NCBI RefSeq assembly: GCF_030013205.1
Contig: NZ_CP122648.1
Reading direction: 5' to 3' (one strand)
Source: Escherichia coli
Lineage (GTDB): Bacteria > Pseudomonadota > Gammaproteobacteria > Enterobacterales > Enterobacteriaceae
Length of the DNA: 64,000 nt
Part shown: piece by piece, positions 1-64,000 of the stretch
How positions within the stretch are numbered: position 1 is the stretch's first letter
How the letters are laid out: the number at the start of each line of letters is the position of its first letter
Program-made: the position numbers and the translations under genes
Notes under the pieces: generated by a model
Database searches by the model: none
What the model saw: the letters and a program-made list of their open reading frames with translations, nothing else
Told to the model about the DNA's origin: nothing

Positions 1-1
1 T

Positions 2-1288
2 AGCGCCACACTCAAGCGCGTTCTTAATCATCCCGAAGAGACACAAGCCCGACGCTTAATGACGCTGGAAGATATCGTCAGTGGTTATTCCAATGTGTTG
101 ATTTCCCTGGCAGATAGCCAGGGTAAAACGGTGTATCACTCCCCCGGTGCGCCGGATATCCGCGAGTTTACGCGTGACGCCATACCCGATAAAGACACGC
201 GGGGCGGCGAGGTGTATCTCCTTTCCGGCCCGACGATTATGATGCCGGGCCACGGTCACGGGCATATGGAACACAGCAACTGGCGGATGATTAACTTGCC
301 GGTTGGCCCGTTGGTGGACGGCAAACCGATTTATACGCTCTACATCGCGCTTTCGATCGATTTTCATCTTCATTACATAAATGATTTGATGAATAAACTT
401 ATTATGACCGCATCGATCATCAGCATCCTGATCGTCTTTATCGTGCTGTTGGCGGTACATAAAGGTCACGCACCGATCCGCAGCGTCAGCCGTCAAATCC
501 AGAACATTACCTCGAAAGATCTCGACGTTCGCCTTGACCCGCAGACCGTGCCGATTGAGCTGGAACAGCTGGTACTGTCGTTCAACCATATGATCGAGCG
601 TATTGAGGATGTCTTTACTCGCCAGTCCAATTTCTCAGCGGATATCGCTCACGAAATTCGTACACCAATTACGAATCTCATAACGCAAACCGAAATCGCC
701 CTCAGCCAGTCACGCAGCCAGAAGGAGCTGGAAGATGTGCTCTACTCTAATCTCGAAGAGCTGACGCGAATGGCGAAAATGGTCAGCGATATGCTGTTTC
801 TCGCCCAGGCCGATAACAACCAGCTAATCCCCGAAAAGAAAATGCTCAACCTGGCGGATGAAATCGGCAAAGTGTTCGATTTTTTCGAGGCGCTAGCGGA
901 AGATCGCGGCGTGGAACTGCGGTTTGTTGGTGACGAGTGTCAGGTTGCGGGCGATCCGCTGATGCTGCGTCGGGCGTTAAGCAACCTGCTTTCGAACGCC
1001 CTGCGTTATACGCCGCCCGGAGAGGCGATTGTAGTGCGCTGCCAGACGGTCGATCACCAGGTGCAAGTTTCCGTCGAAAACCCCGGTACGCCCATTGCGC
1101 CCGAGCACTTACCGCGATTGTTTGACCGTTTCTACCGCGTTGACCCCTCCCGCCAGCGAAAAGGCGAAGGTAGCGGTATTGGGCTGGCGATAGTGAAATC
1201 GATTGTTGTCGCGCATAAAGGCACGGTTGCAGTAACGTCAGATGCTCGGGGGACAAGGTTTGTGATTATGCTGCCGGAGAGAGAGTGA
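2..1288 (+). CDS. cusS: Copper/silver-responsive sensor histidine kinase, 3' portion (5' end lies outside the window)
   Basis: Frame open from position 2 with no upstream stop; translation shows a TM segment, a HAMP-like linker, an H-box (SADIAHEIRTP) and an ATPase domain (GSGIGLAIVKS); position next to nfrB matches the K-12 map. Confidence 0.85.
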   Translation, partial: SATLKRVLNHPEETQARRLMTLEDIVSGYSNVLISLADSQGKTVYHSPGAPDIREFTRDAIPDKDTRGGEVYLLSGPTIMMPGHGHGHMEHSNWRMINLPVGPLVDGKPIYTLYIALSIDFHLHYINDLMNKLIMTASIISILIVFIVLLAVHKGHAPIRSVSRQIQNITSKDLDVRLDPQTVPIELEQLVLSFNHMIERIEDVFTRQSNFSADIAHEIRTPITNLITQTEIALSQSRSQKELEDVLYSNLEELTRMAKMVSDMLFLAQADNNQLIPEKKMLNLADEIGKVFDFFEALAEDRGVELRFVGDECQVAGDPLMLRRALSNLLSNALRYTPPGEAIVVRCQTVDHQVQVSVENPGTPIAPEHLPRLFDRFYRVDPSRQRKGEGSGIGLAIVKSIVVAHKGTVAVTSDARGTRFVIMLPERE

Positions 1289-1644
1289 TTATTAAGTTCA
1301 AATTCAGGGCGTGGTGCATCACCTCCTGGTATTGTTGATCAACAAATTAGAGAAAAACTTATTAAACATATGAAATATCGAAGGCTTTTATTTTTCAAAG
1401 TTTCACGAGATGTTTGTATATGAAACTTAGTTAAATCTGTGTTTCTTCCAATTGTAGATCACAATGCCCTTTCTAAATTTTCATCGTTATAAACAAGCCA
1501 TCTATCATATAAAGCAATGAATAATTTAATCGCGATTAATCATCATTAATTGTTATATTATTCACTCAATCTATTTATCAAGTGAATTTGATAAATTCCT
1601 AATTTAAAATATCCACTATTGAGCCAGTATTTAACAACGTTAAG

Positions 1645-1672
1645 ATGTGCAATGTGCAATGTGCAATGTGCA
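1645..1672. repeat. Perfect tandem heptanucleotide repeat (ATGTGCA) x4
   Basis: Read directly: atgtgca repeated four times inside the AT-rich 750-bp leader upstream of vgrG. Confidence 0.9.
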
Positions 1673-2038
1673 GATCATGTTATCAGGGTGGAGCGGTAGC
1701 ATATATTTCTTATGCAATCATTCATTTTAATAATGTTAATTGGATTATTTATTGCTGTGAATAAAAATATATTATGAATATTGGTTTAACTTTGCGTTTT
1801 TGTTACTCGTTGTGATATGCGTACCTGTCCTGAATAACGCCAAGAAACAAGAGGTTGAGCTTGTGATTATTTTTTTGACTGAACAGACACCCGTTTCTGT
1901 AAAGTAATATTTAAACAAAATTCTCACATAACCATAGCATTTTCTGTTCCTTCCCTAATAACGTCTGAAGTCGTCCCGCTTATCACATTATCCGCAGTTG
2001 TACGGTACGGATCATTATTCATTTTACTGGAGGTTGCT

Positions 2039-3925
2039 ATGTCAACCGGATTACGTTTCACACTGGAAGTGGACGGCCTGCCGCCGGATGCTTTTGCGGT
2101 GGTTTCCTTTCATCTGAACCAGTCACTCTCTTCGCTCTTTTCCCTCGATCTCTCCCTGGTCAGCCAGCAGTTTCTCTCCCTTGAATTTGCGCAGGTGCTG
2201 GACAAAATGGCCTACCTGACGATATGGCAGGGCGATGAAGTACAGCGCCGGGTGAAAGGCGTGGTGACCTGGTTTGAACTCGGGGAGAACGACAAAAACC
2301 AGATGCTGTACAGCATGAAGGTGCACCCGCCGCTGTGGCGTGCCGGTCTGCGCCAGAACTTCCGTATCTTCCAGAACGAGGACATCAAAAGCATCCTCGG
2401 CACGATGTTGCAGGAAAACGGGGTGACCGAATGGAGTCCGCTGTTCAGCGAGCCGCATCCTTCCCGTGAGTTTTGTGTCCAGTACGGTGAGACTGATTAC
2501 GATTTCCTGTGCCGGATGGCGGCGGAGGAAGGCATCTTCTTTTATGAGGAGCATGCTTACAAAAGTACCGACCAGAGCCTGGTGCTGTGCGACACAGTCC
2601 GCCATCTGCCCGAATCTTTTGAAATCCCATGGAACCCGAACACCCGTACCGAGGTGAGCACCCTCTGCATCAGCCAGTTCCGCTACAGCGCACAAATCCG
2701 CCCTTCTTCCGTGGTGACCAAAGACTACACCTTTAAACGCCCCGGCTGGGCCGGACGTTTTGAACAGGAAGGCCAGCACCAGGACTACCAGCGCACGCAG
2801 TATGAAGTGTATGACTACCCCGGACGTTTCAAGGGTGCCCACGGGCAGAACTTTGCCCGCTGGCAGATGGACGGCTGGCGAAACAATGCAGAAACCGCGC
2901 GGGGAATGAGTCGTTCGCCGGAGATATGGCCGGGACGACGAATTGTGCTGACGGGGCATCCGCAGGCGAACCTGAACCGGGAATGGCAGGTGGTGGCAAG
3001 TGAACTGCACGGCGAACAGCCACAGGCGGTGCCAGGACGGCAGGGAGCGGGGACGGCGCTGGAGAACCATTTTGCGGTGATCCCGGCAGACAGAACATGG
3101 CGACCACAGCCGTTGCTGAAACCGCTGGTCGACGGCCCGCAGAGCGCTGTCGTGACAGGACCGGCAGGCGAGGAAATCTTCTGCGACGAACATGGTCGCG
3201 TGCGGGTGAAGTTCAACTGGGACCGTTATAACCCGGCAGACCAAGACAGTTCGTGCTGGATCCGTGTGGCACAGGCGTGGGCAGGCACCGGTTTTGGCCA
3301 CCTGGCGATACCACGTGTGGGTCAGGAAGTCATTGTGGACTTCCTCAACGGCGATCCGGACCAGCCGATCATTATGGGGCGCACCTACCACCAGGAAAAC
3401 CGCCCCCCCGGCAGCCTGCCGGGAACAAAGACGCAGATGACCATCCGCTCCAAAACGTACATGGGCAGCGGATTTAATGAGCTGAAGTTTGATGATGCGA
3501 CAGGGAGAGAACAGGTCTACATCCACGCGCAGAAGAACATGGATACCGAAGTGCTCAACGACCGTACCACCACCGTAAAACACGATCACCGCGAAACCGT
3601 AAAAAATGACCAGACGGTCACGATCCAGGAAGGTAACCGCCTTCTTACGGTGGAAAAAGGCCACAAGATCACCGGAGTACTGAAAGGGTCTTTATCTGAG
3701 GATGTCTTTCAGGACAGAGGCACGATTGCCGGTTCGGTGCATGTTGACGCTGTAAACAATGGTGGCGAAGGCGACGGTATACAGGCTTATACGGCGATTA
3801 AGGAAATTTTGCTGGCCGTGGAGGAAAGCAAAATTGCGCTGACGCCGGATGGCATTCAGCTACAGGTCGGGGAATCGACGGTACCGGATCACAGGTGTCA
3901 GTCACACCGACGGGATCCGGCTTAA
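2039..3925 (+). CDS. vgrG: VgrG-family type VI secretion spike protein, apparently C-terminally truncated
   Basis: 628-aa ORF with a GGAGG ribosome-binding site; N-terminus MSTGLRFTLEVDGLPPDAF typical of E. coli VgrG; gp27-like and gp5 OB-fold regions recognisable; ORF ends shortly after the start of the beta-helix repeat region and overlaps the Rhs ORF in another frame. Confidence 0.85.
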   Translation: MSTGLRFTLEVDGLPPDAFAVVSFHLNQSLSSLFSLDLSLVSQQFLSLEFAQVLDKMAYLTIWQGDEVQRRVKGVVTWFELGENDKNQMLYSMKVHPPLWRAGLRQNFRIFQNEDIKSILGTMLQENGVTEWSPLFSEPHPSREFCVQYGETDYDFLCRMAAEEGIFFYEEHAYKSTDQSLVLCDTVRHLPESFEIPWNPNTRTEVSTLCISQFRYSAQIRPSSVVTKDYTFKRPGWAGRFEQEGQHQDYQRTQYEVYDYPGRFKGAHGQNFARWQMDGWRNNAETARGMSRSPEIWPGRRIVLTGHPQANLNREWQVVASELHGEQPQAVPGRQGAGTALENHFAVIPADRTWRPQPLLKPLVDGPQSAVVTGPAGEEIFCDEHGRVRVKFNWDRYNPADQDSSCWIRVAQAWAGTGFGHLAIPRVGQEVIVDFLNGDPDQPIIMGRTYHQENRPPGSLPGTKTQMTIRSKTYMGSGFNELKFDDATGREQVYIHAQKNMDTEVLNDRTTTVKHDHRETVKNDQTVTIQEGNRLLTVEKGHKITGVLKGSLSEDVFQDRGTIAGSVHVDAVNNGGEGDGIQAYTAIKEILLAVEESKIALTPDGIQLQVGESTVPDHRCQSHRRDPA

Positions 3926-6900
3926 ACTGACGTACCACGCCAGCGGCTACCTGAAAGCCATTCACCGCACGGATAACGGCATACAGACGCTGGCGACCTA
4001 CGAACAGGATGCGCGGGGGCGGCTGACAGAAGCGGATGCGCGGCTGGACTACCACCTGTTTTATGAGTACGACGCTGCGGACCGGATCATCCGCTGGTCC
4101 GATAACGACCAGACGTGGAGCCGTTTCACCTACGATGAACAGGGCCGGTGCGTGAATGTCACCGGGGCGGAGGGCTATTACAACGCCACGCTGGACTATG
4201 GTGACGGCTGCACCACCGTGACGGACGGCAAGGGCATTCACCGTTATTACTATGATCCTGACGGCAATATTCTGCGGGAAGCAGCGCCGGACGGCAGCAC
4301 CACCATGTATGAATGGGATGAATTCCATCACCTGCTGGCCCGTCACTCCCCTGCCGGGCGGGTGGAGAAATTTGAATACAACGCCGCACACGGTCAGTTA
4401 AGCCGTTACACGGCGGCAGACGGCGCGGAGTGGCAGTACCGCTATGATGAGCGCGGCCTGCTCAGCAACATCACCGACCCTGCCGGGCAGACGTGGACAC
4501 AGCAGTGTGATGAACGCGGCCTGCCGGTAAGTCTGGTGTCGCCACAGGGCGAAGAGACCCGGCTGGCATACACCGCTCAGGGGCTGCTGTCGGGAATATT
4601 CCGCCAGGATGAACGGCGTCTGGGCATAGAGTACGACCACCACAACCGGCCGGAAACACTCACCGACGTGATGGGCCGTGAACACCACACCGAATACAGC
4701 GGTCACGACCTGCCGGTGAAGATGCGCGGCCCCGGCGGTCAGTCAGTGCGGTTACAGTGGCAGCAGCACCATAAACTGAGCGGCATTGAACGTGCTGGAA
4801 CCGGCGCGGAAGGATTCCGCTACGACCGCCACGGCAACCTGCTGGCCTGGACGGACGGCAACGGCGTTGTCTGGACAATGGAATACGGCCCGTTTGATTT
4901 GCCGGTGGCGCGAACGGACGGTGAAGGCCACCGCTGGCAGTACCGCTACGATAAAGACACGCTGCAACTGACAGAAGTCATTAACCCGCAGGGTGAGTCA
5001 TATCTTTATGTTCTGGATAACTGCGGCCGGGTGACGGAAGAGCATGACTGGGGCGGCGTGGTCTGGCGTTACCGCTATGACGCCGATGGCCTGTGTACCG
5101 CCAGGGTCAACGGCCTGGAGGAAACCATCCTCTACAGCCGGGACGCCGCAGGCCGCCTGGCAGAAGTCATCACGCCGGAAGGCAAAACGCAGTATGCGTA
5201 TGACAAATCCGGCAGGCTTACGGGTATCTTCAGCCCGGACGGCACATCACAGCGCACCGGCTATGACGAACGCGGGCGGGTGAATGTCACCACTCAGGGC
5301 CGACGGGCCATTGAATACCACCACCCCGATGAACACACCGTCATCCGCTGTATCCTGCCACCGGAAGATGAACGCGACAGACACCCCGGTGAATCCCTGC
5401 TGAAAACCACGTACCGCTACAACGCCGCCGGAGAACTGACGGAGGTTATCCTGCCGGGGGATGAGACGCTGACGTTCAGCCGTGATGAGGCAGGACGTGA
5501 AGTGCTCCGGCACAGTAACCGGGGTTTTGCCTGTGAACAGGGCTGGAATGCAGCCGGCCAGTCTGTCAGCCAGCGCGCCGGATTTTTCCCGGAAGAAGCC
5601 ACATGGGGCGGGCTGGTTCCGTCACTGGCGCGGGAATACCGTTATGACAGCGCGGGCAATGTGTCGGCTGTCACCAGCCGGGAAGATTACGGACGGGAAA
5701 CACGGCGGGAATACCGGCTGGACCGGAACGGCCAGGTCACGGCGGTGACAGCCTCAGGCACCGGGCTGGGCTATGGCGAAGGCGATGAGTCCTATGGCTA
5801 TGACAGCTGCGGCTACCTGAAGGCGCAGTCTGCGGGCTGGCACCGGATAAGTGAAGAGACTGACCAGTATGCCGGAGGCCACCGGCTGAAACAGGCCGGA
5901 AACACGCAGTATGACTATGACGCCGCAGGCCGGATGGTCAGCCGCACCAGACACCGTGACGGCTATCGCCCGGAAACAGAGCGGTTCCGGTGGGACAGCC
6001 GTGACCAGCTGACCGGGTATTGCAGCGCACAGGGTGAGCAGTGGGAATACCGCCACGACGCCAGCGGCAGACGAACAGAGAAACGCTGCGACCGGAAGAA
6101 AATCCGCTTCACGTATCTGTGGGACGGCGACAGTATTGCGGAAATCCGGGAATACCGCGATGATAAACTGTACAGCGTACGGCACCTGGTGTTTAACGGC
6201 TTTGAGCTGATAAGCCAGCAGTTCAGCCGGGTACGGCAGGCGCATCCGTCGGTGGCCCCGCAGTGGGTGACACGGACGAATCATGCGGTGAGCGACCTGA
6301 CGGGCCGTCCGCTGATGCTCTTTAACAGTGAAGGTAAAACCGTCTGGCGACCGGGACAGACCAGCCTGTGGGGGCTGGCACTCAGCCTGCCCGCAGACAC
6401 CGGCTACCCGGACCCGCGCGGGGAACTGGACCCGGAAGCCGACCCCGGCCTGCTGTATGCGGGACAGTGGCAGGATGCAGAATCCGGGCTGTGCTATAAC
6501 CGGTTCCGGTATTACGAGCCGGAAACCGGGATGTACCTGGTGAGTGATCCGCTGGGGTTGCTGGGGGGTGAGCAGACTTACCGGTATGTGCCAAATCCGT
6601 GTGGGTGGGTTGATCCGCTGGGATTGGCTGCAAGTTCTAAAATCAGCAGTTTGATGGACTATATTGGCGATGGTCGTCGTGTTAGTGGGCATACGGGTTT
6701 CCTGGATGGGGTTCGTTTATCACGTAGTCAAATAAACAATATTGCTAAAGAAATGGAGAAGCTAGGAATTAAAGTAATAAGGAAAGCAGATAAATATTTG
6801 CCACCAAATGCTAGGGCAGCTTTTGATTATGGCCTTCGCAATATTTATCTTAGGAAAAATGCCACCTTATATGAGGTGTATCATGAAGTGATTCATGCTA

Positions 6901-7079
6901 AGCAATTTGCGAAAATTGGACGAGAAGCATACGAAGCACTAGGACGTTTATCTAGGGAGGAACACGTTCTAAATGAAATATTAAAAAGTAAAAATTTATT
7001 CAATGAAGCGGAAATAGCTCATGCCATAAAATATGTTGAGGGATTGAGAGAAAAATTCATGATGGGACTAATAAATTGA
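3849..7079 (+). CDS. Rhs-family YD-repeat protein lacking the usual N-terminal region, with a C-terminal HExxH-containing tip
   Basis: 1076-aa ORF full of YD repeats (e.g. RYDxxGRL, YxYDxxG); core ends in the hallmark PNPCGWVDPLGL motif (~6590-6630), followed by a ~149-aa AT-rich tip containing HEVIH (6882-6896). The first ATG is inside the repeat region and no PAAR-like N-terminus is present, so this may be a fragment or pseudogene. Confidence 0.8.
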   Translation: MAFSYRSGNRRYRITGVSHTDGIRLKLTYHASGYLKAIHRTDNGIQTLATYEQDARGRLTEADARLDYHLFYEYDAADRIIRWSDNDQTWSRFTYDEQGRCVNVTGAEGYYNATLDYGDGCTTVTDGKGIHRYYYDPDGNILREAAPDGSTTMYEWDEFHHLLARHSPAGRVEKFEYNAAHGQLSRYTAADGAEWQYRYDERGLLSNITDPAGQTWTQQCDERGLPVSLVSPQGEETRLAYTAQGLLSGIFRQDERRLGIEYDHHNRPETLTDVMGREHHTEYSGHDLPVKMRGPGGQSVRLQWQQHHKLSGIERAGTGAEGFRYDRHGNLLAWTDGNGVVWTMEYGPFDLPVARTDGEGHRWQYRYDKDTLQLTEVINPQGESYLYVLDNCGRVTEEHDWGGVVWRYRYDADGLCTARVNGLEETILYSRDAAGRLAEVITPEGKTQYAYDKSGRLTGIFSPDGTSQRTGYDERGRVNVTTQGRRAIEYHHPDEHTVIRCILPPEDERDRHPGESLLKTTYRYNAAGELTEVILPGDETLTFSRDEAGREVLRHSNRGFACEQGWNAAGQSVSQRAGFFPEEATWGGLVPSLAREYRYDSAGNVSAVTSREDYGRETRREYRLDRNGQVTAVTASGTGLGYGEGDESYGYDSCGYLKAQSAGWHRISEETDQYAGGHRLKQAGNTQYDYDAAGRMVSRTRHRDGYRPETERFRWDSRDQLTGYCSAQGEQWEYRHDASGRRTEKRCDRKKIRFTYLWDGDSIAEIREYRDDKLYSVRHLVFNGFELISQQFSRVRQAHPSVAPQWVTRTNHAVSDLTGRPLMLFNSEGKTVWRPGQTSLWGLALSLPADTGYPDPRGELDPEADPGLLYAGQWQDAESGLCYNRFRYYEPETGMYLVSDPLGLLGGEQTYRYVPNPCGWVDPLGLAASSKISSLMDYIGDGRRVSGHTGFLDGVRLSRSQINNIAKEMEKLGIKVIRKADKYLPPNARAAFDYGLRNIYLRKNATLYEVYHEVIHAKQFAKIGREAYEALGRLSREEHVLNEILKSKNLFNEAEIAHAIKYVEGLREKFMMGLIN

Positions 7080-7327
7080 TAAAACATAACAAAATAACTA
7101 TCGAAATGGCTCTTGACTTGGCTCGGCGTGAGTTAGAGTTAAGGGAAATTCCTTATATTAAAAATAGTCTACATGCCAATTACAGCTATAAATCTATTAG
7201 TATTGGTTCTAAGCAAGGTTGGTTAATTTCAGCGAAATTAAAAGTCCCTGAAACTTTTGAGCCTGATATGATATTTATTGAGATATCTGACCCAGAAGGT
7301 TTTATTAATATTCCTGATGTATTATAA
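7076..7327 (+). CDS. Small ORF immediately downstream of the Rhs tip; candidate cognate immunity protein
   Basis: 83-aa ORF with a TTG start overlapping the Rhs stop (alternative ATG at 7106); AT-rich like the toxin tip; position is the classic rhs-immunity arrangement. Function inferred from context only. Confidence 0.45.
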   Translation: MIKHNKITIEMALDLARRELELREIPYIKNSLHANYSYKSISIGSKQGWLISAKLKVPETFEPDMIFIEISDPEGFINIPDVL

Positions 7328-7441
7328 ACTACGTTAGAGGTTTTGTTATAAGGTAATCGGTTTCTTTACAGACCGCTGGCGTACATCGCACAGAGGCTGC
7401 TAACAGGGATATTCCTGCCTGGATGAACGCAAGGCAAGATC

Positions 7442-7753
7442 ATGGAAATAGTGATATACATCACTATTTCCATCCTGATTTTAGCTATCGCATTAATAAA
7501 ACAGCGGATGTTAGCCAATATCGAAACCAGTAACCCGTATCACGCCCAGTACATCCTGCGCCGCCGCGATGATTACCTGGTGCTGTTCGACCGTGATGCC
7601 CTGAGCTGCCGCTTCTTTTATGACGCCTTTCCGGGAATGCGTCTGCGCCACCAGGTGACCGGCGATACCGACGATGACCGCCTGGCACACAGCCCCGCAG
7701 ACCGGATGTATACAGGGAAAGATCATCAGAAGTACACTTTTTGTACTAAATAA
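7442..7753 (+). CDS. Hypothetical 103-aa ORF with hydrophobic N-terminus; possible orphan fragment
   Basis: ORF track; N-terminal 30 codons AT-rich and hydrophobic, remainder GC-rich; no recognisable motif. Confidence 0.25.
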   Translation: MEIVIYITISILILAIALIKQRMLANIETSNPYHAQYILRRRDDYLVLFDRDALSCRFFYDAFPGMRLRHQVTGDTDDDRLAHSPADRMYTGKDHQKYTFCTK

Positions 7754-7789
7754 TTCACATTTTATGTTTAAAAATTGAGATATTCCTCA

Positions 7790-9010
7790 TTACCTGAAGC
7801 TGTTTTTTATTGCTTATACATGATCAAATACTCCTTACATAATTAAGGAGAACAAAATGGAACTTAAAAAATTGATGGAACATATTTCTATTATTCCCGA
7901 TTACAGACAAGCCTGGAAAGTGGAACATAAATTATCGGATATTCTATTGTTGACTATTTGTGCCGTTATTTCTGGTGCGGAAGATTGGGAAGATATAGAG
8001 GATTTTGGGGAAACACATCTCGATTTTTTGAAGCAATATGGTGATTTTGAAAATGGTATTCCTGTTCACGATACCATTGCCAGAGTTGTATCCTGTATCA
8101 GTCCTGCAAAATTTCACGAGTGCTTTATTAACTGGATGCGTGACTGCCATTCTTCAGATGATAAAGACGTCATTGCAATTGATGGAAAAACGCTCCGGCA
8201 CTCTTATGACAAGAGTCGCCGCAGGGGAGCGATTCATGTCATTAGTGCGTTCTCAACAATGCACAGTCTGGTCATCGGACAGATCAGGACGGATGAGAAA
8301 TCCAATGAGATTACAGCTATCCCAGAACTTCTTAACATGCTGGATATTAAAGGAAAAATCATCACAACTGATGCGATGGGTTGCCAGAAAGATATTGCAG
8401 AGAAGATACAAAAACAGGGAGGTGATTATTTATTCGCGGTAAAAGGAAACCAGGGGCGGCTAAATAAAGCCTTCGAGGAAAAATTTCCGCTGAAAGAATT
8501 AAATAATCCAGAGCATGACAGTTACGCAATGAGTGAAAAGAGTCACGGCAGAGAAGAAATCCGTCTTCACATTGTTTGCGATGTCCCTGATGAACTTATT
8601 GATTTCACGTTTGAATGGAAAGGTCTGAAGAAATTATGCGTGGCAGTCTCCTTTCGGTCAATAATAGCAGAACAAAAGAAAGAGCCAGAAATGACGGTCA
8701 GATATTATATTAGTTCTGCTGATTTAACCGCAGAGAAGTTCGCCACAGCAATCCGAAACCACTGGCACGTGGAGAATAAGCTGCACTGGCGTCTGGACGT
8801 GGTAATGAATGAAGACGACTGCAAAATAAGAAGAGGAAATGCAGCAGAATTATTTTCAGGGATACGGCACATCGCTATTAATATTTTGACGAATGATAAG
8901 GTATTCAAGGCAGGGTTAAGACGTAAGATGCGAAAAGCAGCCATGGACAGAAACTATCTGGCGTCAGTCCTTGCGGGGAGCGGGCTTTCGTAATCTTGCC
9001 CTGCCTGCTC
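7790..9010. mobile_element. H-repeat (ISAs1-family) element; boundaries approximate
   Basis: Contains the 378-aa H-repeat transposase gene; this type of element is known to accompany Rhs elements. Ends were not mapped. Confidence 0.6.
7857..8993 (+). CDS. ISAs1-family (H-repeat-associated) transposase
   Basis: 378-aa ORF with AAGGAG ribosome-binding site; sequence [32 protein letters not shown] matches the YhhI/YdcC H-rpt protein family as I recall it. Confidence 0.85.
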
Positions 9011-9263
9011 ACCTCCTCCAGGCACTTCCACTACATGATGACCTGCTCGGTGCCACCGCTCCTTTTCACTATGACGTTAACCTCCCTGTCCCAGGACACC
9101 ATGCTTTTGTCTACATTCTACGCAAACGGCAACTTTTATAACCAGTGTAAAAATAACGTGCCGCAATAGTCATACCTATTAATGGTAAAAAGCTGTCACA
9201 ATTCATAAAAAACCTTAATATACGCCACCCTAAACATAACCAGCGTTAATGTAAGGTTTTTGT

Positions 9264-11501
9264 GTGGACTGGCTTCTTGATGTTTTTGCTACCTGGCTCT
9301 ACGGCTTAAAAGTAATCGCGATAACGTTAGCGGTCATCATGTTCATCAGCGGGCTGGACGATTTTTTTATTGATGTCGTCTACTGGGTACGCCGCATTAA
9401 ACGCAAGTTGAGTGTTTATCGCCGCTACCCGCGAATGAGTTACCGCGAACTGTATAAACCAGATGAAAAACCGTTAGCGATTATGGTTCCGGCGTGGAAT
9501 GAAACGGGCGTCATCGGCAATATGGCCGAGCTGGCGGCGACCACGCTCGACTATGAAAACTATCATATCTTTGTTGGCACCTACCCCAACGACCCCGATA
9601 CTCAGCGTGATGTTGACGAAGTGTGCGCTCGCTTCCCGAATGTGCATAAGGTAGTCTGCGCGCGACCTGGCCCCACCAGCAAAGCCGACTGCCTGAACAA
9701 CGTGCTGGACGCCATCACCCAGTTTGAGCGTAGCGCCAATTTCGCTTTTGCTGGTTTTATTCTGCATGACGCCGAAGATGTGATTTCACCGATGGAATTG
9801 CGTCTGTTCAACTATCTGGTCGAGCGTAAAGATCTGATTCAGATCCCGGTGTATCCGTTCGAACGCGAATGGACGCACTTCACCAGCATGACTTACATTG
9901 ATGAGTTTTCAGAACTGCATGGCAAAGATGTTCCGGTGCGTGAAGCCCTCGCCGGACAAGTGCCCAGCGCAGGCGTCGGTACCTGTTTCAGCCGCCGCGC
10001 CGTGACCGCACTGTTAGCTGACGGTGACGGTATTGCTTTCGACGTGCAGAGTCTTACTGAAGATTACGACATTGGTTTCCGCCTGAAAGAAAAAGGTATG
10101 ACGGAAATTTTTGTCCGTTTTCCGGTGGTGGACGAAGCCAAAGAACGCGAGCAGCGTAAATTTTTACAGCACGCGCGGACGTCAAACATGATCTGCGTGC
10201 GCGAATATTTCCCCGATACCTTTTCGACTGCGGTTCGACAAAAATCTCGCTGGATCATCGGCATTGTTTTCCAGGGCTTTAAAACCCACAAATGGACCTC
10301 CAGCCTGACGCTGAACTACTTTCTCTGGCGCGACCGCAAAGGGGCAATCAGTAACTTTGTCAGCTTCCTCGCGATGCTGGTGATGATCCAGCTTTTGCTG
10401 TTACTGGCGTATGAAAGTTTGTGGCCCGATGCCTGGCATTTCCTTTCTATTTTCAGCGGCAGCGCATGGTTAATGACCCTGCTGTGGCTAAACTTTGGTT
10501 TAATGGTTAACCGCATCGTGCAGCGGGTGATTTTTGTCACTGGCTACTACGGTCTGACGCAGGGGCTGCTATCTGTCCTGCGTCTTTTCTGGGGCAACCT
10601 GATTAACTTCATGGCCAACTGGCGCGCGTTAAAACAGGTACTTCAACACGGCGATCCACGTCGCGTCGCGTGGGATAAAACAACGCATGACTTCCCCAGC
10701 GTGACTGGCGATACCCGCTCGTTGCGTCCGTTAGGTCAAATCCTGCTGGAAAATCAGGTCATCACTGAAGAACAACTCGATACAGCACTGCGTAATCGCG
10801 TCGAAGGTCTACGCCTGGGCGGTTCAATGCTGATGCAGGGGCTGATTAGCGCCGAACAGCTGGCACAGGCGCTGGCAGAGCAAAACAGCGTGGCGTGGGA
10901 GTCGATCGACGCCTGGCAGATCCCTTCATCACTGATTGCCGAAATGCCGGCCTCCGTGGCGCTGCATTATGCAGTGCTGCCGCTGCGTCTGGAAAATGAT
11001 GAGTTAATTGTCGGCAGTGAAGATGGTATTGACCCGGTTTCGCTGGCAGCCCTGACGCGTAAAGTCGGACGCAAAGTGCGTTACGTCATTGTTCTGCGGG
11101 GACAAATTGTCACGGGGTTACGCCACTGGTATGCGCGCCGACGCGGTCACGATCCGCGGGCAATGTTGTACAATGCGGTTCAGCATCAGTGGCTCACGGA
11201 ACAGCAGGCCGGTGAAATCTGGCGGCAATATGTGCCGCATCAGTTCCTGTTCGCCGAAATACTGACCACGCTCGGTCATATTAATCGTTCAGCAATTAAC
11301 GTGTTGTTATTGCGCCATGAACGTAGTTCTCTGCCGCTCGGCAAGTTTTTGGTCACCGAAGGCGTTATCAGCCAGGAAACGTTGGATCGCGTCCTGACAA
11401 TTCAACGCGAATTACAAGTTTCGATGCAATCACTATTACTCAAAGCAGGTTTAAACACAGAACAGGTTGCGCAACTGGAGTCCGAAAATGAAGGAGAATA
11501 A
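9264..11501 (+). CDS. nfrB: Bacteriophage N4 adsorption protein B (inner-membrane glycosyltransferase family 2)
   Basis: 745-aa ORF with GTG start, N-terminal TM helices; length and neighbourhood (nfrA immediately downstream) match K-12 NfrB. Confidence 0.85.
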   Translation: MDWLLDVFATWLYGLKVIAITLAVIMFISGLDDFFIDVVYWVRRIKRKLSVYRRYPRMSYRELYKPDEKPLAIMVPAWNETGVIGNMAELAATTLDYENYHIFVGTYPNDPDTQRDVDEVCARFPNVHKVVCARPGPTSKADCLNNVLDAITQFERSANFAFAGFILHDAEDVISPMELRLFNYLVERKDLIQIPVYPFEREWTHFTSMTYIDEFSELHGKDVPVREALAGQVPSAGVGTCFSRRAVTALLADGDGIAFDVQSLTEDYDIGFRLKEKGMTEIFVRFPVVDEAKEREQRKFLQHARTSNMICVREYFPDTFSTAVRQKSRWIIGIVFQGFKTHKWTSSLTLNYFLWRDRKGAISNFVSFLAMLVMIQLLLLLAYESLWPDAWHFLSIFSGSAWLMTLLWLNFGLMVNRIVQRVIFVTGYYGLTQGLLSVLRLFWGNLINFMANWRALKQVLQHGDPRRVAWDKTTHDFPSVTGDTRSLRPLGQILLENQVITEEQLDTALRNRVEGLRLGGSMLMQGLISAEQLAQALAEQNSVAWESIDAWQIPSSLIAEMPASVALHYAVLPLRLENDELIVGSEDGIDPVSLAALTRKVGRKVRYVIVLRGQIVTGLRHWYARRRGHDPRAMLYNAVQHQWLTEQQAGEIWRQYVPHQFLFAEILTTLGHINRSAINVLLLRHERSSLPLGKFLVTEGVISQETLDRVLTIQRELQVSMQSLLLKAGLNTEQVAQLESENEGE

Positions 11502-14460
11502 CCTTAATCGCGTCATCGGATGGTCTGGTTTACTGCTGACGTCTTTATTGAGTACCAGCGCACTCGCAGACAATATCGGCACCAGCGCAGAAGAGCTGGG
11601 GCTGAGCGATTATCGCCATTTTGTTATTTATCCCCGTCTCGATAAGGCGCTGAAGGCACAAAAAAATAACGACGAAGCAACCGCCATCCGCGAATTTGAA
11701 TATATACACCAACAGGTGCCGGATAATATTCCGCTAACTTTATACCTTGCGGAAGCCTATCGCCATTTTGGTCATGATGACTGGGCGCGGCTGTTGCTTG
11801 AGGATCAACTGAAACGTCACCCAGGAGATGCCCGACTTGAGCGCAGTCTGGCGGCTATTCCAGTTGAAGTGAAAAGCGTTACGACTGTTGAAGAACTGCT
11901 TGCCCAGCAAAAAGCATGCGATGCTGCGCCGACCCTGCGTTGTCGCAGTGAAGTTGGGCAGAATGCCCTGCGGCTGGCACAATTACCTGTCGCCAGAGCG
12001 CAACTGAACGATGCGACGTTTGCTGCATCGCCGAAAGGAAAAACGCTGCGAACCGATCTGCTGCAACGGGCAATCTACCTGAAGCAATGGTCCCAGGCAG
12101 ATACGCTATACAATGAAGCACGCCAGCAGAACACATTAAGCGCGGCAGAACGCCGCCAGTGGTTTGATGTGCTTCTTGCCGGGCAGCTGGACGATCGGAT
12201 CCTGGCGCTGCAATCACAGGGGATCTTCACCGATCCGCAGTCATATATTACTTACGCGACCGCGCTGGCTTATCGTGACAAAAAAGCACGCCTCCAGCGT
12301 TATCTCATTGAAAATACGCCGCTATTTACCACGGACGCACAAGAGAAAAGTTGGCTCTATCTGTTATCTAAATACAGCGGCAACCCCGTTCAGGCGTTGG
12401 CGAATTATACGGTACAGTTTGCCGACAACCGCCAGTATGTTGTTGGCGCGACGCTACCGGTGCTGTTAAAAGAAGGTCAGTACGACGCAGCGCAAAAACT
12501 GCTCGCCACCCTCCCCGCCAATGAAATGCTTGAGGAGCGTTATACCGTTAGCGTAGCGACCCATAACAAGGCTGAAGCTCTGCGTCTGGCACGATTGCTG
12601 TATCAGCAAGAACCGGCAAATCTTACCCGCCTGGATCAACTGACCTGGCAACTGATGCAGAACGAGCAGTCACGCGAAGCTGCCGATTTATTGCTGCAAC
12701 GCTATCCTTTCCAGGGCGATGCGCGTGTCAGCCAGACTTTAATGGCGCGACTGGCGTCTCTGCTGGAAAGTCATCCTTACCTGGCAACTCCGGCGAAGGT
12801 GGCGATTTTATCGAAACCCTTACCGCTGGCGGAGCAACGTCAGTGGCAAAGTCAGTTGCCGGGTATTGCAGATAATTGCCCGGCAATAGTTCGCTTGCTG
12901 GGCGATATGTCGCCTTCCTACGATGCCGCCGCCTGGAACCGTCTGGCAAAGTGTTATCGGGACACGCTACCCGGTGTGGCGTTGTATGCATGGCTTCAGG
13001 CCGAACAACGACAACCGAACGCCTGGCAACATCGTGCGGTAGCCTATCAGGCGTATCAGGTTGAGGACTACGCCACCGCACTGGCGGCCTGGCAGAAAAT
13101 CAGTCTTCACGACATGAGCAATGAGGATCTGCTTGCTGCTGCCAATACCGCCCAGGCGGCAGGAAATGGTGCGGCTCGCGATCGCTGGCTTCAGCAGGCA
13201 GAACAACGTGGGCTGGGAAACAATGCCCTCTACTGGTGGCTGCATGCGCAACGTTACATTCCTGGTCAGCCGGAACTCGCACTGAACGATCTCACGCGCT
13301 CAATCAATATTGCGCCTTCTGCCAACGCTTACGTTGCGCGGGCGACAATTTATCGCCAACGTCATAATGTCCCAGCGGCGGTGAGTGATTTGCGCGCCGC
13401 GCTGGAACTGGAACCGAATAATAGCAACACCCAGGCAGCGCTCGGTTACGCCTTGTGGGATAGCGGTGATATCGCACAGTCGCGGGAAATGCTCGAACAG
13501 GCGCATAAAGGGCTACCAGACGATCCGGCACTTATCCGACAACTGGCCTACGTGAACCAGCGTCTGGATGACATGCCTGCGACGCAGCACTACGCCCGGC
13601 TGGTGATTGATGACATTGATAATCAGGCGCTGATAACCCCACTGACCCCAGAGCAAAATCAGCAACGCTTCAATTTCCGCCGTCTGCATGAGGAGGTCGG
13701 TCGCCGCTGGACGTTCAGTTTCGATTCTTCCATCGGCTTGCGTTCCGGCGCGATGAGTACCGCTAACAATAATGTCGGCGGCGCAGCGCCAGGGAAAAGC
13801 TATCGTAGCTACGGGCAACTGGAAGCCGAGTACCGCATCGGACGCAATATGCTGCTGGAAGGCGACCTGCTCTCGGTTTACAGCCGTGTATTTGCCGATA
13901 CCGGAGAAAACGGGGTGATGATGCCGGTGAAAAATCCGATGTCCGGCACCGGTCTGCGCTGGAAGCCGCTGCGCGATCAGATCTTTTTCCTCGCCGTCGA
14001 ACAGCAGTTGCCGCTGAACGGGCAAAATGGCGCATCCGATACCATGCTGCGCGCCAGCGCCTCATTCTTTAATGGCGGCAAATACAGCGATGAATGGCAC
14101 CCGAACGGTTCAGGCTGGTTTGCCCAAAACCTGTACCTCGATGCGGCGCAATATGTCCGCCAGGATATTCAGGCGTGGACGGCAGATTATCGCGTCAGCT
14201 GGCATCAGAAGGTGGCGAACGGACAGACTATTGAGCCTTACGCTCACGTTCAGGACAACGGTTATCGTGATAAAGGCACTCAGGGCGCGCAGCTTGGCGG
14301 TGTCGGGGTCCGCTGGAATATCTGGACCGGCGAGACGCACTACGACGCCTGGCCGCACAAAGTCAGTCTCGGCGTCGAGTATCAACATACCTTTAAGGCA
14401 ATTAATCAACGTAACGGAGAGCGCAACAACGCGTTTCTCACCATTGGAGTGCACTGGTAA
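11488..14460 (+). CDS. nfrA: Bacteriophage N4 adsorption protein A (outer-membrane TPR protein)
   Basis: 990-aa product from MKENNLNRVIGWSGLLL (signal peptide); overlaps the nfrB stop; C-terminal beta-rich region. Confidence 0.85.
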   Translation: MKENNLNRVIGWSGLLLTSLLSTSALADNIGTSAEELGLSDYRHFVIYPRLDKALKAQKNNDEATAIREFEYIHQQVPDNIPLTLYLAEAYRHFGHDDWARLLLEDQLKRHPGDARLERSLAAIPVEVKSVTTVEELLAQQKACDAAPTLRCRSEVGQNALRLAQLPVARAQLNDATFAASPKGKTLRTDLLQRAIYLKQWSQADTLYNEARQQNTLSAAERRQWFDVLLAGQLDDRILALQSQGIFTDPQSYITYATALAYRDKKARLQRYLIENTPLFTTDAQEKSWLYLLSKYSGNPVQALANYTVQFADNRQYVVGATLPVLLKEGQYDAAQKLLATLPANEMLEERYTVSVATHNKAEALRLARLLYQQEPANLTRLDQLTWQLMQNEQSREAADLLLQRYPFQGDARVSQTLMARLASLLESHPYLATPAKVAILSKPLPLAEQRQWQSQLPGIADNCPAIVRLLGDMSPSYDAAAWNRLAKCYRDTLPGVALYAWLQAEQRQPNAWQHRAVAYQAYQVEDYATALAAWQKISLHDMSNEDLLAAANTAQAAGNGAARDRWLQQAEQRGLGNNALYWWLHAQRYIPGQPELALNDLTRSINIAPSANAYVARATIYRQRHNVPAAVSDLRAALELEPNNSNTQAALGYALWDSGDIAQSREMLEQAHKGLPDDPALIRQLAYVNQRLDDMPATQHYARLVIDDIDNQALITPLTPEQNQQRFNFRRLHEEVGRRWTFSFDSSIGLRSGAMSTANNNVGGAAPGKSYRSYGQLEAEYRIGRNMLLEGDLLSVYSRVFADTGENGVMMPVKNPMSGTGLRWKPLRDQIFFLAVEQQLPLNGQNGASDTMLRASASFFNGGKYSDEWHPNGSGWFAQNLYLDAAQYVRQDIQAWTADYRVSWHQKVANGQTIEPYAHVQDNGYRDKGTQGAQLGGVGVRWNIWTGETHYDAWPHKVSLGVEYQHTFKAINQRNGERNNAFLTIGVHW

Positions 14461-15351
14461 ATGCGTAAGTTCATTTTCGTATTGCTGACACTGCTTTTGG
14501 TCAGCCCTTTTTCCTTTGCGATGAAAGGTATTATCTGGCAACCACAAAACCGTGATAGTCAGGTTACCGATACCCAGTGGCAGGGGCTGATGAGTCAGTT
14601 ACGTTTGCAAGGCTTCGATACCCTGGTTTTGCAATGGACCCGTTACGGCGATGCATTCACCCAGCCAGAACAGCGCGCGTTATTGTTTAAGCGTGCAGCA
14701 GCTGCGCAACAGGCTGGCCTGAAGCTGATTGTCGGGCTGAATGCCGATCCGGAATTTTTTATGCACCAGAAACAGTCATCCGCGGCGCTGGAAAGCTATC
14801 TTAATCGCCTGCTGGCTGCCGATCTCCAGCAAGCCAGATTATGGAGCGCCGCGCCTGGCGTAACGCCGGATGGCTGGTACATCAGCGCGGAAATTGACGA
14901 CCTGAACTGGCGCAGCGAAGCCGCCCGTCAACCGTTGCTGACATGGTTAAACAACGCGCAGCGGTTGATTAGCGATGTTTCAGCAAAACCGGTTTATATC
15001 AGTAGTTTTTTCGCCGGAAACATGTCGCCCGATGGCTATCGCCAACTGCTGGAACAAGTTAAAACAACCGGCGTTAATGTCTGGGTACAGGATGGCAGCG
15101 GCGTGAATAAACTTACCGCTGAACAGCGTGAACGTTATCTACAGGCCAGCGCCGATTGCCAAAGTTCCGCCCCTGCCAGCGGCATTGTTTATGAACTGTT
15201 TGTCGCCGGCAAAGGTAAAACCTTTACAGCGAAACCGAAACCGGATGCAGAGATCGCCTCGCTGTTAGCGAAACGTTCCTCTTGCGGTAAAGACACGCTC
15301 TATTTCTCTCTGCGCTATTTGCCCGTTGCGCACGGCATTCTCGAGTATTAA
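14461..15351 (+). CDS. ybcH: Uncharacterised periplasmic protein YbcH
   Basis: 296-aa ORF with signal peptide, immediately after nfrA as in K-12. Confidence 0.75.
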   Translation: MRKFIFVLLTLLLVSPFSFAMKGIIWQPQNRDSQVTDTQWQGLMSQLRLQGFDTLVLQWTRYGDAFTQPEQRALLFKRAAAAQQAGLKLIVGLNADPEFFMHQKQSSAALESYLNRLLAADLQQARLWSAAPGVTPDGWYISAEIDDLNWRSEAARQPLLTWLNNAQRLISDVSAKPVYISSFFAGNMSPDGYRQLLEQVKTTGVNVWVQDGSGVNKLTAEQRERYLQASADCQSSAPASGIVYELFVAGKGKTFTAKPKPDAEIASLLAKRSSCGKDTLYFSLRYLPVAHGILEY

Positions 15352-15533
15352 ATCTCCTCCAGGTAAGTCGGGTACGACCTGGCTTACCTCTTTCGCTCTC
15401 GTCAGAATTCCATCAAGATTAATTGCTAAAAAGCGTGCTAAAGAAAGAAGATCGTTATCGGCGAACGGGCCGATCACTCATGCAGGAAGCATAGATCCTT
15501 TGAGCGGAGTTTCTGATATCTGAGGAGTGCGAA

Positions 15534-16295
15534 ATGCAATTGAGCAGCAGTGAACCTTGCGTGGTGATCCTGACCGAAAAAGAGGTAGAGGTAAGCGTCA
15601 ATAACCATGCCACGTTTACCCTTCCGAAAAATTACCTGGCCGCCTTCGCGTGCAACAATAACGTCATTGAACTCTCAACGTTAAATCACGTATTAATCAC
15701 CCACATCAACCGCAACATCATCAACGATTATCTGTTGTTTTTAAATAAGAACTTAACCTGTGTAAAGCCCTGGTCGCGGCTGGCAACCCCGGTTATCGCT
15801 TGTCATAGCCGTACACCGGAAGTGTTCCGGCTAGCCGCCAACCACAGCAAGCAGCAACCCAGCAAACCCTGCGAAGCGGAGTTGACGCGCGCATTGCTTT
15901 TTACCGTATTGTCTAACTTTCTGGAGCAATCGCGGTTTATTGCCCTACTGATGTATATCTTACGCAGCAGCGTCCGCGACAGCGTCTGCCGCATTATTCA
16001 AAGCGATATTCAGCATTACTGGAATCTGCGAATTGTCGCCAGTTCGCTATGTTTAAGCCCCAGCCTGCTCAAAAAGAAATTAAAAAACGAAAATACCAGC
16101 TATAGCCAGATTGTCACAGAGTGTCGTATGCGTTACGCCGTACAGATGTTATTGATGGATAACAAAAATATCACTCAGGTAGCGCAATTATGTGGCTATA
16201 GCAGCACGTCGTACTTTATCTCTGTTTTTAAGGCGTTTTACGGCCTGACACCGTTGAATTATCTCGCCAAACAGCGACAAAAAGTGATGTGGTGA
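15534..16295 (+). CDS. envY: AraC-family transcriptional regulator (porin thermoregulation)
   Basis: 253-aa ORF with C-terminal AraC-type HTH; sits between ybcH and the prophage boundary as in K-12. Confidence 0.75.
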   Translation: MQLSSSEPCVVILTEKEVEVSVNNHATFTLPKNYLAAFACNNNVIELSTLNHVLITHINRNIINDYLLFLNKNLTCVKPWSRLATPVIACHSRTPEVFRLAANHSKQQPSKPCEAELTRALLFTVLSNFLEQSRFIALLMYILRSSVRDSVCRIIQSDIQHYWNLRIVASSLCLSPSLLKKKLKNENTSYSQIVTECRMRYAVQMLLMDNKNITQVAQLCGYSSTSYFISVFKAFYGLTPLNYLAKQRQKVMW

Positions 16296-16340
16296 AGGAC
16301 AAAGCGGAAACGGATAAGACGGGGATAAATGAAGAAGAAA

Positions 16341-16385
16341 TGGCGCGCCCTGCAGGATTCGAACCTGCGGCCCACGACTTAGAAG
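16341..16385. repeat. Direct repeat of the tRNA-Arg 3' end (distal att site of the argU island)
   Basis: 45 nt identical to 26672-26716 (the 3' part of argU). Confidence 0.9.
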
Positions 16386-16808
16386 TTCCTAGAACGACAT
16401 TTTAAGTCAACAACTTACCACGCCATCTCTGCGCTCACACGTCCCACTACCTCAAAACATGTAAAGCCTTGCAAGCCATTGTGAGGCCTTATGTGTCTCA
16501 GTTTTGTCCCTCTTTTTTGTACTAAAAAACATAGTAATTGAGGATAAACCTCATGCTATTTTCGCTTATATGCCTCTAAAGGCATGGCACTTAAATAGAT
16601 AAAAGCACCACAAAAGCATAAAAAAACCACACAGTAAAACCACAATATGAAACAATAACAGATAATTAAACTAAAAACAGATAGCGCATTGTGATAATCA
16701 TTCAATACTAAACAAAATATAAACAGTGGAGCAATATGTAATTGACTCATTAAGTTAGATATAAAAAATACATATTCAATCATTAAAACGATTGAATGGA
16801 GAACTTTT

Positions 16809-17762
16809 ATGCGGGCGAAACTTCTGGGAATAGTCCTGACAACCCCTATTGCGATCAGCTCTTTTGCTTCTACCGAGACTTTATCGTTTACTCCTGACAA
16901 CATAAATGCGGACATTAGTCTTGGAACTCTGAGCGGAAAAACAAAAGAGCGTGTTTATCTAGCCGAAGAAGGAGGCCGAAAAGTCAGTCAACTCGACTGG
17001 AAATTCAATAACGCTGCAATTATTAAAGGTGCAATTAATTGGGATTTGATGCCCCAGATATCTATCGGGGCTGCTGGCTGGACAACTCTCGGCAGCCGAG
17101 GTGGCAATATGGTCGATCAGGACTGGATGGATTCCAGTAACCCCGGAACCTGGACGGATGAAAGTAGACACCCTGATACACAACTCAATTATGCCAACGA
17201 ATTTGATCTGAATATCAAAGGCTGGCTCCTCAACGAACCCAATTACCGCCTGGGACTCATGGCCGGATATCAGGAAAGCCGTTATAGCTTTACAGCCAGA
17301 GGTGGTTCCTATATCTACAGTTCTGAGGAGGGATTCAGAGATGATATCGGCTCCTTCCCGAATGGAGAAAGAGCAATCGGCTACAAACAACGTTTTAAAA
17401 TGCCCTACATTGGCTTGACTGGAAGTTATCGTTATGAAGATTTTGAGCTAGGTGGCACATTTAAATACAGCGGCTGGGTGGAAGCATCTGATAACGATGA
17501 GCACTATGACCCAGGAAAAAGAATCACTTATCGCAGTAAAGTCAAAGACCAAAATTACTATTTTGTTGCAGTCAATGCAGGTTATTACGTAACACCTAAC
17601 GCAAAAGTTTATGTTGAAGGCGCATGGAATCGGGTTACGAATAAAAAAGGTAATACTTCACTTTATGATCACAATGATAACACTTCAGACTACAGCAAAA
17701 ATGGTGCAGGCATAGAAAACTATAACTTCATCACTACTGCTGGTCTTAAGTACATCTTTTAA
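16809..17762 (+). CDS. ompT: Outer-membrane protease VII (omptin)
   Basis: 317-aa ORF with signal peptide and omptin beta-barrel sequence; location inside the argU prophage next to envY as in K-12 DLP12. Confidence 0.9.
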   Translation: MRAKLLGIVLTTPIAISSFASTETLSFTPDNINADISLGTLSGKTKERVYLAEEGGRKVSQLDWKFNNAAIIKGAINWDLMPQISIGAAGWTTLGSRGGNMVDQDWMDSSNPGTWTDESRHPDTQLNYANEFDLNIKGWLLNEPNYRLGLMAGYQESRYSFTARGGSYIYSSEEGFRDDIGSFPNGERAIGYKQRFKMPYIGLTGSYRYEDFELGGTFKYSGWVEASDNDEHYDPGKRITYRSKVKDQNYYFVAVNAGYYVTPNAKVYVEGAWNRVTNKKGNTSLYDHNDNTSDYSKNGAGIENYNFITTAGLKYIF

Positions 17763-17948
17763 CGAAGTTAACCAGATTCTCTCCCCGGTGGTATTGTATA
17801 ACCCCGGGGAATTTGTTTACAGTTACAAGTAGACAATATCCACTAATTTTGTAAGTATTTAACCTATGTCATAACGTGTAATCTCTTGCCGCAACACAAG
17901 ACCTCAATATATTCAAATTTTATCTTTATTCCGATATTCAGAGACACA

Positions 17949-19433
17949 ATGCGAAAAATAATTACTCATTTCAAAGTTGTTTTAACGTTACTTCTACCAG
18001 TAACCGTATCTGCCCAGCAGATACAGTGGCAATCCTGTATGGCCAGTCAATTCAACCACTGGTTTGGTGAGGAAAAACCGTCTCCTGACTTACTATGTGG
18101 TTATTTGTCTGTTCCATTAAAATATACAGACACAGGCGGAGATGCTTCTTATGAAAAAAAATCACAAGTCAAACTAGCGTTGACAAAATTGCCGGCAAAA
18201 AGCAAGCATAAAGGAAGTATCCTGATAATAAGTGGTGGTCCCGGGTTACCAGGCATAAATCCTTATATTAACTTTGACTGGCCAGTCACAAATCTTCGTG
18301 AGTCATGGGATATTATTGGATTTGATCCTCGAGGCGTCGGACAGTCCACTCCGACAATAAACTGCCGGCAATCAGATACAGAGACTCAGGAAAACATAAC
18401 CGAAAAGCAACAAGTATTAAATAAAATTAATGCCTGTATCCATAATACCGGAGCCGAAGTCATTCGCCATATCGGCTCTAACGAGGCTGTGTACGATATT
18501 GATCGTATTAGGCAAGCCTTGGGGGATAAACAACTGACAGCCGTGGCGTATTCGTATGGAACTCAAATTGCAGCCTTATATGCAGAACGTTTTCCCTACA
18601 ACGTAAGATCTATCGTTCTTGATGGAGTCGTCGATATCGATGACCTGGAGGACAACTTCACATGGCAACTCAAACAGGCACAGAGTTATCAGGAAACGTT
18701 TGATCGCTTTGCATCCTGGTGTGCGCGTACAAAAAGTTGCCCGCTTTCTTCAGACAGAGATAAGGCAATAACTCAGTTCCATGAGCTATTATCAAAATTA
18801 CATCACAAACCTTTATTAGACAGTAAGGGAGAAAATATATCTTCAGATGAACTCATATCATTAACAACAGACCTTCTGCTATGGCGTTCATCATGGCCAA
18901 CCCTTGCAACTGCCATACGCCAGTTCTCTCAGGGGATTGTCAGTAATGAAATTGAAACTGCGCTCAGTGCTCCGATAGCCTCAGAAGAGTCAAGCGATGC
19001 TTCGGGGGTAATCCTCTGTGTAGATCAGGGGGATGAGCAATTAACACCAGAAGAGCGAAAATCCCGAAAAGACGCTCTTGCGAATGCCTTCCCGGCTATT
19101 AACTTTGACAATGGACGTTCCGATTCACCTGATTTTTGTGAATTATGGCCAATACATAGCGACCTGAACAAAACTCGCCTGAAAAATATTGTTCTGCCCT
19201 CTGGTTTACTGTTTGTAGCACACAAATACGACCCAACAACGCCCTGGATTAATGCCCGTAAGATGGCAGAGAAATTTTCCAGCCCGTTACTAACAATAAA
19301 TGGTGATGGGCATACATTAGCTCTCACCGGAGTTAATTTATGTGTAGATAAAGCAGTTGTACATCACCTGATCACTCCACAAAAAATAGAAAATATATAC
19401 TGCCCAGGAAATTCTGAAGCAGAAATACAATAA
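17949..19433 (+). CDS. Secreted alpha/beta-hydrolase, S33/TAP-like peptidase family (putative)
   Basis: ATG at 17949 gives MRKIITHFKVVLTLLLPVTVSAQQ (signal peptide); nucleophile elbow VAYSYGTQ; size (~494 aa) and layout resemble proline iminopeptidase / tripeptidyl aminopeptidase-type hydrolases. Confidence 0.6.
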   Translation: MRKIITHFKVVLTLLLPVTVSAQQIQWQSCMASQFNHWFGEEKPSPDLLCGYLSVPLKYTDTGGDASYEKKSQVKLALTKLPAKSKHKGSILIISGGPGLPGINPYINFDWPVTNLRESWDIIGFDPRGVGQSTPTINCRQSDTETQENITEKQQVLNKINACIHNTGAEVIRHIGSNEAVYDIDRIRQALGDKQLTAVAYSYGTQIAALYAERFPYNVRSIVLDGVVDIDDLEDNFTWQLKQAQSYQETFDRFASWCARTKSCPLSSDRDKAITQFHELLSKLHHKPLLDSKGENISSDELISLTTDLLLWRSSWPTLATAIRQFSQGIVSNEIETALSAPIASEESSDASGVILCVDQGDEQLTPEERKSRKDALANAFPAINFDNGRSDSPDFCELWPIHSDLNKTRLKNIVLPSGLLFVAHKYDPTTPWINARKMAEKFSSPLLTINGDGHTLALTGVNLCVDKAVVHHLITPQKIENIYCPGNSEAEIQ

Positions 19434-19455
19434 TTTCAAAATATTCCGCTATTTG

Positions 19456-19495
19456 CTCCCAATGCAAAACATATATTGCATTGGGAGCATATTCA
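19456..19495 (+). terminator. Rho-independent terminator after the hydrolase gene
   Basis: Perfect 12-bp inverted repeat ctcccaatgcaa/ttgcattgggag with 9-nt loop, followed by a T-rich run. Confidence 0.7.
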
Positions 19496-19616
19496 TATTT
19501 TTGTTATTCTTGTATGAAATCGTCTCATGTACACGGTCCTTTTTTCGCCGAAAACTGATATTACTTTAATCAAAAGTTGACGTGCCAGATTCGAAGTAAA
19601 TTTATAAAATATCAAA

Positions 19617-19922
19617 TCAATATACATTTTGCACCTTCGAGATAGTAATGAATGTTACTGTAACATGAGTTACAAACAGCTTCATACCCAGAGCTACTGA
19701 TGTATCAACACGATTCAACAATACCCGATATTTATTCCATGCCTCCAGCAACGATCTTTCTTCCTCCGTTGCGATTTCCAGATCTACAGCATCCTGCAGT
19801 GGCGCAATATACTCACTGAATTCCTGGATGTAGAACTGTGTGGTGACGGTCTTCCAGCCATTCGGCTCCTGCTGTATCGAAGCATACCAGGCTATTTCAA
19901 TATCGCTATGCTGCGGCAGCAT
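19617..19922 (-). CDS. Hypothetical phage protein sharing a ~37-aa segment with the gene remnant at 20700-20867
   Basis: 101-aa ORF; the central segment [34 protein letters not shown] is encoded by one copy of the ~120-bp direct repeat. Confidence 0.4.
19699..19818. repeat. Direct repeat copy A (~120 bp, ~88% identical to copy B)
   Basis: Hand alignment to 20748-20867. Confidence 0.8.
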
Positions 19923-19978
19923 TTAACCCCTTGTAATTCATCGCCATAATTGATTTAATTCACAAATAAAACTATAAC

Positions 19979-20647
19979 ATGGTGAAATTAATGAAAAAAA
20001 ACACAGATGATGGGGCTAAAATTTACACACCACTTACCCTAAAGCTTTATGACTGGTGGGTTTTGGGAGTATCAAATCGGCTTGCATGGGGATGTACTAC
20101 AAAGGAACACCTTCTTCCACACTTTCTGGAACATTTAGGTAACAACCATCTGGATATTGGTGTTGGAACTGGGTTTTACCTTACTCACGTACCTGAGAGT
20201 AGTCTGATATCTTTAATGGATTTGAACGAAGCTAGCCTGAACGCGGCATCTACAAGGGCTGGGGAATCAAAAATTAAACATAAAATTAGCCATGATGTTT
20301 TTGAACCTTATCCCGCGGCGTTACATGGTCAATTTGATTCCATTTCCATGTTTTACCTTCTTCACTGCCTGCCTGGAAATATATCTACAAAAAGCTGTGT
20401 AATACGCAATGCGGCGCAGGCCTTAACTGACGATGGAACTCTATACGGAGCCACAATTCTTGGCGATGGAGTTGTGCACAATAGCTTCGGTCAAAAACTG
20501 ATGCGCATTTACAATCAGAAAGGCATCTTTTCAAACACAAAAGATTCCGAAGAAGGCTTAACACATATACTCTCAGAGCATTTCGAGAATGTTAAAACCA
20601 AGGTTCAAGGTACTGTAGTAATGTTTTCCGCTTCAGGGAAAAAATAG
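19979..20647 (+). CDS. Class I SAM-dependent methyltransferase (putative)
   Basis: 222-aa ORF with Rossmann motif I (LDIGVGTGFY); sits between the two direct repeats, opposite in orientation to neighbouring phage genes. Confidence 0.65.
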   Translation: MVKLMKKNTDDGAKIYTPLTLKLYDWWVLGVSNRLAWGCTTKEHLLPHFLEHLGNNHLDIGVGTGFYLTHVPESSLISLMDLNEASLNAASTRAGESKIKHKISHDVFEPYPAALHGQFDSISMFYLLHCLPGNISTKSCVIRNAAQALTDDGTLYGATILGDGVVHNSFGQKLMRIYNQKGIFSNTKDSEEGLTHILSEHFENVKTKVQGTVVMFSASGKK

Positions 20648-20654
20648 CATCCAA

Positions 20655-20687
20655 CCGCAGCACGTTCTTGCTTAAGACGTGCTGCGG
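20655..20687. terminator. Hairpin (11-bp perfect stem) between the methyltransferase gene and the gene remnant; likely bidirectional terminator
   Basis: ccgcagcacgt / acgtgctgcgg with 11-nt loop; T-run follows on the minus strand. Confidence 0.5.
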
Positions 20688-20747
20688 CATAATCCCAATG
20701 ATTACTCCCTGACAGGGTTCGTAGGCCACTCAATATCAGGTGCAGTT

Positions 20748-20867
20748 GATGTATCAACACGGTTCAGCAACACCCGATACTTTTTCCAGGCTTCCAGCAA
20801 TGAGGTTTCTTCCTCCGTTGCGATTTCCAGATCCACAGCATCCTGAAGTGGCGCAATATGCTCACTG
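20748..20867. repeat. Direct repeat copy B (~120 bp)
   Basis: Hand alignment to 19699-19818. Confidence 0.8.
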
Positions 20868-21104
20868 GCTACCCTGGCGACGCGCCTTACGCGTTAACCA
20901 GCCTTCTGCTTCCAGCCGTGCGATAGCCGTTCTGACGGTACTCATCCCCGCGCCAATCTGGCGTGCAATGGTTTCAATTGATGGCCAGCACACACCTTCG
21001 TCATTACTGAAATCAGCCAGGCGGGCCATAATTGCCACGCTGGATAACTTCATGCCTGACGCAGCGCAACCATCCCATACATAGCCGGTTAATTTAGTGC
21101 TCAT
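20862..21104 (-). pseudogene. Phage HTH protein (replication-initiator-like N-terminus), truncated / frameshifted
   Basis: 80-aa ORF with HTH (SIETIARQIGAGMSTVRTAIARLE); the homologous continuation ([20 protein letters not shown]...) is in another frame immediately downstream. Confidence 0.5.
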
Positions 21105-21113
21105 GACCGACCT

Positions 21114-21452
21114 CTATTTCCCTGAATTTACGACGAAACTGTTCGAGCGGGCTGAAGCACTCATGCTCATAGCCTTCGCGGAGGTAGATAACCCGTTGTG
21201 TTTCCGGCTCCCAACGAATGACTCTGACGGGTACTCCGTAGTGATCTTTGAACCAGCGGTTAACTTGTCGCAAAGGACTGTCTCCTTCTGCCGGTTGAAA
21301 TCACCCACAGCCCACTCTGCAAAGCTGTGGGTTACAATTTCCCTGTCACCTGGTACATTCACTGCATAGCAATATTCCACCTTCGCTTTTCCACCCGGTA
21401 CAGGAAGCGCAATCAGTTGCGAGCGACGGTAGTGTGTTGTTAAACTGTTCAT
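21114..21452 (-). CDS. Hypothetical phage protein
   Basis: 112-aa ORF; ATGA overlap with the upstream CII-like gene suggests translational coupling. Confidence 0.4.
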
Positions 21453-22018
21453 GCGTTAGTTTCTCCACAACCAGAAGCAATCGACGCCACGACGCCCGGA
21501 GCTGCACACTCGCGGGCGTCATTACTTTCTGAAATGCAAAAAATTTTGTAGACAAGTGCTGCATGCTCCTGCAGCTTCGAAATTGAGAGATACAGCTCGT
21601 CGTTAATTGCTGTCTTCTCATGCGGTTCCACTACACCGTCTTCGATTGCTGAACGAATCTGTTTTGAATAACTGCCGATCTGTTCAATGACTTCCAGCAG
21701 ACGCTGGTTAATATCGGCGTTGTCCACATCCTCGACGTCAGGAAGAGACACAAAGACGCCATTTGCAGACTGCGCCACAGCATCAGCAATGAAGTGAGTG
21801 CCACCAGCACGCTGTAAAACCATTGCCCATCCCAGCGGGAAAATCTGATCGCCATCTGCACGAAGGCGGTTGAATAAAGCGTTTTCTGTTACATCGAGCC
21901 AGTCAGCCGCTTCAGCGTAACCACCCGGCAACGCCGCGATAGTTTTTCTGACAGCTTTCACGTACCACTCAGGCTGTTTTTCTATTTTCCAGTGATGCTT
22001 ACCCACGATTAGCCTCAT
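21449..22018 (-). CDS. Phage CII-like / YdaT-family regulatory protein (putative)
   Basis: 189-aa ORF directly downstream of the cro-like gene in the rightward early operon; assignment by position and general resemblance. Confidence 0.45.
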
Positions 22019-22049
22019 CGTTCTGTGGTTAAAAATTGAAAGTGTTCTG

Positions 22050-22274
22050 CTAATCTTTCGGATAGATATCCGGTCTTAAGTCAGATTTCGTAATTGCACC
22101 TGACGTGCATTGCTCAAGTTTTTTAGCCAGCACAAAACTGGCTTTTTTATAGCCATTGAAAACCAGCCGTAAGTAGCCAGGTGTTGAGCCAACTTTTCCG
22201 GCCAACTCGCCCTGCTGTTCTTTGGTTAAAGAGTCCCAATACGCTTTCATACAATATGTACCTCCGATGTACAT
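22050..22274 (-). CDS. Cro-like / YdaS-family HTH regulator
   Basis: Small ORF divergent from the cI-like repressor; likely true start at MKAYWDSL (22250); HTH-like GSTPGYLRLVFNG segment. Confidence 0.6.
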   Translation of the reverse strand: MYIGGTYCMKAYWDSLTKEQQGELAGKVGSTPGYLRLVFNGYKKASFVLAKKLEQCTSGAITKSDLRPDIYPKD

Positions 22275-22325
22275 ATCACATGATTAAAATGAACCTTCAA
22301 GATACTTGTACCTTAACGGTACAAG
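22258..22325. promoter_or_regulatory. Divergent cI/cro control region with palindromic operator-like sites
   Basis: Perfect palindrome cttgtacc-ttaac-ggtacaag (22305-22325) and tgtacc...gtaca (22258-22274) between the divergent repressor genes. Confidence 0.6.
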
Positions 22326-22340
22326 GGTTTTAATTTCGTT

Positions 22341-23015
22341 ATGAAAACAATCCATGACATCCGGCGGTCTAACGCCAGAAAACTGAGAGATGGTGTTGGC
22401 GGGAATTCTTCCTTTGCCACTATGATTGATCGCGAGCCAACCCAGACCAGCAGGTTTATGGGAGATGGTGCTACTAAAAATATCGGTGACAGCATGGCAC
22501 GACACATCGAAAAATGTTTCGACCTGCCTGTCGGATGGCTCGATCAAGAACACCAGACAACGAACATCACAAAAAAACCTGATGTTTCAATCACTAATAA
22601 ACAAATCACATTAGTCCCTGTCATATCATGGGTACAGGCCGGAGCATGGAAAGAAGTTGGATATTCTGAGGTTGATTTGAGCACAGCAGAAACGTATCCC
22701 TGCCCTGTACCCTGTGGGGAAATGACTTATATCCTGCGGGTGATAGGTGATTCAATGATTGATGAGTACCGCCCGGGAGACATGATTTTTGTCGATCCTG
22801 AAGTACCTGCCTGCCACGGTGACGACGTTATTGCATTGATGCACGATACAGGTGAAACCACCTTCAAAAGGTTGATAGAAGATGGGACACAGCGTTATCT
22901 CAAAGCGTTAAACCCAAACTGGCCTGAGCCTTACATTAAGATCAACGGTAATTGCTCTATAATTGGAACTGTGATTTTCTCAGGAAAACCAAGAAGATAC
23001 AAAATCAAAGCCTAA
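22341..23015 (+). CDS. CI-like phage repressor with LexA/S24 autopeptidase domain
   Basis: 224-aa ORF; N-terminal HTH region and C-terminal S24 domain (GDSM..., TFKRL). Confidence 0.8.
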   Translation: MKTIHDIRRSNARKLRDGVGGNSSFATMIDREPTQTSRFMGDGATKNIGDSMARHIEKCFDLPVGWLDQEHQTTNITKKPDVSITNKQITLVPVISWVQAGAWKEVGYSEVDLSTAETYPCPVPCGEMTYILRVIGDSMIDEYRPGDMIFVDPEVPACHGDDVIALMHDTGETTFKRLIEDGTQRYLKALNPNWPEPYIKINGNCSIIGTVIFSGKPRRYKIKA

Positions 23016-23027
23016 TCAATGTTTATG

Positions 23028-23052
23028 AACCTGCTTCGGCAGGTTTTTTTAT
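23028..23052 (+). terminator. Rho-independent terminator after the cI-like gene
   Basis: aacctgc-ttcg-gcaggtt stem-loop followed by ttttttt. Confidence 0.7.
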
Positions 23053-23054
23053 AC

Positions 23055-23082
23055 TTGACAATGTACCTTTGAGATACATAAT
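23055..23082 (+). promoter_or_regulatory. Candidate early-left (pL-like) sigma70 promoter overlapping tgtacc operator half-sites
   Basis: TTGACA (23055-23060), 16-bp spacer, CATAAT (23077-23082); two atgtacc motifs resembling the cI/cro operator half-sites. Confidence 0.5.
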
Positions 23083-23192
23083 GTACCCAAGAGAAACAAC
23101 AAACAGGCAGGACCCCCACGAAGTATCCGCCTGGGGCATATGAAGTTCAGGATGATTCGTTAGCAACAAAAAAGCGCCCTACAGGACGCTTA

Positions 23193-23204
23193 GCTCTTTA
23201 ACAA
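23193..23204 (+). promoter_or_regulatory. boxA-like element (GCTCTTTAACAA)
   Basis: 12-nt match to the rrn boxA consensus (TGCTCTTTAACAA) about 110 nt downstream of the candidate pL-like promoter. Confidence 0.35.
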
Positions 23205-23229
23205 TCTGGATATCCACAACAGTAGTAAT

Positions 23230-23721
23230 CTACAGATTGCCGTTAAGTTTTCTGGACAACTCCTCAATGGATGGAGGCGATACGTAATCCGGATTTTTAT
23301 TCATCAGAAACTTATTTTCACAGTGGAGGCACCTGCTTTTATGAAAAAGCTCATCTTCGCTAACCGGGAATGGTTGAAGTATCGATACTATCTTTTGTCC
23401 AAAACATTTTGGGCAAAGATGCATGGTTATGCTGCCACCGTTCACGATTACCTCCTTCGAGTATACAAAAGTACCCGACTCAAGTTGGTTAAGGATATAG
23501 CCTTCCGTCTGAGCCTCAAAGTTTTCGAATTCTGCAATTTTAGCTTTGAGAGAAGCATTTATTTCTTGATAAGAGCCCACCAGTTCAACGAGAGACACGC
23601 ATTCGCGCTGAATAGACGCAAGCTTTGAGTTCAGCTCACCAATAGCCGCATTTACTTCAGCTTGAGTTTTTGCCTCGTTCATTAGTTTTGCAATCTGGGC
23701 TGTTTCACGAATAGCCGTCAT
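23230..23721 (-). CDS. Hypothetical coiled-coil protein with C-terminal CxxC...HC zinc-ribbon-like motif
   Basis: ORF 23230-24009; the N-terminal 96 codons look like non-coding read-through, so the probable start is MTAIRETAQ (23721); C-terminus has CPKCFGQ...CLHCEN; oriented antisense to the predicted early-left transcript. Confidence 0.5.
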   Translation of the reverse strand: MTAIRETAQIAKLMNEAKTQAEVNAAIGELNSKLASIQRECVSLVELVGSYQEINASLKAKIAEFENFEAQTEGYILNQLESGTFVYSKEVIVNGGSITMHLCPKCFGQKIVSILQPFPVSEDELFHKSRCLHCENKFLMNKNPDYVSPPSIEELSRKLNGNL

Positions 23722-24030
23722 TGCTGCCGTTAATTCAGCGATCACATTGAATACTCTTATTGTTGTTGGGGATATCCAGATTAACCGAATCCTTGTTGTT
23801 GGGGAATAACCAGGTCCACCTCGCCTGATGTGGCTAAAAGCAGGCACATAACAGCTAAGTATTTTCAACCAGAGAGAATCCTTAGCGTTGTGGTGAATGC
23901 GGCTCAGCGCACGCGGGTTAAGGTTGAGGCTGACAGTCGACCTTCTGTGGATACCCACCCGCCTGGTGTGCAACCTTCGCCAGGCACCGGGAGGCACCCG
24001 GCACCACAACTTTATGCTGTGTGTAGTCCT

Positions 24031-24166
24031 GGCGGTACCAGCTTGTACCCTTGCTTCCGGCTGGTACCGTCCTTTTTACAAAACAGAGAAGAGCATCACC
24101 GGACGACGGGCTCATAACCCAATCCATCCGGGCGGCGGCCACCACAGGTGTTCTTCTCTGTTTTGT
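24031..24166 (+). other. Structured GC-rich non-coding segment: terminator-like hairpin plus U-run followed by a long imperfect hairpin (candidate regulatory RNA or leader)
   Basis: 12-bp stem 24031-24042/24060-24071 followed by ttttt (24073-24077); 16-bp stem 24078-24093/24151-24166 enclosing a GC-rich apical region; no credible ORF. Confidence 0.4.
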
Positions 24167-24214
24167 GGAGAAACTAATCGGCCTTGCAGGGTCGATATGA
24201 TGAGGAGCAGCAAA

Positions 24215-24577
24215 ATGGCTAGCGAACGCAGTACTGATGTGCAGGCATTTATCGGGGAGCTGGACGGCGGCGTATTTGAAACCAAAATCGGCGCAGTTCT
24301 CAGTGAAGTCGCTTCCGGTGTGATGAACACGAAAACCAAAGGTAAGGTCTCACTCAACCTGGAAATCGAACCATTTGATGAGAACCGTGTGAAAATCAAA
24401 CACAAACTCTCATATATTCGCCCGACTAACCGCGGGAAAATTTCCGAAGAAGACACCACCGAAACGCCGATGTATGTCAATCGCGGTGGTCGCCTGACTA
24501 TTCTGCAGGAAGACCAGGGACAATTACTGACTCTTGCCGGTGAACCTGACGGAAAACTCCGCGCAGCAGGTCGTTAA
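24215..24577 (+). CDS. YfdP-like phage protein
   Basis: 120-aa product from MASERSTDVQ with GAGGAG ribosome-binding site; matches the size and sequence I recall for K-12 CPS-53 YfdP. Confidence 0.7.
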   Translation: MASERSTDVQAFIGELDGGVFETKIGAVLSEVASGVMNTKTKGKVSLNLEIEPFDENRVKIKHKLSYIRPTNRGKISEEDTTETPMYVNRGGRLTILQEDQGQLLTLAGEPDGKLRAAGR

Positions 24578-24642
24578 TATCGTTCGTAATAAACTGATTA
24601 TTTATCTCATCACTGAATATCTTTATATAGTGAGGACTTATT

Positions 24643-25467
24643 ATGTCTCAGAACTTAGACGCAACCGCAATTAATCAAATCCATGCCCTTATTTCTGCTC
24701 AGGGTGTTAATGAAATTATCAGTAAGATTGGTGCCGATGCTGTGGCATTGCCTGAGAATTTCCGCATTCATGATCTGGAAAAATTTAATTTAAATCGCTT
24801 CCGTTTCCGTGGTGCACTTTCCACTGCCAGCATCGATGATTTTACCCGTTATTCTAAAGATCTTGCAGATGAAGGCACCCGCTGCTTTATCGATGCCGAT
24901 AATATGCGTGCCGTCAGTGTGCTTAACCTGGGTACTATTGATGAGCCAGGTCACGCAGATAACACTGCCACTCTCAAACTGAAAAAGACAGCACCGTTCT
25001 CTGCTCTGTTGTCTGTTAACGGCGAGCGTAACTCCCAGAAGTCACTGGCAGAATGGATCGAAGACTGGGCCGACTACCTTGTGGGCTTTGATGCTAATGG
25101 TGACGCCATTCAAGCAACAAAAGCGGCTGCGGCAGTCCGTAAAATCACGATTGAAGCAAACCAGACCGCTGATTTTGAAGATAATGACTTCAGCGGCAAA
25201 CGCTCCCTGATGGAGTCTGTCGAAGCGAAGACCAAAGACATTATGCCAGTGGCATTTGAATTTAAATGCGTTCCGTTTGAAGGTCTGAAAGAACGTCCGT
25301 TTAAATTACGCCTCAGCATTATCACTGGCGATCGTCCTGTACTGGTTCTGCGCATTATTCAGCTGGAAGCGGTGCAGGAAGAAATGGCTAACGAATTTCG
25401 TGATCTGCTTGTTGAGAAATTCAAAGACAGCAAAGTAGAAACCTTTATTGGTACTTTCACCGCCTGA
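24643..25467 (+). CDS. YfdQ-like phage protein (DUF2303 family)
   Basis: 274-aa ORF, same length as K-12 YfdQ, directly after the yfdP-like gene. Confidence 0.7.
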
Positions 25468-25594
25468 TTTCATTACTGCAAATGCCCCTGCGGGGGCATT
25501 TATGGAAACGTAATTAACTCAATAATCACCGGATGGTGAGGGCTTCCTTTTACCAGAATTCAGCGCGGTGCAGTGCATATACGTGGAGAACAAA

Positions 25595-26656
25595 ATGTCA
25601 TTTATTAAAACTTTTTCCGGGAAGCATTTTTATTATGACAAGATAAATAAAGACGACATCGATATTAACGATATCGCGGTTTCCCTTTCAAATATCTGTC
25701 GCTTTGCCGGTCATCTTTCGCACTTCTACAGCGTCGCCCAACATGCGGTTCTTTGCAGCCAGCTGGTGCCGCAGGAATTTGCTTTTGAAGCGTTAATGCA
25801 TGATGCAACAGAAGCGTATTGCCAGGACATTCCCGCACCACTGAAACGCCTTCTTCCTGACTATAAACGGATGGAAGAAAAAATAGACGCCGTAATCCGT
25901 GAGAAATACGGGTTATCAACTCAGACAAAGGCAAAGCATCTTGCCATGATAAAGGCCATTCTCCGTGCTGCAGAACGCGACTGGAAGTGGCTGGAAAAAG
26001 CGCCTGTCATCAAGATACCAGCGGTCAGAAACAAGCGAGTCAGATGGCTGGAAAAGGAGGAAGCAAAACGCCTTATTGATGAGTGCCCCGAACCACTGAA
26101 ATCTGTCGTCAAGTTTGCGCTGGCAACTGGTCTGAGAAAGTCGAACATCATAAATCTGGAATGGCAACAAATCGACATGCAGCGACGAGTTGCCTGGGTG
26201 AATCCAGAAGAGAGCAAATCAAACCGCGCCATTGGTGTGGCGCTGAACGATACCGCCTGTAAAGTGTTGCGTGATCAAATAGGCAAGCATCACAAATGGG
26301 TGTTTGTACATACCAAGGCGGCTAAGCGAGCAGATGGAACATCAACGCCTGCGGTCAGGAAGATGCGCATCGACAGCAAGACATCATGGCTATCAGCTTG
26401 TCGTCGTGCAGGAATTGAAGATTTCCGTTTCCATGACCTCAGACACACCTGGGCAAGCTGGCTGATCCAGTCAGGCGTCCCATTATCTGTGCTTCAGGAA
26501 ATGGGCGGATGGGAGTCCATAGAAATGGTTCGTAGGTATGCTCACCTTGCGCCTAATCATTTGACAGAGCATGCAAGGAAAATAGACGACATTTTTGGTG
26601 ATAATGTCCCAAATATGTCCCACTGTGGAATTATGGAGGATATAAAGAAGGCGTAA
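25595..26656 (+). CDS. Chimeric ORF: YfdR-like HD-domain N-terminus fused in frame to a tyrosine-integrase catalytic domain (likely inactive integrase remnant)
   Basis: N-terminal ~105 aa [14 protein letters not shown]...[10 protein letters not shown] (HD motif); C-terminal ~240 aa with integrase signature [11 protein letters not shown]...VRRYAHL, ending 16 nt from the tRNA 3' end; the integrase arm/core-binding N-terminus is absent. Confidence 0.7.
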
Positions 26657-26671
26657 CTGATTGAATTGTAA

Positions 26672-26748
26672 TGGCGCGCCCTGCAGGATTCGAACCTGCG
26701 GCCCACGACTTAGAAGGTCGTTGCTCTATCCAACTGAGCTAAGGGCGC
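26672..26748 (-). tRNA. argU: tRNA-Arg (anticodon UCU)
   Basis: 77-nt sequence whose reverse complement is GCGCCCTTAGCTCAGTTGGATAGAGCAACGACCTTCTAAGTCGTGGGCCGCAGGTTCGAATCCTGCAGGGCGCGCCA; cloverleaf and UCU anticodon readable by eye. Confidence 0.93.
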
Positions 26749-26990
26749 GTTGATACCGCAATGCGGTGTAATCGCGTGAATTATACGGTCAACCCTTGCT
26801 GAGTCAATGGCTTTTGATCTGGTTGCTGAACAAGTGAACGACCGCGTCTGATTTTCTGATTTATTTCGCTATAGCGGCAAACAAACGCACATCGCTGCGC
26901 GTCTGAATCAAGAAAACCCGTATTTTCATGTATCAAAGTACAATTTCCCGCCCTAACGGAAAATTGTCCGATCCAATGAGACTGGTAACT

Positions 26991-27623
26991 ATGAAACCAA
27001 CGTCGGTGATCATTATGGATACTCATCCTATCATCAGAATGTCTATTGAAGTTCTGTTGCAAAAAAACAATGAATTGCAAATTGTCCTGAAAACGGATGA
27101 TTATCGCATAACCATCGATTATCTCCGAACCCGTCCTGTTGATTTAATCATTATGGATATAGACTTGCCCGGAACAGACGGTTTTACCTTCCTGAAAAGG
27201 ATCAAACAAATCCAGAGCACAGTGAAAGTATTATTTTTATCATCGAAATCAGAATGCTTTTATGCTGGCAGAGCGATACAAGCTGGTGCTAACGGTTTTG
27301 TCAGTAAATGCAATGATCAAAATGATATTTTTCACGCCGTTCAGATGATCCTCTCCGGATACACTTTTTTCCCCAGCGAAACGCTCAACTATATAAAAAG
27401 CAATAAATGCAGTACGAATAGTTCAACGGTCACGGTGCTATCTAATCGTGAAGTGACCATATTACGTTATCTGGTTAGCGGATTATCCAATAAAGAAATT
27501 GCCGATAAGTTATTACTTAGCAATAAAACAGTTAGTGCGCATAAATCTAATATTTATGGCAAGCTAGGTTTGCATTCAATTGTAGAGCTTATCGACTATG
27601 CCAAATTATATGAATTAATATAA
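26991..27623 (+). CDS. fimZ: LuxR-type response regulator of fimbrial expression
   Basis: 210-aa product from MKPTSVIIMD; receiver domain plus C-terminal LuxR HTH; next to argU and the sfm operon as in K-12. Confidence 0.85.
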   Translation: MKPTSVIIMDTHPIIRMSIEVLLQKNNELQIVLKTDDYRITIDYLRTRPVDLIIMDIDLPGTDGFTFLKRIKQIQSTVKVLFLSSKSECFYAGRAIQAGANGFVSKCNDQNDIFHAVQMILSGYTFFPSETLNYIKSNKCSTNSSTVTVLSNREVTILRYLVSGLSNKEIADKLLLSNKTVSAHKSNIYGKLGLHSIVELIDYAKLYELI

Positions 27624-27625
27624 TA

Positions 27626-28141
27626 TTAATTATAATTGATCATAAATATCGCATCCGCTTTCGCCACACCTGGCTGAACACCGCTGGCTAACGCTCGATA
27701 ATTGGCAAAAAAGTTTAGTGTGACATTGCCATTTGCATCTACTTCCTCAGTCGGGCTCGCCTCCCCCAGTGCGAGCCGGGAGCGATCGCTATTACGTAAT
27801 TCGATGGCGACGGTTTGTGCCATTGCGGGATCATCCAGAGCCAGCAGGTTGGCATCAGATGCCGGCGTTCCCGTAAATAAAATCGCAACTGAACCCGGAG
27901 GACATCCCTCCAGCCGCAGGCTAAAAGGGACGAGTGCCGTGGTATCGCCAGCGCTCAGTAATTGTGTCGTAGGCCATCTGCCTAAATCTACCGTCTTATC
28001 CTTATCCGCTGTGTTTACGGTACAGGAGAAATCAACAACGTTACCGTGCAAATTGATATTAATCGTTCCTAAAGGGTCAACTGCCCATCCACTGGAACTC
28101 CACAGTAGCCCGCAGAAACAGCTAAAGAGTACTCTTCTCAT
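27626..28141 (-). CDS. sfmF: Fimbrial subunit-like protein
   Basis: 171-aa product from MRRVLFSCFCGLL (signal peptide); last gene of the sfm operon. Confidence 0.8.
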   Translation of the reverse strand: MRRVLFSCFCGLLWSSSGWAVDPLGTININLHGNVVDFSCTVNTADKDKTVDLGRWPTTQLLSAGDTTALVPFSLRLEGCPPGSVAILFTGTPASDANLLALDDPAMAQTVAIELRNSDRSRLALGEASPTEEVDANGNVTLNFFANYRALASGVQPGVAKADAIFMINYN

Positions 28142-28151
28142 TCTCCGTACC

Positions 28152-29159
28152 TCATTGATAATCGACGCGTAAATACCCCAGCGCGCTAAACGGCCCTTCG
28201 GTCGGTTTTTGACCGGTAATACTGATAGGCCAGGCGCGAAGTGTGACATTGGCTGCCGCAGCTGCATCCAGACGGAAAGGAATAACGCTATTGAGATCGT
28301 TAGGCGTGATCGGCGTATCGTTCTGATCGGCCACAATAAAACCTAAATCCTGATTGTCCGACACCATCGCCTGACCAGAAACGGCACTGGCTTCCAGACG
28401 CATTGTTAAATAAGCCTGCGCAGCAACATTCGTACATTTGATCGCAATGCTCTTGGTTTGCGGCATGACACCAGCTGGTCGATTCCCCGGCCCTGCCGCA
28501 CTAAATAACGATGCGCCGATATCACCAAAATCAAATTCAACAATTTGCCCGGCATTTAATTCGCAGTTTTGCGGTACTTCAACCCGGCCACCAAAACTAA
28601 TGGTATAAACAGGTGTAACCAACGGATCGTTAGGCGTTGATGTCACATACACGGTAAACATCACCTGTCTGGGGATCTCCACCATGTTAATAAAGGGACG
28701 AATAACCTTTAAACGAAATATCAAACGAGAATCCATAACCCCGAACGGAAGGTTTTGCGAAACGTTAGGATCTGTTCCCATACGAATATAATTTTGCGGA
28801 GGGAATTGAATATCCATCACGCTATCAACCAGACTCATCGCACCTAATAGATAATCATTTAATTGCATATATTTATAATTATCGATAGTTTCCTGAACAA
28901 TAAAGTTGGTGACATAACTACGGTATGTATAATTCACCAGCGTGCCGGGTGGACAAATTGCTGACACACCTACCCAGCCGGATTTTTCCGGTAAAACAAC
29001 AATCTGCCCTGGCTGGTTATTGGTGCTATTAAAGACATTTGAGAGATCATAGTGTTCATCTTCTGCTACGCCAGTACTATTTGCACAAACAGTAGCCCAG
29101 GATATGTTTGCCAGACACAAACATGCCATTGCCAATAATAATCTGCAGATTATCTTCAT
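28152..29159 (-). CDS. sfmH: Fimbrial adhesin-like protein
   Basis: 335-aa ORF with signal peptide; position in sfm operon. Confidence 0.8.
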   Translation of the reverse strand: MKIICRLLLAMACLCLANISWATVCANSTGVAEDEHYDLSNVFNSTNNQPGQIVVLPEKSGWVGVSAICPPGTLVNYTYRSYVTNFIVQETIDNYKYMQLNDYLLGAMSLVDSVMDIQFPPQNYIRMGTDPNVSQNLPFGVMDSRLIFRLKVIRPFINMVEIPRQVMFTVYVTSTPNDPLVTPVYTISFGGRVEVPQNCELNAGQIVEFDFGDIGASLFSAAGPGNRPAGVMPQTKSIAIKCTNVAAQAYLTMRLEASAVSGQAMVSDNQDLGFIVADQNDTPITPNDLNSVIPFRLDAAAAANVTLRAWPISITGQKPTEGPFSALGYLRVDYQ

Positions 29160-29171
29160 TGATAATTTCCT

Positions 29172-31781
29172 TTATGAGCCAGGATGTGTGCAAACTGCCG
29201 AAATAACAGTGACGGCTTGCTGTAAGCTTTGCTTCGGCAATACATAGTGCGCAATGCAGCGTGAGTTCGCGCCGTCTCCCCACTGAACAAGCAATTCACC
29301 AGACAATGGCGCACCGCTTAAATAAACTTGCCCGTCATCACCCACCATACTGGTTATTCCGGTACTGTTTTCCCGTACCAGTGATCCAAACGGCACCGGT
29401 TTTCCGCCCTGGGTAACGGTAATGAGCGCCCGCACGCCTATGCGGGTATCAAAATTGGCACGAACCAACGCGCCTTGCGTCGGCACAACGCTGCTAATAT
29501 TTTTTTCAACATCGATGGAATTCCCCATCGTATTGGTATCAAGCGCGATACGGTTATACCGATAAACCGTGGCATACGGCATCACCGCATAGCCGCGCCA
29601 GTCGGTTAAAATGCCAGTTTGATTTTCAATGCGTACACCGCCTGCGCCAGGCGCTTTAATCAAAACATTGGTATCCCCTAAAGGCTGGCTCAGCGTTATA
29701 CCATTTTCATGCCCGACCACACCGCCAGACAGCTGCCAGTTAACGTCATGTTGATCGCGGTCGTAGTTATACCCGACCCCCAGCGTACCGTAAGCGGCCT
29801 GCCAGTTTGCCGTGGCGCTGCCCGTATACCCATTATTCGAGGTATCGCCCTGGCTTACGTGATAACTCAGGTTGTGGCCTTCCAGTAAGGTCCCACCAAC
29901 GCCTGCCAGCCAGCTATTTTGCCCGTTGCTGTTACGGTTGGCGTTAAAGGAGGCATAAGCGCGGTCGAGCGCATTTTCCCGGGTGTAGCGACGTTTGGTC
30001 AGAACATTGAAAGGCACTGAAACATTAAGTCCGACAATACGTTCGTTATCGGGGATCCCTACAGATTCATTCCACGAAAATGAGAGTGAATAACTGATGC
30101 CAACCCAGCTGCTGGTATACCCCACCTGATACCAGGTATCTGAATCCGAAGTATTCCAGTATTTTTGATGGGTACCAGAGATATAAAGCGAGCCAAAGTC
30201 ATTAAGTGATTGTGAAATATTTAACTGCAAACGGTCTTTACGGCTAAAGCGTAAATTGTGGTAATTCACGATTATCGGTTCATCGCGATGCTCACCGTCA
30301 TAATCGTAATCATATTCGTACCCCTCCATTCGACGATACGCAACATCATCAAGGGTATAAAAACCTTGTGTCGAATAGCGGTAACCCATTAACTGAAAAT
30401 TGGTGCCGAAAGTGTTCATTGATTTCGCATAGAGGAAGCGAATGGAATCCCCCTCATGACGACTGTCGTCGGCTAACTGACTGCGCGCATGCGTTACATC
30501 CAGCGACACTGCGCCCCAGTTCCCGAGATTGCGCCCCAGCCCTAATAAAAAGGCGGTGTAATTGGCAGATAATTGCGTCCCGCCGTAGGCAGTAAATTCC
30601 TGTGGTAAACCGCCGAGTGCCGTGCCCTGAAAAAAGAAAGGCGACGATTGCTGACTATTACCGCTACGAAAATCGCCCGCCGTCAGGTCAAATTTGAAAC
30701 GCCCTTCGCGTTGTAAAATCGGCACTGTTGAATACGGAATTGTGTAATTCTGCTGATTGCCATCGCGCTCGTCGATGGTGACATCCAGATCGCCATTTGA
30801 AGATGTCGGGTGCAAATCTGTAATTTCAAAAGCGCCGGGGGAAACATAGCTTTGATAGATAATAAAACCATTTTGCCGAATCGTTAGCTGGGCCGCCGTA
30901 CGGGCAATCCCACGTACCGTTGGGGCAAACCCTTGCTGGCTATCAGGATACATATTATCGGAAGAGTAAAGCCGTACACCACGAAATCCAACGCCATCGA
31001 AAATATCACTTCCTGTATTGCCGTCTCCCATTACCAGTTCACTTTTCAGCGGAATAATGGCGCGCTGTACCCAGGTGCCAATATTATTCCACTGTTCTGA
31101 ATGATATCCATTTCCGCGAAAATAGTTCCAGGAACCATTGTTGCGTAAACGCCACGGGCCAATATTAATCCCGCTGAGCTCACTAAAAAAATAGCTATCG
31201 TTACCATTACCTCTGTTACCGGTGAAATTATAATTCAGGAGTAAAGCAGGAATACCTTCATCCCACTCTTCAGGCGGAATGTAACCGTGAGCGCTACTCA
31301 ACAACGCTATCTGAGGAATAGTGATGTTCAGGCGCATCGCTGCAAAATCAAAGTTAATTGTGGCATCAGGTACAGCTTTCAGTAAATTAATGCATTTATT
31401 ATTTTGCTGCTGGGCTAACTCGGGGAATGCACTGCTATTAAGGCCAATTCGTTCAAGGAGTGCCTGGTTAAAACAAGGCATTAACCCACCTGATTTATCA
31501 CCTGTATTTACTGTCGTCGATTCAAATACGATATCCTGTGAACCAATGAACTCATCATTACGCCAGAGATCCACCCGATACACGCCCGCAGGTTGATGAT
31601 TACCTCTCTCAAAGCGCGATAAATCAGCAACGGATGTGCCATTCTCTAATAAAAATGCCGGGTTGAAATAACTTTCCGCATAGCTTAAAAAGGAGGGTAA
31701 AATGGCAAGAGATGAATAACAAATTCCGGCCAGACACCAGCTATACCTCTGCGGAATATCCGTAGTAGTGGGTATTTTCAT
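29172..31781 (-). CDS. sfmD: Fimbrial outer-membrane usher
   Basis: 869-aa ORF; usher size and position. Confidence 0.85.
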
Positions 31782-31811
31782 AATTAGCTCTGATATTGTC
31801 AGATGATTCGG

Positions 31812-32504
31812 TTAGTTTAAGTTCACTTCTCTGACCGGGGTTACTGAACCATAATCATTAACGGTCTGAAATTTCAGCTTTCCCTGCACTCCTGAGGGTA
31901 AGGGAATTTGTGAATTAACTCTGGGTGCAACCATAGCATTCCCCAGTTTTTGGCTGCCCACTTGCAGGTTAACCAGGGTGACATAAAAAGGTGATGGATT
32001 ATGAACATTGATATAGTTACCGGATCGCGAAAACTTGAGTGTGTCCGGCGCTTCTGCGGGTAATTCTTGTAGTTGAATTGGACGGAGAAATAACTTCATG
32101 CGCGATAAAATCGCCAGTTGCAAAACATTCCTGCCGTTCAATGCATTTTTATCTACCGAAGGGATCGTCTTAACATTCATCCAGAACAGAGACTCACGAT
32201 CTGCCGCCAGCGGTGGACCGGTGTAAATAATACGCAAGGTATTTTCGCTTTTGGGTTCACTAACAAACAGTGGCGGTGTAATGATGAATGACTTTTCTTT
32301 TACACCGCTGCTGTTTTCAATCCACGAATTGACCAGAAAGCGCTCATTGGTATGGCTATTTCTAATCCATACCGCAGTCTGTTTAGCATCAGCGGGATAA
32401 ATAATACGCGTGGCACCTAATGCGATCCCTCCGGCAGCATGGGCGCTGGTCGAAATGATTAAATAAAATATAATGAGCATCAATAACTTTATTTTAGTCA
32501 TCAT
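31812..32504 (-). CDS. sfmC: Periplasmic fimbrial chaperone
   Basis: 230-aa product from [23 protein letters not shown]; PapD-like chaperone position. Confidence 0.85.
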
Positions 32505-32722
32505 AGTTAATACGCCTTGTGTATTCCTGACGGCAAAAATAAGGAGTATAAAGAAATGATTGCTTTGGTTTCTTACACACATCATTCCCTTTTCATTTAA
32601 TAAAGCGGCATGATACAAAGTGAACGTGATTTCGATTTACATTGCCACCATACCGCTTCAGACAACCGGTACATTACTTTGTTATAAGACGTGATATATA
32701 ATTCAAAACAACGTGGTTTTGA

Positions 32723-33265
32723 TTATTCGTATCTCATAATAAAAGTCGCGTCAGCATTTGCTTGCCCTGCTGATGCACTTGTACCGGTGCCTTTATAACG
32801 TGCAGAAAAATGAAGAACGTTGGTCCCGGGGATCAAGTTCTGGTTGGTTGAGAAGCTATTCCCATCAGGTTTGAGAATTGCGGATGTATTATCAAGTATT
32901 TCAATACCGACACCCGTTGCTGTTGTTGTATTGGTACTGGATGCAATGGCCAATAAATTATCATTGATTGCATCAGCCTGACCAGAAAATGCAACGGCAG
33001 CATTAGCGGCAACAACAGGATCGCAGTCGTTCAACTGAATGGTGAATGGAATTAATGCAGAGGTATTACCAACAGCATTGAAAATATCGGTACGATATTG
33101 ACCGAGTGTGACAACCTGGTCTGCCGAGTCAGTATTCACTGAACAGGCAGCATTCACCAGTTCGCCTTCAAAGTGAATTGTACCGCCATCTACAATGGCA
33201 GCATAACTACCCGTAGCGGCGAATAGTGCGGCAGCCAGCGCAGACGAAATAAATCTTAATTTCAT
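32723..33265 (-). CDS. sfmA: Type 1-like major fimbrial subunit
   Basis: 180-aa product from [23 protein letters not shown]; first gene of the operon. Confidence 0.85.
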
Positions 33266-33735
33266 ATATATTCCTTCAATCTCATTTATCGACTCCACAT
33301 CCGTATATAACCGATTACTTTATTTAAGACACTGATAGTAGTAAATTCCTTTTTATCCTCTAAGAATGTCTTAATTGAAAATATGCACTCTATTCTAAAA
33401 AATAGAGAGCCCCGTTAGATGAATACTTCCGCGCAAAATATATTCAACACAAATATAGACCTGAAGCGGTAAATTACCAGGCTGAAAATTCTTTTTATAT
33501 TGTCAGGTATTTCTTAAATTATCTTAATCCTTAAACAAGGAAATAAATCAGTTCCAGATTTACAACGCCATCATGGACGAAAAATGAAGCTTTCAATCTC
33601 AGCGACAGTGCGCCTCACCTTCGCAAGAGGTCGCTTCACGCGATAAATCTGAAACGAAACCTGACAGCGCGCCCCGCTTCTGACAAAATAGGCGCATCCC
33701 CTTCGACCTACGTAACAGATGGAATCCTCTCTCTG

Positions 33736-34602
33736 ATGGCAGCAAAGATTATTGACGGTAAAACGATTGCGCAGCAGGTGCGCTCTGAAGTTGCTCAAAA
33801 AGTTCAGGCGCGTATTGCAGCCGGACTGCGGGCACCAGGACTGGCCGTTGTGCTGGTGGGTAGTAACCCTGCATCGCAAATTTATGTCGCAAGTAAACGC
33901 AAGGCTTGTGAAGAAGTCGGGTTCGTCTCCCGCTCTTATGACCTCCCGGAAACCACCAGCGAAGCGGAGCTGTTGGAGCTTATCGATGCGCTGAATGCCG
34001 ACAACACCATCGATGGCATTCTGGTTCAACTGCCGTTACCGGCGGGTATTGATAACGTCAAAGTGCTGGAACGTATTCATCCGGACAAAGACGTAGACGG
34101 TTTCCATCCTTATAACGTCGGTCGCCTGTGCCAGCGCGCGCCGCGTCTGCGTCCCTGCACCCCGCGCGGTATTGTCACGCTGCTTGAGCGTTACAACATT
34201 GATACCTTCGGCCTCAACGCCGTGGTGATTGGCGCATCGAATATCGTTGGCCGCCCGATGAGCATGGAACTGCTACTGGCAGGTTGCACCACCACCGTGA
34301 CTCACCGTTTCACTAAAAATCTGCGTCACCACGTAGAAAATGCCGATCTATTGATCGTTGCCGTCGGTAAGCCAGGCTTTATTCCCGGTGACTGGATCAA
34401 AGAAGGCGCAATTGTGATTGATGTCGGCATCAACCGTCTGGAAAATGGCAAAGTTGTGGGCGACGTCGTGTTTGAAGACGCGGCTAAACGCGCCTCATAC
34501 ATTACGCCTGTTCCCGGCGGCGTTGGCCCGATGACGGTTGCCACGCTGATTGAAAACACGCTACAGGCGTGCGTTGAATATCATGATCCACAGGGTGAGT
34601 AA
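33736..34602 (+). CDS. folD: Bifunctional methylenetetrahydrofolate dehydrogenase / methenyl-THF cyclohydrolase
   Basis: 288-aa [26 protein letters not shown]; full-length match to FolD as I recall it. Confidence 0.93.
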
Positions 34603-34603
34603 C

Positions 34604-34816
34604 ATGGCGACATTTTCTTTAGGTAAACATCCGCACGTTGAGCTGTGCGACTTGCTGAAACTGGAAGGCTGGAGCGAAAGCGGCGCGCAGGCGAAAATCG
34701 CGATTGCCGAAGGCCAGGTGAAAGTCGACGGTGCGGTTGAAACGCGCAAACGCTGCAAAATCGTTGCCGGGCAGACAGTGAGTTTTGCCGGTCACAGCGT
34801 ACAGATTGTTGCCTGA
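34604..34816 (+). CDS. ybcJ: S4-domain RNA-binding protein YbcJ
   Basis: 70-aa product from MATFSLGKHPHVEL directly after folD. Confidence 0.8.
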   Translation: MATFSLGKHPHVELCDLLKLEGWSESGAQAKIAIAEGQVKVDGAVETRKRCKIVAGQTVSFAGHSVQIVA

Positions 34817-34824
34817 TCCCTTTC

Positions 34825-34856
34825 CCGGCCTGTAACAACAGGCCGGTTCTCTTTTC
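34825..34856 (+). terminator. Rho-independent terminator after ybcJ
   Basis: ccggcctgt-aaca-acaggccgg stem-loop followed by a T-rich run. Confidence 0.7.
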
Positions 34857-34923
34857 AGACTTTTGCCCTCTACGCCCCGTTCATCCATGCTGATAGCATC
34901 GACATTTTGCCGAAGCGACCATC

Positions 34924-35445
34924 ATGCCAACCATTATTACGCACGCAGCCGTTCCCCTTTGCATTGCTTTAGGGTTGGGTTCGAAAGTCATCCCTCCGCG
35001 CCTGTTATTTGCCGGAATCATCCTGGCGATGCTGCCCGATGCCGACGTCTTGTCGTTTAAATTTGGCGTTGCTTACGGCAATGTTTTTGGTCATCGCGGG
35101 TTTACCCATTCGCTGGTGTTTGCGTTTGTTGTCCCGCTGTTATGTGTGCTGATTGGACGCCGATGGTTCAGGGCTGGGCTGATTCGCTGCTGGCTGTTTT
35201 TAACCGTCTCGTTGCTATCGCACAGCTTGCTGGATGCGGTAACCACTGGTGGTAAAGGCGTTGGCTGGCTATGGCCGTGGTCAGATGAACGCTTTTTCGC
35301 TCCCTGGCAGGTGATTAAAGTCGCGCCGTTTGCATTGTCTCGTTACAGCACGCCGTACGGGCATCAGGTGATTATTTCTGAATTGATGTGGGTGTGGTTG
35401 CCGGGGATGCTACTGATGGGAATGTTGTGGTGGCGCAGACGATAA
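34924..35445 (+). CDS. ybcI: Inner-membrane metal-dependent hydrolase-like protein YbcI
   Basis: 173-aa polytopic membrane ORF. Confidence 0.8.
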   Translation: MPTIITHAAVPLCIALGLGSKVIPPRLLFAGIILAMLPDADVLSFKFGVAYGNVFGHRGFTHSLVFAFVVPLLCVLIGRRWFRAGLIRCWLFLTVSLLSHSLLDAVTTGGKGVGWLWPWSDERFFAPWQVIKVAPFALSRYSTPYGHQVIISELMWVWLPGMLLMGMLWWRRR

Positions 35446-35446
35446 C

Positions 35447-35470
35447 CGGATGCGAAAACTCGCATCCGGC
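35447..35470. terminator. Perfect 10-bp hairpin between convergent ybcI and cysS (likely bidirectional terminator)
   Basis: ccggatgcga-aaac-tcgcatccgg. Confidence 0.5.
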
Positions 35471-35480
35471 AATAGCGCAA

Positions 35481-36866
35481 TTACTTACGACGCCAGGTGG
35501 TCCCTTGCGGGCCATCTTCCAGCACGATCCCCATCTCGTTAAGACGGTCACGCGCCGCATCTGCCGCCGCCCAGTCTTTCGCTTTACGGGCATCCAGACG
35601 CTGTTGAATTAACGCTTCAATCTCAGCCACTTCGCTGTCGTCTGCCTGCGCACCGCTTTGCAGGAACGCTTCCGGTTCTTGCTCCAGCAGGCCCAATACG
35701 GCGGAAAGTTTACGCAGATGAGACGCCATCGCGTTTGCCGCTACCATATCTTCTGCTTTCAGACGGTTTACTTCACGCGCCATATCAAACAGCACGGAAT
35801 AGGCTTCCGGGGTGTTGAAATCGTCGTCCATCGCTTCAATAAAGCGCGCTTCAAACGCTTCGCCACCGGCAGGCGCAACGGTTTTGTCTGTGCCGCGCAG
35901 GGCAGTGTAGAGACGCTCCAGCGCCGCACGCGCCTGCTTCAGGTTCTCTTCGCTGTAGTTCAGCTGGCTGCGATAGTGTCCCGACATCAGGAAGTAACGC
36001 ACGGTTTCCGCGTCGTAGTATTTCAGCACATCGCGCACGGTAAAGAAGTTACCCAGCGATTTGGACATCTTCTCGCGGTCAACCATCACCATTCCGGAGT
36101 GCATCCAGTAGTTCACATACTGGCCATCATGGGCACAGGTGGACTGCGCGATTTCATTCTCGTGGTGCGGGAACATCAGGTCAGAACCGCCGCCGTGGAT
36201 ATCAAAGTGGTTACCCAGCTGCTTGCAGTTCATTGCCGAACATTCAATGTGCCAGCCAGGACGGCCCGCGCCCCACGGAGACGGCCAGCTCGGTTCGCCC
36301 TCTTTCGACATCTTCCACAGAACGAAGTCCATCGGGTTGCGTTTGTCATCGACCACGTCAACGCGCGCGCCTGCCTGCAGCTGGTCGAGATCCTGACGCG
36401 ACAGCACGCCATAAGTCGGATCGGTCGGGACGTCGAACATCACGTCGCCATTGTCCGCCACATAAGCGTGACCTTTGGCGATCAGTTGTTCAGTGAGTTC
36501 AATAATTTCTGCGATATGGTGCGTCGCGCGCGGCTCCATATCCGGACGCAAAATGTTCAAAGCATCAAAATCTTTGTGCATTTCGGCGATCATGCGATCC
36601 ACCAGCGCCACAAAGCTTTCGCCATTTTCATTGGCGCGTTTGATGATTTTGTCATCGATATCGGTAATGTTACGCACATACTTCAGCTTATAGCCGAGGA
36701 AACGCAGGTAACGCGCAACCACGTCAAAGGCAACAAAGGTACGCCCGTGACCGATATGACAAAGATCGTAAACGGTGATTCCACACACGTACATGCCGAC
36801 TTCCCCGGCGTGAATAGGCTTAAATTCCTCTTTTTGGCGTGTCAGAGTATTGAAGATTTTTAGCAT
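35481..36866 (-). CDS. cysS: Cysteine--tRNA ligase
   Basis: 461-aa ORF with HIGH (CHIGHGRT) and KMSKS motifs. Confidence 0.95.
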
Positions 36867-37039
36867 CGAAGATTCCGTTTAGACATGTGTGGGTAATTGA
36901 GTTGCGTATAATACCCATATTTCCCGCGCGAATCAGCATACATTGCGTGATGATCCGATCGTGCGGTTATGCTATAACACCACCCTATATATGACCCGAA
37001 CCGGGTTGAAGCACCAATCAAACGGAACAGGATGCAAAA

Positions 37040-37534
37040 ATGGTTACTTTCCACACCAATCACGGCGATATTGTCATCAAAACTTTTGACGATAAAGCAC
37101 CTGAAACAGTTAAAAACTTCCTGGACTACTGCCGCGAAGGTTTTTACAACAACACCATTTTCCACCGTGTAATCAACGGCTTTATGATTCAGGGCGGCGG
37201 TTTTGAGCCGGGCATGAAGCAAAAAACCACCAAAGACCCGATCAAAAACGAAGCCAACAACGGTCTGAAAAATACCCGTGGTACGCTGGCAATGGCCCGT
37301 ACTCAGGCACCGCACTCTGCAACTGCACAGTTCTTCATCAACGTGGTTGATAACGACTTCCTGAACTTCTCCGGCGAAAGCCTGCAAGGTTGGGGCTACT
37401 GCGTATTTGCTGAAGTGGTTGACGGCATGGACGTGGTAGACAAAATCAAAGGTGTGGCAACCGGTCGTAGCGGTATGCACCAGGACGTGCCAAAAGAAGA
37501 CGTTATCATTGAAAGCGTGACCGTTAGCGAGTAA
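37040..37534 (+). CDS. ppiB: Peptidyl-prolyl cis-trans isomerase B (cyclophilin)
   Basis: 164-aa ORF with cyclophilin fold sequence. Confidence 0.93.
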
Positions 37535-37536
37535 TC

Positions 37537-38259
37537 GTGGCGACACTCTTTATTGCAGATCTTCATCTCTGCGTGGAAGAACCGGCGATCACCGCCGGTT
37601 TTCTGCGTTTTTTAGCGGGGGAAGCCTGCAAGGCCGACGCGCTGTATATTCTTGGCGATCTGTTTGAAGCGTGGATTGGCGACGACGATCCCAACCCACT
37701 CCATCGCCAGATAGCGGCAGCGATCAAAGCGGTGTCCGATTCCGGCGTTCCCTGTTATTTCATTCATGGCAACCGTGATTTTCTGCTCGGCAAACGCTTT
37801 GCCCGTGAAAGCGGCATGACGTTATTGCCGGAAGAAAAGGTGCTCGAACTTTATGGTCGTCGGGTGTTGATTATGCATGGCGACACGCTGTGCACCGATG
37901 ACGCGGGTTATCAGGCTTTTCGCGCCAAAGTCCACAAACCCTGGCTGCAGACGCTATTCCTCGCTCTGCCATTGTTTGTGCGCAAACGCATTGCCGCGCG
38001 AATGCGCGCGAACAGCAAAGAAGCCAACAGCAGTAAATCGCTGGCGATCATGGACGTTAACCAAAACGCGGTGGTCAGTGCGATGGAAAAACATCAGGTG
38101 CAATGGCTGATTCACGGGCATACCCATCGCCCGGCGGTACATGAACTTATCGCCAACCAGCAACCTGCTTTTCGCGTGGTACTGGGTGCCTGGCATACGG
38201 AAGGTTCGATGGTGAAAGTCACGGCGGATGACGTTGAGCTGATTCATTTTCCGTTTTAA
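37537..38259 (+). CDS. lpxH: UDP-2,3-diacylglucosamine diphosphatase
   Basis: 240-aa ORF with calcineurin-like metallophosphoesterase motifs (GDLFEAW, GNRDF). Confidence 0.9.
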
Positions 38260-38376
38260 AAAACCCGCAACTTTGCTGATTTCACAGCCACGCAACCGTT
38301 TTCCTTGCTCTCTTTCCGTGCTATTCTCTGTGCCCTCTAAAGCCGAGAGTTGTGCACCACAGGAGTTTTAAGACGC

Positions 38377-38886
38377 ATGTCTTCCCGCAATAATCCGGCG
38401 CGTGTCGCCATCGTGATGGGGTCCAAAAGCGACTGGGCTACCATGCAGTTCGCCGCCGAAATCTTCGAAATCCTGAATGTCCCGCACCACGTTGAAGTGG
38501 TTTCTGCTCACCGCACCCCCGATAAACTGTTCAGCTTCGCCGAAAGTGCCGAAGAGAACGGTTATCAGGTGATTATTGCGGGCGCAGGCGGCGCAGCGCA
38601 CCTGCCGGGCATGATTGCCGCCAAAACGTTAGTGCCAGTACTGGGCGTGCCAGTACAGAGCGCCGCACTGAGCGGTGTCGATAGCCTCTACTCCATCGTA
38701 CAAATGCCGCGCGGCATTCCGGTGGGTACGCTGGCGATTGGTAAAGCTGGCGCGGCAAACGCGGCGTTACTGGCAGCACAAATTCTTGCGACTCATGATA
38801 AAGAACTGCACCAGCGTCTGAATGACTGGCGCAAAGCCCAGACTGACGAAGTGCTGGAAAACCCGGACCCGCGAGGTGCGGCATGA
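38377..38886 (+). CDS. purE: N5-carboxyaminoimidazole ribonucleotide mutase
   Basis: 169-aa product from [20 protein letters not shown] with AGGAG ribosome-binding site. Confidence 0.93.
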
Positions 38887-39950
38887 AACAGGTTTGCGTC
38901 CTCGGTAACGGGCAGTTAGGCCGTATGCTGCGTCAGGCAGGCGAACCGTTAGGCATTGCTGTCTGGCCAGTCGGGCTGGACGCTGAACCGGCGGCGGTGC
39001 CTTTTCAACAAAGTGTGATTACCGCTGAGATCGAACGCTGGCCGGAAACCGCATTAACCCGCGAGCTGGCGCGCCATCCGGCCTTTGTGAACCGCGATGT
39101 ATTCCCGATTATTGCTGACCGTCTGACTCAGAAGCAGCTTTTCGACAAGCTTCACCTACCGACCGCACCGTGGCAGTTACTTGCCGATCGCAGCGAGTGG
39201 CCTGCGGTGTTTGATCGTTTAGGTGAGCTGGCGATTGTTAAGCGTCGCACTGGTGGCTATGACGGACGCGGTCAATGGCGTTTACGCGCCGATGAAACCG
39301 AACAGTTACCGGCTGAATGCTACGGCGAATGTATTGTCGAGCAGGGCATAAACTTCTCTGGCGAAGTGTCGCTGGTTGGCGCGCGCGGCTTTGATGGTAG
39401 CACCGTGTTTTATCCGCTGACGCATAACCTGCATCAGGACGGTATTTTGCGCACCAGCGTCGCTTTCCCGCAGGCCAACGCGCAGCAGCAGGCGCAGGCC
39501 GAAGAGATGCTGTCGGCGATTATGCAGGAGCTGGGCTATGTGGGCGTGATGGCGATGGAGTGTTTTGTCACCCCGCAAGGTCTGCTGATCAACGAACTGG
39601 CTCCGCGTGTGCATAACAGTGGTCACTGGACGCAAAACGGTGCCAGCATCAGCCAGTTTGAGCTGCATCTGCGGGCGATTACCGATCTGCCGTTACCGCA
39701 ACCGGTAGTGAATAGTCCGTCGGTGATGATCAACCTGATTGGTAGCGATGTGAATTATGACTGGCTGAAATTGCCGCTGGTGCATCTGCACTGGTACGAC
39801 AAAGAAGTCCGTCCGGGGCGTAAAGTGGGGCATCTGAATTTAACCGACAGCGACACATCGCGTCTGACCGCGACGCTGGAAGCCTTAATCCCGCTGCTGC
39901 CGCCGGAGTATGCCAGCGGCGTGATGTGGGCGCAGAGTAAGTTCAGTTAA
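38883..39950 (+). CDS. purK: N5-carboxyaminoimidazole ribonucleotide synthetase
   Basis: 355-aa ATP-grasp ORF overlapping the purE stop. Confidence 0.93.
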
Positions 39951-39969
39951 CCTGGTGCTCATATTCTTA

Positions 39970-40056
39970 CCGGATTCGGCGTGAACGCCTTATCCGGCTT
40001 AACGCTCCGGTACCCATTGTAGGCCTGATAAGACGCGTCAAGCGTCGCATCAGGCA
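39970..40056. repeat. REP/BIME palindromic units
   Basis: Two imperfect palindromes of the gccggataag / gcctgataagacgcg...cgcatcaggc type between convergent purK and ybcF. Confidence 0.75.
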
Positions 40057-40076
40057 CAAATGTCTAATGCCTACGA

Positions 40077-40970
40077 CTACAGCGAAATACAGGTCCCCGC
40101 TTCGCCCGCCAGCGTCTCTTCAATCCGCGATAACGCCCCAATCCACGCAGGTTTGCCACGGCTTCTGACATAGCCACTCACCGCCGTTACCTTCGGCCCC
40201 ATCGAACCATCGGCTTTGGCAAATGGCGCTAACTCATCCGGTGTGGCACGGCGAATGGCGCGTTGCTGCGGCGTTCCCCAGTTTTCATAAACCGCGTCAG
40301 CATCGGTGAGGATCACCAGCCCATCGGCGTTAATCTGCGCAGCGAGCAACGCAGCGGCGAGATCTTTATCAATCACTGCTTCACTCCCTGCCCCGTCTTT
40401 CGTCACAGGCACACCGCCGCCGCCACTGCAAATCACCACATGCCCCTCTTTGAGCAACAACTCAATGGCTTCGCTGTCGAGAATTTTACGCGGTTGCGGA
40501 GACGCCACCACCCGGCGCAAATATTTACCATCACGTTTCATCTGCCAGCCATAAGCCGCTTCCAGTGCCTCTTGTTCTTCTGGCTGATAAACCGGACCGA
40601 TAAACTTCTCTGGCTGCAAAAACGCCGGATCATCAGGCGAAACCTCAATGCGCGTCAGCACCGTCGTGACAGGCGGCATCTGCGGCTGTGCGCTCAAGCT
40701 CTGCGCCAGCATATAGCCAATCATCCCCTGGCTTTCCGCTACCAGCACATCCAGCGGATACGGTTCTACCTCTTTCCACGCCAGATTCTGTAACGCCAGC
40801 AGCCCCACCTGCGGCCCGTTGCCGTGAACAATCGCCAGCCGATAAGAACGGGCCAGGCGCGTCAACGCGGGTACAGCACTGGCAATATTGCGAGATTGAT
40901 TTTCTGCCGTCAGCGCTTCGCCGCGCTGGAGTAAGGCGTTGCCCCCAAGAGCCACAACCAGTGTTTTCAT
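40077..40970 (-). CDS. ybcF: Carbamate kinase-like protein
   Basis: 297-aa [21 protein letters not shown], amino-acid kinase family. Confidence 0.85.
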
Positions 40971-41782
40971 GGTTTTCCTTGTAATAATTGTTGACCAAGC
41001 CAGAACCCCAGCAGCGTATCTGCCCCTGACGTATGCCCCAGCGCCAGCAGCGAATCAATCGCAACAGCGGTACGTTTCGGGCAACTCAGAGCATGGACAA
41101 AGTGCAGGAGTGGCGAGGCGAAATATCCTTGCGCGGCATAACGTAAATAACTGACGCTCACCGCTGTGGTAACGAGTTGAAGATTGTCGGAACAGGCAAA
41201 AAACTGGCGACCGGAGCGCGTATCTAAAGCGCCATAATACCAGGCCGCCAGCAGCATTCCGCTCAGCGTGTCATCATGACTCGGCGTTAATCCCGGACCT
41301 TTGCCCAGCCAGTGCCGCCAGTCGGTCTTCACGCCATTGAGCGCGGCCTGAAAACAGTGGCGAAACTGGCGTAATTCAGCAGGAAGCGGATCGCCTGCCG
41401 CCAACGCCAGTGGCCCGAAAAGCCCGGTTTCCTCCGCGCGTTGCATCCATGCAGCTGCAAGCGGTTGAGGATGCGCAGGCGGCGTAATACGCAGCAAACA
41501 ATAACGCTGTGGCTGTTTAACCGTGAAACGTCCGAGGCGAATCCCTTGTGCCACAACCTGCGGTTGTTCATTGCCGCATAATCCACCGCATAACGCATCG
41601 AATTGCGCGCGGCGAAGCACCCATCCTCCGGGGCCGAAACCACTACCCTGACGATGCAGTGTTAACAATTCACCGCTTTCCGTCATCAGGTTAATCGCCC
41701 GCCGCCACACGCCCGCTAACCGCCAGGACTGGCGATAATTCGGTGCACTACGGCTGGCAAGCAGAGGATGGATGATCGTCAT
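40967..41782 (-). CDS. ylbF: DUF2877 protein; proposed in the literature as an oxamate carbamoyltransferase component
   Basis: 271-aa product from [11 protein letters not shown]; part of the fdrA-ylbE-ylbF-ybcF cluster. Confidence 0.7.
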
Positions 41783-41792
41783 TGTGCGTTCC

Positions 41793-43052
41793 TCAACCAA
41801 TCCCCATGCTTTCAGCCAGTGCTTCCAGCGCCTGTTCAAAGCACGCCAGCGGTGCCCGCACAGTGCCTGCGCCAATCTGCCCGATCCCCGCCTCTTTATG
41901 GGCGATACCGGTATTGATGAGTGGCGTAATGCCGGTTTCTACCACGCGACGAATATCCAGCCCCAGGCACGCGCCCTGAAAATCCCAGCCGGGGATCTGC
42001 AACTGCATATTGCGTTCAAGGAAGATTTCCGCCATCTCTTCAGATACCGCTCTGGCCGCTTCCATGCCACCCGCACCGACAAAGCGCGTTACGCCAGGCG
42101 CTGCGATCATCGCCGCACCTCCGATACCAAAGGTTTCGGTAATTGCGCTATCGCCCATATCCGGGTTCGCCTGCTCCTGCGAGAAACCGGTGAAAAACAG
42201 ACCTTGGGGAGTGTTTACAGGCGCAGTAAACCAGCGTTCGCCCAGCCCGCTGACCCGAATCCCGAACATATTGCCGTTGCGGGTCATAGCCGTGACGATG
42301 CTGCCTGAGCGGATCATCGCGCCAGCATCCATCGCCGCCTTGCAGTAGGCCATCGCGAGGTTGAGGAAGAACTGATCGGTCACGCTGAGGAAATCCATCA
42401 CTTCCGCAATGTGCTGTTTATCATGATCGAGGCGAGCAATTTGTGGGGCCAGCGTACGCATTAACAGTGCTGAGGAAGCAATATTGCGTTGATGGAACTC
42501 ATCGCCCATGGTAATGCCCTGCGCCATCATCGCGGTGAGATCGATACCGCGCTCCATGCGCCCCAGCGCCGCGCTTAATACTGGCATTAACACATCGCGC
42601 ATCCAGCGATGGCGAGTCAGGACATCTTCGCCGTAAGCGCCAAAACGCATCACTTTGCCGATACCTTCGTTGAGGTTGCAGTACGCCCGGTTGCCGTCGG
42701 TCACGTTCTCGACCACCAGCATCGGCATACTGGCAGAAGTAATGCCGCCCATTGGCCCGACGGCATTCACATGGTGACAAGGAATGAAGTTCACTTCCCC
42801 CTGATCCAGCATTGCCAGCGCCTGCGCTTCATCTTTCGCCCAGCCTTCAAACAGACATGCGCCCACACATGCCCCTTTCATGGGTCCGGTCATCTCCTGC
42901 CAGCACATTGGCGGCCCGGCGTGAAGCAGTGTTTTGCCCTCGTTTAGTTCGCTGATAAGTGAAGAAGCCGGTTGCACATCCAGCCAGTGTGGACGAGCAC
43001 GACGAATTTGTTCGATAACCGCAGCATTGGCTTGCGCCACTGATGTAAACAT
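41793..43052 (-). CDS. ylbE: DUF1116 protein YlbE (single intact ORF here)
   Basis: 419-aa ORF between fdrA and ylbF. Confidence 0.75.
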
Positions 43053-43061
43053 GGGAACCCC

Positions 43062-44729
43062 TTATTGCAAACGTTCTAATAAACGAGCCAGTTTTTTATT
43101 GCCGCCGGCGACTGGCGACCATTGGTAATGCACAACCGGTTTGCTGGCGCTTTGTAGCGCCAGCGCAAAGCTGCGTAATCCGATGTTAATCACGGCGACG
43201 TTTTCCAGTAATGACGGTGTGTGTTGCTGTGTGGCAGGCGAGAGCGGATGAATTAACGCTGCCGCCAGCAAGGTGGCTTCCGGCAGCGAACTCACGACCG
43301 CGATCCCCGCATCTTCCAGCGTGGCGATTTGTTGCGAGCGGCATTGCGGGTCACGTTCGGTGCCTGTCACCGTGGCAATGGCATACAGTGGTTGATTGTC
43401 TGGACGCGCGGCACAGGCTTTTTGCCAGGCGCTCACCAGCGAGGCGGCAGGATCGGCAGTCGCACCGAAGCCAATCACGACATCAAGCAGCAACACGCGC
43501 ACTTGCGGTTTAGCGCCGAGATCGGCAATTAACAGGTTGCGTAAGGTCGGGTCGATCATCGGATGGGGACGCCCGACGGTGTAAAAATCATCGCCCAGGT
43601 CGAGGATCTGATGTCCGTCGGCGTCGAGCATCATGCCATGTTGATGGGTATCGTCGGCTTCCACGCCAAGGTGTCCGGCAAGTAATCCCGCCGCTTCAGC
43701 AGCCAGCGTACCGCCGGTATACAAACCGCAAATAAATCCGCTGCTGACAGGTGCTATTGCGTTACGTCGCGCCGTGACGCGTGAAAGCAGGCAAGCCAGG
43801 CGTGCGGCCTCATCAAGCGAGGAGGCAAACCAGACATTCTCGTCGCGGGCCACCGCCGGGGTATAACCTAAAAACAGCGCCACCGTCGGTTTGCCAGTTG
43901 CTTTCATGGCATTAACAATTTTCAGACGCACAGCTTCGGCAGGTGGTTTTGAAACAAATGCCAGCACTTCGCTTTTCTCGTCTGCGCTGAGCATTTCCAG
44001 CGCCGTTAGCGCACTGATGCCGCCCACTTCACGGCTGAGGTCGCGCCCGCCAAGACCAATCGCGTGGGTAATTCCCTCCCCTGCCAGCGCAATCTGTGAG
44101 CACACCTCCTGAATCCCGGTACCGGAAGCGCCAATGACGCCAATGTTGCCTTCCGGCATCACGTTAGCAAAAGCCAGCGGCGTGCCGGCAATCATCGACG
44201 TACCGCAGTCCGGCCCCATCACCAGCAAGCCTTTTTCCCGCGCGCGGGTTTTAAGTTGGATTTCATCTTCCAGCGTGACGTTATCAGAGAACATCATCAC
44301 GTTGAGGTTGCGATCCAGCGCCTGATTCGCCAGCTCCGCCGCATACTCGCCAGCCACTGAAATCAGCGCCAGACTGGCGTCGGGTAATTTCTGACAGGCA
44401 CTGTCCCAGCGACGCACCTGCGTCAACGCCTGGCTGCTGCCTGAACCCTGCGCCAGTTGTTTTAGCGCCTCTTCAAGCTGTTGCATAATCGCCTGCGCGA
44501 TCCCCGCATCCGCCGCTTCGCTACGAATTGCCACGCAAATATCGTTCGGCGTGGCGTTATTAAAATCGTCATGCCAGAAACCTGTGGTATCTAATAACGC
44601 TTTATTGGCGGGCGTACCCATCATTACGGAAACATCATCAACATTTTCTGATTCGCTGAGTTTTCGTGAAATAATCATTAAACTGACCGAATCCTGAAAA
44701 CACCCTTTTTTAATAAAGGCGTGGATCAT
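43062..44729 (-). CDS. fdrA: FdrA (succinyl-CoA synthetase-like fold; proposed oxamate carbamoyltransferase component)
   Basis: 555-aa ORF; CoA-ligase-like fold; conserved position. Confidence 0.8.
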   Translation of the reverse strand: MIHAFIKKGCFQDSVSLMIISRKLSESENVDDVSVMMGTPANKALLDTTGFWHDDFNNATPNDICVAIRSEAADAGIAQAIMQQLEEALKQLAQGSGSSQALTQVRRWDSACQKLPDASLALISVAGEYAAELANQALDRNLNVMMFSDNVTLEDEIQLKTRAREKGLLVMGPDCGTSMIAGTPLAFANVMPEGNIGVIGASGTGIQEVCSQIALAGEGITHAIGLGGRDLSREVGGISALTALEMLSADEKSEVLAFVSKPPAEAVRLKIVNAMKATGKPTVALFLGYTPAVARDENVWFASSLDEAARLACLLSRVTARRNAIAPVSSGFICGLYTGGTLAAEAAGLLAGHLGVEADDTHQHGMMLDADGHQILDLGDDFYTVGRPHPMIDPTLRNLLIADLGAKPQVRVLLLDVVIGFGATADPAASLVSAWQKACAARPDNQPLYAIATVTGTERDPQCRSQQIATLEDAGIAVVSSLPEATLLAAALIHPLSPATQQHTPSLLENVAVINIGLRSFALALQSASKPVVHYQWSPVAGGNKKLARLLERLQ

Positions 44730-45045
44730 AACAACTCCTTAAAAATTGCACCCATGGCAATTGCACGAGCAGTGTTAATGTGGCGATTACGGTATCGATG
44801 ACAACGAGTAAATAAGGTGATGAATATCACACAGGGATTATTAACAAAAGAATTCAAATAACCGCCAGGCTATTACGTGTTATTTTTTAATAAGCGTGGT
44901 TGTTTTAAAAACCAGGTTAAAAGCGAGCGGATTATCAAATAAATTCTAACTATATTTTTTTGCCTGTCTGGATCACATAATCCAGATATTTTCCCTGTAT
45001 GTTAATTGCAGTCATGCTTCACACCGTCGTTAAAAAGGAAGACAG

Positions 45046-46095
45046 ATGAAAATCAGTCGGGAAACACTCCACCAGCTAATCGAGAATAAACTCTGCCAGG
45101 CTGGGTTAAAACGTGAGCACGCTGCAACCGTGGCTGAAGTATTGGTTTACGCCGATGCCAGAGGGATCCACTCTCATGGCGCGGTGCGCGTGGAATACTA
45201 CGCGGAACGCATTTCAAAAGGCGGCACCAACCGCGAACCGGAGTTTCGTCTTGAGGAAACCGGGCCGTGTTCGGCAATTTTACATGCCGACAATGCTGCC
45301 GGACAGGTCGCGGCGAAAATGGGTATGGAACATGCCATCAAAACCGCCCAGCAAAAAGGCGTTGCGGTGGTCGGTATCAGCCGGATGGGTCACAGCGGCG
45401 CAATCTCTTATTTTGTACAGCAGGCAGCTCGCGCCGGGTTAATTGGCATTTCGATGTGCCAGTCCGATCCAATGGTGGTGCCGTTTGGCGGCGCGGAAAT
45501 TTACTACGGTACTAACCCACTGGCCTTTGCCGCGCCGGGAGAAGGCGACGAGATCCTTACCTTTGATATGGCGACTACCGTACAGGCATGGGGAAAAGTG
45601 CTCGACGCCCGCTCGCGTAATATGTCTATCCCGGATACCTGGGCGGTCGATAAAAACGGAGCACCAACAACCGATCCATTTGCAGTTAACGCCCTGCTCC
45701 CTGCCGCCGGACCGAAAGGGTATGGCCTGATGATGATGATTGACGTCCTCTCAGGCGTCTTACTCGGTTTACCGTTCGGGCGACAGGTTAGTTCGATGTA
45801 TGACGATTTACACGCCGGGCGTAATTTGGGGCAATTACATATCGTTATTAACCCGAACTTTTTCTCCTCCAGCGAACTATTCCGTCAACATCTTAGCCAG
45901 ACCATGCGCGAATTAAATGCCATAACCCCCGCGCCCGGTTTTAACCAGGTTTATTATCCCGGACAGGATCAGGATATTAAACAACGCAAAGCCGCCGTCG
46001 AAGGCATCGAAATTGTTGATGATATTTACCAGTATTTAATTTCTGACGCGCTTTATAACACGTCATACGAAACGAAAAATCCCTTTGCGCAATAA
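45046..46095 (+). CDS. allD: Ureidoglycolate dehydrogenase
   Basis: 349-aa Ldh_2-family ORF at the head of allDCE. Confidence 0.88.
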   Translation: MKISRETLHQLIENKLCQAGLKREHAATVAEVLVYADARGIHSHGAVRVEYYAERISKGGTNREPEFRLEETGPCSAILHADNAAGQVAAKMGMEHAIKTAQQKGVAVVGISRMGHSGAISYFVQQAARAGLIGISMCQSDPMVVPFGGAEIYYGTNPLAFAAPGEGDEILTFDMATTVQAWGKVLDARSRNMSIPDTWAVDKNGAPTTDPFAVNALLPAAGPKGYGLMMMIDVLSGVLLGLPFGRQVSSMYDDLHAGRNLGQLHIVINPNFFSSSELFRQHLSQTMRELNAITPAPGFNQVYYPGQDQDIKQRKAAVEGIEIVDDIYQYLISDALYNTSYETKNPFAQ

Positions 46096-46116
46096 TTATT
46101 GAGACAGGACTTTCTT

Positions 46117-47352
46117 ATGATTACACATTTCCGTCAAGCCATAGAAGAAACGCTGCCCTGGCTTTCCTCTTTTGGCGCTGACCCAACGGGTGGGATGACC
46201 CGTTTACTTTATTCGCCGGAATGGCTGGAAACTCAGCAGCAATTTAAAAAAAGAATGGCAGCAAGCGGGCTGGAAACACGTTTCGATGAAGTGGGGAATT
46301 TATATGGTCGCCTGAGTGGCACCGAATATCCACAAGAAGTGGTTCTGAGCGGTTCGCATATCGATACCGTGGTTAACGGCGGTAACCTCGACGGGCAATT
46401 CGGCGCGCTGGCGGCGTGGCTGGCAATTGACTGGCTGAAAACGCAATACGGCGCGCCGTTACGTACGGTCGAAGTGGTGGCGATGGCAGAAGAAGAAGGC
46501 AGCCGCTTCCCGTATGTCTTCTGGGGCAGTAAAAATATCTTTGGGCTGGCGAATCCTGACGACGTGCGGAATATCTGTGATGCCAAAGGAAATAGTTTTG
46601 TCGATGCGATGAAGGCTTGCGGATTTACTCTGCCGAACGCCCCACTAACTCCGCGTCAGGATATTAAAGCCTTTGTTGAACTGCATATTGAACAGGGCTG
46701 TGTGCTGGAAAGCAATGGGCAGTCAATTGGCGTGGTGAATGCAATTGTCGGGCAGCGTCGTTATACGGTGACGCTGAACGGCGAATCAAACCATGCAGGC
46801 ACCACGCCGATGGGTTATCGTCGTGATACGGTTTACGCTTTCAGTCGCATTTGCCATCAGTCTGTCGAAAAAGCGAAAAAGATGGGCGATCCGCTGGTTC
46901 TGACCTTTGGCAAAGTAGAGCCGCGCCCGAATACGGTGAATGTGGTGCCGGGTAAAACCACGTTCACCATTGATTGTCGCCATACCGATGCTGCCGTGCT
47001 GCGCGATTTCACCCAACAGTTAGAAAACGACATGCGGGCGATTTGCGATGAAATGGACATTGGTATTGATATCGATTTATGGATGGACGAAGAACCCGTG
47101 CCGATGAACAAGGAACTGGTCGCCACCCTGACAGAATTGTGTGAACGCGAAAAACTGAATTACCGGGTGATGCACAGTGGTGCCGGGCACGACGCACAAA
47201 TTTTCGCGCCGCGCGTGCCGACCTGCATGATTTTTATCCCCAGCATCAACGGGATCAGCCATAACCCGGCAGAACGCACCAATATTACCGACCTTGCCGA
47301 AGGGGTCAAAACGTTGGCACTCATGCTTTATCAACTTGCCTGGCAGAAATAA
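46117..47352 (+). CDS. allC: Allantoate amidohydrolase
   Basis: 411-aa product from MITHFRQAIEETL; M20 peptidase-family motifs. Confidence 0.88.
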   Translation: MITHFRQAIEETLPWLSSFGADPTGGMTRLLYSPEWLETQQQFKKRMAASGLETRFDEVGNLYGRLSGTEYPQEVVLSGSHIDTVVNGGNLDGQFGALAAWLAIDWLKTQYGAPLRTVEVVAMAEEEGSRFPYVFWGSKNIFGLANPDDVRNICDAKGNSFVDAMKACGFTLPNAPLTPRQDIKAFVELHIEQGCVLESNGQSIGVVNAIVGQRRYTVTLNGESNHAGTTPMGYRRDTVYAFSRICHQSVEKAKKMGDPLVLTFGKVEPRPNTVNVVPGKTTFTIDCRHTDAAVLRDFTQQLENDMRAICDEMDIGIDIDLWMDEEPVPMNKELVATLTELCEREKLNYRVMHSGAGHDAQIFAPRVPTCMIFIPSINGISHNPAERTNITDLAEGVKTLALMLYQLAWQK

Positions 47353-47362
47353 GGAGTTATAA

Positions 47363-48148
47363 ATGGGATATTTAAATAACGTCACCGGTTACCGCGATGA
47401 TTTACTGGCTAACCGTGCGATTGTGAAACACGGTAATTTCGCGCTGCTAACCCCGGACGGTCTGGTAAAAAATATTATTCCGGGCTTTGAAAATTGTGAC
47501 GCGACAATCCTCTCCACGCCAAAGCTGGGTGCCTCTTTTGTTGATTATCTGGTCACACTGCATCAAAACGGTGGCAACCAACAGGGCTTCGGGGGCGAAG
47601 GCATTGAAACGTTCCTGTATGTGATCTCTGGAAATATCACTGCCAAAGCCGAAGGTAAAACATTTGCCTTAAGCGAAGGTGGCTATCTTTATTGCCCACC
47701 AGGCTCCTTAATGACGTTTGTTAACGCCCAGGCCGAAGACAGCCAAATCTTTTTATATAAGCGTCGCTATGTTCCGGTAGAAGGTCATGCGCCGTGGCTG
47801 GTTTCTGGCAATGCCAGCGAACTCGAACGCATTCATTATGAAGGCATGGACGATGTTATTCTGCTGGATTTTCTGCCCAAAGAGTTAGGTTTTGATATGA
47901 ACATGCATATCCTCTCTTTTGCGCCAGGTGCCAGCCACGGTTATATCGAAACTCACGTCCAGGAACACGGTGCCTATATTCTTTCCGGTCAGGGGGTTTA
48001 TAACCTCGACAATAACTGGATCCCGGTGAAAAAAGGCGATTACATCTTTATGGGCGCTTATTCCTTACAGGCCGGTTATGGCGTAGGGCGTGGTGAAGCG
48101 TTTAGTTATATTTACTCAAAAGATTGCAACCGCGACGTTGAGATTTAA
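47363..48148 (+). CDS. allE: (S)-ureidoglycine aminohydrolase (cupin)
   Basis: 261-aa cupin ORF, third gene of allDCE; terminator hairpin at 48193-48219. Confidence 0.85.
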   Translation: MGYLNNVTGYRDDLLANRAIVKHGNFALLTPDGLVKNIIPGFENCDATILSTPKLGASFVDYLVTLHQNGGNQQGFGGEGIETFLYVISGNITAKAEGKTFALSEGGYLYCPPGSLMTFVNAQAEDSQIFLYKRRYVPVEGHAPWLVSGNASELERIHYEGMDDVILLDFLPKELGFDMNMHILSFAPGASHGYIETHVQEHGAYILSGQGVYNLDNNWIPVKKGDYIFMGAYSLQAGYGVGRGEAFSYIYSKDCNRDVEI

Positions 48149-48277
48149 GTCATACCACTCGCCTGATTATTTTTAGCTATGTTGGATTTTGCCACGGTTT
48201 ATACCGTGGCTTTTTTTGCGGTAAATTCAGGTAAAAAACGGATGCGGGATAAAATGCATCCGCTCTAATGGCAAGAG

Positions 48278-49423
48278 TCAGTTTTTAATTCCCTGACCTA
48301 TTTTAATGGCGCAGGCAATATTTCGTGCGCTGTTGAAGAGATTGGTTTCACCGCTGGCGAGCACTTCGGCTAAAGGTGCCAGACGTGGCAAAATGCTGAA
48401 CACCGCGTCAATGCCGTACTGGTGCACCACTTCCACGCCATCACCCAATACGCCAGCAATCCCAATCACCGGGACATTAAACTGCTTCGCCACCGACGCC
48501 ACGCCCAGCGGTGCTTTACCACCTGCCGTTTGCGAATCGATGCGCCCTTCCCCGGTGATCACCAGCGCTGCACCCTGCACCGCCTGCTCCAGGTTGACCG
48601 CCCGCAGTACAATCTCAATACCCGGTTTAATATCCGCATTGAGGAATACCGCCGCCGCAATGCCCATCCCGCCCGCCGCGCCGCCGCCCGCCATCTGGCA
48701 GACGTTGATTTCAGTTTGCTGTTGTAAAACACGGGCGTAATTTTGCAGCCCCTGCTCCAGCTCTTCGACCATTTCCGGCGTTGCCCCTTTTTGCGGACCA
48801 AACACCGCCGCCGCACCGCGTGGCCCCACCAGCGGGTTATCAACATCACACGCCACTTCGATATGACAATTTGCCAGACGCGGATCGCATTCATCCATCT
48901 CAATACTTGCCACGCGTGCTAAATTGCCGCCGTTAGCCGCCAGCACCTGACCGTCGGCATCAAGGAAACGCACACCAAGCGCCTGCGCCATGCCCATACC
49001 GCCGTCGACCGTCGCACTGCCGCCAATGCCGAGAATAATATGGCGAATGCCGTTATCCAGCGCATGACGAATCAGCTCTCCGGTGCCAAAACTCGAGGCC
49101 AGCAACGGATTACGCTTTTCAGGCGCGACCAGCATCAGGCCACTTGCTGCCGCCATCTCAATCACCGCCGTTTTCCCGTCGCCGGTAAGGCCATAAAAAG
49201 CATTCACTGTTTCGCCCATCGGCCCGCAGACTTCAAGCGTCACGATGTTGCCGCCCGTCGCGGCGACCATCGCATCCACCGTCCCTTCGCCGCCATCCGC
49301 TATCGGCAAACAGATATAGTGCGCATCGGGAAAGAGGGTCGAAAACCCGGCTTTAATTGCCTGACAACATTTTTCTGCACTTAAGCTCTCTTTAAACGAG
49401 TCTGGCGCAATGACAATCTTCAT
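48278..49423 (-). CDS. glxK: Glycerate 2-kinase
   Basis: 381-aa product from [18 protein letters not shown]. Confidence 0.9.
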
Positions 49424-49444
49424 TATCAATCCTTTTTCAACAAA

Positions 49445-50752
49445 TTATTCGATGCGTTCCCACGGAATAAGATTATCCATAAGAACAGCCAGTAAAATCC
49501 CGACCAGTAAGCCGTTACTGAGCAGAGGACGCAGCGTTAATGGAAGGTCTTGCAGATACACAGGCGGTAATGCCATTAAAAATATGCCGACAAATAACGG
49601 CAATGCGAGTCGATAAATATTGCGAGCGGTAAACGTGATTTGCTGGCTAAACACCAGCGCGGAAAAGAGTAAAGGCAGATAAGAAACCAGCATGACCGCG
49701 CTACTCACGGGTAAAGGGATACTGCAAAACAGTCGTGTGAGTGCCGGAACCAGCGCCACCAGCAGGCAAATAACGCTGCCATAAATAAACGAATGCCGCG
49801 TGTAATCGCCAGTCTGGGTTAATAAACCAATGGATGAAACAAACGGTGAAAATGGAATTACCGCCAGCGGTACGGTTATCAGCGTCATAAATCCGGTCGC
49901 CACAAAGCTGCGACGATAACGCGTATTCCCCGCGCCCTGCTGCGGATAAAAAACATCCGTGCCACGAATCGCACCGTAGGTATTGCTGATATTAACCAGA
50001 CCTGTAATCACCGCCGTCAGAATAATCCCCGGCGACAAAGCACCTCCACTGCCCAGCGGGAACCACTGCCAGTGCAACTCACCGGAGAGCGAATGCGAAG
50101 AAGGAAAGCAAAAGTACCACAACAACCAGCCGGTTATCGTACCGACCAGCAGGCCATAACGGGCAAAACGTTGCGGCAGAAAGATAATCATCGCCAATAC
50201 CAGGCACATCACCGCGACCGAAAGCGCGAACGGCGGTAACTGAATTTTAAAATTCGGGTCGGCTATGCCAAACGGCAGCCCGAGCATACCTTTGAAAAAG
50301 ATAGTGGTCAGCTGCGCGCCCAGCATCAACATAAACAAGACCATCACCGACGGCGTAAATAACCGCGCCAGACGATGACCTAATCCGCTAAAACCAATCA
50401 ACATCGTCAGCACGCCAGAGAGCGCAATTCCCACAGCCAGGCTGGTAGCGATATCGTTGATCGGTGTCCCGCGCGATGCTTCGCCAAGGGTGATAGTAAG
50501 GATGGTTCCCCACCACAGGCCGCCTGGCCCTTCCATAATAGCGCGACGATGACCGCAGAACGCCTGAGCGAAGCAGGCCAGTGCGGTAGCAAGAAAAGCA
50601 TATTGCGTGAGCGTAAGCAGGCTACTTTGCGGCAACTGAAAAGCAGAAAGTAGCGTAGGAGGAACCACAACCGTGTTGCAAAAAATAAAGAAAAACCACT
50701 GAAATCCTGATAACAGGCTTTCGCGGCTGACTGCAAAATTGAACATAAACAC
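49445..50752 (-). CDS. ybbY: Putative purine/uracil permease (NCS2 family)
   Basis: 435-aa polytopic ORF; start may be two codons downstream. Confidence 0.8.
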   Translation of the reverse strand: MFMFNFAVSRESLLSGFQWFFFIFCNTVVVPPTLLSAFQLPQSSLLTLTQYAFLATALACFAQAFCGHRRAIMEGPGGLWWGTILTITLGEASRGTPINDIATSLAVGIALSGVLTMLIGFSGLGHRLARLFTPSVMVLFMLMLGAQLTTIFFKGMLGLPFGIADPNFKIQLPPFALSVAVMCLVLAMIIFLPQRFARYGLLVGTITGWLLWYFCFPSSHSLSGELHWQWFPLGSGGALSPGIILTAVITGLVNISNTYGAIRGTDVFYPQQGAGNTRYRRSFVATGFMTLITVPLAVIPFSPFVSSIGLLTQTGDYTRHSFIYGSVICLLVALVPALTRLFCSIPLPVSSAVMLVSYLPLLFSALVFSQQITFTARNIYRLALPLFVGIFLMALPPVYLQDLPLTLRPLLSNGLLVGILLAVLMDNLIPWERIE

Positions 50753-50802
50753 ACCTTAACCGGAGAATGCCCGCCGCAAGGACGGGCATTGCAGGGGCCA
50801 GA

Positions 50803-52164
50803 TTACTGCTGATGTTTAAGGATAAATTGACCTTTCGGCGCAACAGGGAAGCCCTGTTCGATGTCGTAAATCACATCACCACGTAAGATGGTTTTCGTGA
50901 TACGCGCGCCAATGGTACGGCCAACATACGGGCTGACTTTGTGGCGATATTCCAGATCGTCATTGGTAAGAACATAGCTGCTATTCGGCTGAATGAAGAC
51001 GAAGTCGGCATCTTTTCCTGGGGCGATACGGCCTTTTTGCTGCAGACCGAAAATATCTGCTGCGTTAGTCGCCATTAATTTGCCGAACATTGGCAGAGAC
51101 ATTCCGCGTTTCTGTACCGCTTCATCGAACATCACGTCCATACAGTTTTGCAGACCGGCAATACCGCCCCATGCTTCCATGATGTTGCCGGCTTTCATTT
51201 CCGGAGGGCATGGTGAGTGGTCGGAAACCAGGCAGTCGATTTCACCGTTAAATAGTTTTTCCCACATGCCTTTCTGGTTTTCCAGATCGCGGATCGGCGG
51301 TGAACACTTCGCCAGAGTACCGATTTCTTCGAACTGATCGGTATCCAGTACAAAGTAATGCGGGCAGGATTCACAGGTAACATCCTGACCTTCCTGACGT
51401 GCACGAGTCACTTCCTCAACACCTTCCGGGCTGCTGATATGGCAAACGTGCAGACGGCAACCAGCAACTTTCGCCAGGTACAGCACGCGGCGAATCGCTT
51501 CCACTTCGGTAAATACCGGACGCGAAGCCACATAGTCATGTGCGGTTACGCGACCTTCACGTTTCGCTTCTTCGCCAAGTTCGTCACAGATCAGCGCGTT
51601 TTCGCAGTGCACCAGCACCGGCTGTCCCAGTTCGCCCAGCTTCTGCGCACCTTTGAAGAACTGCCAGTCATTGACGTCACGGAAGTCGTTGTCGATACCG
51701 CGATCACCACAGGTTGCGACGAAGCATTTGAAGCCGACAACGCCCACTTCATCCAGCTCATGCAGACGGTCGATGTTGTAAGACACCAGGCCACCGAGTT
51801 GCGCCGCATCGATAGTCAGCTTGCCTTTAGCGGCATCAAACTTCAGTTCAATTGAAGCGCGGTCAACCGTTGCAGGCAGCTGGTTGAGCGGCATTTCGAT
51901 CATGGTGGTGATACCACCTTTTGCCGCTGCGCGAGTGCCAGTTTCATAACCTTCCCAGTGGCTACGACCCGGCTCAGAAATATGGGTGTGCGCATCAACC
52001 ATGCCTGGAGAAACCACCAGACCAGACGCATCCATCACTTCTTTTGCATCGCCCAGATCCTGACCGATAGCAGCAATTTTTCCGCCTTTAACGGCGATAT
52101 CTACAACGCGAGCTTCGTTTTCTAAAATAACAGTGCCGTTTTTAATGATTAAATCAAAAGACAT
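50803..52164 (-). CDS. allB: Allantoinase
   Basis: 453-aa product from [14 protein letters not shown]; amidohydrolase metal-binding motifs. Confidence 0.9.
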
Positions 52165-52224
52165 AACAAACTCCTTGTAAAATACAGATTGGTTTTTTAA
52201 CTCAATGTTCAATATCGGGATTAA

Positions 52225-53679
52225 TTAACCTGTGACTTTTTGTTCTCCTGTTTTTTCTGCTGTAGTACGTTTCTTTAATAAGGCGTAGGCCGCAAAGGCG
52301 ACGATGACGCCGACAAACCATGAAACACGAGATAACGGTTCCATAAAGGGAATAAACTTACCGCCAAGAGATAAAATAACGGCCACCAGAGTTACTGAAA
52401 ACGCAGTGAGGTTAAAACCGTTATCGTAATATTTATAATCGCCAGGTGCGGTGTACAGTTCATCAAGATTAATTTGCCCACGCATCACCACAAAATAATG
52501 CGCCATCATGACACCAATTACCGGACCCAGCATTCCGCCGATAATATCGAGGAACAGATAAATACTGTCCTGATTTTCCATTAATTTCCACGGGCAGATC
52601 AGCAGGCTGATAATACTGGCAATCAGTACGCCGTTTTTATAGGTCAGTTTCGTCGGTGCAATAGCGGCAATCTGATAACCAGCCGGAATAATATTACCGG
52701 TGGCGTTAGTGGAGATAGTCGTCATCAGAATAACCAGTACCGCAAAGAACGAGGCAAACAGGCTATCCCAACGCTGAACAATATCCAGCACGTTCCAGGT
52801 GTCAGCGCCGTAGTGAATACTGGCTCCGGCAATAATACATACCCCGGCGACCGCAAACAGAATATAGGCCACAACTAAACCGAGCGTTTGCCCCAGCGCC
52901 TGCTCACGAAACGAGTGGGCGTTTTGCGTAAAGTCGGATGCGCTCACCGCCGGTGCCGCCCAGACCGCAACTACCGCGTTAATCACCACCAGGAACAAGA
53001 ATCCACTGTTTTCTGCTTTCTGAATACCGCTCGGAATGTAGTCAAAGATTGGACCGAGCCCGACCAGCGAAATCGCCCAAATCGCCATACCGCCGAAAAC
53101 GATATAGATGCACGGGTTAAGAATGGCAGTGAATTTATTTAAAACTTTGCCACCGCCAAAACCTATACCAACGTTGACCAGCCAGAAGAGTAAGAAAGTG
53201 ATTAAGCCCGGTAGAGAAAGGCCTAACAGGGTAAAATCACCACCGAGAGTTAAAAATCCCGGCCAGATTTTGCCAATCAGGATCAAGCAGGCCAGCGATC
53301 CGGCGTAACATTGCAGGCCAAACCACATAATGGCAGCAATCCCGCCTCTTAATAATCCGGGAAACAGTGCACCACGTACGCCATAAGAAGCACGCAGGAT
53401 CATGGCAAAAGGCACTCCGTATTTACTGCCCGCAGCACCGTTTAATACCATTACCGCGGCAATGAAAAAGGCGCTGAGGATAATTGCCAGCATAATACTA
53501 AAGGTAGACAAGCCGAGAATAAAAAAGCCACCGACCATCACATAATTGGGAACGTTATGAACCGAACCCATCCATAAGGTAAAATAGTTAAATGTTTTCC
53601 AGGTCCGCTGGCTTTGCGTTTTCGGCAATAGATCTTCGCTATAGCCGCGTTGCTGGAATAGTTTTCTCTGATGTTCCAT
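52225..53679 (-). CDS. ybbW: Allantoin permease (NCS1 family)
   Basis: 484-aa polytopic ORF upstream of allB. Confidence 0.85.
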   Translation of the reverse strand: MEHQRKLFQQRGYSEDLLPKTQSQRTWKTFNYFTLWMGSVHNVPNYVMVGGFFILGLSTFSIMLAIILSAFFIAAVMVLNGAAGSKYGVPFAMILRASYGVRGALFPGLLRGGIAAIMWFGLQCYAGSLACLILIGKIWPGFLTLGGDFTLLGLSLPGLITFLLFWLVNVGIGFGGGKVLNKFTAILNPCIYIVFGGMAIWAISLVGLGPIFDYIPSGIQKAENSGFLFLVVINAVVAVWAAPAVSASDFTQNAHSFREQALGQTLGLVVAYILFAVAGVCIIAGASIHYGADTWNVLDIVQRWDSLFASFFAVLVILMTTISTNATGNIIPAGYQIAAIAPTKLTYKNGVLIASIISLLICPWKLMENQDSIYLFLDIIGGMLGPVIGVMMAHYFVVMRGQINLDELYTAPGDYKYYDNGFNLTAFSVTLVAVILSLGGKFIPFMEPLSRVSWFVGVIVAFAAYALLKKRTTAEKTGEQKVTG

Positions 53680-53848
53680 AAATCCCTCTTAATTTCACGT
53701 ATCGAATAACGTTGTTTTAATCTAGCTATGAGGAACAAATAAAATAAAAATATTATTTTTAATACTGAAGCAACATCTTTGGCTGCTTTCTTTTTTTAAT
53801 ATTGCTGGCCGATTCATTTTCTGATATCGGCCATTTTTATTGCGGGTA

Positions 53849-54727
53849 TCAGGCCAGTTTATGGTTAGCCATTAATTCCAGCGCCTGCACTAACGCAGAG
53901 TGATCCAACTGGCTGCCACCGTTTGCCGCACAGGTATTAAACAATTCCTGGCAGGTCGCGGTGTTTGGCAGGTTCAGCGCCAGTGCTTTCGCACTTTGCA
54001 GTGCCAGGTTGAGATCTTTCTGGTGCAGCGCAATTTTGAAACCTGGATTAAAGGTGCGTTTAATCATGCGCTCACCGTGAACTTCCAGAATACGTGAGGA
54101 AGCAAAGCCGCCCATCAGCGCCTGGCGCACACGTACCGGGTCCGCACCGGCTTTTGAAGCAAACAACAAGGCTTCAGAAACCGCTTCAATATTGAGCGCC
54201 ACGATAATCTGATTTGCCACTTTGCAGGTTTGACCGTCGCCGTTACCGCCGACGAGGGTGATATTTTTACCGAGCAATTCAAACAGCGGTTTAACACGTT
54301 CAAATACCGCTTCGTCACCGCCAACCATAATCGACAACGTCCCTTCACGCGCGCCGATTTCACCGCCGGAGACGGGCGCATCGAGATAATCGCCGCCCAG
54401 TTCATTCACCTGACGAGCGAAACGTTTAGTTTCGATCGGGGAAATGGAGCTCATATCAACAATGGTTTTGCCCTTCAGCGAGGCTTTGGTACAACCATTT
54501 TCACCAAACAGAACTTCTTCAACCTGTGGTGTGTCCGGCACCATAATAAAAATGATGTCCGCTGCTTCCGTTACCTGGCGCGCAGTTTCAACACTGACGG
54601 CACCCAGTGACAGTAATTCATCAGCAACCGGACCAATGGTTGTGACATGCAGTTGATGACCGGCTCGCGCCAGATTAATGGCCATCGGTGTACCCATAAT
54701 GCCTAAGCCAATAAATCCCAGTTTCAT
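53849..54727 (-). CDS. glxR: Tartronate semialdehyde reductase 2
   Basis: 292-aa ORF with N-terminal NAD-binding GxGxxG (GLGIMG). Confidence 0.9.
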   Translation of the reverse strand: MKLGFIGLGIMGTPMAINLARAGHQLHVTTIGPVADELLSLGAVSVETARQVTEAADIIFIMVPDTPQVEEVLFGENGCTKASLKGKTIVDMSSISPIETKRFARQVNELGGDYLDAPVSGGEIGAREGTLSIMVGGDEAVFERVKPLFELLGKNITLVGGNGDGQTCKVANQIIVALNIEAVSEALLFASKAGADPVRVRQALMGGFASSRILEVHGERMIKRTFNPGFKIALHQKDLNLALQSAKALALNLPNTATCQELFNTCAANGGSQLDHSALVQALELMANHKLA

Positions 54728-54826
54728 AATTAACCTCTTTTAAATTTCGCTTTTCCTGAATTCAGACAACACGATCCCCTGCCAACTTAGCGGCCTAAAA
54801 AAGCATTGTCTGAATAGCGTTACGTT

Positions 54827-55603
54827 TTAACGGTACGGATCCATCCAGCGTAAACCGGCTTCCGTGGTGGTTTGGGGTTTATATTCACACCCAACCCAAC
54901 CGTTGTAGTCAGAATTTTCGATTACCTTAAAGAGATAATCATAATTAATTTCTCCGGTTCCCGGTTCGCCGCGATGCGGATTATCAGCAATTTGCAGGTG
55001 ACCAATTTTATCGGCCCACTGAGTCATGGTATTAGTTAATTCACCTTCCATCCGCTGCATGTGATAAATGTCATACTGAATTTTCAAATTGCAGCAACCA
55101 ACATCGTCAATCAGTTTCAGTGCCTGCCGAGTTCCGGTGAGATGGAAACCAGGAATATCAAAATGGTTGATAGGTTCAATCAGTAATAAAATATCTTCTT
55201 TCATCAGCATATTCGCGGCATAACGCAGGTTTTCTACAAGCGTTGTGTGAATCTGTTCACTGCTGAAACCAGCCGGCGTTTTACCGACTAGACAGTTAAT
55301 TTTTTTATTACCCAGCGCACGAGCATAACGAATCGCTGCTGCTACGCCATCCCGAAACTCTTCTTCACGACCAGGAATACAAGCAATACCCCGCTCGCCC
55401 GCCGCCCAGTCACCTGCCGGTAAATTGTGCAACGTATGTTCGAGTTTATTACTCGCCAGCACCTGTTTTAATTCTTCAATGTCATAGTCATAAGGGAACA
55501 TAAATTCAACGCCGCGAAAACCACACTGCGCAGCTTTCTCAAAACGGGCGAGAAAATCATATTCACCAAATAACATCGATAAATTAGCAGAGAAACGTAA
55601 CAT
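54827..55603 (-). CDS. hyi: Hydroxypyruvate isomerase
   Basis: 258-aa TIM-barrel xylose-isomerase-like ORF. Confidence 0.9.
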   Translation of the reverse strand: MLRFSANLSMLFGEYDFLARFEKAAQCGFRGVEFMFPYDYDIEELKQVLASNKLEHTLHNLPAGDWAAGERGIACIPGREEEFRDGVAAAIRYARALGNKKINCLVGKTPAGFSSEQIHTTLVENLRYAANMLMKEDILLLIEPINHFDIPGFHLTGTRQALKLIDDVGCCNLKIQYDIYHMQRMEGELTNTMTQWADKIGHLQIADNPHRGEPGTGEINYDYLFKVIENSDYNGWVGCEYKPQTTTEAGLRWMDPYR

Positions 55604-55615
55604 TATTTATCTCCC

Positions 55616-57397
55616 TTATTCATAGTGCATGAAGCAGGTTTCAGTCGGTGCGTCCACTGCATTATCGGCGATATCTTCATTTTCCATGACGTTATCCAGT
55701 TCGCTGCCCATCGAAATATTGGTCACACGCTCGAGAATAACTTCCACGACTACCGGTACCCGATATTGCGCCATTAAGGCTTTCGCCTGTTCAAAGGCTG
55801 GTGCAATATCTTCCGGTTTGAAAACGCGAATCGCTTTACAACCTAAACCTTCCGCTACTTTTACGTGGTCGACGCCGTAACCGTTCACTTCACTGGAGTT
55901 AATATTTTCGAACGCGAGCTGTACGCAGTAATCCATATCAAACGCGCGCTGCGACTGGCGAATCAGCCCCAGATAGGCGTTATTGACCAGTACATGGATG
56001 TACGGAATGTTGAACTGTGCGCCAACGGCCAATTCTTCAATCAGGAACTGGAAGTCGAAGTCACCGGAAATCGCCACCACTTTGCGCTCTGGATCAGCGG
56101 CACAAACCCCCAGCGCCGCCGGAATGGTCCAGCCCAGCGGGCCTGCCTGCCCACAGTTGATCCAGTGGCGGTCTTTAAAGACATGCAGCATTTGTGCCGC
56201 AGCGATTTGTGACAGGCCAATGGTGGTGACATAACAAACATCGCGACCAAAGGCTTTGTTCATCTCTTCATACACGCGCTGCGGTTTCACCGGCACGTTG
56301 TCGAAGTGGGTTTTGCGCAGCAAAGTGCGTTTGCGCTGCTGGCAGTCGGCGACCCATTCTTTACGACACGGCAGACGACCCGCTTTTTGCATCTCCTGCG
56401 CCACTTCAACCAGCAGCGTCAGCGCCGCTTTAGCATCAGAGACAATGCCGAGATCCGGACACAGCACGCGGCCAATTTGCGTCGGCTCAATATCGATATG
56501 AACGATTTTGCGCCCTTCGGTGTATTTCTCTACCGAACCGGTATGACGGTTCGCAAAACGGTTACCGATACCAAACACCATGTCGGACGCCAGTAGCGTT
56601 GCGTTACCGTAACGATGCGCGGTTTGCAGACCCACCATCCCGGCCATCAGTTCATGATCGTCCGGGATACAGCCCCAGCCCATCAGCGTTGGGATCACCG
56701 GAACGCTGGTCAGTTCAGCAAACTGTTGTAACAGTGCAGCTGCGTCAGCATTGATTACCCCGCCCCCGGCAACAATCACCGGACGTTCGGCCTGGATTAA
56801 CATTTCTACCGCTTTTTCGATCTGCATACGGCTGGCAGCAGGTTTGTAGACCGGCAGCGGTTCGTACATGTCAGGATCAAACTCGATTTCCGCAACCTGA
56901 ACGTCGAACGGTAAATCCACCAGTACCGGACCCGGACGACCAGAACGCATCAGGTGAAATGCCTGTTGCAGCACGCGAGGCACCAGCGCCGCTTCACGAA
57001 CTGTAACCGCCATTTTGCTGACCGGCTTGGCGATAGCTTCGATATCAACAGCCTGGAAATCTTCTTTATGCAGACGGGCGCGCGGTGCCTGGCCGGTAAT
57101 GCACAGAATAGGAATGGAATCAGCAGAAGCGGAATAGAGCGCGGTGATCATGTCCGTGCCCGCAGGACCGGAAGTCCCCAGACATACGCCGATATTCCCT
57201 GCCGTTGCGCGGGTATAACCTTCCGCCATGTGCGAAGCACCTTCCACATGACGCGCCAGAATGTGACGAATACCGCCGTGCTTACGCATCGCTGAGTAGA
57301 ACGGATTGATTGCAGCTCCCGGAACGCCGAAGGCGGTGGTGATACCTTCTTTCTCCAGCACATACATTGCCGCGTCAACGGCTCTCATTTTTGCCAT
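55616..57397 (-). CDS. gcl: Glyoxylate carboligase (tartronate-semialdehyde synthase)
   Basis: 593-aa product from [19 protein letters not shown]; ThDP-enzyme family. Confidence 0.9.
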
Positions 57398-57417
57398 TTT
57401 ATTCCTACCTCTATTAA

Positions 57418-57434
57418 TTGGAAAAATTTTCCAA
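57418..57434. promoter_or_regulatory. AllR operator in the gcl promoter region
   Basis: Palindrome TTGGAAAAATTTTCCAA upstream of gcl; matches the AllR box type as I recall it. Confidence 0.7.
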
Positions 57435-57486
57435 CTTTCAAATTTTGTCAAAAAAACCCGCTCCGCAGAGCGGGATGCGACAGACA

Positions 57487-58302
57487 CTATGGATGTGCTT
57501 TCAGTCCCAACGCCGTGCTGATATCGCGGGCGGTGTCTCTGACCAGCTCACCCTGACTGACAAAACGATCTTCTGTCAGTCTTGATGAAGGCCCGGAGAT
57601 GGAGATAGCGGCAACAACGCTACCTACATCATCGTAAATTGCTGAAGCTATGCAATTCAGACCGACAACATGCTCTTCTTTATCTACGGTATAGCCCAGT
57701 TCACGCGCTTGTTCCAGGTCCTTCAGCAAGGTGGGCATATCCACAAGCGTCGTTGGCGTAAACTGCTGCAAACCGGTTTGCAGAATGATGCTCATCAACT
57801 CCTCTTCCGCCAGCGGATAAAGCAGCGCCTTGCCCGCACCGGAAGCATGCAGCGGCAGACGACTGCCCAGCGGCGCACACATCCTGACCATCGATTTACA
57901 CTCCAACTGACCAATTAATACTGCTTCATTGCCGTTACGAATCGCGACATTGACCGTTTCGCCGGAAAGTAACATCAGGCGGCGCATAAACGGCCCGGCG
58001 ACGGAGAGGACATCGCGGTTATGGATGTACGCCGCACCGACGTTAAAGACACCTAATCCTATATGCCACCAGCCTAACTGACTGTCCTGATAGACAAAAT
58101 CCGCTGCCTGTAAAACCTTCAGCAAGCGAAAGGTCGTGGAGAGCGGCAAATCCAGATTGAGAGAAATATCGCTAACCGACGAACTTCCCCCACTTTTTTC
58201 CAGATATTGCAGAATCGCAATTCCCCGCTCTAATGCCTGTGCGCCCTTCTGTGCCACAGGCTCCGCCTGTCCTGGCCTGCCGCGCCGTCTAACTTCCGTC
58301 AT
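57487..58302 (-). CDS. allR: IclR-family repressor of the allantoin regulon
   Basis: 271-aa IclR-type ORF; terminator hairpin plus T-run at 57452-57478. Confidence 0.9.
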
Positions 58303-58379
58303 ACCTACGTTAACTCCGACCTACAAGTGAGCATAAACAATGAACAATTAGTTTATCTTATGCAAGTCGGTTGCAGGCG

Positions 58380-58862
58380 TCACGCAAAACAGAGTTCCTG
58401 TTCAGGAATACTTTCAACATCACAGTTGTCACTGCCGCCGCGATCGATGGTCAGAAAATCGGTGACGCGCTGCCAGGCGAAAAGTGGGTGATGCCAGACG
58501 TTACGATGGTAATTCACCCCCTGTTCACCGTTGGTGATAAACGCCCGCAGCGTTGACAGGTCTGGTTTGTCGTCACCTAACGCCACGACCACCACAAACA
58601 CTTCACCTTTCATCGGGATAAAGGCCTGAGTACCCAGCGGATGACGTTCGAGTTCGTGAATGGTCAGCGGCAGATTCGCCGGTTGCGCGCGGTTAATGCT
58701 GATAAGCGTACGGTCTTGTTCAAGAATCTCAACCAGCGCCAAATCGTGGTAACGCTCCACCAGGCCATTGTTAATATGGAAAAAATCCCGTTGCTGCGTT
58801 TCGATTACGTCGCCATAAGCACTAAAGGCTTCCTGACTTAACGGTAATACCTGAAGTTTCAT
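58380..58862 (-). CDS. allA: Ureidoglycolate lyase
   Basis: 160-aa ORF in conserved position. Confidence 0.88.
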
Positions 58863-58967
58863 CTCTTTGTCCTTGTAACATAATTCCGTTCAACCACCGC
58901 CGACCGGTCAGCTTGGTTTCAATAACAGGCAATCTAAAACCTTAAGAGAACAACATCAATACAAAAG

Positions 58968-58984
58968 TTGGAATATTTTTCCAA
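58968..58984. promoter_or_regulatory. AllR operator in the allA/allS divergent region
   Basis: TTGGAATATTTTTCCAA, a near-perfect palindrome related to the gcl site. Confidence 0.65.
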
Positions 58985-59091
58985 AACTAGATTTAGTCCA
59001 CAAATTGAACAGGGTTATCATGTAAAAATACTGATAAATCAGAGGATAAGAAAATCACGCAACTTGCGGATTTAAAAGGGGATACCTGAAG

Positions 59092-60018
59092 ATGTTCGAT
59101 CCAGAAACCTTGCGGACTTTCATTGCGGTTGCTGAAACAGGAAGTTTTTCAAAAGCGGCAGAACGATTATGTAAAACCACGGCGACAATCAGTTATCGCA
59201 TTAAACTTCTGGAAGAGAATACCGGAGTGGCGCTGTTTTTCCGCACGACTCGCAGCGTGACGTTGACAGCGGCTGGTGAGCATCTACTTTCTCAGGCCAG
59301 AGACTGGCTGAGCTGGCTGGAAAGTATGCCCAGCGAGCTGCAACAGGTGAATGATGGCGTGGAACGCCAGGTGAATATTGTCATCAACAACCTGCTCTAC
59401 AACCCCCAAGCCGTCGCCCAGCTGCTGGCGTGGCTGAATGAACGTTACCCCTTTACCCAGTTTCACATCTCCCGACAAATCTATATGGGCGTCTGGGACT
59501 CGCTATTGTACGAAGGCTTTTCACTGGCTATCGGCGTCACGGGAACCGAGGCGCTGGCAAATACCTTTAGTCTTGATCCCTTAGGATCGGTGCAATGGCG
59601 CTTTGTCATGGCGGCGGATCATCCGCTGGCGAACGTTGAAGAGCCGCTAACAGAAGCGCAGTTGCGGCGCTTTCCGGCGGTTAATATTGAAGACAGCGCC
59701 CGCACCTTAACCAAACGCGTCGCCTGGCGATTGCCAGGGCAAAAAGAGATTATTGTTCCTGATATGGAAACGAAAATCGCCGCCCATCTGGCGGGCGTTG
59801 GCATTGGTTTTTTGCCAAAATCGCTTTGCCAGTCAATGATCGATAATCAACAACTGGTCAGCCGGGTAATCCCAACGATGCGCCCTCCTTCACCATTGAG
59901 TCTGGCATGGCGCAAATTTGGCAGCGGCAAAGCGGTAGAAGATATTGTGACCTTGTTTACTCAGCGCAGGCCGGAAATCAGCGGATTTTTAGAAATTTTC
60001 GGCAACCCACGCAGTTAA
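59092..60018 (+). CDS. allS: LysR-family activator of allDCE
   Basis: 308-aa LysR-type ORF divergent from allA. Confidence 0.88.
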
Positions 60019-60071
60019 AAATCAAGTTTCCTTGCGCGTTGGCGCGTAAAATAGCGCGCAAGCTGATTTGA

Positions 60072-61181
<1,110 letters not shown>

Positions 61182-61260
61182 TGAGGGACGTATTTGTATT
61201 AGTCGCGACTTGATCTGACACATGGCCTTGAAAGGTTGAGAGTTACCGGTTTTGATATGA

Positions 61261-61668
61261 GTGTCGAATCCTTATCCAAAACAAGAGGTAACTCTCATGC
61301 TTCATACTGCCAATCCCGTCATCAAACACAAAGCCGGTTTGCTCAATCTGGCTGAAGAACTCAGCAACGTATCAAAAGCCTGTAAAATCATGGGCGTTTC
61401 GCGTGAAACGTTTTATCGTTACCGCGAACTGGCCGCTGAAGGCGGTGTGGATGCGCAGATTAATCGTAGTCGCCGCGCTCCTAACCTTAAGAACCGTACC
61501 GATGAGGCAACTGAACAGGCTGTTGTTGATTACACCGTCGCTTTCCCGACACATGGTCAGCACCGGGCCAGCAACGAGCTGCGTAAACAGGGGGTTTTTA
61601 TCTCCGACAGTGGTGTCCGTTCTGTCTGGTTACTCCATAACCTTGAGAATCTCAAAAGACGATACTGA
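61261..61668 (+). pseudogene. ylbG: IS481-like transposase N-terminal HTH fragment (ylbG-like)
   Basis: 135-aa ORF with HTH (CKIMGVSRETFYRYRE) typical of IS481-family transposase N-termini but no catalytic domain; perfect 10-bp inverted repeat (61238-61247 / 61287-61296) flanks the probable ATG at 61297. Confidence 0.55.
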
Positions 61669-62182
61669 ACAAATTTTATCAGGTGACGTTCCGTAAAAAG
61701 TTGTATGGAGTTCTCGATGCAGTCGGCGCGACTATCAGTACCCCCGCTGAACCCTGGACTATCGGGCCGCCGTACTGGAGCATGTCACCCTGGCGTGCCG
61801 CTGGTTTTCCGCTAATGGTTTATTTCCTCTTTCTTTCCCGGCGAGAATTTATTTTAATCCGGAAGGATTATTTATTTTCAGATAGGGACTCACATTAAAC
61901 ACGAAACATTTTAATTAATGCATGGCTGAATATGTATTACACAATGTCAGATATCGTAAAAGACCAGTGCAATTCTATGTAAACTCTCTGACTGTTCATT
62001 TTATTTGTTGTTTCAGGGTCGGAACTCACCCTCAATAAACAACTGAATACGAGTAGATATTCATCGTCTGAGCTATATGGCTTTACACAATAGCCGACAT
62101 GTCTTTTCTCAGTCAGGGATTTTACTTTTCCTCACTACGAAGTTGACGACTTCGATATGGGATAGACTCTTAATTCAAGCAA

Positions 62183-62674
62183 TTACTCTGCACAAGCATC
62201 AGGCAATCCAGCTCCAATATTTGTTATAAAATAATGCGTAACATTAATTTCACCAACAAAAAAAAGGTTTACGCTATCCCCTTGCCCTGGTATTTTACCA
62301 TATTTACACCACACTTTTTTTGTATCTGGATCATTCTCTGATACGATTTTCGCCACTTGTTCCCTGGCCCTCACCGTCAATGTTTTCTTAAACCTCCCCC
62401 CATCATCGATTGTTAGGGAAAAATAAGAAAAAAAATAATCATCTTCTACATTTGTGGATATTGATATATCCACCGCTACATGCGAAAAAAAATCTGGGAG
62501 CCATGTAAAAACCCCATCACTTTCTGGTATTGCCATATAGTTTATGTAATGCTTACTTACAAGAGATTCATCTTTGTGTAAATAAAGATAAGTAGTCACG
62601 CATAAAAAAACAACGATTATAATAGCAAAAATAAATATTACCATCTTTGAGATGTTACTTGAGATAGCCAGCAT
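62183..62674 (-). CDS. Membrane-anchored small protein downstream of the Rhs toxin tip; candidate immunity protein
   Basis: 163-aa ORF overlapping the Rhs stop by 20 nt (or starting at 62644); N-terminal TM helix; AT-rich; position equivalent to ybbC in K-12. Confidence 0.5.
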
Positions 62675-64000
62675 CTTGTAAAGCCTTTATCGTTTTTTTA
62701 TGCTCTGGATTAATATAATCAATACATCTATTTGAGCAATCTTGTGTTAATGGACATGTCAACCCATGTTCATTAACAGCCAAGTCTTTTTTATTATCTT
62801 CAATCATCTCAGAATGGGATAACTTTACTTTTCTGCCGTACATACCGAACATATTTAACCCGTAATCTCTAATCTCTTTTTCATAACCCAGCCCTTTCGC
62901 TGATCGGCTAACACCAGCGTCATTTAATTTAGACACTCGACAAAATGCCATACAATGGAAAAATTGATCAGTCCCACCTAAATTTAATCTCTTCATATCA
63001 TCATAAGTATCAGATAATATATCCCATGCTCTTTGATGGTTTAGTTGTTCTTTTTTTCGCATTAACGCTACATCTGCAGGACTTAACCCTAATGGATCAA
63101 TACCATTCACCGGATTCAGCGGATACGCATACAGACTCCATCCCCCCGCCAGCCCAATCGGGTCCTGAGTAATATATCGTCCCAGCAACGGATTGTAGTA
63201 CCGGTTCCGGTTATAATACAGCCCTGACTCCTCATCGTGTTGCTGCCCTGGCAGACGGTACGGCTGGTGCAGGTGATGCGGGTTTTCCTCATTCAGCAGG
63301 TTTCCCCACTCATCATACTCCCCGCTCCACGCCGTATTGCCGTCTTCGCTGATGAGCGCCAGCGGCAGCCCCCGGTGGTCACAGTGATAAAGATGAATTT
63401 TTCGCTCAGGTAAATAAACCGGCTCTATCTGTGCCGCCAGCCGCTCCACCGTCAGCCCGCACTGTGCCAGCCACTGGCGGCTTTCACTGCTCACGCGGTC
63501 TGCCCGGATTTCCCCCTCCAGCCTGTCCAGCAGCCGCACCAGTTCAGCCGGGAACACCACGCCGTGTCCGTCCTCGCTCCCTTCCTGCTGGAGCTTCTCC
63601 GCCAGGCTCCGCCGCTGCGTTTTCTCCCGCTCGCCGTTGTCTGTTTCGATGCGGATGAGCGGTGTGAAGCTTCCCGGCTCGTATACCGTCTGGATACGTG
63701 TGCTGTCGGTCTGCACCGTCGTCAGGTGGTCGCCGTCCCAGCCGTACCACGTCACCTCCGGTTTACGCGACAGCGACATCCACCCCGTCAGGTCACGCTC
63801 CCGCCGCCATACCCGTTTCGCCATTCGCCGTCCCAGCGGGTCGTAAAGGTAGCGGCTCTCGACCAGTGGCTCGCCATGCTGTATCCGCGTATAGAACACC
63901 AGGCGGTGCTGGCTGTCGTAGTGGTAGTGGTGGGTCCGCTCGTCGTCCGTCCGTATCACACCCGCCGGGATGCGGTCCGTCTTCTCCGTCAGTCTGCCGT
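62655..64000 (-). CDS. rhsD: Rhs-family protein, C-terminal part with polymorphic toxin tip (N-terminus lies beyond the window); rhsD locus
   Basis: Open frame to the window edge; canonical main-family core end ([23 protein letters not shown]...[11 protein letters not shown]) followed by a ~143-aa AT-rich tip; position next to ylbG/selU matches rhsD in K-12. Confidence 0.8.

Follow-up and report, generated by a model that had tools for sequence, protein, structure and literature searches.

The DNA between cusS and nfrB in this stretch of the Escherichia coli chromosome (64,000 nucleotides, hereafter the window) carries a vgrG gene, an rhs core with an AT-rich tip and an H-repeat transposase, which raises the question of whether the block is a strain-specific insertion, as a first-pass annotation had proposed, and whether it could still serve as a type VI secretion system (T6SS) effector locus. 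We used the RefSeq annotation of NZ_CP122685.1 (E. coli ETEC4067), a 100%-identical record, which likewise places the end of cusS at 1288 and the start of nfrB at 9264. Annotation and profile searches recovered all features that the first-pass annotation had listed between the two genes at the positions given there. As set out below, the locus is very probably a common accessory T6SS effector island of E. coli at cusS/nfrB that is found here in a decayed state (Table 1).

Table 1 Features of the cusS/nfrB region in the window.
Feature	Coordinates	Strand	Evidence and remarks
cusS	1-1288	+	NF007345, 831 bits; RefSeq; 5' end cut off by the window edge
DNA missing from the empty cusS-nfrB site	1267-9121 (7,855 bp)		blastn against BH212 (L003), base-by-base junction alignments
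AT-rich leader	1289-2038 (750 bp)	+	GC 0.317; upstream of vgrG
vgrG'	2039-3925 (628 aa)	+	TIGR03361, 627 bits
Deletion junction	3881-3883		GACGGTA/CCGGATC, 3-bp microhomology GTA; 2,229 bp gone compared with the intact island
rhs' core remnant	3884-6626	+	Pfam and NCBIfam YD/RHS repeats; GC 0.616
Rhs C-terminal toxin tip, Tox-MPTase4 zincin-like metallopeptidase	6627-7079	+	PF15640, E = 5.8e-32; GC 0.366
Putative immunity gene	7076-7327 (maximal ORF, TTG start at 7076)	+	Overlaps the rhs stop
Terminator-like hairpin	7442-7473	+	Perfect 14-bp stem; downstream of the putative immunity gene
Displaced rhs N-terminal fragment	7531-7710 (180 bp)	+	90-93% identity to the main rhs of genomes L002, L005 and L008
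ISEc1 (ISAs1 family, "H-repeat")	7713-9003 (1,291 bp)	+	Ends by comparison with the O157 and aspV-locus copies and by inverted-repeat scan
ISEc1 transposase	7857-8993	+	NF033564, 417 bits
Right-hand island remnant	9004-9121 (118 bp)		Follows ISEc1 and precedes the ancestral nfrB upstream region; not in the empty site
Ancestral nfrB upstream region (9122-9263) and nfrB (9264-11501)	9122-11501	+	99.8% identity to the empty-site strain; NF008411, 1332 bits

A widespread island at the cusS/nfrB site

The first-pass annotation had correctly stated that cusS and nfrB are neighbours in K-12, where the block is absent and the two genes lie 149 bp apart (MG1655), and that the site is outside the K-12 Rhs loci. 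However, the left junction of the island was found in 2,441 of 5,426 complete E. coli genomes, O157:H7 among them, which refutes a strain-specific status; the K-12-type empty site occurs in 2,326. The island is thus neither strain-specific nor universal, because the block is absent from K-12 and present in slightly less than half of E. coli, so that the ancestral case considered in the first-pass annotation, with the block in K-12 and most E. coli, does not apply either. Divergent versions with a leader identity of 84.5% and other toxin tips exist, and some other E. coli genomes carry a different toxin/immunity array at the site. Jackson et al. 2009 (BMC Genomics 10:584; PMC2935791) listed the site among the conserved Rhs loci as locus 4, the only one with an rhs of clade IV, and in O157 Sakai it is S-loop 44 (PMC7618764); the block is an already known, widespread T6SS effector island of E. 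coli. E. albertii has no rhs listed at this position (PMC2935791), which might hint, indirectly, at an old gain within E. coli.

Alignment with an empty site stops at 1266/1267 and sets the limits of the island at 1267-9121 rather than 1289-9263. According to the junction alignments, the island has taken the place of 23 bp of the empty allele, including the 3' end of cusS; cusS in the window is thus the island-type allele, of which the final 22 bp or so (1267-1288) are unlike the K-12-type allele and which encodes a CusS of 482 aa compared to 480 aa for the empty-site allele. Target-site duplications, which the first-pass annotation had suggested to look for at the ends of the block, were not found, since no direct k-mer of at least 6 is common to both ends of the island, and neither an integrase nor a tRNA accompanies it.

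An internal deletion truncates vgrG and rhs

In relatives with an intact island, the AT-rich leader is followed by vgrG, eagR (encoding a DUF1795/DcrB-type chaperone) and the gene for a prePAAR/PAAR-Rhs effector whose C-terminal toxin can be swapped; next come an immunity gene, rhs fragments that have been displaced, and ISEc1. Mapping by blastn against the intact-island reference CFSAN061763 (L005) revealed a single internal deletion that truncates both vgrG and rhs and that the first-pass annotation had missed: window positions 1-3883 match 1060-4928 of the reference and 3881-9600 match 7158-12877, with 99.2-99.3% identity on both sides. The deletion, the length of which is a multiple of 3, took the last 18 vgrG codons, the whole eagR gene and the first 554 or so residues of Rhs, i.e. 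a segment that codes for an EagT6-like chaperone and for the prePAAR_I, PAAR and DUF6531 parts of Rhs. This loss is one clean, microhomology-mediated event. It is the only lineage-specific part of the island; the contiguous junction is present in 13 of the 5,426 genomes, every one from pigs. Four more pig genomes share the type VI deletions described below; the one inspected, K_EC180, harbors a nested, larger deletion with a further 333 bp of vgrG gone.

The truncated vgrG' is native through 3883 and ends with 13 codons of out-of-frame rhs sequence. Compared to the intact 633-aa VgrG, its product lacks the native C-terminal 18 residues of the beta-helix, the end of which (residues 561-633) is represented by PDB 3WIT. 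This vgrG is the single vgrG-like place in ETEC4067 according to blastn, which would miss DNA identities below about 65%, while genomes outside the pig-associated set have 2-4 such places among those listed. The leader is shared from 1572 onwards with vgrG copies at other loci, since the paralogous vgrG matches begin there, and contains GTGCAAT three times in tandem (1647-1673); promoter-like sites were not commoner in the leader than in shuffled sequences and an Rfam search of it gave no matches.

The rhs ORF (3849-7079) encodes YD repeats, the Rhs-associated core and the AT-rich tip in a frame that stays open over 1,076 codons and has an ATG at 3849, and is classified by RefSeq as a pseudogene without N-terminus. 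Its core corresponds to residues 555-1474, approximately, of the 1,620-aa intact Rhs (99% identity to residues 553-1620 of the L005 protein) and terminates at a DPxGL ... PxxxxDPxGL motif (6546-6626), but is devoid of prePAAR, PAAR, DUF6531 and a start of its own.

The secretion machine of the same genome is also damaged. Besides vgrG, no T6SS structural gene is annotated in the window, and vgrG is indeed an orphan, as the first-pass annotation had stated, the nearest type VI cluster being 374 kb away at aspV. The aspV-linked cluster, the only one so far identified in the clone, has large deletions (5.26 kb and 7.04 kb compared with an intact cluster): hcp, vgrG, vasI, tssA, tssM and part of tssH are missing, and tagH contains an internal stop. 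Both deletion junctions are present in 17 pig genomes.

Toxin tip, putative immunity gene and downstream region

The HExxH motif of the toxin tip is intact (HEVIH at 6882-6896). The tip is 98% identical to a 444-aa orphan of O157 and appears to correspond to Rhs-CT1 and to EHEC RhsG. Together with the putative immunity gene it occurs in 1,152 genomes, nearly all with at least 99% identity. RefSeq places this gene at 7118-7327 (69 aa, WP_001299578.1), and the same protein is encoded 3' of the MPTase4 tip in O157, HB-Coli0 and CFSAN061763. A family search with the 69-aa protein gave no matches; its putative immunity role is deduced from papers on near-identical loci and from its position, by which the gene equals EHEC rhsGI and occupies the place of cti1 beside Rhs-CT1. 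On the plus strand upstream of the tip, a consensus promoter scan found no site. Some expression of the truncated Rhs seems possible, given the open frame, its ATG and the intact toxin motif.

Further downstream, the orphan ORF of the first-pass annotation (7442-7753) is present but spurious, a chimera of unrelated sequence, the displaced rhs fragment and, from 7713 onwards, the left end of ISEc1. The fragment is in frame, matches the intact Rhs over roughly residues 474-535 and is a partial pseudogene in RefSeq; a displaced rhs core fragment of this kind is described in the legend of Fig. 5 in PMC2935791. ISEc1 has the terminal inverted repeats CAGGGAAAGATC and CAGGGCAAGATT, and a target-site duplication is absent at its ends.

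Probable decay of the effector island and alternative explanations

In class I prePAAR Rhs effectors, the N-terminal transmembrane helices are shielded by EagR, the VgrG trimer, blunt at its C-terminal end, is capped by the PAAR domain, and the toxin is enclosed in the Rhs cage until autoproteolysis at the DPxGL motif frees it. Contraction of the type VI sheath drives the spike into a neighbour cell, and a small protein encoded downstream shields sister cells. The toxin encoded in the window could presumably no longer be loaded or fired, and the locus would therefore be a relic in this pig-associated ETEC / O139:H1 clone. Both vgrGO1 and eagR were required for delivery according to the description of Ma et al. 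2017 in PMC6730261. The intact putative immunity gene might still protect against neighbours firing Rhs-CT1.

A recent insertion of a composite Rhs island at an unoccupied cusS-nfrB junction could draw on the empty site in K-12 and 2,326 other complete genomes, on the foreign base composition (AT-rich leader and tip versus GC-rich core) and on the E. albertii record, but the spread and divergence of the island, its entry in the 2009 catalogue, the lack of duplication, integrase and tRNA, and a cusS 3' end that belongs to the allele make it very improbable. That the vgrG::rhs junction is an assembly artefact from collapsed rhs repeats can practically be dismissed: Rhs cores are repeated, and five places in the genome match a 9.6-kb query, yet the identical junction recurs in 13 complete genomes assembled independently in several studies, and the deleted segment is unique, without a repeat boundary and with a microhomology of 3 bp only. 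We also consider it highly unlikely that vgrG' and rhs', which overlap by 77 nt (3849-3925), are fused by +1 ribosomal frameshifting there into a functional "evolved VgrG" that bypasses PAAR and EagR. The overlapping ORFs, the open rhs' frame, the deletion length divisible by 3 and a solved natural VgrG-Rhs fusion (PDB 8QJA) would suit such a fusion; however, the frames are +1 apart with no slippery or shift-prone site recognisable by eye in the overlap, the only identified type VI cluster of the clone lacks tssA and tssM, rhs' is a RefSeq pseudogene, and vgrG has lost further sequence in one or more clone mates, which speaks against its being under selection.

A more serious, though still doubtful, alternative is that the remnant is no mere relic, but is kept as a secretion-independent type II toxin-antitoxin (TA)-like or regulatory module with a promoter inside rhs'. 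Positions 5582-7397 equal the O157 rhsG-rhsGI segment (96.9% DNA identity, 98% protein identity, identical immunity protein), for which transcription was reported to start internally, ahead of the autoprotease site, in EHEC Sakai, together with toxicity of RhsGint upon expression (PMC7618764), and orphan Rhs modules of Salmonella are described as TA systems (PMC7043789). By analogy, the MPTase4 tip and the immunity gene may be transcribed from an internal promoter and may act as such a module. The near-identity of the pair across about 1,150 genomes fits this idea, but may only mirror recent common ancestry, and the negative promoter scan speaks against it. A TA-like role complements the decay of the effector island and does not replace it as an explanation.

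Comparison with known systems

The K-12 RhsA-E loci share with the window the GC-rich core, AT-rich extension, small downstream ORF and ISAs1-family H-repeat, but lie at other chromosomal sites and belong to clade I instead of clade IV (Jackson 2009, PMC2935791). The Salmonella Typhimurium orphan Rhs TA system (PMC7043789), in which the delivery part is absent, the immunity gene is kept and internal expression is proposed, is a model for what the remnant might still do, whereas its Rhs clade and toxin differ.

Rhs locus 4, with nfrB/cusS as the worked example of C-terminal tip displacement (PMC2935791), has the same flanks and, like the window, vgrG contiguous with rhs and its displaced tips as well as a core fragment downstream; missing from the window copy are the 3' end of vgrG, all of eagR and one third of rhs at its 5' end. 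Its MPTase4 tip sits on the truncated main rhs, whereas it is a displaced orphan in O157 and HB-Coli0. Compared by description (Ma et al. 2017 via PMC6730261; bioRxiv 10.1101/2024.03.05.583533), the layout also matches vgrGO1-eagR-Rhs-CT1(MPTase4)/CTI1 of STEC004, with Tox-MPTase4 on a PAAR-Rhs, vgrG and eagR upstream in intact relatives and a small immunity gene 3'. Delivery in STEC004 reportedly needs vgrGO1, eagR and a working T6SS, whereas the window has lost eagR and PAAR and encodes a shortened VgrG, and the T6SS of its genome is broken.

S-loop 44 of O157 occupies the same site and comprises vgrG1 (z0707), eagR (z0706), rhsF (z0705/ECs0605), rhsFI (ECs0604), rhsG (ECs0603) and rhsGI (ECs5380) (PMC7216683, PMC7618764; EDL933 names z0707/z0706/z0705 from PMC7216683), with an ISAs1 element downstream in both. 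In O157 the upstream vgrG-eagR-rhsF is intact and carries another tip, whereas the window has no rhsF-type tip and a truncated main rhs. The tip and the immunity protein of the window are 98% and 100% identical, respectively, to the O157 proteins that were equated by position with rhsG/rhsGI, and it is for this locus in Sakai that internal promoters, a toxic RhsGint and TA-like behaviour have been reported (PMC7618764).

Content, limits and occupancy of the cusS/nfrB site

The first 9.6 kb of the window match E. coli ETEC4067 (NZ_CP122685.1; Belgium, pig faeces) at 100% identity, and all features that the first-pass annotation had listed between cusS and nfrB could be confirmed. Its statements that the block is missing from K-12 (cusS and nfrB are only 149 bp apart in MG1655) and that the site is not among the K-12 Rhs loci were likewise borne out. 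The vgrG is remote from any type VI secretion system (T6SS) cluster; the aspV-linked cluster of ETEC4067 is located 374 kb from the island.

Features at the cusS/nfrB site, in window coordinates.
Feature	Position	Characteristics
cusS	end at 1288	5' part outside window
AT-rich leader		750 bp, GC 0.317
vgrG	2039-3925	TIGR03361, 627 bits
rhs frame	open 3849-7079	YD repeats, Rhs-associated core, two DPxGL motifs, AT-rich Tox-MPTase4 tip
Small ORF	7076/7118-7327
ORF	7442-7753
ISEc1 transposase	7857-8993	ISAs1-family
nfrB	start at 9264

An alignment with BH212, a strain with an empty site, matches up to window position 1266 and picks up again at 9122, i.e. 7,855 bp (1267-9121) stand in place of 23 bp of the empty allele. 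The replaced stretch takes in the last cusS codons (window 1267-1288), and CusS of the island allele has 482 aa and the C-terminus ...VIMLPERE, versus 480 aa and ...VITLPA for the empty allele. No target-site duplication was detected at 1267 or 9121, nor were a direct repeat, an integrase or a tRNA found at the island ends. These findings speak against an integrase-borne genomic island, as does the exchange of the 23 bp present in the empty allele. Between the two compared strains, the cusS body is 95.8% identical as opposed to 99.8% on the nfrB side, and the differences in cusS are scattered, with no gradient of divergence toward the island.

The first-pass annotation had interpreted the block as a strain-specific insertion, but a recent event of this kind is refuted by the frequencies of the site states: the left junction of the island is present in 2,441 of the 5,426 complete E. 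coli genomes and an intact empty site in 2,326, with the remaining genomes counted in neither class. At least 80% of the 9.6-kb query is covered in 1,145 of the 5,426. Moreover, the locus has been in the literature since Jackson et al. 2009, where "locus 4, nfrB/cusS" represents one of 11 conserved Rhs positions, the sole clade IV rhs locus of E. coli and the example chosen for C-terminal tip displacement, including the downstream core fragment (PMC2935791). For E. albertii, the same study lists rhs genes at two of these positions, 1 and 5, as well as a relic at position 6, but not position 4, which hints at an old gain of the island within E. coli (PMC2935791). A scan of GTDB species genomes with a wobble-tolerant pattern for the CusS C-terminus (DARGTRFVI) yielded 10 chance matches in unrelated phyla and none in Escherichia, E. 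coli included, though the pattern fits cusS of the window and of K-12; the collection may hold no Escherichia.

The ST131-type genome NZ_CP145099.1 (L011 12223-23110) carries a different polymorphic-toxin array at this site, without vgrG or rhs, which comprises an HNH/EndoVII toxin-2 fragment, two WD40/BNR-repeat proteins, a PAAR-like protein, a SUKH-3 immunity-type protein and two ISAs1 copies. The 3' end of cusS is of the island type in this genome. For cassettes of toxin and immunity genes, the cusS/nfrB site acts as a hot spot.

A deletion removes the delivery parts of the island

The closest intact island, that of CFSAN061763 (L005), encodes a VgrG of 633 aa, an EagR of 153 aa (DcrB-related, EagT6-like, E=1e-5) and an Rhs of 1,620 aa with an MPTase4 tip, followed by the immunity gene, an rhs fragment and ISEc1. 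The window is collinear with this locus at 99.2-99.3% identity except for a single gap (window 1-3883 corresponds to L005 1060-4928 and window 3881-9600 to L005 7158-12877), which is a 2,229-bp deletion in the window with a 3-bp microhomology at GACGGTA/CCGGATC. VgrG thereby loses its last 18 residues, which belong to the C-terminal beta-helix of PDB 3WIT (covering residues 561-633, 73 residues), and 13 out-of-frame residues are found in their place; the gp27/gp5 part is intact according to a profile search, but the beta-helix tip that the cognate VgrG would need at its C-terminus is damaged. The eagR gene, which is kept in intact relatives, is wholly deleted, and no adjacent DUF1795/DcrB-like chaperone is present. 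Rhs residues 1 to ~554 are deleted together with the prePAAR_I motif, the PAAR domain and DUF6531, and RefSeq accordingly labels rhs as a pseudogene without N-terminus. In line with this, Pfam detected neither PAAR nor prePAAR on the shortened Rhs, whereas both are located at residues 54-310 of the intact relative, and the N-terminal prePAAR motif, transmembrane helices and PAAR of a class I prePAAR effector are absent from the window. The in-frame ATG at 3849 sits in former vgrG sequence, and no Shine-Dalgarno was found for it at normal spacing.

The YD/RHS cage still ends in the PxxxxDPxGL autoprotease motif, but its N-terminal third is gone. The remaining repeats match TIGR01643 and PF05593, with TIGR03696 at residues 865-926 and DPxGL at residues 900 and 922 of the shortened protein. 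Retained as well is the variable C-terminal toxin with its putative cognate immunity gene: Tox-MPTase4 (Pfam, E=5.8e-32) with HEVIH intact, and directly downstream of the tip an ORF of 69-83 aa. The 69-aa protein WP_001299578.1 is identical after the same tip in O157, HB-Coli0 and CFSAN061763, and the tip-plus-immunity segment occurs in 1,152 genomes, nearly all at an identity of at least 99%. The GC content drops from 0.616 in the core to 0.366 in the tip and to 0.313 in the downstream ORF. An NCBIfam search with the immunity protein, EagR and the product of ORF 7442-7753 gave no matches.

ISEc1 spans 7713-9003 (1,291 bp) and is bounded by imperfect inverted repeats of 12 bp, and its transposase matches NF033564 over the full 314-position model (417 bits); no target-site duplication was found flanking the element. 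Within ORF 7442-7753, the middle part (7531-7710) is a displaced copy, 180 bp in length, of rhs codons ~474-535, and the reading frame then extends into ISEc1; to judge from this make-up, the ORF is no gene.

Just past the immunity gene, a perfect palindrome with a 14-bp stem is located at 7442-7473. Ahead of it, GCAAGGCAAGATCATGGAA (7429-7447) is similar to an ISEc1 terminal repeat, and 7429-7473 may be the solo end of an older H-repeat insertion. Upstream of vgrG, the leader contains GTGCAAT three times in tandem plus a partial fourth copy (window 1647-1673), and the O157 leader lacks 158 bp (window 1315-1472). Scans for consensus promoters and for terminators, run on the leader and the rhs 3' region, gave counts not above those of shuffles and were uninformative; an Rfam scan of 1-9600 returned no matches.

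The type VI machine of the same genome

The aspV-linked type VI cluster of ETEC4067 (NZ_CP122685.1 4007215-4026114; L007 17215-36114), which is located outside the window, was compared with the intact cluster of CFSAN061763. A 5.26-kb deletion has removed hcp, vgrG and the 5' end of rhs, a 7.04-kb deletion has removed the 3' end of tssH, vasI, tssA, tssM and the 5' end of vasL, and tagH contains an internal stop. From its gene content we conclude that this cluster, the sole one identified in the genome, is inactivated. In blastn searches sensitive to ~65-70% identity, ETEC4067 and its clone mates showed one vgrG-like place only, versus two to four in other genomes outside the pig-associated set among the matches listed. 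IS200C is inserted near the cluster, where an ISAs1 transposase with an internal stop is also present.

Distribution of the deletions in a pig-associated clone

The contiguous deletion junction of the island occurs in 13 of the 5,426 genomes, all from pig or wild boar, namely Belgian ETEC strains and two O139:H1 strains. Both deletion junctions of the aspV cluster are present in 17 genomes, all from pigs, which consist of these 13 and K_EC180, EC556, EC571 and EC581. K_EC180 (pig, Korea) shares the rhs-side breakpoint in the island but is missing another 333 bp of vgrG (window 3549-3881), a pattern best read as a nested secondary deletion. An ordering of T6SS loss and island decay based on the junction counts (17 versus 13 genomes) was discarded; no order can be inferred because K_EC180, the inspected one of the four extra genomes, has the nested deletion sharing the rhs-side breakpoint. 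In one pig-associated ETEC/O139:H1 clone, the secretion machine and the effector delivery parts are both deleted, whereas the toxin tip and its immunity gene are preserved. This agrees with the notion that the weapon is outlived by immunity genes and possibly by toxin tips with internal expression.

Fate of the toxin and its immunity gene

For a prePAAR/PAAR-Rhs effector to be delivered, PAAR must dock on the tip of VgrG, EagR must be present, and a contractile T6SS that includes TssA and TssM is required. The toxin in the window would no longer be deliverable, and the island would therefore be a relic. For the surviving 69-aa protein, the simplest role would be immunity against neighbours firing Rhs-CT1, an MPTase4-tipped PAAR-Rhs toxin.

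A fusion of VgrG and Rhs via frameshift is conceivable, since the ORFs of the two remnants share 77 nt and such fusions occur naturally (8QJA). It is unlikely, however, given that the frames differ by +1 without an evident shift site, that the secretion machine is broken and that more of vgrG is deleted in one clone mate. That the vgrG::rhs junction merely arose during assembly is excluded by its presence in 13 independent complete assemblies. A more far-reaching alternative to a relic, which we regard as possible but rather improbable, is that the Rhs cage remnant, the MPTase4 tip and the immunity gene are kept under selection as a secretion-independent TA-like or regulatory pair with a promoter inside rhs; an analogous proposal exists for EHEC RhsGint-RhsGI (PMC7618764). 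If true, the clone would provide a natural "delivery-minus" experiment on the action of an Rhs tip inside its own cell.

Other elements in the window

A second Rhs element begins at the far end of the window (62183-64000, minus strand), where RhsD classically sits beside ybbP (Jackson locus 3). Included in the window are the 3'-terminal 1.35 kb of a gene of 4,203 bp annotated as "RHS element core protein", which extends from 62655 past the window end, and downstream of it a 163-aa ORF (62183-62674), likely an immunity gene. The tRNA and integrase remnant closest to the island lie ~17 kb downstream of it, within a prophage scar (19617-26748) at tRNA-Arg (26672-26748), the DLP12 site in K-12. 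The scar contains tail-fibre-assembly fragments, ymfL/ymfT/ymfK-like genes, yfdP/yfdQ and a truncated integrase, with a SAM methyltransferase gene amid the fragments; an alpha/beta hydrolase gene (~17949-19433), which adjoins ompT, is located just upstream. Coordinates of the second Rhs element and the scar were converted from the RefSeq record.

Relation to known Rhs systems

The island itself is already known; the window carries a clone-specific, deletion-inactivated copy. In O157 EDL933 and Sakai, the locus consists of vgrG1 (z0707), eagR (z0706), rhsF, rhsFI, rhsG and rhsGI (PMC7216683; PMC7618764) and is also named S-loop 44 (PMC7618764). According to the summary of Ma et al. 2017 in PMC6730261, Rhs-CT1 kills neighbours via the T6SS, and its delivery requires the upstream vgrGO1 and eagR. 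In annotations, the block should appear under the known accessory T6SS effector island of the cusS/nfrB site (Rhs locus 4/S-loop 44/vgrGO1 type), with vgrG and rhs of the clone marked as deletion remnants; labels such as new strain-specific island or functional orphan vgrG would be wrong.

All parts of an Rhs element as defined by Hill and co-workers are present in the window, i.e. a GC-rich core, an abrupt AT-rich extension, a small ORF and an H-repeat (ISAs1-family). For the near-identical rhsG-rhsGI of EHEC Sakai, transcription is reported to start within rhs itself, on the upstream side of the autoprotease site, and the authors interpreted this as a type II TA-like module (PMC7618764). The segment homologous to this EHEC toxin/immunity pair is wholly kept in the window (5582-7397), with 96.9% DNA and 98% protein identity.

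Follow-up and report, generated by a model that had tools for sequence, protein, structure and literature searches.

The stretch of DNA analyzed here, 64,000 nucleotides in length and hereinafter called the window, is 100% identical to the chromosome of the pig isolate Escherichia coli ETEC4067 and carries, immediately after the 3′ part of the core gene cusS, an island comprising a vgrG gene and the remnant of an rhs gene (Table 1). This cusS-linked vgrG-rhs island corresponds to the vgrG1 (z0707)/RhsF locus of EHEC, also known as S-loop 44 (PMC7216683, PMC7618764). The gap between cusS and vgrG is indeed AT-rich, as the original prediction had it: the GC content of this leader (0.317, dropping to 0.265–0.32 in 200-nt windows) compares with 0.499 in the whole window, 0.532 in cusS, and 0.571 in vgrG. 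The prediction had also taken it to be acquired DNA, and the K-12-type genomes agree with this, in that they match the 750-bp leader only at rhsE and show nothing adjoining cusS. When the 750-bp leader was used as a query against 5,426 complete E. coli genomes, 3,762 returned some match and 2,370 a match to at least 80% of the query, with the presence of the leader at its conserved chromosomal site varying among strains. Neither strand has a predicted intrinsic terminator in the cusS-vgrG gap, so that read-through into the vgrG leader from cusRS, a copper-induced operon, is conceivable.

Table 1. Genes, leader modules, and candidate regulatory features at the cusS-vgrG junction (coordinates are those of the 64,000-nt window).
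Feature	Coordinates	Strand	Remarks
cusS, 3′ part (upstream core gene)	59–1288	+	
AT-rich intergenic leader, cusS-vgrG	1289–2038	+	750 bp, GC 0.317
Left part of leader, locus-specific	1289–1545	+	Absent from the yncH paralog; mostly deleted in the O157 lineage
Leader module common to both vgrG islands	1546–2038	+	~78% identity to the yncH/RhsE-locus leader
Perfect inverted repeat TTAAC-AAC-GTTAA	1631–1643		Directly upstream of the tract; arms conserved in the paralog
(ATGTGCA)x4 simple sequence repeat	1645–1672	+	Tandem Repeats Finder: period 7, 4.0 copies, 100% matches
GATC (Dam site)	1673–1676		Separates the tract from the −35; conserved in every leader version
Candidate sigma-70 promoter TTATCA-16-TATATT	1680–1707	+	Consensus match and conservation
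Second conserved candidate promoter, extended −10-like TGTGATTAT	1862–1870	+	
Shine-Dalgarno GGAGG of vgrG	2029–2033	+	Conserved in the paralog leader alignment and in other genera
vgrG, 628 aa	2039–3925	+	Phage_GPD (7.6e-75), Phage_base_V, Gp5_trimer_C; 3′ end altered, deletion junction near 3883
Rhs remnant, N-terminus missing	3849–7079	+	RHS_repeat in 10 stretches; Tox-MPTase4 (3.4e-32); RefSeq pseudogene

The island is decayed in this lineage. Relative to strain PK5, in which the arrangement is intact, the window has a deletion of the segment between vgrG nt 1845 and about nt 1665 of rhs, which takes out eagR along with about 555 rhs codons that specify the N-terminus of the Rhs protein. 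Consequently, among the components that typify accessory T6SS islands, the VgrG and the RHS core with its C-terminal toxin are retained, and EagR/DUF1795 and a full-length Rhs are missing. In a second genomic background in which the repeat described below varies, rhs is frameshifted or has an internal stop. The T6SS of ETEC4067 likewise shows decay, as judged from its aspV cluster only (NZ_CP122685.1, 4008572–4026114; another T6SS elsewhere in the genome is possible): here tagH has an internal stop, a truncated tssH is fused to a VasL remnant, and the divergent side has only a truncated Rhs, with no tssM, tssA, or vgrG annotated there. Past the Tox-MPTase4 metallopeptidase toxin of the window, a small ORF (~7118–7327), which may be an immunity gene, is followed by ISEc1.

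Within the leader lies a tract of the heptamer ATGTGCA. Its four perfect tandem copies, first read off the sequence in the original prediction, were recovered by Tandem Repeats Finder as the sole perfect array of at least four copies in the 64-kb window. None of 200 simulated windows (first-order Markov) held a perfect array of at least four copies with a unit of 5–9 nt; the repeat is not a chance feature. A 14-mer of the repeat has no second occurrence in the window, and a literature search with the heptamer sequence matched only an unrelated primer. At the position of the tract, both the leader of a paralogous island and a divergent cusS-type allele carry an imperfect ATGGCAATGTGCA, and on this ground the perfect two-copy form would be derived and the forms with three to five copies (n=3–5) further derived.

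The paralogous island lies between yncH and rhsE, where K-12 has only the leader and a truncated rhsE left, and its leader aligns with that of the window from ~1546 on, at ~78% identity. The best-conserved 40-nt windows of this comparison, 1583–1642 (0.88–0.93) and 1663–1702 (0.95), flank the repeat. Over their first 1,532 nt (window 2039–3570 versus 3477–5008 of the yncH-island locus), the vgrG genes of the two islands share 97% identity; set against this figure, the values for the core windows (0.88–0.95) and for the whole leader (~78%) indicate that the leader as a whole evolves freely, whereas the core around the tract does not. The contrast between the vgrG genes and their leaders also suggests that either the coding regions have undergone gene conversion with each other or the leader has evolved much faster.

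Just downstream of the tract, TTATCA-16-TATATT stands out among the sigma-70-like candidates in that it alone keeps both its hexamers and its spacing unchanged across the six leader versions compared. It matches the consensus at 9/12 positions; since such matches are not enriched (three found versus 4.5 expected in shuffled sequences), its designation as a candidate promoter rests on conservation. Between the end of the tract and the −35 of this candidate downstream there are 7 nt; with a predicted start near 1714, the tract would occupy about −69 to −42, i.e., the most conserved part of the leader, where a change in length could matter. Being upstream of the candidate −35, it cannot alter the −35/−10 spacer through changes in its length, and the earlier supposition that the repeat alters promoter spacing finds no support in the only conserved candidate. 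What varies is the distance that separates the −35 from the upstream block, which is 21, 28, 35, and 42 bp for n=2, 3, 4, and 5, respectively; by this arithmetic the block would lie on the same helical face at n=2 and n=5, but not at n=3 or n=4. The inverted repeat on the far side of the tract (Table 1) could be a factor-binding site. A promoter predicted for the K-12 paralog by Shimada et al. (TTGACT-17-TATTAC) is destroyed in the window by a 9-nt indel. Inspection by eye of the surroundings of the tract gave no convincing match to sigma-54, CRP, or Fur sites and only one nearby GATC.

Several other structural variants of the leader came to light in these comparisons. In at least 20 complete genomes an IS1 is inserted at ~1497–1505, ~140 nt upstream of the repeat, its flanks overlapping by 9 bp in a manner suggestive of target duplication; this insertion could inactivate or activate vgrG transcription. 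The O157:H7-type leader is without ~1310–1470, leaving a gap of 593 nt instead of 736 nt between the genes, and a third cusS-type allele (strain 201609) is ~75% identical and has a paralog-like imperfect tract. Searches for homologs of the leader outside E. coli were negative: a conserved 19-mer had no matches in species-representative genomes, a blastn comparison of the leader with sequence upstream of 79 vgrG loci in other genera recovered nothing meaningful, and a motif, GCGGTAGC/TCAGGGTG, that appeared to be shared with other genera lacked significance (E about 3 in nhmmer; a pairwise score within the range of shuffled sequences).

Several other genera, namely Citrobacter, Yokenella, Atlantibacter, Lelliottia, Buttiauxella, Pseudocitrobacter, and Trabulsiella, have a strongly conserved non-coding block of their own, GGGAGATGGCGGATGCCGGAAACTTCGGCGGTAGCGTGCCTGAA, which is preceded by hcp with its terminator and lies ~95 nt upstream of vgrG. 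Across 16 loci the block shows 25 invariant columns and a hairpin (GCCGG/loop/UCGGC) that is kept mainly via G-U changes, with one compensatory pair in the outer helix. The block has no Rfam match, and within E. coli nhmmer aligns it best with the opening 60 nt of the vgrG coding sequence (E = 0.12), so that it may be either a relic of a vgrG 5′ end or a regulatory element. A regulatory hcp3-vgrG3 intergenic region has been described in EHEC (PMC13141884).

We then took stock of the copy number of the heptamer in the 5,426 complete E. coli genomes. It can be read from how long the match to the 750-bp query is (736 nt for n=2, 743 for n=3, 750 for n=4, and 757 for n=5), and a census was performed with short queries made of the 40-nt and 36-nt flanks with either six units or one unit between them, for which a span of 97, 104, or 111 nt against the 76+7n query denotes n=3, 4, or 5. 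About 2,640 genomes carry the leader allele by this census, of which about 2,609 (~99% of carriers) have n=2. Three copies are found in 12 genomes (W13-16, P15-25, ETEC4068, 4069, 4070, 4071, 4075, 6333, 6334, PI7, PSJ-14, and 24AR0357), four copies in four (ETEC4067, ETEC1701, K_EC180, and PK5), and five copies in two (ETEC1748 and ETEC4079); neither n=1 nor n≥6 occurs among the about 2,640 carriers. Reading the tract directly in 15 loci confirmed all of n=2, 3, 4, and 5, with the O157 leader having n=2. Exact matches in metagenome contigs number 78 for the n=2 pattern and none for the n≥3 pattern, and all 71 metagenome copies that we aligned have n=2 (their per-site polymorphism is confounded by structural variants, and the alignment was discarded for that purpose). 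Thus, the copy number is not invariant across isolates, but with ~99% of carriers and 78/78 metagenome contigs at n=2, the tract is not a species-wide mutable switch.

The expanded forms differ from each other in near-clonal backgrounds. Between the window (n=4) and ETEC1748 (n=5), 48.2 kb of alignment hold three SNPs and one gap of 7 nt; for ETEC4068 (n=3) the corresponding figures are 10 SNPs and, again, one gap of 7 nt over 50 kb. Across 6.6 kb of flanks, 0–3 mismatches are seen among strains with n=3, 4, and 5. The same is seen in the second genomic background, which is ~3% diverged in the cus flank, where PK5 (n=4) and PSJ-14 (n=3) differ by three SNPs in 6.6 kb. An IS200C insertion of ETEC1748 at window position ~48238, absent from the window, is the sole structural difference between these two strains in 50 kb besides the heptamer unit. 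These comparisons indicate that the tract mutates orders of magnitude faster than its surroundings, and always by whole units. Because n differs in near-identical strains with one 7-nt unit as the sole indel, slipped-strand mispairing, the kind of change that the original prediction had envisaged, is well supported as the probable process behind the changes in copy number.

Most of the expanded genomes come from one Belgian pig ETEC sequencing project, as might be the case if the differences in copy number were artefacts of assembly or base calling. We hold this to be extremely unlikely, since n=3 or n=4 was also obtained independently in genomes from France, Korea, Cuba, and Ecuador and in another human isolate. 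Moreover, the differences are exact multiples of 7 nt within otherwise identical 50-kb stretches, and a tract of 21–35 nt fits well inside a single read. The expanded genomes are of swine origin in 16 of 18 cases, an excess that could reflect selection rather than clonal sampling. As for the two backgrounds, their leaders are ~100% identical, which would fit independent expansion and exchange of the leader by recombination alike. Given the rhs pseudogene of the expanded lineages and the decay of the aspV T6SS cluster in ETEC4067, selection on the promoter has probably been relaxed in the very lineages that show the expansion.

What is known of the two islands points to a silent locus. The yncH-rhsE spacer of K-12, i.e., the paralogous leader, was recovered with the RpoD holoenzyme in genomic SELEX and flagged as H-NS-bound (PMC3946193). 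At the orthologous S-loop 44 of EHEC Sakai, the upstream transcription start was inactive in dRNA-seq, and the EHEC T6SS is repressed by H-NS (PMC7618764); VgrG1 and RhsF went undetected in EHEC even when the vgrG1 promoter had been swapped (PMC13141884). By analogy with these paralogous and orthologous loci, H-NS silencing of the leader in the window is plausible, and the leader displays both the AT-richness and the variable presence at a conserved site that are characteristic of H-NS-silenced acquired DNA. A search for TCGATAAATT-like high-affinity H-NS motifs in the leader found one 9/10 match (1588–1597), which is no more than expected by chance. The resemblance to the EHEC vgrG1-eagR-rhsF island (S-loop 44) extends to the site adjoining cusS and to an AT-rich orthologous leader, with 92% identity to O157 over the shared part, and that to H-NS-silenced vgrG-rhs islands to the silence of the ortholog and the H-NS-bound leader of the RhsE/vgrG2 paralog (PMC7216683, PMC7618764, PMC3946193). 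Unlike the EHEC island, that of the window lineage is now devoid of eagR and of the N-terminal part of Rhs, and its tract is expanded (O157 has n=2).

Could the tract then act after initiation, inside a long 5′ UTR? Were transcription to begin at a more distant upstream point or to run on from cusS, the length of the tract might change RNA structure, processing, or the upstream AUGs, resembling the 5′-UTR repeat of hmw1A. Each unit has an ATG, so that at n≥3 all three frames have one, and small ORFs begin in the tract (e.g., 1645–1764); the absence of a predicted terminator after cusS fits with such a transcript. Furthermore, post-transcriptional repression of vgrG1 is suspected by the EHEC authors (PMC13141884), and H. 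influenzae offers a precedent (PMC12721329). Yet, no Shine-Dalgarno sequence precedes any ATG of the tract, and the small ORFs have no Pfam match and differ in their C-termini between the paralogs, on which grounds we rejected them as genes. Rfam searches of the leader returned only sub-threshold matches (E 0.26–0.98), with nothing near the threshold, and the n=4 tract folds no better than shuffled sequence (z = −1.2), a weak fold that also offers no hairpin as a driver of slippage. We therefore regard a post-initiation role as very improbable.

The placement of the tract next to the candidate promoter brings up another reading, in which it would be a phase-variable contingency promoter whose tract length sets vgrG-rhs transcription via distance and helical phase. 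In this case each change in length would shift 1680–1707 relative to an operator, an H-NS nucleation site, or a UP-like block located upstream, in the manner of nadA, and n=2 and n=5 (21 bp apart, two helical turns) are predicted to be in phase, with n=3 and n=4 out of phase. Consistent with this, the copy number is hypervariable inside clones, and the tract lies between the conserved inverted repeat with its AT-rich block and the promoter candidate, within the most conserved 120 bp; it also has, like contingency loci, a perfect tandem repeat with a unit of 1–9 nt and whole-unit copy-number steps among close isolates. The paralogous leader binds both the RNA polymerase holoenzyme and H-NS in vitro (PMC3946193), and there are precedents in nadA (PMC2791445) and the 7-bp repeats of hmw1A (PMC8262952). 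All the same, we consider this reading unlikely. Evolved contingency loci retain long tracts species-wide, whereas the tract in E. coli stands at a non-mutable n=2 in ~99% of carriers, reaches a maximum of n=5, and thus is not a long mutable tract kept across the species; in the expanded lineages it is followed by an rhs pseudogene, and the T6SS cluster that we inspected is decayed. To our knowledge, phase variation in E. coli is almost entirely the province of invertible elements and Dam-dependent switches, and a true repeat-driven switch by which subpopulations stochastically turn the type VI spike/Rhs module on and off is, in our estimate, a rather remote prospect.

The two precedents are instructive in what they share with the present tract and in what they do not. 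In nadA of N. meningitidis, a phase-variable TAAA tract lies upstream of the −35 (PMC2791445); as in that system, we have a perfect tandem repeat between conserved flanks upstream of a (here candidate) core promoter, unit-step changes in copy number among related strains, and an expected effect on the spacing or phasing of distal elements. Unlike nadA, the E. coli tract has 2–5 units, is fixed at n=2 in ~99% of strains, and stands before an operon that is decayed in the variable lineage. With hmw1A/hmw2A of H. influenzae it shares a heptanucleotide unit in the 5′ region of a gene for a surface or secreted protein of cell-cell interaction (PMC8262952, PMC12721329); in both cases the heptanucleotide unit means that the tract cannot act as an in-frame coding repeat. 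The constructed hmw strains have 20–24 units, with repression graded upward with their number (PMC8262952), in contrast to at most five units of an unrelated sequence in E. coli. The remaining class for comparison is that of neutral intergenic repeats. VNTRs of this kind in E. coli serve strain typing by MLVA, and like them the tract is a short intergenic tandem repeat that differs in copy number among close isolates; unlike them, it is polymorphic in two genomic backgrounds only and lies inside a conserved, regulatory-looking block.

Taking these lines of evidence together, we favor as fairly probable the interpretation that the tract is an incidental microsatellite: a young, slippage-prone heptanucleotide repeat that lies in the putative regulatory core of a vgrG leader plausibly silenced by H-NS and is probably neutral in this lineage. 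Under this scenario, the imperfect ATGGCAATGTGCA retained in the paralog would have given rise to an ancestral two-copy (ATGTGCA)2, from which the expansion proceeded. Two copies would be stable, and from three copies on, 7-nt units would be both gained and lost by slipped-strand mispairing, with n=3, 4, and 5 among the near-clonal pig ETEC/O139:H1 strains as the outcome. Each unit would move the inverted repeat TTAAC-N3-GTTAA and the AT-rich block by 7 bp, about two-thirds of a helical turn, from the core promoter. Because the operon is defunct in this lineage, such variation is most likely selectively neutral, at most modulating an H-NS-silenced promoter.

The tract is notable as a polymorphic intergenic tandem repeat beside a candidate promoter in a species in which repeat-driven variation is uncommon. 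If its length does affect expression, it would represent an uncommon repeat-controlled promoter of E. coli, with stochastic variation tied to interbacterial weaponry. Irrespective of this, the most conserved 120 bp of the leader common to the two islands is the place to seek the promoter of EHEC vgrG1 and vgrG2. On the interpretation that we favor, the locus would allow strains of the pig ETEC/O139:H1 lineage to be typed on a fine scale and would offer a clean natural example of the birth of a microsatellite, stable at two copies and unstable from three.

Follow-up and report, generated by a model that had tools for sequence, protein, structure and literature searches.

A 2,232-bp deletion as the very probable origin of overlapping vgrG and rhs reading frames in an Escherichia coli T6SS effector island

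The stretch of DNA analysed here (64 kb in length, hereafter the window, the numbering of which is used throughout) carries an island between cusS and nfrB, in which a vgrG gene runs into an rhs gene (Table 1). Both were found in the list of open reading frames on the + strand, each with an ATG start, the vgrG ORF at 2039..3925 (628 aa) and the rhs ORF at 3849..7079 (1076 aa), the frame of which differs from that of vgrG. The out-of-frame overlap of 77 bp (3849-3925) that was noticed in a preliminary description of this DNA is thus real. Upstream, the rhs frame is bounded by a TGA stop codon at 3840-3842; the vgrG frame crosses into rhs DNA and is closed there, after 13 codons, by TAA 3923-3925.

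The first ORF was identified as the T6SS spike protein VgrG (TssI) by TIGR03361 (E=1.8e-188; 627 bits against a cut-off of 186; residues 7-517). The Pfam domains Phage_GPD (29-327), Phage_base_V (384-450) and Gp5_trimer_C (467-560) were detected in it, so that it has the gp27-like hub, the gp5 OB-fold and the first part of the beta-helix. The second ORF encodes a YD-repeat/Rhs protein, with matches to TIGR01643 in 6 stretches and to TIGR03696 (Rhs-associated core) at ORF residues 865-926, and its Tox-MPTase4 zincin toxin is complete (E=2e-33, HEVIH motif). At the level of sequence, YD repeats, a C-terminal Rhs-associated core, a polymorphic toxin and a small downstream ORF are therefore all in place. 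No PAAR match was obtained for the window rhs ORF with NCBIfam, in agreement with the earlier remark that it is devoid of a PAAR-like N-terminal domain. About two-thirds of the YD-repeat shell is kept in the remnant, its first strand(s) being lost, and in the PGAP annotation 3879-7079 is a pseudogene, 'incomplete; missing N-terminus'. The rhsE gene of E. coli K-12 is an example of an N-terminally truncated rhs pseudogene.

Table 1. Features of the vgrG-rhs island (positions in the window).
Feature	Position	Strand	Basis or remark
vgrG ORF, native part	codons 1-615, 2039-3883	+	alignment to intact allele
vgrG out-of-frame tail PDHRCQSHRRDPA	codons 616-628, 3884-3922, then TAA 3923-3925	+	rhs DNA
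Deletion junction, 3-bp microhomology GTA	3881-3883	+	left L002 4869 (vgrG codon 615), right L002 7102 (rhs codon 556)
Fortuitous ATG + 10 codons, MAFSYRSGNRR, rhs frame	3849..3881	+	vgrG DNA, no Shine-Dalgarno
rhs remnant, native codons 556-1620 + stop	3882..7079	+	first native residue Tyr556, codon 3882-3884
Rhs-associated core/aspartyl-protease plug (DPLGL)	about 6441-6626	+	in rhs remnant
Tox-MPTase4 zincin toxin, HEVIH motif	about 6669-7055	+	in rhs remnant
69-aa ORF, WP_001299578.1, presumed cognate immunity gene	7118..7327	+	role from position only
180-bp relic, rhs N-terminal core	7532..7711	+	90% aa identity to intact Rhs residues 476-535
ISEc1 transposase (ISAs1-family, 'H-repeat')	7857..8993	+	ends island before nfrB

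Over its first 9 kb the window was 100% identical to the chromosome of ETEC4067, an E. coli strain isolated from a pig in Belgium; over the entire 64 kb there was 1 mismatch. Many other genomes match these 9 kb but hold about 2.2 kb extra. In the intact allele, that of CFSAN018748 (locus L002), vgrG, a DcrB-related gene and rhs follow one another and encode 633, 153 and 1620 aa, respectively; downstream of rhs come a small ORF, a relic of rhs and ISEc1, and the 180-bp relic is found in intact and deleted alleles alike. When compared by blastn, window 1-3883 corresponded to L002 1001-4869 and window 3881-9000 to L002 7099-12218, and the 2,232 bp at L002 4870-7101 were missing from the window. 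The flanks of the junction in the intact allele read ...ACGGTA/ATCAGG on the left and ...CCAGTA/CCGGAT on the right, where the slash marks the breakpoint. Alignment to an intact vgrG-rhs locus, the check proposed in the preliminary description, thus resolved the breakpoints to the base and bore out its reading of the overlap as a deletion scar; this junction did not turn up in any intact homologous locus. The only other length difference, 14 bp, falls in the cusS-vgrG spacer, where the copy number of an ATGTGCA repeat differs by two. We considered whether these 14 bp reflected a shifted vgrG start, but they represent (ATGTGCA)n copy-number variation in that spacer.

When the intact 2.8-kb interval was scanned for repeats, no direct repeat was detected at the breakpoints beyond the 3-bp GTA. 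Homologous recombination between repeats was rejected as the cause, as the breakpoints share GTA alone, and since no longer direct repeat flanks the ends of the deletion, illegitimate recombination at the level of microhomology is indicated. A single event of this kind at GTA would have removed the DNA from vgrG codon 616 to rhs codon 555/556. The original frames of the two genes were not the same, and a deletion of 2,232 bp, a number divisible by 3, leaves the junction out of frame. The 77-bp overlap is thus an accident of the new junction and not a designed feature.

Comparison with the intact proteins showed what each gene had lost. The 3' end of vgrG is indeed gone, as had been claimed, although the loss extends to only 18 codons plus the stop. 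Native residues 616-633, IRLSKDGITIVGGSVFIN, are missing together with the stop codon, and PDHRCQSHRRDPA takes their place. Under the deletion model the predicted C-terminus of VgrG reads ...GESTVPDHRCQSHRRDPA. The gene had been described as a short vgrG that stops soon after the beta-helix begins, but it is nearly full length and of native size for the VgrG family, the intact orthologue being only 633 aa long and 615 native residues being kept. The C-terminus of intact VgrG is ~97% identical to PDB 3WIT, the crystallised C-terminal beta-helix of VgrG1 from EHEC EDL933, and the lost tail lies within it; the last rungs of the beta-helix tip, which forms the PAAR/Rhs-binding surface, are replaced in the window by 13 unrelated residues. 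The intergenic region has disappeared as described, but it was not merely intergenic DNA, for a complete Eag/DcrB chaperone gene (L002 4954-5415; Pfam DcrB/DUF1795, E=1.7e-27) lies wholly inside the deleted interval, and the window has no adjacent Eag chaperone gene. NCBIfam gave no match for the Eag protein, nor for the 69-aa immunity candidate.

The loss from rhs, previously put at about 270 codons, is actually 555. Residues 1-555 of the intact protein include prePAAR_I (54-100), PAAR (266-310) and DUF6531 (393-455) by Pfam, and NCBIfam PAAR (NF033420) matched the intact Rhs but not the window ORF; the prePAAR and PAAR N-terminus of a class I prePAAR (Eag-dependent) Rhs effector is thus present in the intact allele and absent from the window. 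The ATG at 3849, which had been placed inside the YD-repeat region, lies within DNA derived from vgrG, the junction following 35 nt downstream.

Among solved structures, the intact Rhs had its closest homologue in Rhs1 of the Photorhabdus laumondii VgrG-EagR-Rhs1 complex (Tre23; 7PQ5, E=6e-259). The two proteins share a prePAAR-TMD-PAAR-plug-shell-protease-toxin layout and differ in the toxin, which is an ADP-ribosyltransferase in Rhs1. The N-plug of Rhs1 comprises residues 272-420 and its shell residues 420-1262 (PMC8636562). The deleted Rhs N-terminus aligned to the prePAAR-TMD region of Rhs1, and Rhs residue 556 to about residue 433 of Rhs1. With the DUF6531/Ig-like plug gone and the remnant beginning just inside the shell, the window ORF does not encode a closed YD-repeat cage with an N-terminal plug, and it is devoid of the loading and cage-closing parts of Rhs1. 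In Rhs1, prePAAR and the VgrG beta-helix tip are required for mounting and EagR for stability, and deletion of prePAAR by itself abolishes attachment to VgrG (PMC8636562). According to work cited in PMC7216683, EagR is essential for Rhs translocation in STEC. Since all three loading requirements (prePAAR, VgrG tip and EagR) are broken, the Rhs remnant would not be a deliverable effector and, by analogy with Rhs1, the locus is probably a dead weapon.

The gene order of the intact allele is the same as that of the vgrG1 (z0707) - eagR/DUF1795 (z0706) - rhsF island of EHEC EDL933 (PMC7216683), relative to which the window copy is without eagR, the VgrG tail and the first 555 Rhs codons. In O157:H7 genomes the deleted segment was found at 97.4% identity and annotated as VgrG / DcrB-related / RHS. 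We searched 5,426 complete E. coli genomes for one-piece matches to a 300-bp probe centred on the junction. An identical junction was present in 13 of these (99.7-100% identity), all of them pig ETEC or O139:H1, whereas the deleted 2,232-bp segment was present in 2,134 of the 5,426. Its annotation in the latter, O157:H7 included, was always of VgrG / DcrB-related / Rhs type with varying toxin tips; the tip is Tox-MPTase4 in the window and a restriction-endonuclease-fold, AHH or other domain in other strains. With the segment in 2,134 genomes and the junction in 13, the intact architecture is the usual one, and the junction marks a clone. The intact island is thus a common accessory T6SS effector island of E. 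coli, and the deletion, a case of ordinary gene decay, goes back to the ancestor of a single clone associated with pigs (ETEC / O139:H1). The junction reads GGTACCGG.

The same search bears on the earlier suggestion that a base was missed in sequencing or assembly and that the true genome encodes one continuous gene or an intact pair. The out-of-frame appearance is all that speaks for such an error. The same 300-bp junction was recovered at 99.7-100% identity from 13 independently assembled complete genomes, from Belgium and elsewhere, and the gap relative to intact loci is a clean 2,232 bp and not a 1-bp indel, which leaves the error a practically negligible probability.

It had also been suggested that a +1 frameshift would yield a single VgrG-Rhs fusion of ~1700 aa carrying the toxin tip. 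Such a shift, for example on GCU UAA A (3920-3926), could join VgrG to the Rhs remnant in a spike-toxin fusion of ~1,680 aa. A +1 shift at the vgrG stop does enter the rhs frame, and natural VgrG-Rhs fusions are known, with 107 proteins including that of Advenella, PDB 8QJA (bioRxiv 10.1101/2024.02.26.582050). The Advenella mimigardefordensis protein AHG65567 is, however, encoded by a single in-frame VgrG-Rhs ORF and has a complete Rhs core, whereas in the window the frames differ and are interrupted by TAA 3923-3925 and TGA 3840-3842, so that no VgrG-Rhs 'megaspike' is encoded, and a fusion would be without the N-terminal plug and the first shell strand. Neither a slippery heptamer (X XXY YYZ) nor a prfB-like CUU UGA context with an upstream SD was found in 3840-3925, a stimulatory context is likewise absent, and the sole homopolymer run, GGGG, lies upstream of the junction. 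Further, tRNA-Ala on GCU would be unable to re-pair on CUU. The junction is a recent, lineage-specific accident, confined to 13 near-identical genomes and absent from the 2,134 intact-locus genomes, and there is therefore no conserved recoding signal. Sister strains have deleted the junction further, and the strain is without tssA and tssM at its aspV T6SS cluster. Programmed frameshifting is accordingly extremely improbable here, and we retain the deletion scar as the explanation of the overlap.

Initiation of the rhs remnant at an internal start was also examined. The energy of the anti-SD duplex was -1.1 kcal/mol at ATG 3849 as compared to -10.0 at the vgrG start, and the further in-frame rhs starts, GTG 4152 and ATG 4305, reached at best -5.7 against the same -10.0 for vgrG. 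These energies lean weakly against an internal start. Under the deletion model, the Rhs remnant would be without a ribosome-binding site and would be unable to load on the spike.

The main T6SS cluster of ETEC4067, located at yafV/aspV about 370 kb from the island, is also degraded. We compared this aspV cluster, the one T6SS cluster examined, with an intact cluster (L010). One deletion of 5.3 kb has removed the 5' end of rhs, vgrG and hcp, another of 7.0 kb has removed the 3' end of tssH, vasI, tssA, tssM and the 5' end of VasL, and tagH carries an internal stop. A total of 17 pig genomes shared the tssH/VasL junction; 13 of them were those with the window junction, which the other 4 did not have. 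From this pattern of sharing among the 17 genomes we infer that loss of the T6SS core probably preceded the deletion in the island. The island deletion would then have been neutral in the clone, because the main cluster was already without tssA, tssM, vgrG and hcp. Erosion has gone further in two sister strains: K_EC180 is missing a further 338 bp of vgrG at the island, a unique allele, and in EC571 vgrG codon ~307 is joined directly to nfrB, with loss of the rhs remnant, the immunity gene and part of nfrB. Judged from the sequences, this pattern is what would be expected for neutral stepwise erosion following loss of the secretion machine.

Some breakpoints were found more than once. To within 3 bp, the window type has its right breakpoint in common with K_EC180, and EM20-18-50 has its left one, within eag, in common with CT02; in both pairs the other ends differ, and each of the four junctions coincides with a TACC-like microhomology. 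A search for local palindromes or hairpins at L002 ~5062 and ~7100 found none. A departure from random decay is improbable, be it through deletion hot spots or unstable junctions created by sequence-directed breakage or slippage, or through repeated selection to 'decapitate' Rhs, with loss of eag, prePAAR and PAAR and retention of the toxin-immunity end. The recurrence may be a coincidence, or secondary deletions may have started at earlier junctions.

A different question is what became of the 3' end after the deletion. The Tox-MPTase4 C-terminus and its immunity gene may have been kept as an orphan module, for protection, through the immunity protein, against neighbours that deploy an intact Rhs, or for re-arming of the toxin end by recombination with a second full-length rhs of the genome. 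This proposal is compatible with the deletion and concerns its aftermath only. The ORF in the immunity position, WP_001299578.1, is the same protein as in the intact allele, and nothing is missing from the toxin domain. The genome has further rhs genes, including one intact 'RHS element core protein' at the far end of the window, and two other lineages have independently lost the 3' end of eag and the 5' end of rhs while keeping the 3' end. Orphan rhs toxin modules in Salmonella can be activated by recombination (PMC3967940). N-terminally truncated rhs pseudogenes and orphan rhs-CT/immunity modules resemble the window in having a 3' rhs fragment with toxin and immunity, no secretion-competent N-terminus and an ISAs1-family 'H-repeat' alongside. 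Classical orphans, however, are short 3' fragments downstream of a full-length rhs, whereas in the window the main gene itself has been decapitated. EC571, of the same clone, has lost the whole remnant along with the immunity gene, which argues against strong selection for retention; the carriers are 99.9-100% identical, the event being too recent for a test of purifying selection, and the immunity candidate has no family assignment. We therefore regard maintenance as an orphan module as a tentative and rather unlikely proposal, while by analogy with the Salmonella modules (PMC3967940) the toxin domain and the 69-aa ORF may act as an orphan toxin/immunity module, and the toxin-immunity 3' end possibly persists in that form. 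An open frame is still present in the truncated vgrG and in the rhs remnant alike, as expected for a recent event, and this openness is no evidence of function.

The locus is, on the evidence of these sequence comparisons, very probably a vgrG - eag - prePAAR/PAAR-Rhs(Tox-MPTase4) - immunity - ISEc1 T6SS effector island that has been inactivated by a 2,232-bp deletion, and no observation spoke against the deletion itself. Pseudogenisation of a known island is of an already known kind and had been flagged by PGAP beforehand, and the importance of the finding beyond annotation hygiene is very small. In surveys of effectors, the VgrG (628 aa) and Rhs (1076 aa) ORFs of this pig ETEC / O139:H1 clone are better left out, both as a functional pair and as a VgrG-Rhs fusion. 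The analysis provides exact breakpoints and a possible clonal marker, which may be of use in following T6SS decay. Together with the loss of tssA and tssM and the further erosion in sister strains, it documents how a single lineage associated with livestock has lost its T6SS weaponry step by step.

Comparison of the deletion alleles of the vgrG-rhs island revealed two pairs in which one breakpoint was common to within 3 bp, while the other end was different. The right end was common to K_EC180 (L008, position 17783), a sister strain with a further deletion at the island, and the window type, as seen by comparison of window positions 3549-3886. The left end was common to EM20-18-50 and CT02, alleles of other lineages in which it lay within the eag gene (6345 in L004 and 6348 in L005, versus about 5062 in the intact allele of CFSAN018748, L002). 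TACC-like microhomologies were present at all the junctions of these deletion alleles, and the window junction itself formed the palindrome CGGTACCG at 3879-3886. The recurring breakpoints may represent a hot spot, secondary deletions arising from an earlier junction, or coincidence. In EC571 (L009, position 26293), isolated in Japan and belonging to the same clone, vgrG was cut at about codon 307 and ran straight into the 3' portion of nfrB. This fusion eliminated all that followed in the island, namely the rhs remnant, the immunity ORF and ISEc1, and nfrB lost its 5' end as well.

A relic of the rhs N-terminal core was found 3' of the immunity ORF, directly ahead of ISEc1, in intact and deleted island alleles alike. 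In strains without the eag/PAAR segment of the island, such as strain 042, it occurred as an isolated 'hypothetical protein'. The relic is unusual in that the orphan fragment is N-terminal, not C-terminal. On the other side of the island, the spacer between cusS and vgrG carried a perfect heptanucleotide repeat, located 5' of the promoter region of vgrG. The copy number of this repeat was variable, with two copies in the intact-locus strain CFSAN018748 as against four in the window.

Features of the window and the main T6SS cluster of the same genome
Feature	Position	Strand	Description
Tandem repeat	window 1645-1672		perfect (ATGTGCA)x4, cusS-vgrG intergenic region
rhs N-terminal core relic	window 7532-7711 (ORF 7442-7753)		180 bp; 90% amino acid identity with residues 476-535 of intact Rhs
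Prophage remnant	window ~19600-26750		adjoins tRNA-Arg
Second rhs	window ~62655-64000, runs past window end	-	4,203 bp; annotated intact 'RHS element core protein'
Main T6SS cluster (yafV/aspV)	L007, NZ_CP122685.1 4007000-4056999		same genome, ~370 kb from window

The yafV/aspV T6SS cluster of the strain was found to be degraded when L007 was compared with the intact cluster L010. Two deletions were seen: one of 5.3 kb had taken out the 5' end of rhs together with vgrG and hcp, and one of 7.0 kb had taken out the 3' end of tssH, vasI, tssA, tssM and the 5' end of VasL. In addition, tagH carried an internal stop. The tssH/VasL junction was common to 17 pig-derived genomes, and that of EC571 was also present in EC556 and EC581.

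The prophage remnant included ymfK/ymfL/ymfT and yfdP/yfdQ, together with a truncated integrase and incomplete genes for tail-fibre assembly; several of the genes listed were pseudogenes.

Within the rhs shell, a compensating pair of 1-bp indels distinguished window 5665-5670 from L002 8883-8888 (GTGTC-GGCTGTC versus GTGTCAGGC-GTC), and was placed inside a small cluster of substitutions. This arrangement suggests a short mosaic or gene-converted patch between rhs alleles. The second rhs of the window, which adjoins ylbG and a small downstream ORF, could serve as a recombination partner of the decapitated rhs.

Follow-up and report, generated by a model that had tools for sequence, protein, structure and literature searches.

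The locus examined here lies in a stretch of Escherichia coli DNA of 64,000 nt (NCBI RefSeq assembly GCF_030013205.1, contig NZ_CP122648.1; hereafter the window). It raises the question of whether the HExxH-bearing tip of an Rhs protein and the small open reading frame (ORF) that overlaps its stop codon form a toxin–immunity pair, as the original prediction had proposed, and whether this copy could still serve as a weapon. Taking all the evidence together, it is highly probable that the intact locus encodes a type VI secretion system (T6SS) Rhs zinc-peptidase toxin with its immunity protein and that the window holds a disarmed copy of it. Between cusS and nfrB, E. coli has a vgrG–eagR–rhs island; the region corresponds to its 3' end and contains the following parts.

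2039–3883, + strand: vgrG (TssI) remnant (TIGR03361 VI_Rhs_Vgr, E=1.8e-188)
3881–3883, no strand: deletion junction with 3 bp of microhomology (BLAST against the intact locus L002)
3884–6629, + strand: remnant of the Rhs YD-repeat shell with the Rhs-associated core (YD_repeat, E=2.5e-72; Rhs_assc_core at residues 865–926)
6630–7079, + strand: exchangeable toxin tip with a Tox-MPTase4 zincin-like domain, 149 aa plus stop (Pfam match at nt 6669–7055)
6882–6896, + strand: HEVIH, tip residues 85–89, with predicted zinc-binding histidines and catalytic Glu on the active-site helix
6957–6959, + strand: GAG encoding Glu110 of the tip (ORF residue 1037), candidate third metal ligand
7076–7327, + strand: small ORF of 83 aa assigned as the cognate immunity gene (CTI1 family); its TTG start overlaps the TGA of the toxin
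7531–7710, + strand: orphan 180-bp rhs shell fragment 3' of the immunity gene (partial pseudogene in RefSeq)
7857–8993, + strand: ISEc1 (ISAs1-family, H-repeat) transposase gene (RefSeq annotation of the identical locus; ORF of 378 aa)

The transposase gene closes the Rhs element immediately upstream of nfrB, and the orphan shell fragment is 91.7% identical to positions 7761–7940 of L002, which lie inside the intact rhs gene.

DPLGL (nt 6612–6626) closes the Rhs core, a single Ala follows and residue 928 begins at 6630; the NCBIfam Rhs_assc_core match stops at residue 926. GC content falls from 0.616 in the core (3884–6629) to 0.364 in the tip (6630–7079) and is 0.313 in the small ORF, in agreement with the AT-rich tip of about 149 codons that had been described after the DPLGL motif. 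The position of the tip, one residue past DPLGL and at the drop in GC, fits that of a C-terminal polymorphic-toxin module. The translation of ORF 3849–7079 ends ...WVDPLGLAASSK... and its tip matches Pfam PF15640 Tox-MPTase4 over the full model (E=3e-33, 115 bits, positions 1–132 of 132), an assignment that its relatives in the protein database also carry as a precomputed annotation; the gene is a pseudogene in RefSeq, under the name 'zincin-like metallopeptidase toxin domain-containing protein'. Zhang et al. (2012, PMC3482391) gave F[DN], [RK] and HExxH as motifs of the family, and the tip has them as F65-D66, R75-K76 and H85-E-V-I-H89. The predicted structure is a minimal zincin fold, which, together with the full-length family match, bears out the idea of an exchangeable tip of zinc-metallopeptidase type. 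Searches of the tip alone against NCBIfam, PADLOC and PHROGs returned nothing (noise only in PHROGs, E~0.01), and PDB sequence searches with the single tip or the tip profile found no relative. Assignment of the tip to the VgrG2b-type or M91/NleD-type HExxH effectors was considered and rejected, Tox-MPTase4 being its sole Pfam assignment.

The HEVIH motif (CAT GAA GTG ATT CAT) is located at 6882–6896, exactly where it had been noticed; it is the only HExxH in the tip, and such a motif arises in just 1.2% of shuffles of the tip residues. It lies on a predicted helix spanning residues 80–96, and in an alignment of 22 family members from Proteobacteria and Bacteroidota its H85, E86 and H89 are invariant, as are F65, E82, G97 and E110, while R75 is at least 90% conserved. 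The third ligand had been sought among glutamates 15–20 residues downstream, and this part of the proposal needs revision: the nearer E99 and E102 (10–13 residues past the second His) are not conserved, whereas E110 is invariant in the 22 sequences, as no other acidic residue downstream of HExxH is. E110 is placed on the next predicted helix (98–119), 21 residues past the second His and 25 past the first. By analogy with the gluzincin arrangement, which this placement resembles, E110 is likely the best candidate for the third metal ligand. Could the domain be a zincin-like scaffold other than a conventional protease, one that cleaves a non-peptide bond or is toxic by binding alone? The closest structural matches of the tip model, ArdC and Spartan/SprT, are specialised DNA-associated enzymes, and we found no enzymatic, structural or other biochemical data on Tox-MPTase4 in the literature. 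ArdC and Spartan are, however, metalloproteases in their own right, the fold of the partner immunity proteins is similar to that of a peptidase inhibitor, and the strict conservation of HExxH and the downstream Glu from Proteobacteria to Bacteroidota argues for metal-dependent catalysis, so that a non-protease role seems unlikely.

As to the small ORF, the toxin stop TGA (7077–7079) is overlapped by a TTG at 7076–7078 (AATTGA, a 4-bp overlap), as had been reported for an 83-aa frame, whereas RefSeq annotates a 69-aa hypothetical protein. The 83-aa TTG start is better supported than the RefSeq start, which is probably placed 14 codons too late. A promoter scan detected no promoter-like site on the + strand inside the tip that could serve the immunity gene, and promoter-like sites overall did not exceed those in shuffled sequences.

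About 21% of complete E. coli genomes have both the tip and the ORF, and the ratio of the two is near 1:1 (tip in 1148–1163 genomes, ORF in 1153), as expected of a co-conserved cognate pair. Four other carrier types bear diverged Tox-MPTase4 domains that are likewise followed by homologues of the ORF (40–66% identity). The immunity protein and the tip are 66% and 63% identical, respectively, in L004, which has the same 4-bp overlap with the toxin stop as the window, and 40% and 52% in L008. The immunity ORF likewise adjoins the toxin in L008/L009, L017 and L018, and the family members in L017 and L018 match at E=6e-30 and 2e-36. The contigs L007 and L010 also carry immunity homologues and are too short to show their neighbours. 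A polyimmunity-like island (L003, 33% GC) contains two tandem 83-aa immunity paralogues, no toxin and many small ORFs; these toxin-less tandem copies retain remnants of toxin 3' ends. Regarding the reach of these searches, the word-indexed protein search recovers only close tip fragments, since full-length Rhs proteins cluster by their core, and a scan of genome contigs with two narrow peptide patterns returned two loci, of which the one in Flavobacterium humi was useful. The second was an Rhs contig that resembles E. coli but is listed with a Bacillota metagenome-assembled genome, probably through contamination.

The co-conservation of the small ORF with Tox-MPTase4 across diverged loci and carriers supports its identification as the cognate immunity gene of the tip, as originally suggested. 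That it is instead a chance frame in AT-rich DNA, or a gene unrelated to immunity, is hardly credible. Such a reading can draw on the missing matches in Pfam, NCBIfam, PADLOC and PHROGs and on the annotation as a mere hypothetical protein, but the product belongs to a conserved protein family (clustering at 50% leaves 26 representatives, 8 with E<=1e-10) and has a confident fold model, five independent contexts have its gene directly 3' of Tox-MPTase4, toxin and ORF co-diverge, and a preprint names it the cognate immunity protein cti1 (bioRxiv 10.1101/2024.03.05.583533). Neither protein had been placed in a named family; this holds for the ~80-aa immunity proteins tied to Tox-MPTase4, whose family is unnamed, and no longer for the tip. 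The profile and structure searches proposed with the original prediction place the tip in PF15640 with a zincin fold; the small ORF has no Pfam match and yields a structural lead.

This lead is a PepSY-like alpha+beta fold in the predicted structure of the immunity protein. Pfam PepSY (PF03413) includes the inhibitory propeptide domains of M4/M36 metallopeptidases. At the sequence level the window ORF has no Pfam hit even at E<=10, none of the 26 family members matches the PepSY HMM at E<=0.1, and a PDB search with the immunity profile found no relative. Tox-MPTase4 cassettes in Bacteroidota are followed by 92-aa ORFs that do match Pfam PepSY (E=0.0057 to 1.4e-5), and hhalign of these against the E. 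coli family gave a probability of 62% (E=7.7e-5). PepSY proteins are typically secreted or membrane-anchored, whereas the E. coli immunity protein is predicted to be cytoplasmic and to stand alone. We tentatively propose, as an account that is possible though somewhat short of probable, that the immunity proteins of Tox-MPTase4 form one ancient unnamed family, derived from or converging on the PepSY peptidase-inhibitor fold, and that its members in Proteobacteria (~80 aa) and Bacteroidota (92 aa) both neutralize the toxin much as M4 propeptides hold thermolysin-like enzymes inactive.

The carrier of this module is severely truncated in the window. Intact loci encode VgrG, a DcrB-related protein, a 1620-aa Rhs and the small ORF, and the N-terminus of the intact Rhs has the prePAAR motif AARLGDEIQH and a hydrophobic stretch. 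BLAST against the intact locus aligned window positions 1501–3883 with 3403–5771 of L002 and positions 3881–9300 with 8001–13417, so that about 2232 bp of the intact locus are gone at the junction at 3881–3883. The deletion removed the 3' end of vgrG, the entire gene for the DcrB-related/DUF1795 Eag chaperone and the first ~555 codons of rhs, which encoded prePAAR, the transmembrane helices, PAAR and the start of the shell. Up to window position 3883 the vgrG remnant shows collinearity with the intact strain 90-1 gene, of which it lacks approximately the last 57 nt; its reading frame continues out of frame into rhs sequence and stops at 3925. RefSeq treats both genes as pseudogenes, vgrG missing its C-terminus and rhs its N-terminus. 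Accordingly, the window Rhs has no N-terminal prePAAR/PAAR domain, which is present in intact alleles, and upstream of it there is neither an intact cognate VgrG gene, vgrG being truncated, nor a DUF1795/DcrB-type Eag chaperone gene. This junction is rare (28 of 5426 complete genomes). The deletion at 3881–3883, E110 and the PepSY-like fold are all additions to the features named in the original prediction.

A long intact frame with an ATG does persist: the rhs frame is open as ORF 3849–7079 (1076 aa), the vgrG and rhs frames overlap at 3849–3925, and the tip and the autoproteolysis motif are intact and near-identical to those of functional alleles. It could therefore be argued that the remnant is still a working weapon, with translation starting at ATG 3849 or a frameshift linking it to VgrG, and with delivery by a T6SS. 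We consider this very unlikely. The ATG at 3849 lies in out-of-frame vgrG sequence and is fortuitous as a start; the first 11 codons are that vgrG sequence and residues 1–11 have no match in the intact Rhs, with which the ORF aligns only from residue ~556 of the latter. PAAR-Rhs effectors require the PAAR-bearing N-terminus, the shell and the Eag chaperone for mounting on VgrG. Because the deletion took away the Eag chaperone, the C-terminus of VgrG and the third of Rhs that holds PAAR, along with prePAAR, the transmembrane helices and about one third of the shell, the toxin could not be loaded or delivered from the window locus. The window locus is thus an ordinary disarmed remnant of a known system and not a new system, and the immunity gene is plausibly the sole useful part left in it.

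For intact copies, the directly supported points (family membership, the deletion, toxin–immunity linkage and co-divergence, and the fold models) suggest the following course, of which we infer the peptidase chemistry, the site of action, the mode of inhibition and the benefit to this strain. The prePAAR/PAAR-Rhs of 1620 aa would enclose the 149-aa C-terminal Tox-MPTase4 domain, the Rhs aspartyl autoprotease would cut at DPLGL to release the tip, and the T6SS would fire it into neighbouring bacteria. There, the tip would most likely act as a cytoplasmic zinc endopeptidase, with His85, His89 and Glu110 as putative ligands and Glu86 as general base, and the 83-aa protein would be a cytoplasmic immunity protein that most likely binds and blocks the peptidase directly through its PepSY-like fold. 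If expressed, the immunity gene remaining in the window strain would protect it from kin still firing the toxin.

A periplasmic action against peptidoglycan or against proteins of the cell wall or membrane, in the manner of the VgrG2b-type metallopeptidase effectors, is distinctly unlikely. The preprint has MPTase4 act on 'membrane and wall' without giving detail (bioRxiv 10.1101/2024.03.05.583533), and other T6SS HExxH effectors are periplasmic (PMC6899460, PMC12992299). Against it, periplasmic immunity proteins normally carry signal peptides, whereas the window immunity protein has none and an N-terminal hydrophobic signal sequence was found in 0 of the 26 aligned members of its family. Moreover, with its transmembrane helices and Eag chaperone the intact carrier belongs to the prePAAR effectors, a class that work by Ahmad and colleagues in 2020 reportedly linked to delivery across the inner membrane. 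Returning to the preferred cytoplasmic reading, the peptidase substrate may conceivably represent a new antibacterial target.

Among known systems, the minimal zincins SprT, Wss1 and ArdC share with the tip model a small alpha/beta zincin fold whose central helix bears HExxH. In zincins of this type, the third ligand is a His shortly after HExxH. The tip differs in having no such His (HEVIHAKQFAK), the invariant Glu 21 residues further on being the candidate instead, and in having no DNA-binding module. The study that defined Tox-MPTase4 also noted that it is distantly related to Wss1 (Zhang et al. 2012, PMC3482391). With the Tox-MPTase4 of that study the tip shares the full-length HMM match, the motifs, the C-terminal position on an Rhs carrier and the predicted T6SS delivery in E. 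coli; no difference between the two was found. No immunity family is listed there, whereas a specific ~80-aa family accompanies the toxin here.

The closest counterpart is the pair of E. coli O104:H4 C227-11 (AAF13_16115/16120), to which the tip is identical at 148 of 149 residues and the small ORF product at 83 of 83. The preprint equates the C227-11 pair with Rhs-CT1/cti1 of STEC004 at ~98% identity (bioRxiv 10.1101/2024.03.05.583533). Rhs-CT1/CTI1 of STEC004 is the T6SS effector–immunity pair tested by Ma et al. (2017, Environ Microbiol), as cited in two reviews (PMC6730261, PMC6099711), which also describe the antibacterial activity of Rhs-CT1 as T6SS-dependent. Judged by sequence identity, with the link to STEC004 running via C227-11 and these secondary sources, the tip and ORF of the window are the already described Rhs-CT1/CTI1 pair. 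Hence both the toxin family, defined in 2012, and a working E. coli effector–immunity pair, reported in 2017, were already known. The window shares with Rhs-CT1/CTI1 of STEC004 and C227-11 the site (cusS ... nfrB), the Rhs core and the Tox-MPTase4 domain; unlike them, it has lost the C-terminus of VgrG, the Eag chaperone and, with PAAR, the N-terminal 555 residues of Rhs. A genome with such a disarmed copy, keeping only the immunity function, is relevant to predicting which strains attack and which merely resist.

Comparable decay is seen in other strains. In the E. coli O157:H7 allele of the same locus, a full Rhs with another tip is followed by a 444-aa rhs fragment that carries this tip and ORF, and strain 042 has an independent truncation in which the tip and ORF are kept. 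In both, as in the window, the module outlasts its decaying carrier; in contrast to O157:H7, however, the window module was orphaned by a 5' deletion of the only rhs copy and not displaced by a newly acquired tip.

The C-terminal 149 residues of the Rhs ORF (the tip, 6630-7079) matched the Pfam family Tox-MPTase4 (PF15640) over the entire model (E=3e-33), and the gene already bears the RefSeq name 'zincin-like metallopeptidase toxin domain-containing protein'. The original prediction had placed neither the tip nor the small ORF behind it in a named family; profile searches assigned the tip, whereas the small ORF had zero matches in Pfam, NCBIfam, PADLOC and PHROGs. Tox-MPTase4 was defined in 2012 by Zhang et al., who described it among the polymorphic toxins as a zincin-like metallopeptidase with the motifs F[DN], [RK] and HExxH; they mentioned an E. 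coli member, delivered probably by a T6SS, and gave no immunity family (PMC3482391). No sequence relative of the tip was found among solved structures. Every sequence element behind the proposal of a toxin and immunity pair was recovered, including the two ORFs:

3849-7079: Rhs remnant ORF, 1076 codons
7076-7327: small ORF with a TTG start, 83 codons

DPLGL (nt 6612-6626) closes the Rhs-associated core, whose last residue is 926, and GC content, 0.616 in the core, drops to 0.364 over the final 149 codons and to 0.313 in the small ORF. HEVIH (6882-6896) is the sole HExxH within the tip, such a motif occurring in 1.2% of tip shuffles, and the TTG start of the small ORF shares bases with the tip TGA stop (AATTGA). 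The window is E. coli chromosome, and its 6500-7500 segment matches porcine ETEC and O139:H1 genomes at 100% identity.

In an alignment of 22 family members from Proteobacteria and Bacteroidota, with identities down to 23%, F65, E82, H85, E86, H89, G97 and E110 (tip numbering) were invariant, and R75, E128, H131 and Y135 nearly so. The glutamates previously proposed as third zinc ligand, E99 and E102, proved variable; the conserved one is E110, 21 residues past the second histidine of HExxH, which makes it the candidate third ligand, a minor new point. Conservation and modelling are consistent with the tip being a zinc endopeptidase, in which H85, H89 and E110 would bind the metal and E86 would act as the base in the target cytoplasm.

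A profile search of 1.84 billion representatives returned 26 relatives of the small ORF, of ~78-85 aa, eight of them with E<=1e-10, so that by sequence comparison it represents a genuine protein family. Among 5426 complete E. coli genomes, at least 99% identity was found for the tip DNA in 1148-1163 and for the ORF DNA in 1153. In L004, a homologue of 66% identity overlaps the stop codon of a PAAR-Rhs gene with a 63%-identical Tox-MPTase4 tip; in L008/L009, one of 40% identity sits 12 nt past a Tox-MPTase4 domain (52% identical) whose carrier is not an Rhs protein. Other members follow a stand-alone 211-aa Tox-MPTase4 protein (L017) or sit in an orphan cassette behind a different PAAR-Rhs (L018). 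This context is what a cognate immunity gene would be expected to show; it links the family to the toxin, and the small ORF therefore reads as the cognate immunity gene, as had been proposed. Two tandem toxin-less copies, 83-aa paralogues that each follow the final few codons of a toxin gene since lost, occur in L003, an enterobacterial-type metagenome contig, within an island of ~15 small ORFs (6500-15300, 33% GC) downstream of lolCDE-nagK-cobB that looks like a polyimmunity (orphan immunity) locus.

RefSeq begins the immunity gene at TTG 7118 (WP_001299578.1, 69 aa), and UniProt holds both 83-aa and 73-aa versions. Both the TTG/TGA overlap and the N-terminal residues of the 83-aa form are retained in L004 and L003; at the position equivalent to TTG 7076, homologues from L018 and L003 start with ATG. 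These comparisons favour the 83-aa start originally predicted; the 69-aa call is therefore probably too short, again a minor new point.

The carrier is no longer intact, which the original prediction had missed. In an identical genome RefSeq annotates both vgrG and rhs as pseudogenes, and alignment to the intact locus of strain 90-1 revealed a clean ~2232-bp deletion with 3-bp microhomology at 3881-3883, which removed:

the last ~57 nt of vgrG
the entire DcrB-related/DUF1795 Eag chaperone gene
the first ~555 codons of rhs

Where the allele is intact, these rhs codons specify the PAAR domain as well as hydrophobic helices and the prePAAR motif AARLGDEIQH. The ATG that opens the 1076-aa ORF is fortuitous and lies in vgrG sequence read out of frame; residues 1-11 of the ORF have no match in intact Rhs. 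By this reading of the alignment the locus is disarmed and its toxin would be undeliverable here; just 28 of the 5426 genomes share the junction. In O157:H7 (L019, Rafaela_II, 5666-7248), the tip-immunity module is carried by an orphan fragment of 444 aa that follows a full Rhs bearing a different tip and a 135-aa immunity gene, and strain 042 (L020, 5641-7688) retained it after an independent truncation. Since these carriers decayed differently, decay with retention of the module has happened several times.

In PAAR-Rhs effectors, a shell encloses the tip, an aspartyl autoprotease frees it at DPLGL, and an Eag chaperone assists PAAR in mounting the protein on VgrG. At intact loci, the Rhs shell would likewise hold this tip until release at DPLGL, with mounting through PAAR and VgrG assisted by the chaperone. 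Because the carrier is of the transmembrane prePAAR class and the immunity protein has no signal peptide, as is true of every family member, we infer a cytoplasmic site of action in the target cell. Direct blocking of the enzyme is the probable role of the immunity protein. In the AF2 model of this protein (pLDDT 88) a helix is followed by three long strands and a fourth, short one, and Foldseek against AFDB50 retrieved its own family first and then, weakly, PepSY proteins. In Bacteroidota (L014-L016), arrays of stand-alone Tox-MPTase4 cassettes (212, 242 aa) lie downstream of a large ART-domain toxin and look like a toxin-cassette reservoir; the 92-aa PepSY-like ORF after each matches Pfam PepSY (E=0.0057 to 1.4e-5) and aligns full length with the proteobacterial immunity family in hhalign (62% probability, E=7.7e-5). 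The PepSY HMM did not match the E. coli family, which we therefore regard, on its predicted structure, as an unnamed family that is PepSY-like in fold rather than a PepSY member. In the literature searched, no paper linking the Tox-MPTase4 immunity family with PepSY was found, and the likeness is a further minor new point.

Protection by the intact immunity gene is the plausible remaining function in the window; no promoter-like sites for it were found on the + strand within the tip. At 7442-7473, 115 nt past the immunity stop, the perfectly paired 14-bp arms of an inverted repeat flank a 4-nt loop (ATGGAAATAGTGAT ATAC ATCACTATTTCCAT) and are followed by a T-rich run; the repeat scores as terminator-like but has just four G-C pairs, and a 103-codon ORF (7442-7753) with no family match begins at the same place. 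The 180 bp at 7531-7710, downstream of the immunity gene and listed by RefSeq as a doubly truncated pseudogene, are 91.7% identical to an internal part of intact rhs (strain 90-1 locus, L002 7761-7940) within the segment lost from the window; intact loci also carry this piece, so it is older than the deletion. The 750-bp cusS-vgrG spacer (1288-2039, GC down to 26%) probably forms the left boundary of the vgrG-rhs island and its promoter region. A 'Bacillota bacterium' MAG contig (L006, JAEWTL010000053.1), almost certainly E. coli contamination or mis-binning, encodes an Rhs shell nearly identical to that of E. coli, with a different tip and a 24-residue MPTase4-tip remnant downstream (3001-3072).

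Elsewhere in the window, a second Rhs element starts at the far end (~62180-64000, - strand), beside ylbG/mnmH in the identical genome's annotation, with an RHS core pseudogene that carries a frameshift, a separate ORF of 151 aa annotated 'RHS repeat-associated core domain', and two small hypothetical ORFs, possibly the tip and immunity remnant of this element. A cryptic prophage remnant lies between ompT and tRNA-Arg (~19600-26700), with tail-fibre assembly fragments, ymfL/ymfT/ymfK, yfdP/yfdQ and a truncated integrase, and the same annotation places a frameshift in allW (~52200-53700).

The finding is correct but ordinary: the toxin family is known, and so is the E. coli effector-immunity pair, already annotated and present here in a degraded copy. 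According to reviews, Ma et al. 2017 found in strain STEC004 an E. coli PAAR-Rhs, Rhs-CT1, that contains an MPTase4 domain, has T6SS-dependent antibacterial activity and is paired with the immunity protein CTI1 (PMC6730261, PMC6099711). A preprint equates Rhs-CT1/cti1 with AAF13_16115/16120 of O104:H4 strain C227-11, at ~98% identity (bioRxiv 10.1101/2024.03.05.583533). The C227-11 locus occupies the same cusS-nfrB site and encodes VgrG, a DcrB-related chaperone, a 1620-aa Rhs and the small ORF. Its tip is identical to that of the window at 148 of 149 residues and its 83-aa ORF at 83 of 83, and it is through C227-11 and these secondary sources that the likeness of the window pair to Rhs-CT1/CTI1 of STEC004 is drawn.

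Follow-up and report, generated by a model that had tools for sequence, protein, structure and literature searches.

The region between an Rhs immunity-like ORF and an ISEc1 transposase gene in Escherichia coli is probably a stack of Rhs and H-repeat remnants

The DNA analyzed here, hereafter the window, is a 64,000-nucleotide stretch of an Escherichia coli contig (NZ_CP122648.1, assembly GCF_030013205.1). The part of interest lies in the E. coli cusS-nfrB Rhs island, with a clade IV rhs gene at "position 4" of Jackson et al. (2009, BMC Genomics 10:584, PMC2935791). The gene order, common to the window, L001, and L002, is vgrG - (DcrB-like) - rhs - small ORF - fragment. The C terminus of the Rhs protein matches PF15640 (Tox-MPTase4, 1.6e-33), and the small AT-rich ORF downstream of it, presumed to encode the immunity partner, has no Pfam match; a 70-aa version of it is annotated by PGAP in L001. 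Between this ORF and the transposase gene of ISEc1 there are 529 bp (7328-7856), which we compared with 5,426 E. coli genomes. The region consists of six pieces, i.e. a 42-bp spacer, a 60-bp scrap of Rhs core, the terminus of an H-repeat, 47 bp, a 182-bp fragment of Rhs core, and the left end of ISEc1 (Table 1), and is carried whole by just 821 of the genomes compared. When the region is used as query, positions 204-385 match Rhs cores (91.7-95%) and positions 385-529 match ISEc1 left ends in unrelated contexts. A search of 6900-9300 against Rfam with a permissive threshold gave no match.

Table 1. Features between the Rhs tip and the right end of ISEc1, in window coordinates
Feature	Coordinates	Strand	Remarks
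Small AT-rich ORF, presumed immunity partner	7076..7327	+	follows the Tox-MPTase4 Rhs tip; left border of the remnant region
AT-rich 42-bp spacer	7328..7369		33% GC; accompanies the MPTase4 tip/immunity cassette in window-type, PD4, and O157 arrangements
35-codon ORF	7366..7473	-	from the other ATG of the palindrome; N terminus MEIVMYITISMILPC parallels K-12 YncO
Rhs core scrap A	7370..7429	+	~60 bp, core near residue 780, with an indel; 56.7% GC; by nucleotide homology
Left-terminal remnant of a divergent yncI-type H-repeat (ISAs1 family)	7430..7483	+	terminal CAAGGCAAGATCA, then the palindrome 7442-7473
103-codon ORF	7442..7753	+	codons 1-30, H-repeat-end remnant and 47-bp AT-rich stretch; codons 31-90, Rhs core fragment B; codons 91-103, ISEc1 left end
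Perfect palindrome, 14-bp stem, 4-nt loop	7442..7473		arms 7442-7455/7460-7473, 14/14 complementary
47-bp AT-rich stretch	7484..7530		position expected for the H-repeat 5' leader; no detectable homology
Rhs core fragment B (GC-rich block)	7531..7712	+	5' stump of a dissociated (orphan) core, residues ~475-535 of the 1,620-aa Rhs; by homology
ISEc1 (H-repeat, ISAs1 family)	7713..9003	+	1,291 bp, apparently intact; left non-coding end 7713-7856, transposase 7857-8993
Palindrome agtaca-ctttt-tgtact	7731..7747		19-35 nt within ISEc1, just before the TAA at 7751-7753

The original prediction centered on a 103-aa ORF in this region, in which a hydrophobic, AT-rich start was said to be joined to a GC-rich block of ~190 bp. 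The ORF is present exactly as described, and its two-part composition was confirmed. Residues 1-20 have a mean Kyte-Doolittle value of +2.3 versus -0.8 for residues 31-90, an AAGG is found 7 nt 5' of the ATG, and the stop is the TAA at 7751-7753. In 100-bp windows, the GC fraction goes from 0.38-0.40 (7400-7549) to 0.55-0.64 (7500-7699) and then to 0.25-0.31 (7700-7899). The limits of the block, set by homology, are 7531 and 7712 (182 bp). Within them the GC content is 61.0%, the Rhs core in the same window having 61.5%, with flanks of 33-40% on the left and 27.8% on the right. Chance does not account for this step in composition, as the block can be recognized as a piece of another gene.

A nucleotide search with the GC-rich block finds matches to Rhs cores in thousands of genomes. 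Positions 7531-7710 are 91.7-95% identical to Rhs core, and the ORF reads them in the native Rhs frame (NPYHAQYILRRRDDYL...), with 54 of 60 residues the same as in the main core. Identity is 91.7% to L001 5314-5493, which lies within a full-length rhs (3890-8752), 92.8% to the PD4, O157, and state-A cores, and up to 95% elsewhere. The 16 differences from the main core are distributed 4/5/7 by codon position, a sample too small to speak on selection. Fragment B, which PGAP marks as a partial pseudogene, is located downstream of the main rhs and its partner ORF, in the same orientation and near vgrG. In the window it ends after 182 bp at ISEc1, with neither the end of the core (PxxxxDPxGL region) nor a toxin tip or an immunity ORF. 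In PD4 and NCTC11023, it continues into the RHS repeats and PF03527 of an orphan core, followed by a tip and two small ORFs, which bears out the suggestion that the block is a recombination remnant and a displaced orphan Rhs module. In PCP06102, the main rhs carries as its attached tip that of the PD4 orphan, with its two ORFs, and this tip module is found joined to ISEc1 in 549 genomes in all. The alignments thus identify 7531-7712 as the 182 bp with which a dissociated fragment of Rhs core begins. Fragments of this kind stay behind, downstream, when an older C-terminal tip is displaced by a new one (here Tox-MPTase4 with its partner ORF). A smaller piece of core, scrap A, is 80.6% identical to window 4555-4615 and to L001 6228-6288; with other cores the identity reaches 85.5% (E = 6e-8 in a search of 28 Gb). 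Its translation is RPLAYIAQRLLTGIF versus TRLAYTAQGLLSGIF in the core.

ISAs1-family elements have imperfect terminal inverted repeats, start with CAGGG, and are ~1.3 kb in size. The ISEc1 copy that follows fragment B encodes a 378-aa DDE transposase with PF13808 (6.8e-34) and PF01609 (5.9e-31) domains, named by PGAP as an ISAs1-like element ISEc1 family transposase. Positions 7712-9003 are 97.5% identical to the K-12 ydcC copy, other copies start at 7711-7714 and end at 9003 in window coordinates, and the two ends (CAGGGAAAGATCA and CAGGGCAAGATTA), which have CAGGG termini, agree at 11 of 13 positions. The original prediction had also proposed that the GC-rich block might be the edge of this element. 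The block would then be part of the H-repeat, either as an outer edge of ISEc1 or in a longer variant, and it does adjoin the IS without a gap. H-repeats, which have reportedly never been seen to transpose, are moreover regular components of Rhs elements (PMC3032704). We nevertheless give this explanation practically no credence. ISEc1 copies at ydcC, yhhI, and dozens more sites match only from query 383-387 (window 7710-7714), the 1,291-bp element already has matching CAGGG termini whereas the block is in-frame Rhs core, and PD4 and O157 have other DNA at the same ISEc1 terminus. The H-repeat edge does account for the last 13 codons of the ORF, which lie beyond the ISEc1 terminus at 7713. It is this intact left terminus that cuts fragment B on its right.

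A palindrome, agtaca-ctttt-tgtact, had been pointed out at the 3' end of the ORF. It is present there, but it folds no better than chance (-4.9 kcal/mol, z = -1.35, 22/200 shuffles as good) and is not conserved, being imperfect in the PD4 copy of ISEc1 and absent in the O157 copy. Since it is neither significant nor conserved, we rejected it as an IS feature or terminator.

The AT-rich hydrophobic N terminus, to which the original prediction assigned no source, has one of its own. In a search of 28 Gb, positions 7430-7483 matched 6001-6055 of L005 from STEC005 (83.6%, E = 8e-6); an ISAs1 transposase pseudogene lies 63 bp downstream of this match. They are identical to the left end of K-12 yncI at 43/54 positions and to STEC005 at 45/54. 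Homology with yncI-type ends starts at the IS terminus, and the flanks upstream are unrelated. No second transposase continuing this element was matched in the window, the piece being a solo end of ~54-100 bp without a transposase gene. When the source IS of 7430-7530 was sought in 100,044 species genomes using a degenerate terminus pattern, only four matches were obtained, all of them short MAG contigs with the E. coli yncI/ISEc1 arrangement; none was closer than 82-85% and none covered 7484-7530. These last 47 bp have no match beyond this locus, and their ~48% identity to the yncI leader, a hand count on one alignment, is not significant. By homology, the AT-rich "N terminus" is the left end of another H-repeat, a divergent one of yncI type, whose terminal palindrome happens to give an ATG.

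This second palindrome (7442-7473), absent from the original prediction, is at the very start of the ORF and carries an ATG on both strands. It folds strongly (-26.2 kcal/mol, z = -6.7, 0/200 shuffles as good), and the hairpin has been kept through two double changes between IS lineages. A + strand terminator scan flags it, with 14 pairs of which 4 are G-C, an A+T-rich stem, an interrupted U-run, and the tail CCTGATTTTA. The remnant may have been kept for this reason, the hairpin and its U-rich tail being a putative terminator of the rhs/immunity operon that would insulate ISEc1 and nfrB. The strong fold, the 14-bp stem flagged by the scan, and the persistence of the hairpin between IS lineages agree with such a role, which we consider unlikely, because only 4 pairs are G-C, the U-tract is interrupted, and O157-type strains have neither the hairpin nor an obvious substitute. 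That the hairpin is conserved follows from its role in the IS rather than from one played at this locus. The remnant would be without protein function, and termination of read-through from the rhs operon by the H-repeat-end hairpin is the most that it may provide.

The ORF itself might still be a genuine gene for a small membrane protein, an orphan immunity protein or one born of a fusion, with a transmembrane leader and a YD-repeat piece. It is intact in most of the 821 genomes with the whole 529-bp region and nearly identical in hundreds, its first 20 residues are hydrophobic, the SD-like AAGG makes translation possible, and YncO, detected in K-12, sets a precedent, as its start lies in the homologous palindrome (opposite strand). 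We nevertheless find a gene very improbable, since all three parts of the ORF trace to unrelated non-coding or truncated sources and the last 13 codons run on into the end of an IS. The ATG equivalent to that at 7442 meets a stop after 5 codons in native yncI-type ends. No Pfam family was found for the product, and there is no homologue outside E. coli. Its relatives amount to 21 matches of 70-179 aa, every one from E. coli, and a search for a long intact protein sharing its leader (MEIVIYITISILIL...) gave nothing longer than the 179-aa relative and nothing outside the species. The ORF is therefore not conserved elsewhere as a normal gene; its relatives are only fragments. Some of these are frameshifted or have lost 3 or 29 aa, PGAP makes no call for the ORF in L001, and O157-type strains have it wholly deleted. 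No promoter-like site was found on the + strand between 7328 and 7441. On sequence grounds, the 103-aa ORF is most likely an accidental frame over three pieces of debris and no gene.

Names in public records can mislead here. Two short relatives are called "type IV secretion protein Rhs," and short products in the same frame are annotated elsewhere as hypothetical protein and, in PD4, as RHS repeat domain-containing protein.

ISEc1 and its right flank are common to the window, PD4, and O157 arrangements, which differ in what adjoins the left terminus. PD4 has the window arrangement plus 3,479 bp between 7712 and 7713, comprising the rest of the orphan core, the tip, and two small ORFs. In O157, 7397 is joined directly to 7713. 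The three left junctions seen occur in 549, 821, and roughly 300 genomes; the right junction occurs in 2,479 genomes, in which the left junctions of ~790 fall outside those described. None of the three arrangements displays a target-site duplication around ISEc1, the left flanks in the window (GGATGTATA), PD4 (GGATATTAAC), and O157 (CACAGAGGC) all differing from the right flank (CCTGCTCACC). This is expected if a deletion replaced the left flank. We also considered 118UI as an empty site. Its nfrB-side flank has no adjacent ISEc1, but a different IR-like sequence is found there and the locus is rearranged, so that it was rejected as a clean pre-insertion site.

The left junctions, nested on one ISEc1 anchor, look like an IS-anchored deletion series. 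The direction, taken from the comparison of junctions rather than from a phylogeny, would be from a longer PD4-like arrangement to that of the window. In this step ~3.5 kb (the rest of the orphan core, the tip, two small ORFs, and a spacer) would have been lost by a deletion anchored on the left end of ISEc1, and a deeper deletion from the same anchor would have produced the O157-type strains. The mechanism may have been intramolecular transposition of ISEc1 or recombination between two directly repeated ISEc1 copies. IS-adjacent deletion is established for IS1/IS10-type elements and is not known for ISAs1. In the form of recombination specific to this junction, insertion of a second ISEc1 at 7712/7713, within the orphan core, would have been followed by recombination with the nfrB-proximal copy and loss of the intervening DNA. 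A substrate of this type exists in 118UI, where two directly repeated ISEc1 copies are interleaved with tips at the same locus, and the missing target duplication fits this course of events as well as it fits adjacent deletion. We hold it to be possible, if somewhat doubtful. No genome was found with ISEc1 at 7712/7713 plus the downstream orphan, such a copy is absent in 5/5 long-state genomes, and three left junctions on one conserved right junction present the classic picture of IS-adjacent deletion.

The history of the orphan before this trimming appears complex. The PD4 orphan is a composite, in which a 344-bp piece (95% identity) is followed, after a jump of ~829 bp, by sequence with 99.2% identity to the resident core; it also has a frameshift. 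In the PD4 main gene, the core departs from that of state A solely in the ~200 bp that precede the tip. Jackson's model of a single crossover with a circular intermediate, under which the main-gene core should be of donor type everywhere past the crossover, was rejected. One crossover is insufficient because the PD4 main core differs in the last ~200 bp only, yet the orphan starts at residue ~475 and jumps to ~866.

We estimate at roughly 87% the probability that the DNA separating the Rhs immunity-like ORF from the transposase gene of ISEc1 is wholly made up of stacked, non-functional remnants, with the 103-aa ORF an accidental frame across three of them. The value of this reading is mainly one of annotation hygiene, and it leaves the understanding of Rhs systems and ISAs1 elements unchanged. 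The locus is nonetheless a clean natural example of Rhs tip arrays built by displacement and then trimmed beside an H-repeat, and ISEc1 left junctions could serve as lineage markers.

Two wider interpretations are conceivable, both of which we regard as improbable. In the first, the yncI-type palindromic terminus would act as a portable two-way translation start. The outward strand would give YncO-like peptides, whose C termini are whatever DNA adjoins the IS. On the inward strand, a TAA-to-TAC change in this lineage would have supplied the dissociated Rhs core with a hydrophobic leader and with a start codon of its own. Were the 103-aa product, or its longer PD4 form, indeed synthesized, it would illustrate how new small membrane proteins can arise from IS ends. 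In the second, the series of left junctions nested at a single ISEc1 terminus would testify indirectly to active H-repeats that prune Rhs tip arrays.

Several of the features described here have known counterparts. K-12 harbors the H-repeat (H-rpt)/ISEc1 copies ydcC and yhhI and a divergent yncI pseudogene; 7713-9003 resembles ydcC and 7430-7483 the yncI left terminus, with the difference that a target duplication is not seen at 7713-9003. YncO, a 61-aa protein among the small proteins detected in K-12 by epitope tagging (VanOrsdel et al. 2018, PMC6001520), has its start within the palindrome at the left end of the yncI H-repeat, from which it is read outward past the IS terminus. The start on the - strand of the window is homologous (MEIVMYITISMILPC versus (V)IYITIFMILPC in K-12), but past the IS terminus the two ORFs enter unrelated flanks. 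The 103-aa ORF, unlike YncO, is on the opposite strand, where native elements stop after 5 codons.

On the Rhs side, the PD4/NCTC11023 allele shares the layout of orphan rhs-CT/rhsI modules (Poole et al. 2011, PLoS Genet 7:e1002217, PMC3150448), with the fragment, located downstream of a full rhs, at the head of a partial core that is followed by a tip and small ORFs. It differs from them in that the PD4 orphan itself has the internal ~829-bp gap and the frameshift, whereas the window has lost the toxin tip and the small ORFs, so that no module remains. The closest counterparts are the dissociated Rhs fragments of Jackson et al. (PMC2935791), who reported displaced tips at the locus studied here (rhs position 4, nfrB-cusS, clade IV). 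The phenomenon is the same, with a GC-rich piece of core downstream of an attached AT-rich tip and in the orientation of the main gene, and the legend of their Figure 5 refers to strains with a downstream core fragment lacking any tip. The sections of that study drawn on here do not attribute the missing tip to the adjacent ISEc1, nor do they mention the second H-repeat end or the 60-bp scrap. Compared with the fragments they describe, which come from the 3' end of the core, that of the window is from mid-core (residues ~475-535). The remnant is ordinary and of a kind already described at this E. coli locus.

The original prediction described a 103-aa ORF (7442-7753) with an AT-rich N terminus joined to a GC-rich block, and read it as a recombination remnant, possibly a displaced orphan Rhs module. 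The ORF is present as described, and the GC step is genuine (0.55-0.64 across 7500-7699 versus 0.25-0.40 on either side). When the 529-bp region (7328-7856) was compared by megablast with 5,426 complete E. coli genomes, 5,328 were matched, at a median of 5 places each, whereas the whole stretch was found in only 821. Sampling of the hits down the ranking showed that this is because separate parts of the query have separate sources: positions 204-385 match annotated Rhs cores (91.7-95% identity), 385-529 match sequence directly 5' of transposase genes of the ISAs1 family, in numerous unrelated places, and 1-203 are confined to the cusS-nfrB locus. The suggested nucleotide search of the GC-rich block against Rhs elements thus found Rhs cores, which confirms the observation and supports its main interpretation. 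As defined by homology, the block spans 7531-7712 and has 61.0% GC, compared with 61.5% in the Rhs core of the window. In L001, a locus identical over the 529 bp, it is 91.7% identical to 5314-5493, inside a full-length 1,620-aa rhs (3890-8752), at residues ~475-535, with which the codon phase of the ORF agrees. Its translation, NPYHAQYILRRRDDYLVLFDRDALSCRFFYDAFPGMRLRHQVTGDTDDDRLAHSPADRMY, differs from the main core at 6 of 60 residues, and PGAP labels it a partial pseudogene. An additional core scrap lies at 7370-7429 (80-85.5% identical to cores, E = 6e-8 in 28 Gb searched), reading RPLAYIAQRLLTGIF versus TRLAYTAQGLLSGIF in the core.

The 3' end of the ORF belongs to ISEc1. The K-12 ydcC element aligns to 7712-9003 with 97.5% identity, ISEc1 copies at other sites end at 9003, and DNA to the left of the shared CAGGGAAAGATCA differs among the three alleles compared; the element is therefore 7713-9003 (1,291 bp). 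It has imperfect terminal repeats (CAGGGAAAGATCA/CAGGGCAAGATTA) and encodes an intact 378-aa DDE transposase. The suggestion that the ORF might be the edge of the H-repeat holds for its final 13 codons and stop, which are ISEc1 sequence, but not for the GC-rich block, which is Rhs core. Similarly, the palindrome agtaca-ctttt-tgtact is present near the 3' end of the ORF (7731-7747, 19-35 nt inside ISEc1), but its fold is weak (-4.9 kcal/mol, z = -1.35; 22 of 200 shuffles equally good) and it is not conserved, being mismatched at one position in PD4 and absent from the O157 copy.

H-repeats are classical components of Rhs elements (Hill laboratory), and the AT-rich N terminus is the end of a second one. 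A sensitive search with 7328-7535 matched 7429-7483 to STEC005, where a divergent ISAs1 transposase pseudogene, beside an RhsE-like element, lies 63 bp downstream of the hit; the yncI H-repeat pseudogene of K-12 has this same sequence as its left end. Identity of 7430-7483 to these two ends is 43-45/54 and sets in precisely at the IS terminus, where the references read CAGGGCAAGATCA and the window, from 7430, reads CAAGGCAAGATCA; upstream of it, the flanks are unrelated. Window and reference ends share a subterminal palindrome (7442-7455/7460-7473, 14/14 paired; -26.2 kcal/mol, z = -6.7), in which two pairs have other bases at both positions than in the K-12 and STEC005 copies, with pairing kept. 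Its first base starts the ATG of the ORF. Native elements have the same ATG, but there a stop closes the frame after five codons (ATG AAA ATT GTG ATR TAA), and the frame is open in the window lineage because TAC replaces this TAA. Neither H-repeat-end comparisons nor genome searches assigned a source to 7484-7530; the 7530/7531 junction joins the inside of the H-repeat remnant to mid-core.

A 35-codon minus-strand ORF (7366-7473) starts from the other ATG of the palindrome (MEIVMYITISMILPCVHPGR...), which is homologous to the start of YncO, a 61-aa K-12 protein detected by tagging (PMC6001520), and its first ~15 residues parallel those of YncO. YncO starts in the palindrome of the yncI H-repeat end, on the strand opposite to the ORF, and reads outward across the IS terminus, which suggests that an IS end encodes its N terminus. 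Four short contigs (2.7-3.5 kb) from metagenome-assembled genomes labelled Planococcaceae, Sporosarcina, Bacillota and Flavobacterium carry the E. coli yncI/ISEc1 arrangement, with the ISEc1 part 95-98% identical; the likeliest explanation is that E. coli contamination was binned with these non-enterobacterial assemblies.

Every part of the 103-aa ORF traces to a non-genic origin. It matches no Pfam family, its 21 database relatives are all E. coli products of 70-179 aa, among them variants with frameshifts or with 3-aa or 29-aa deletions, and O157-type strains lack it. A scan found no plus-strand promoter-like site upstream, and the region has no Rfam match. The evidence against a real gene outweighs that in favor, with AAGG 7 nt 5' of the ATG and the YncO precedent leaving a small door open.

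Since cusS and nfrB are only 149 bp apart in K-12, window 1267-9121 is an inserted island relative to K-12, in the order vgrG, rhs, small partner ORF, examined region and ISEc1 transposase. The site is rhs "position 4" (nfrB/cusS, clade IV) of Jackson et al. 2009 (PMC2935791), and the E. coli W genome paper (PMC3032704) gives it as b0570-b0569. Between the right end of ISEc1 and the resumption of K-12 homology lie 118 bp at 58% GC (9004-9121), which are therefore part of the island. This flank occurs in 118UI without adjoining ISEc1, preceded by ...GGAAAATGATCTCCCCTG, which when reversed (CAGGGGAGATCATTTTCC) resembles the terminus of a further H-repeat. The window also lacks 2,229 bp found in otherwise identical loci (junction 3881-3883, L001 3325-5553), comprising the last 57 bp of vgrG, a DcrB-related gene and the first ~555 rhs codons, so that its main Rhs toxin gene is decapitated. 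The core stretch matched by the GC-rich block falls inside this deletion, and the junction is shared by only 14 genomes, the 12 listed being from pig or wild boar (ETEC, O139:H1). In other strains, the nfrB gene next to the island carries a pseudogene annotation with an internal stop, namely in PD4 (L002 14416-16656) and PCP06102 (L007 12017-14254), and NCTC11023 has lost most of nfrB and nfrA (L004 14416-14635). A ~10.3-kb insertion relative to CFSAN061763 (16339-26719), bracketed by 98% identical 50-bp direct repeats (16339-16388 and 26670-26719) that are the 3' part of tRNA-Arg(TCT) (26672-26748), has the appearance of an element integrated at argU, which is the DLP12 site in K-12.

Features of the island and the four arrangements that share ISEc1 and the nfrB-side flank
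Feature	Window position	Description
cusS	end at 1288	annotation of identical locus
Main rhs tip		Tox-MPTase4, PF15640 (Pfam)
Small partner ORF	7076-7327	
ISEc1 transposase gene	7857-8993	
nfrB-nfrA	start at 9264	annotation of identical locus
State A		PCP06102: main rhs with different tip, then two small ORFs, ~820 bp, ISEc1
State B		PD4, NCTC11023; 5 genomes: main rhs with MPTase4 tip and partner ORF, then exactly 7328-7712
State C		arrangement of the window; 821 genomes: as state B but without the 3,479 bp that separate 7712 from the IS terminus
State D		O157:H7; roughly 300 genomes: MPTase4 module an orphan behind a newer tip; ISEc1 abuts 7397

The left junctions compared account for all but ~790 of the genomes with this right junction. 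In state B, 7328-7712 leads directly on into an orphan core that carries the tip seen in state A, followed by the two ORFs and the same junction with ISEc1; the state-A tip-to-ISEc1 module is found in 549 genomes, including the five of state B. Loss by IS-anchored deletion is the reading suggested by three different left junctions on a single intact IS terminus with an unchanging right junction, and the states would have followed the order A to B to C, a polarity that we infer. Alternatively, two directly repeated ISEc1 copies may have recombined. Two such copies are present at the cusS-nfrB locus of 118UI (L013 1167-4608), a would-be substrate for IS-IS recombination deleting tips; there, they alternate with small tip/immunity-like ORFs, of which one encodes a SUKH-3 domain protein. 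No target duplication surrounds ISEc1 in any state examined, which fits IS-anchored deletion and is silent on how the deletion happened.

The orphan of PD4 is composite: a piece of 344 bp shares 95% identity with the resident core (residues ~475-590), and after a jump of ~829 bp comes sequence sharing 99.2% identity with state A. Between the main core of PD4 and state A, the differences are confined to the ~200 bp nearest the tip. The single-crossover model with a circular intermediate, as set out in Jackson 2009 (PMC2935791), cannot yield both of these features; more than one event was involved.

The examined region is a remnant of an already-known type and no new kind of thing. H-repeats are listed among Rhs element components (PMC3032704), orphan rhs-CT/rhsI modules were characterized by Poole et al. 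2011 (PMC3150448), and dissociated core fragments and tips are described at this exact locus by Jackson et al. 2009 (PMC2935791). What is added here to this picture is detail: the IS-anchored loss of a tip, as it appears from the junctions compared, the end of a second H-repeat and a core scrap of 60 bp.
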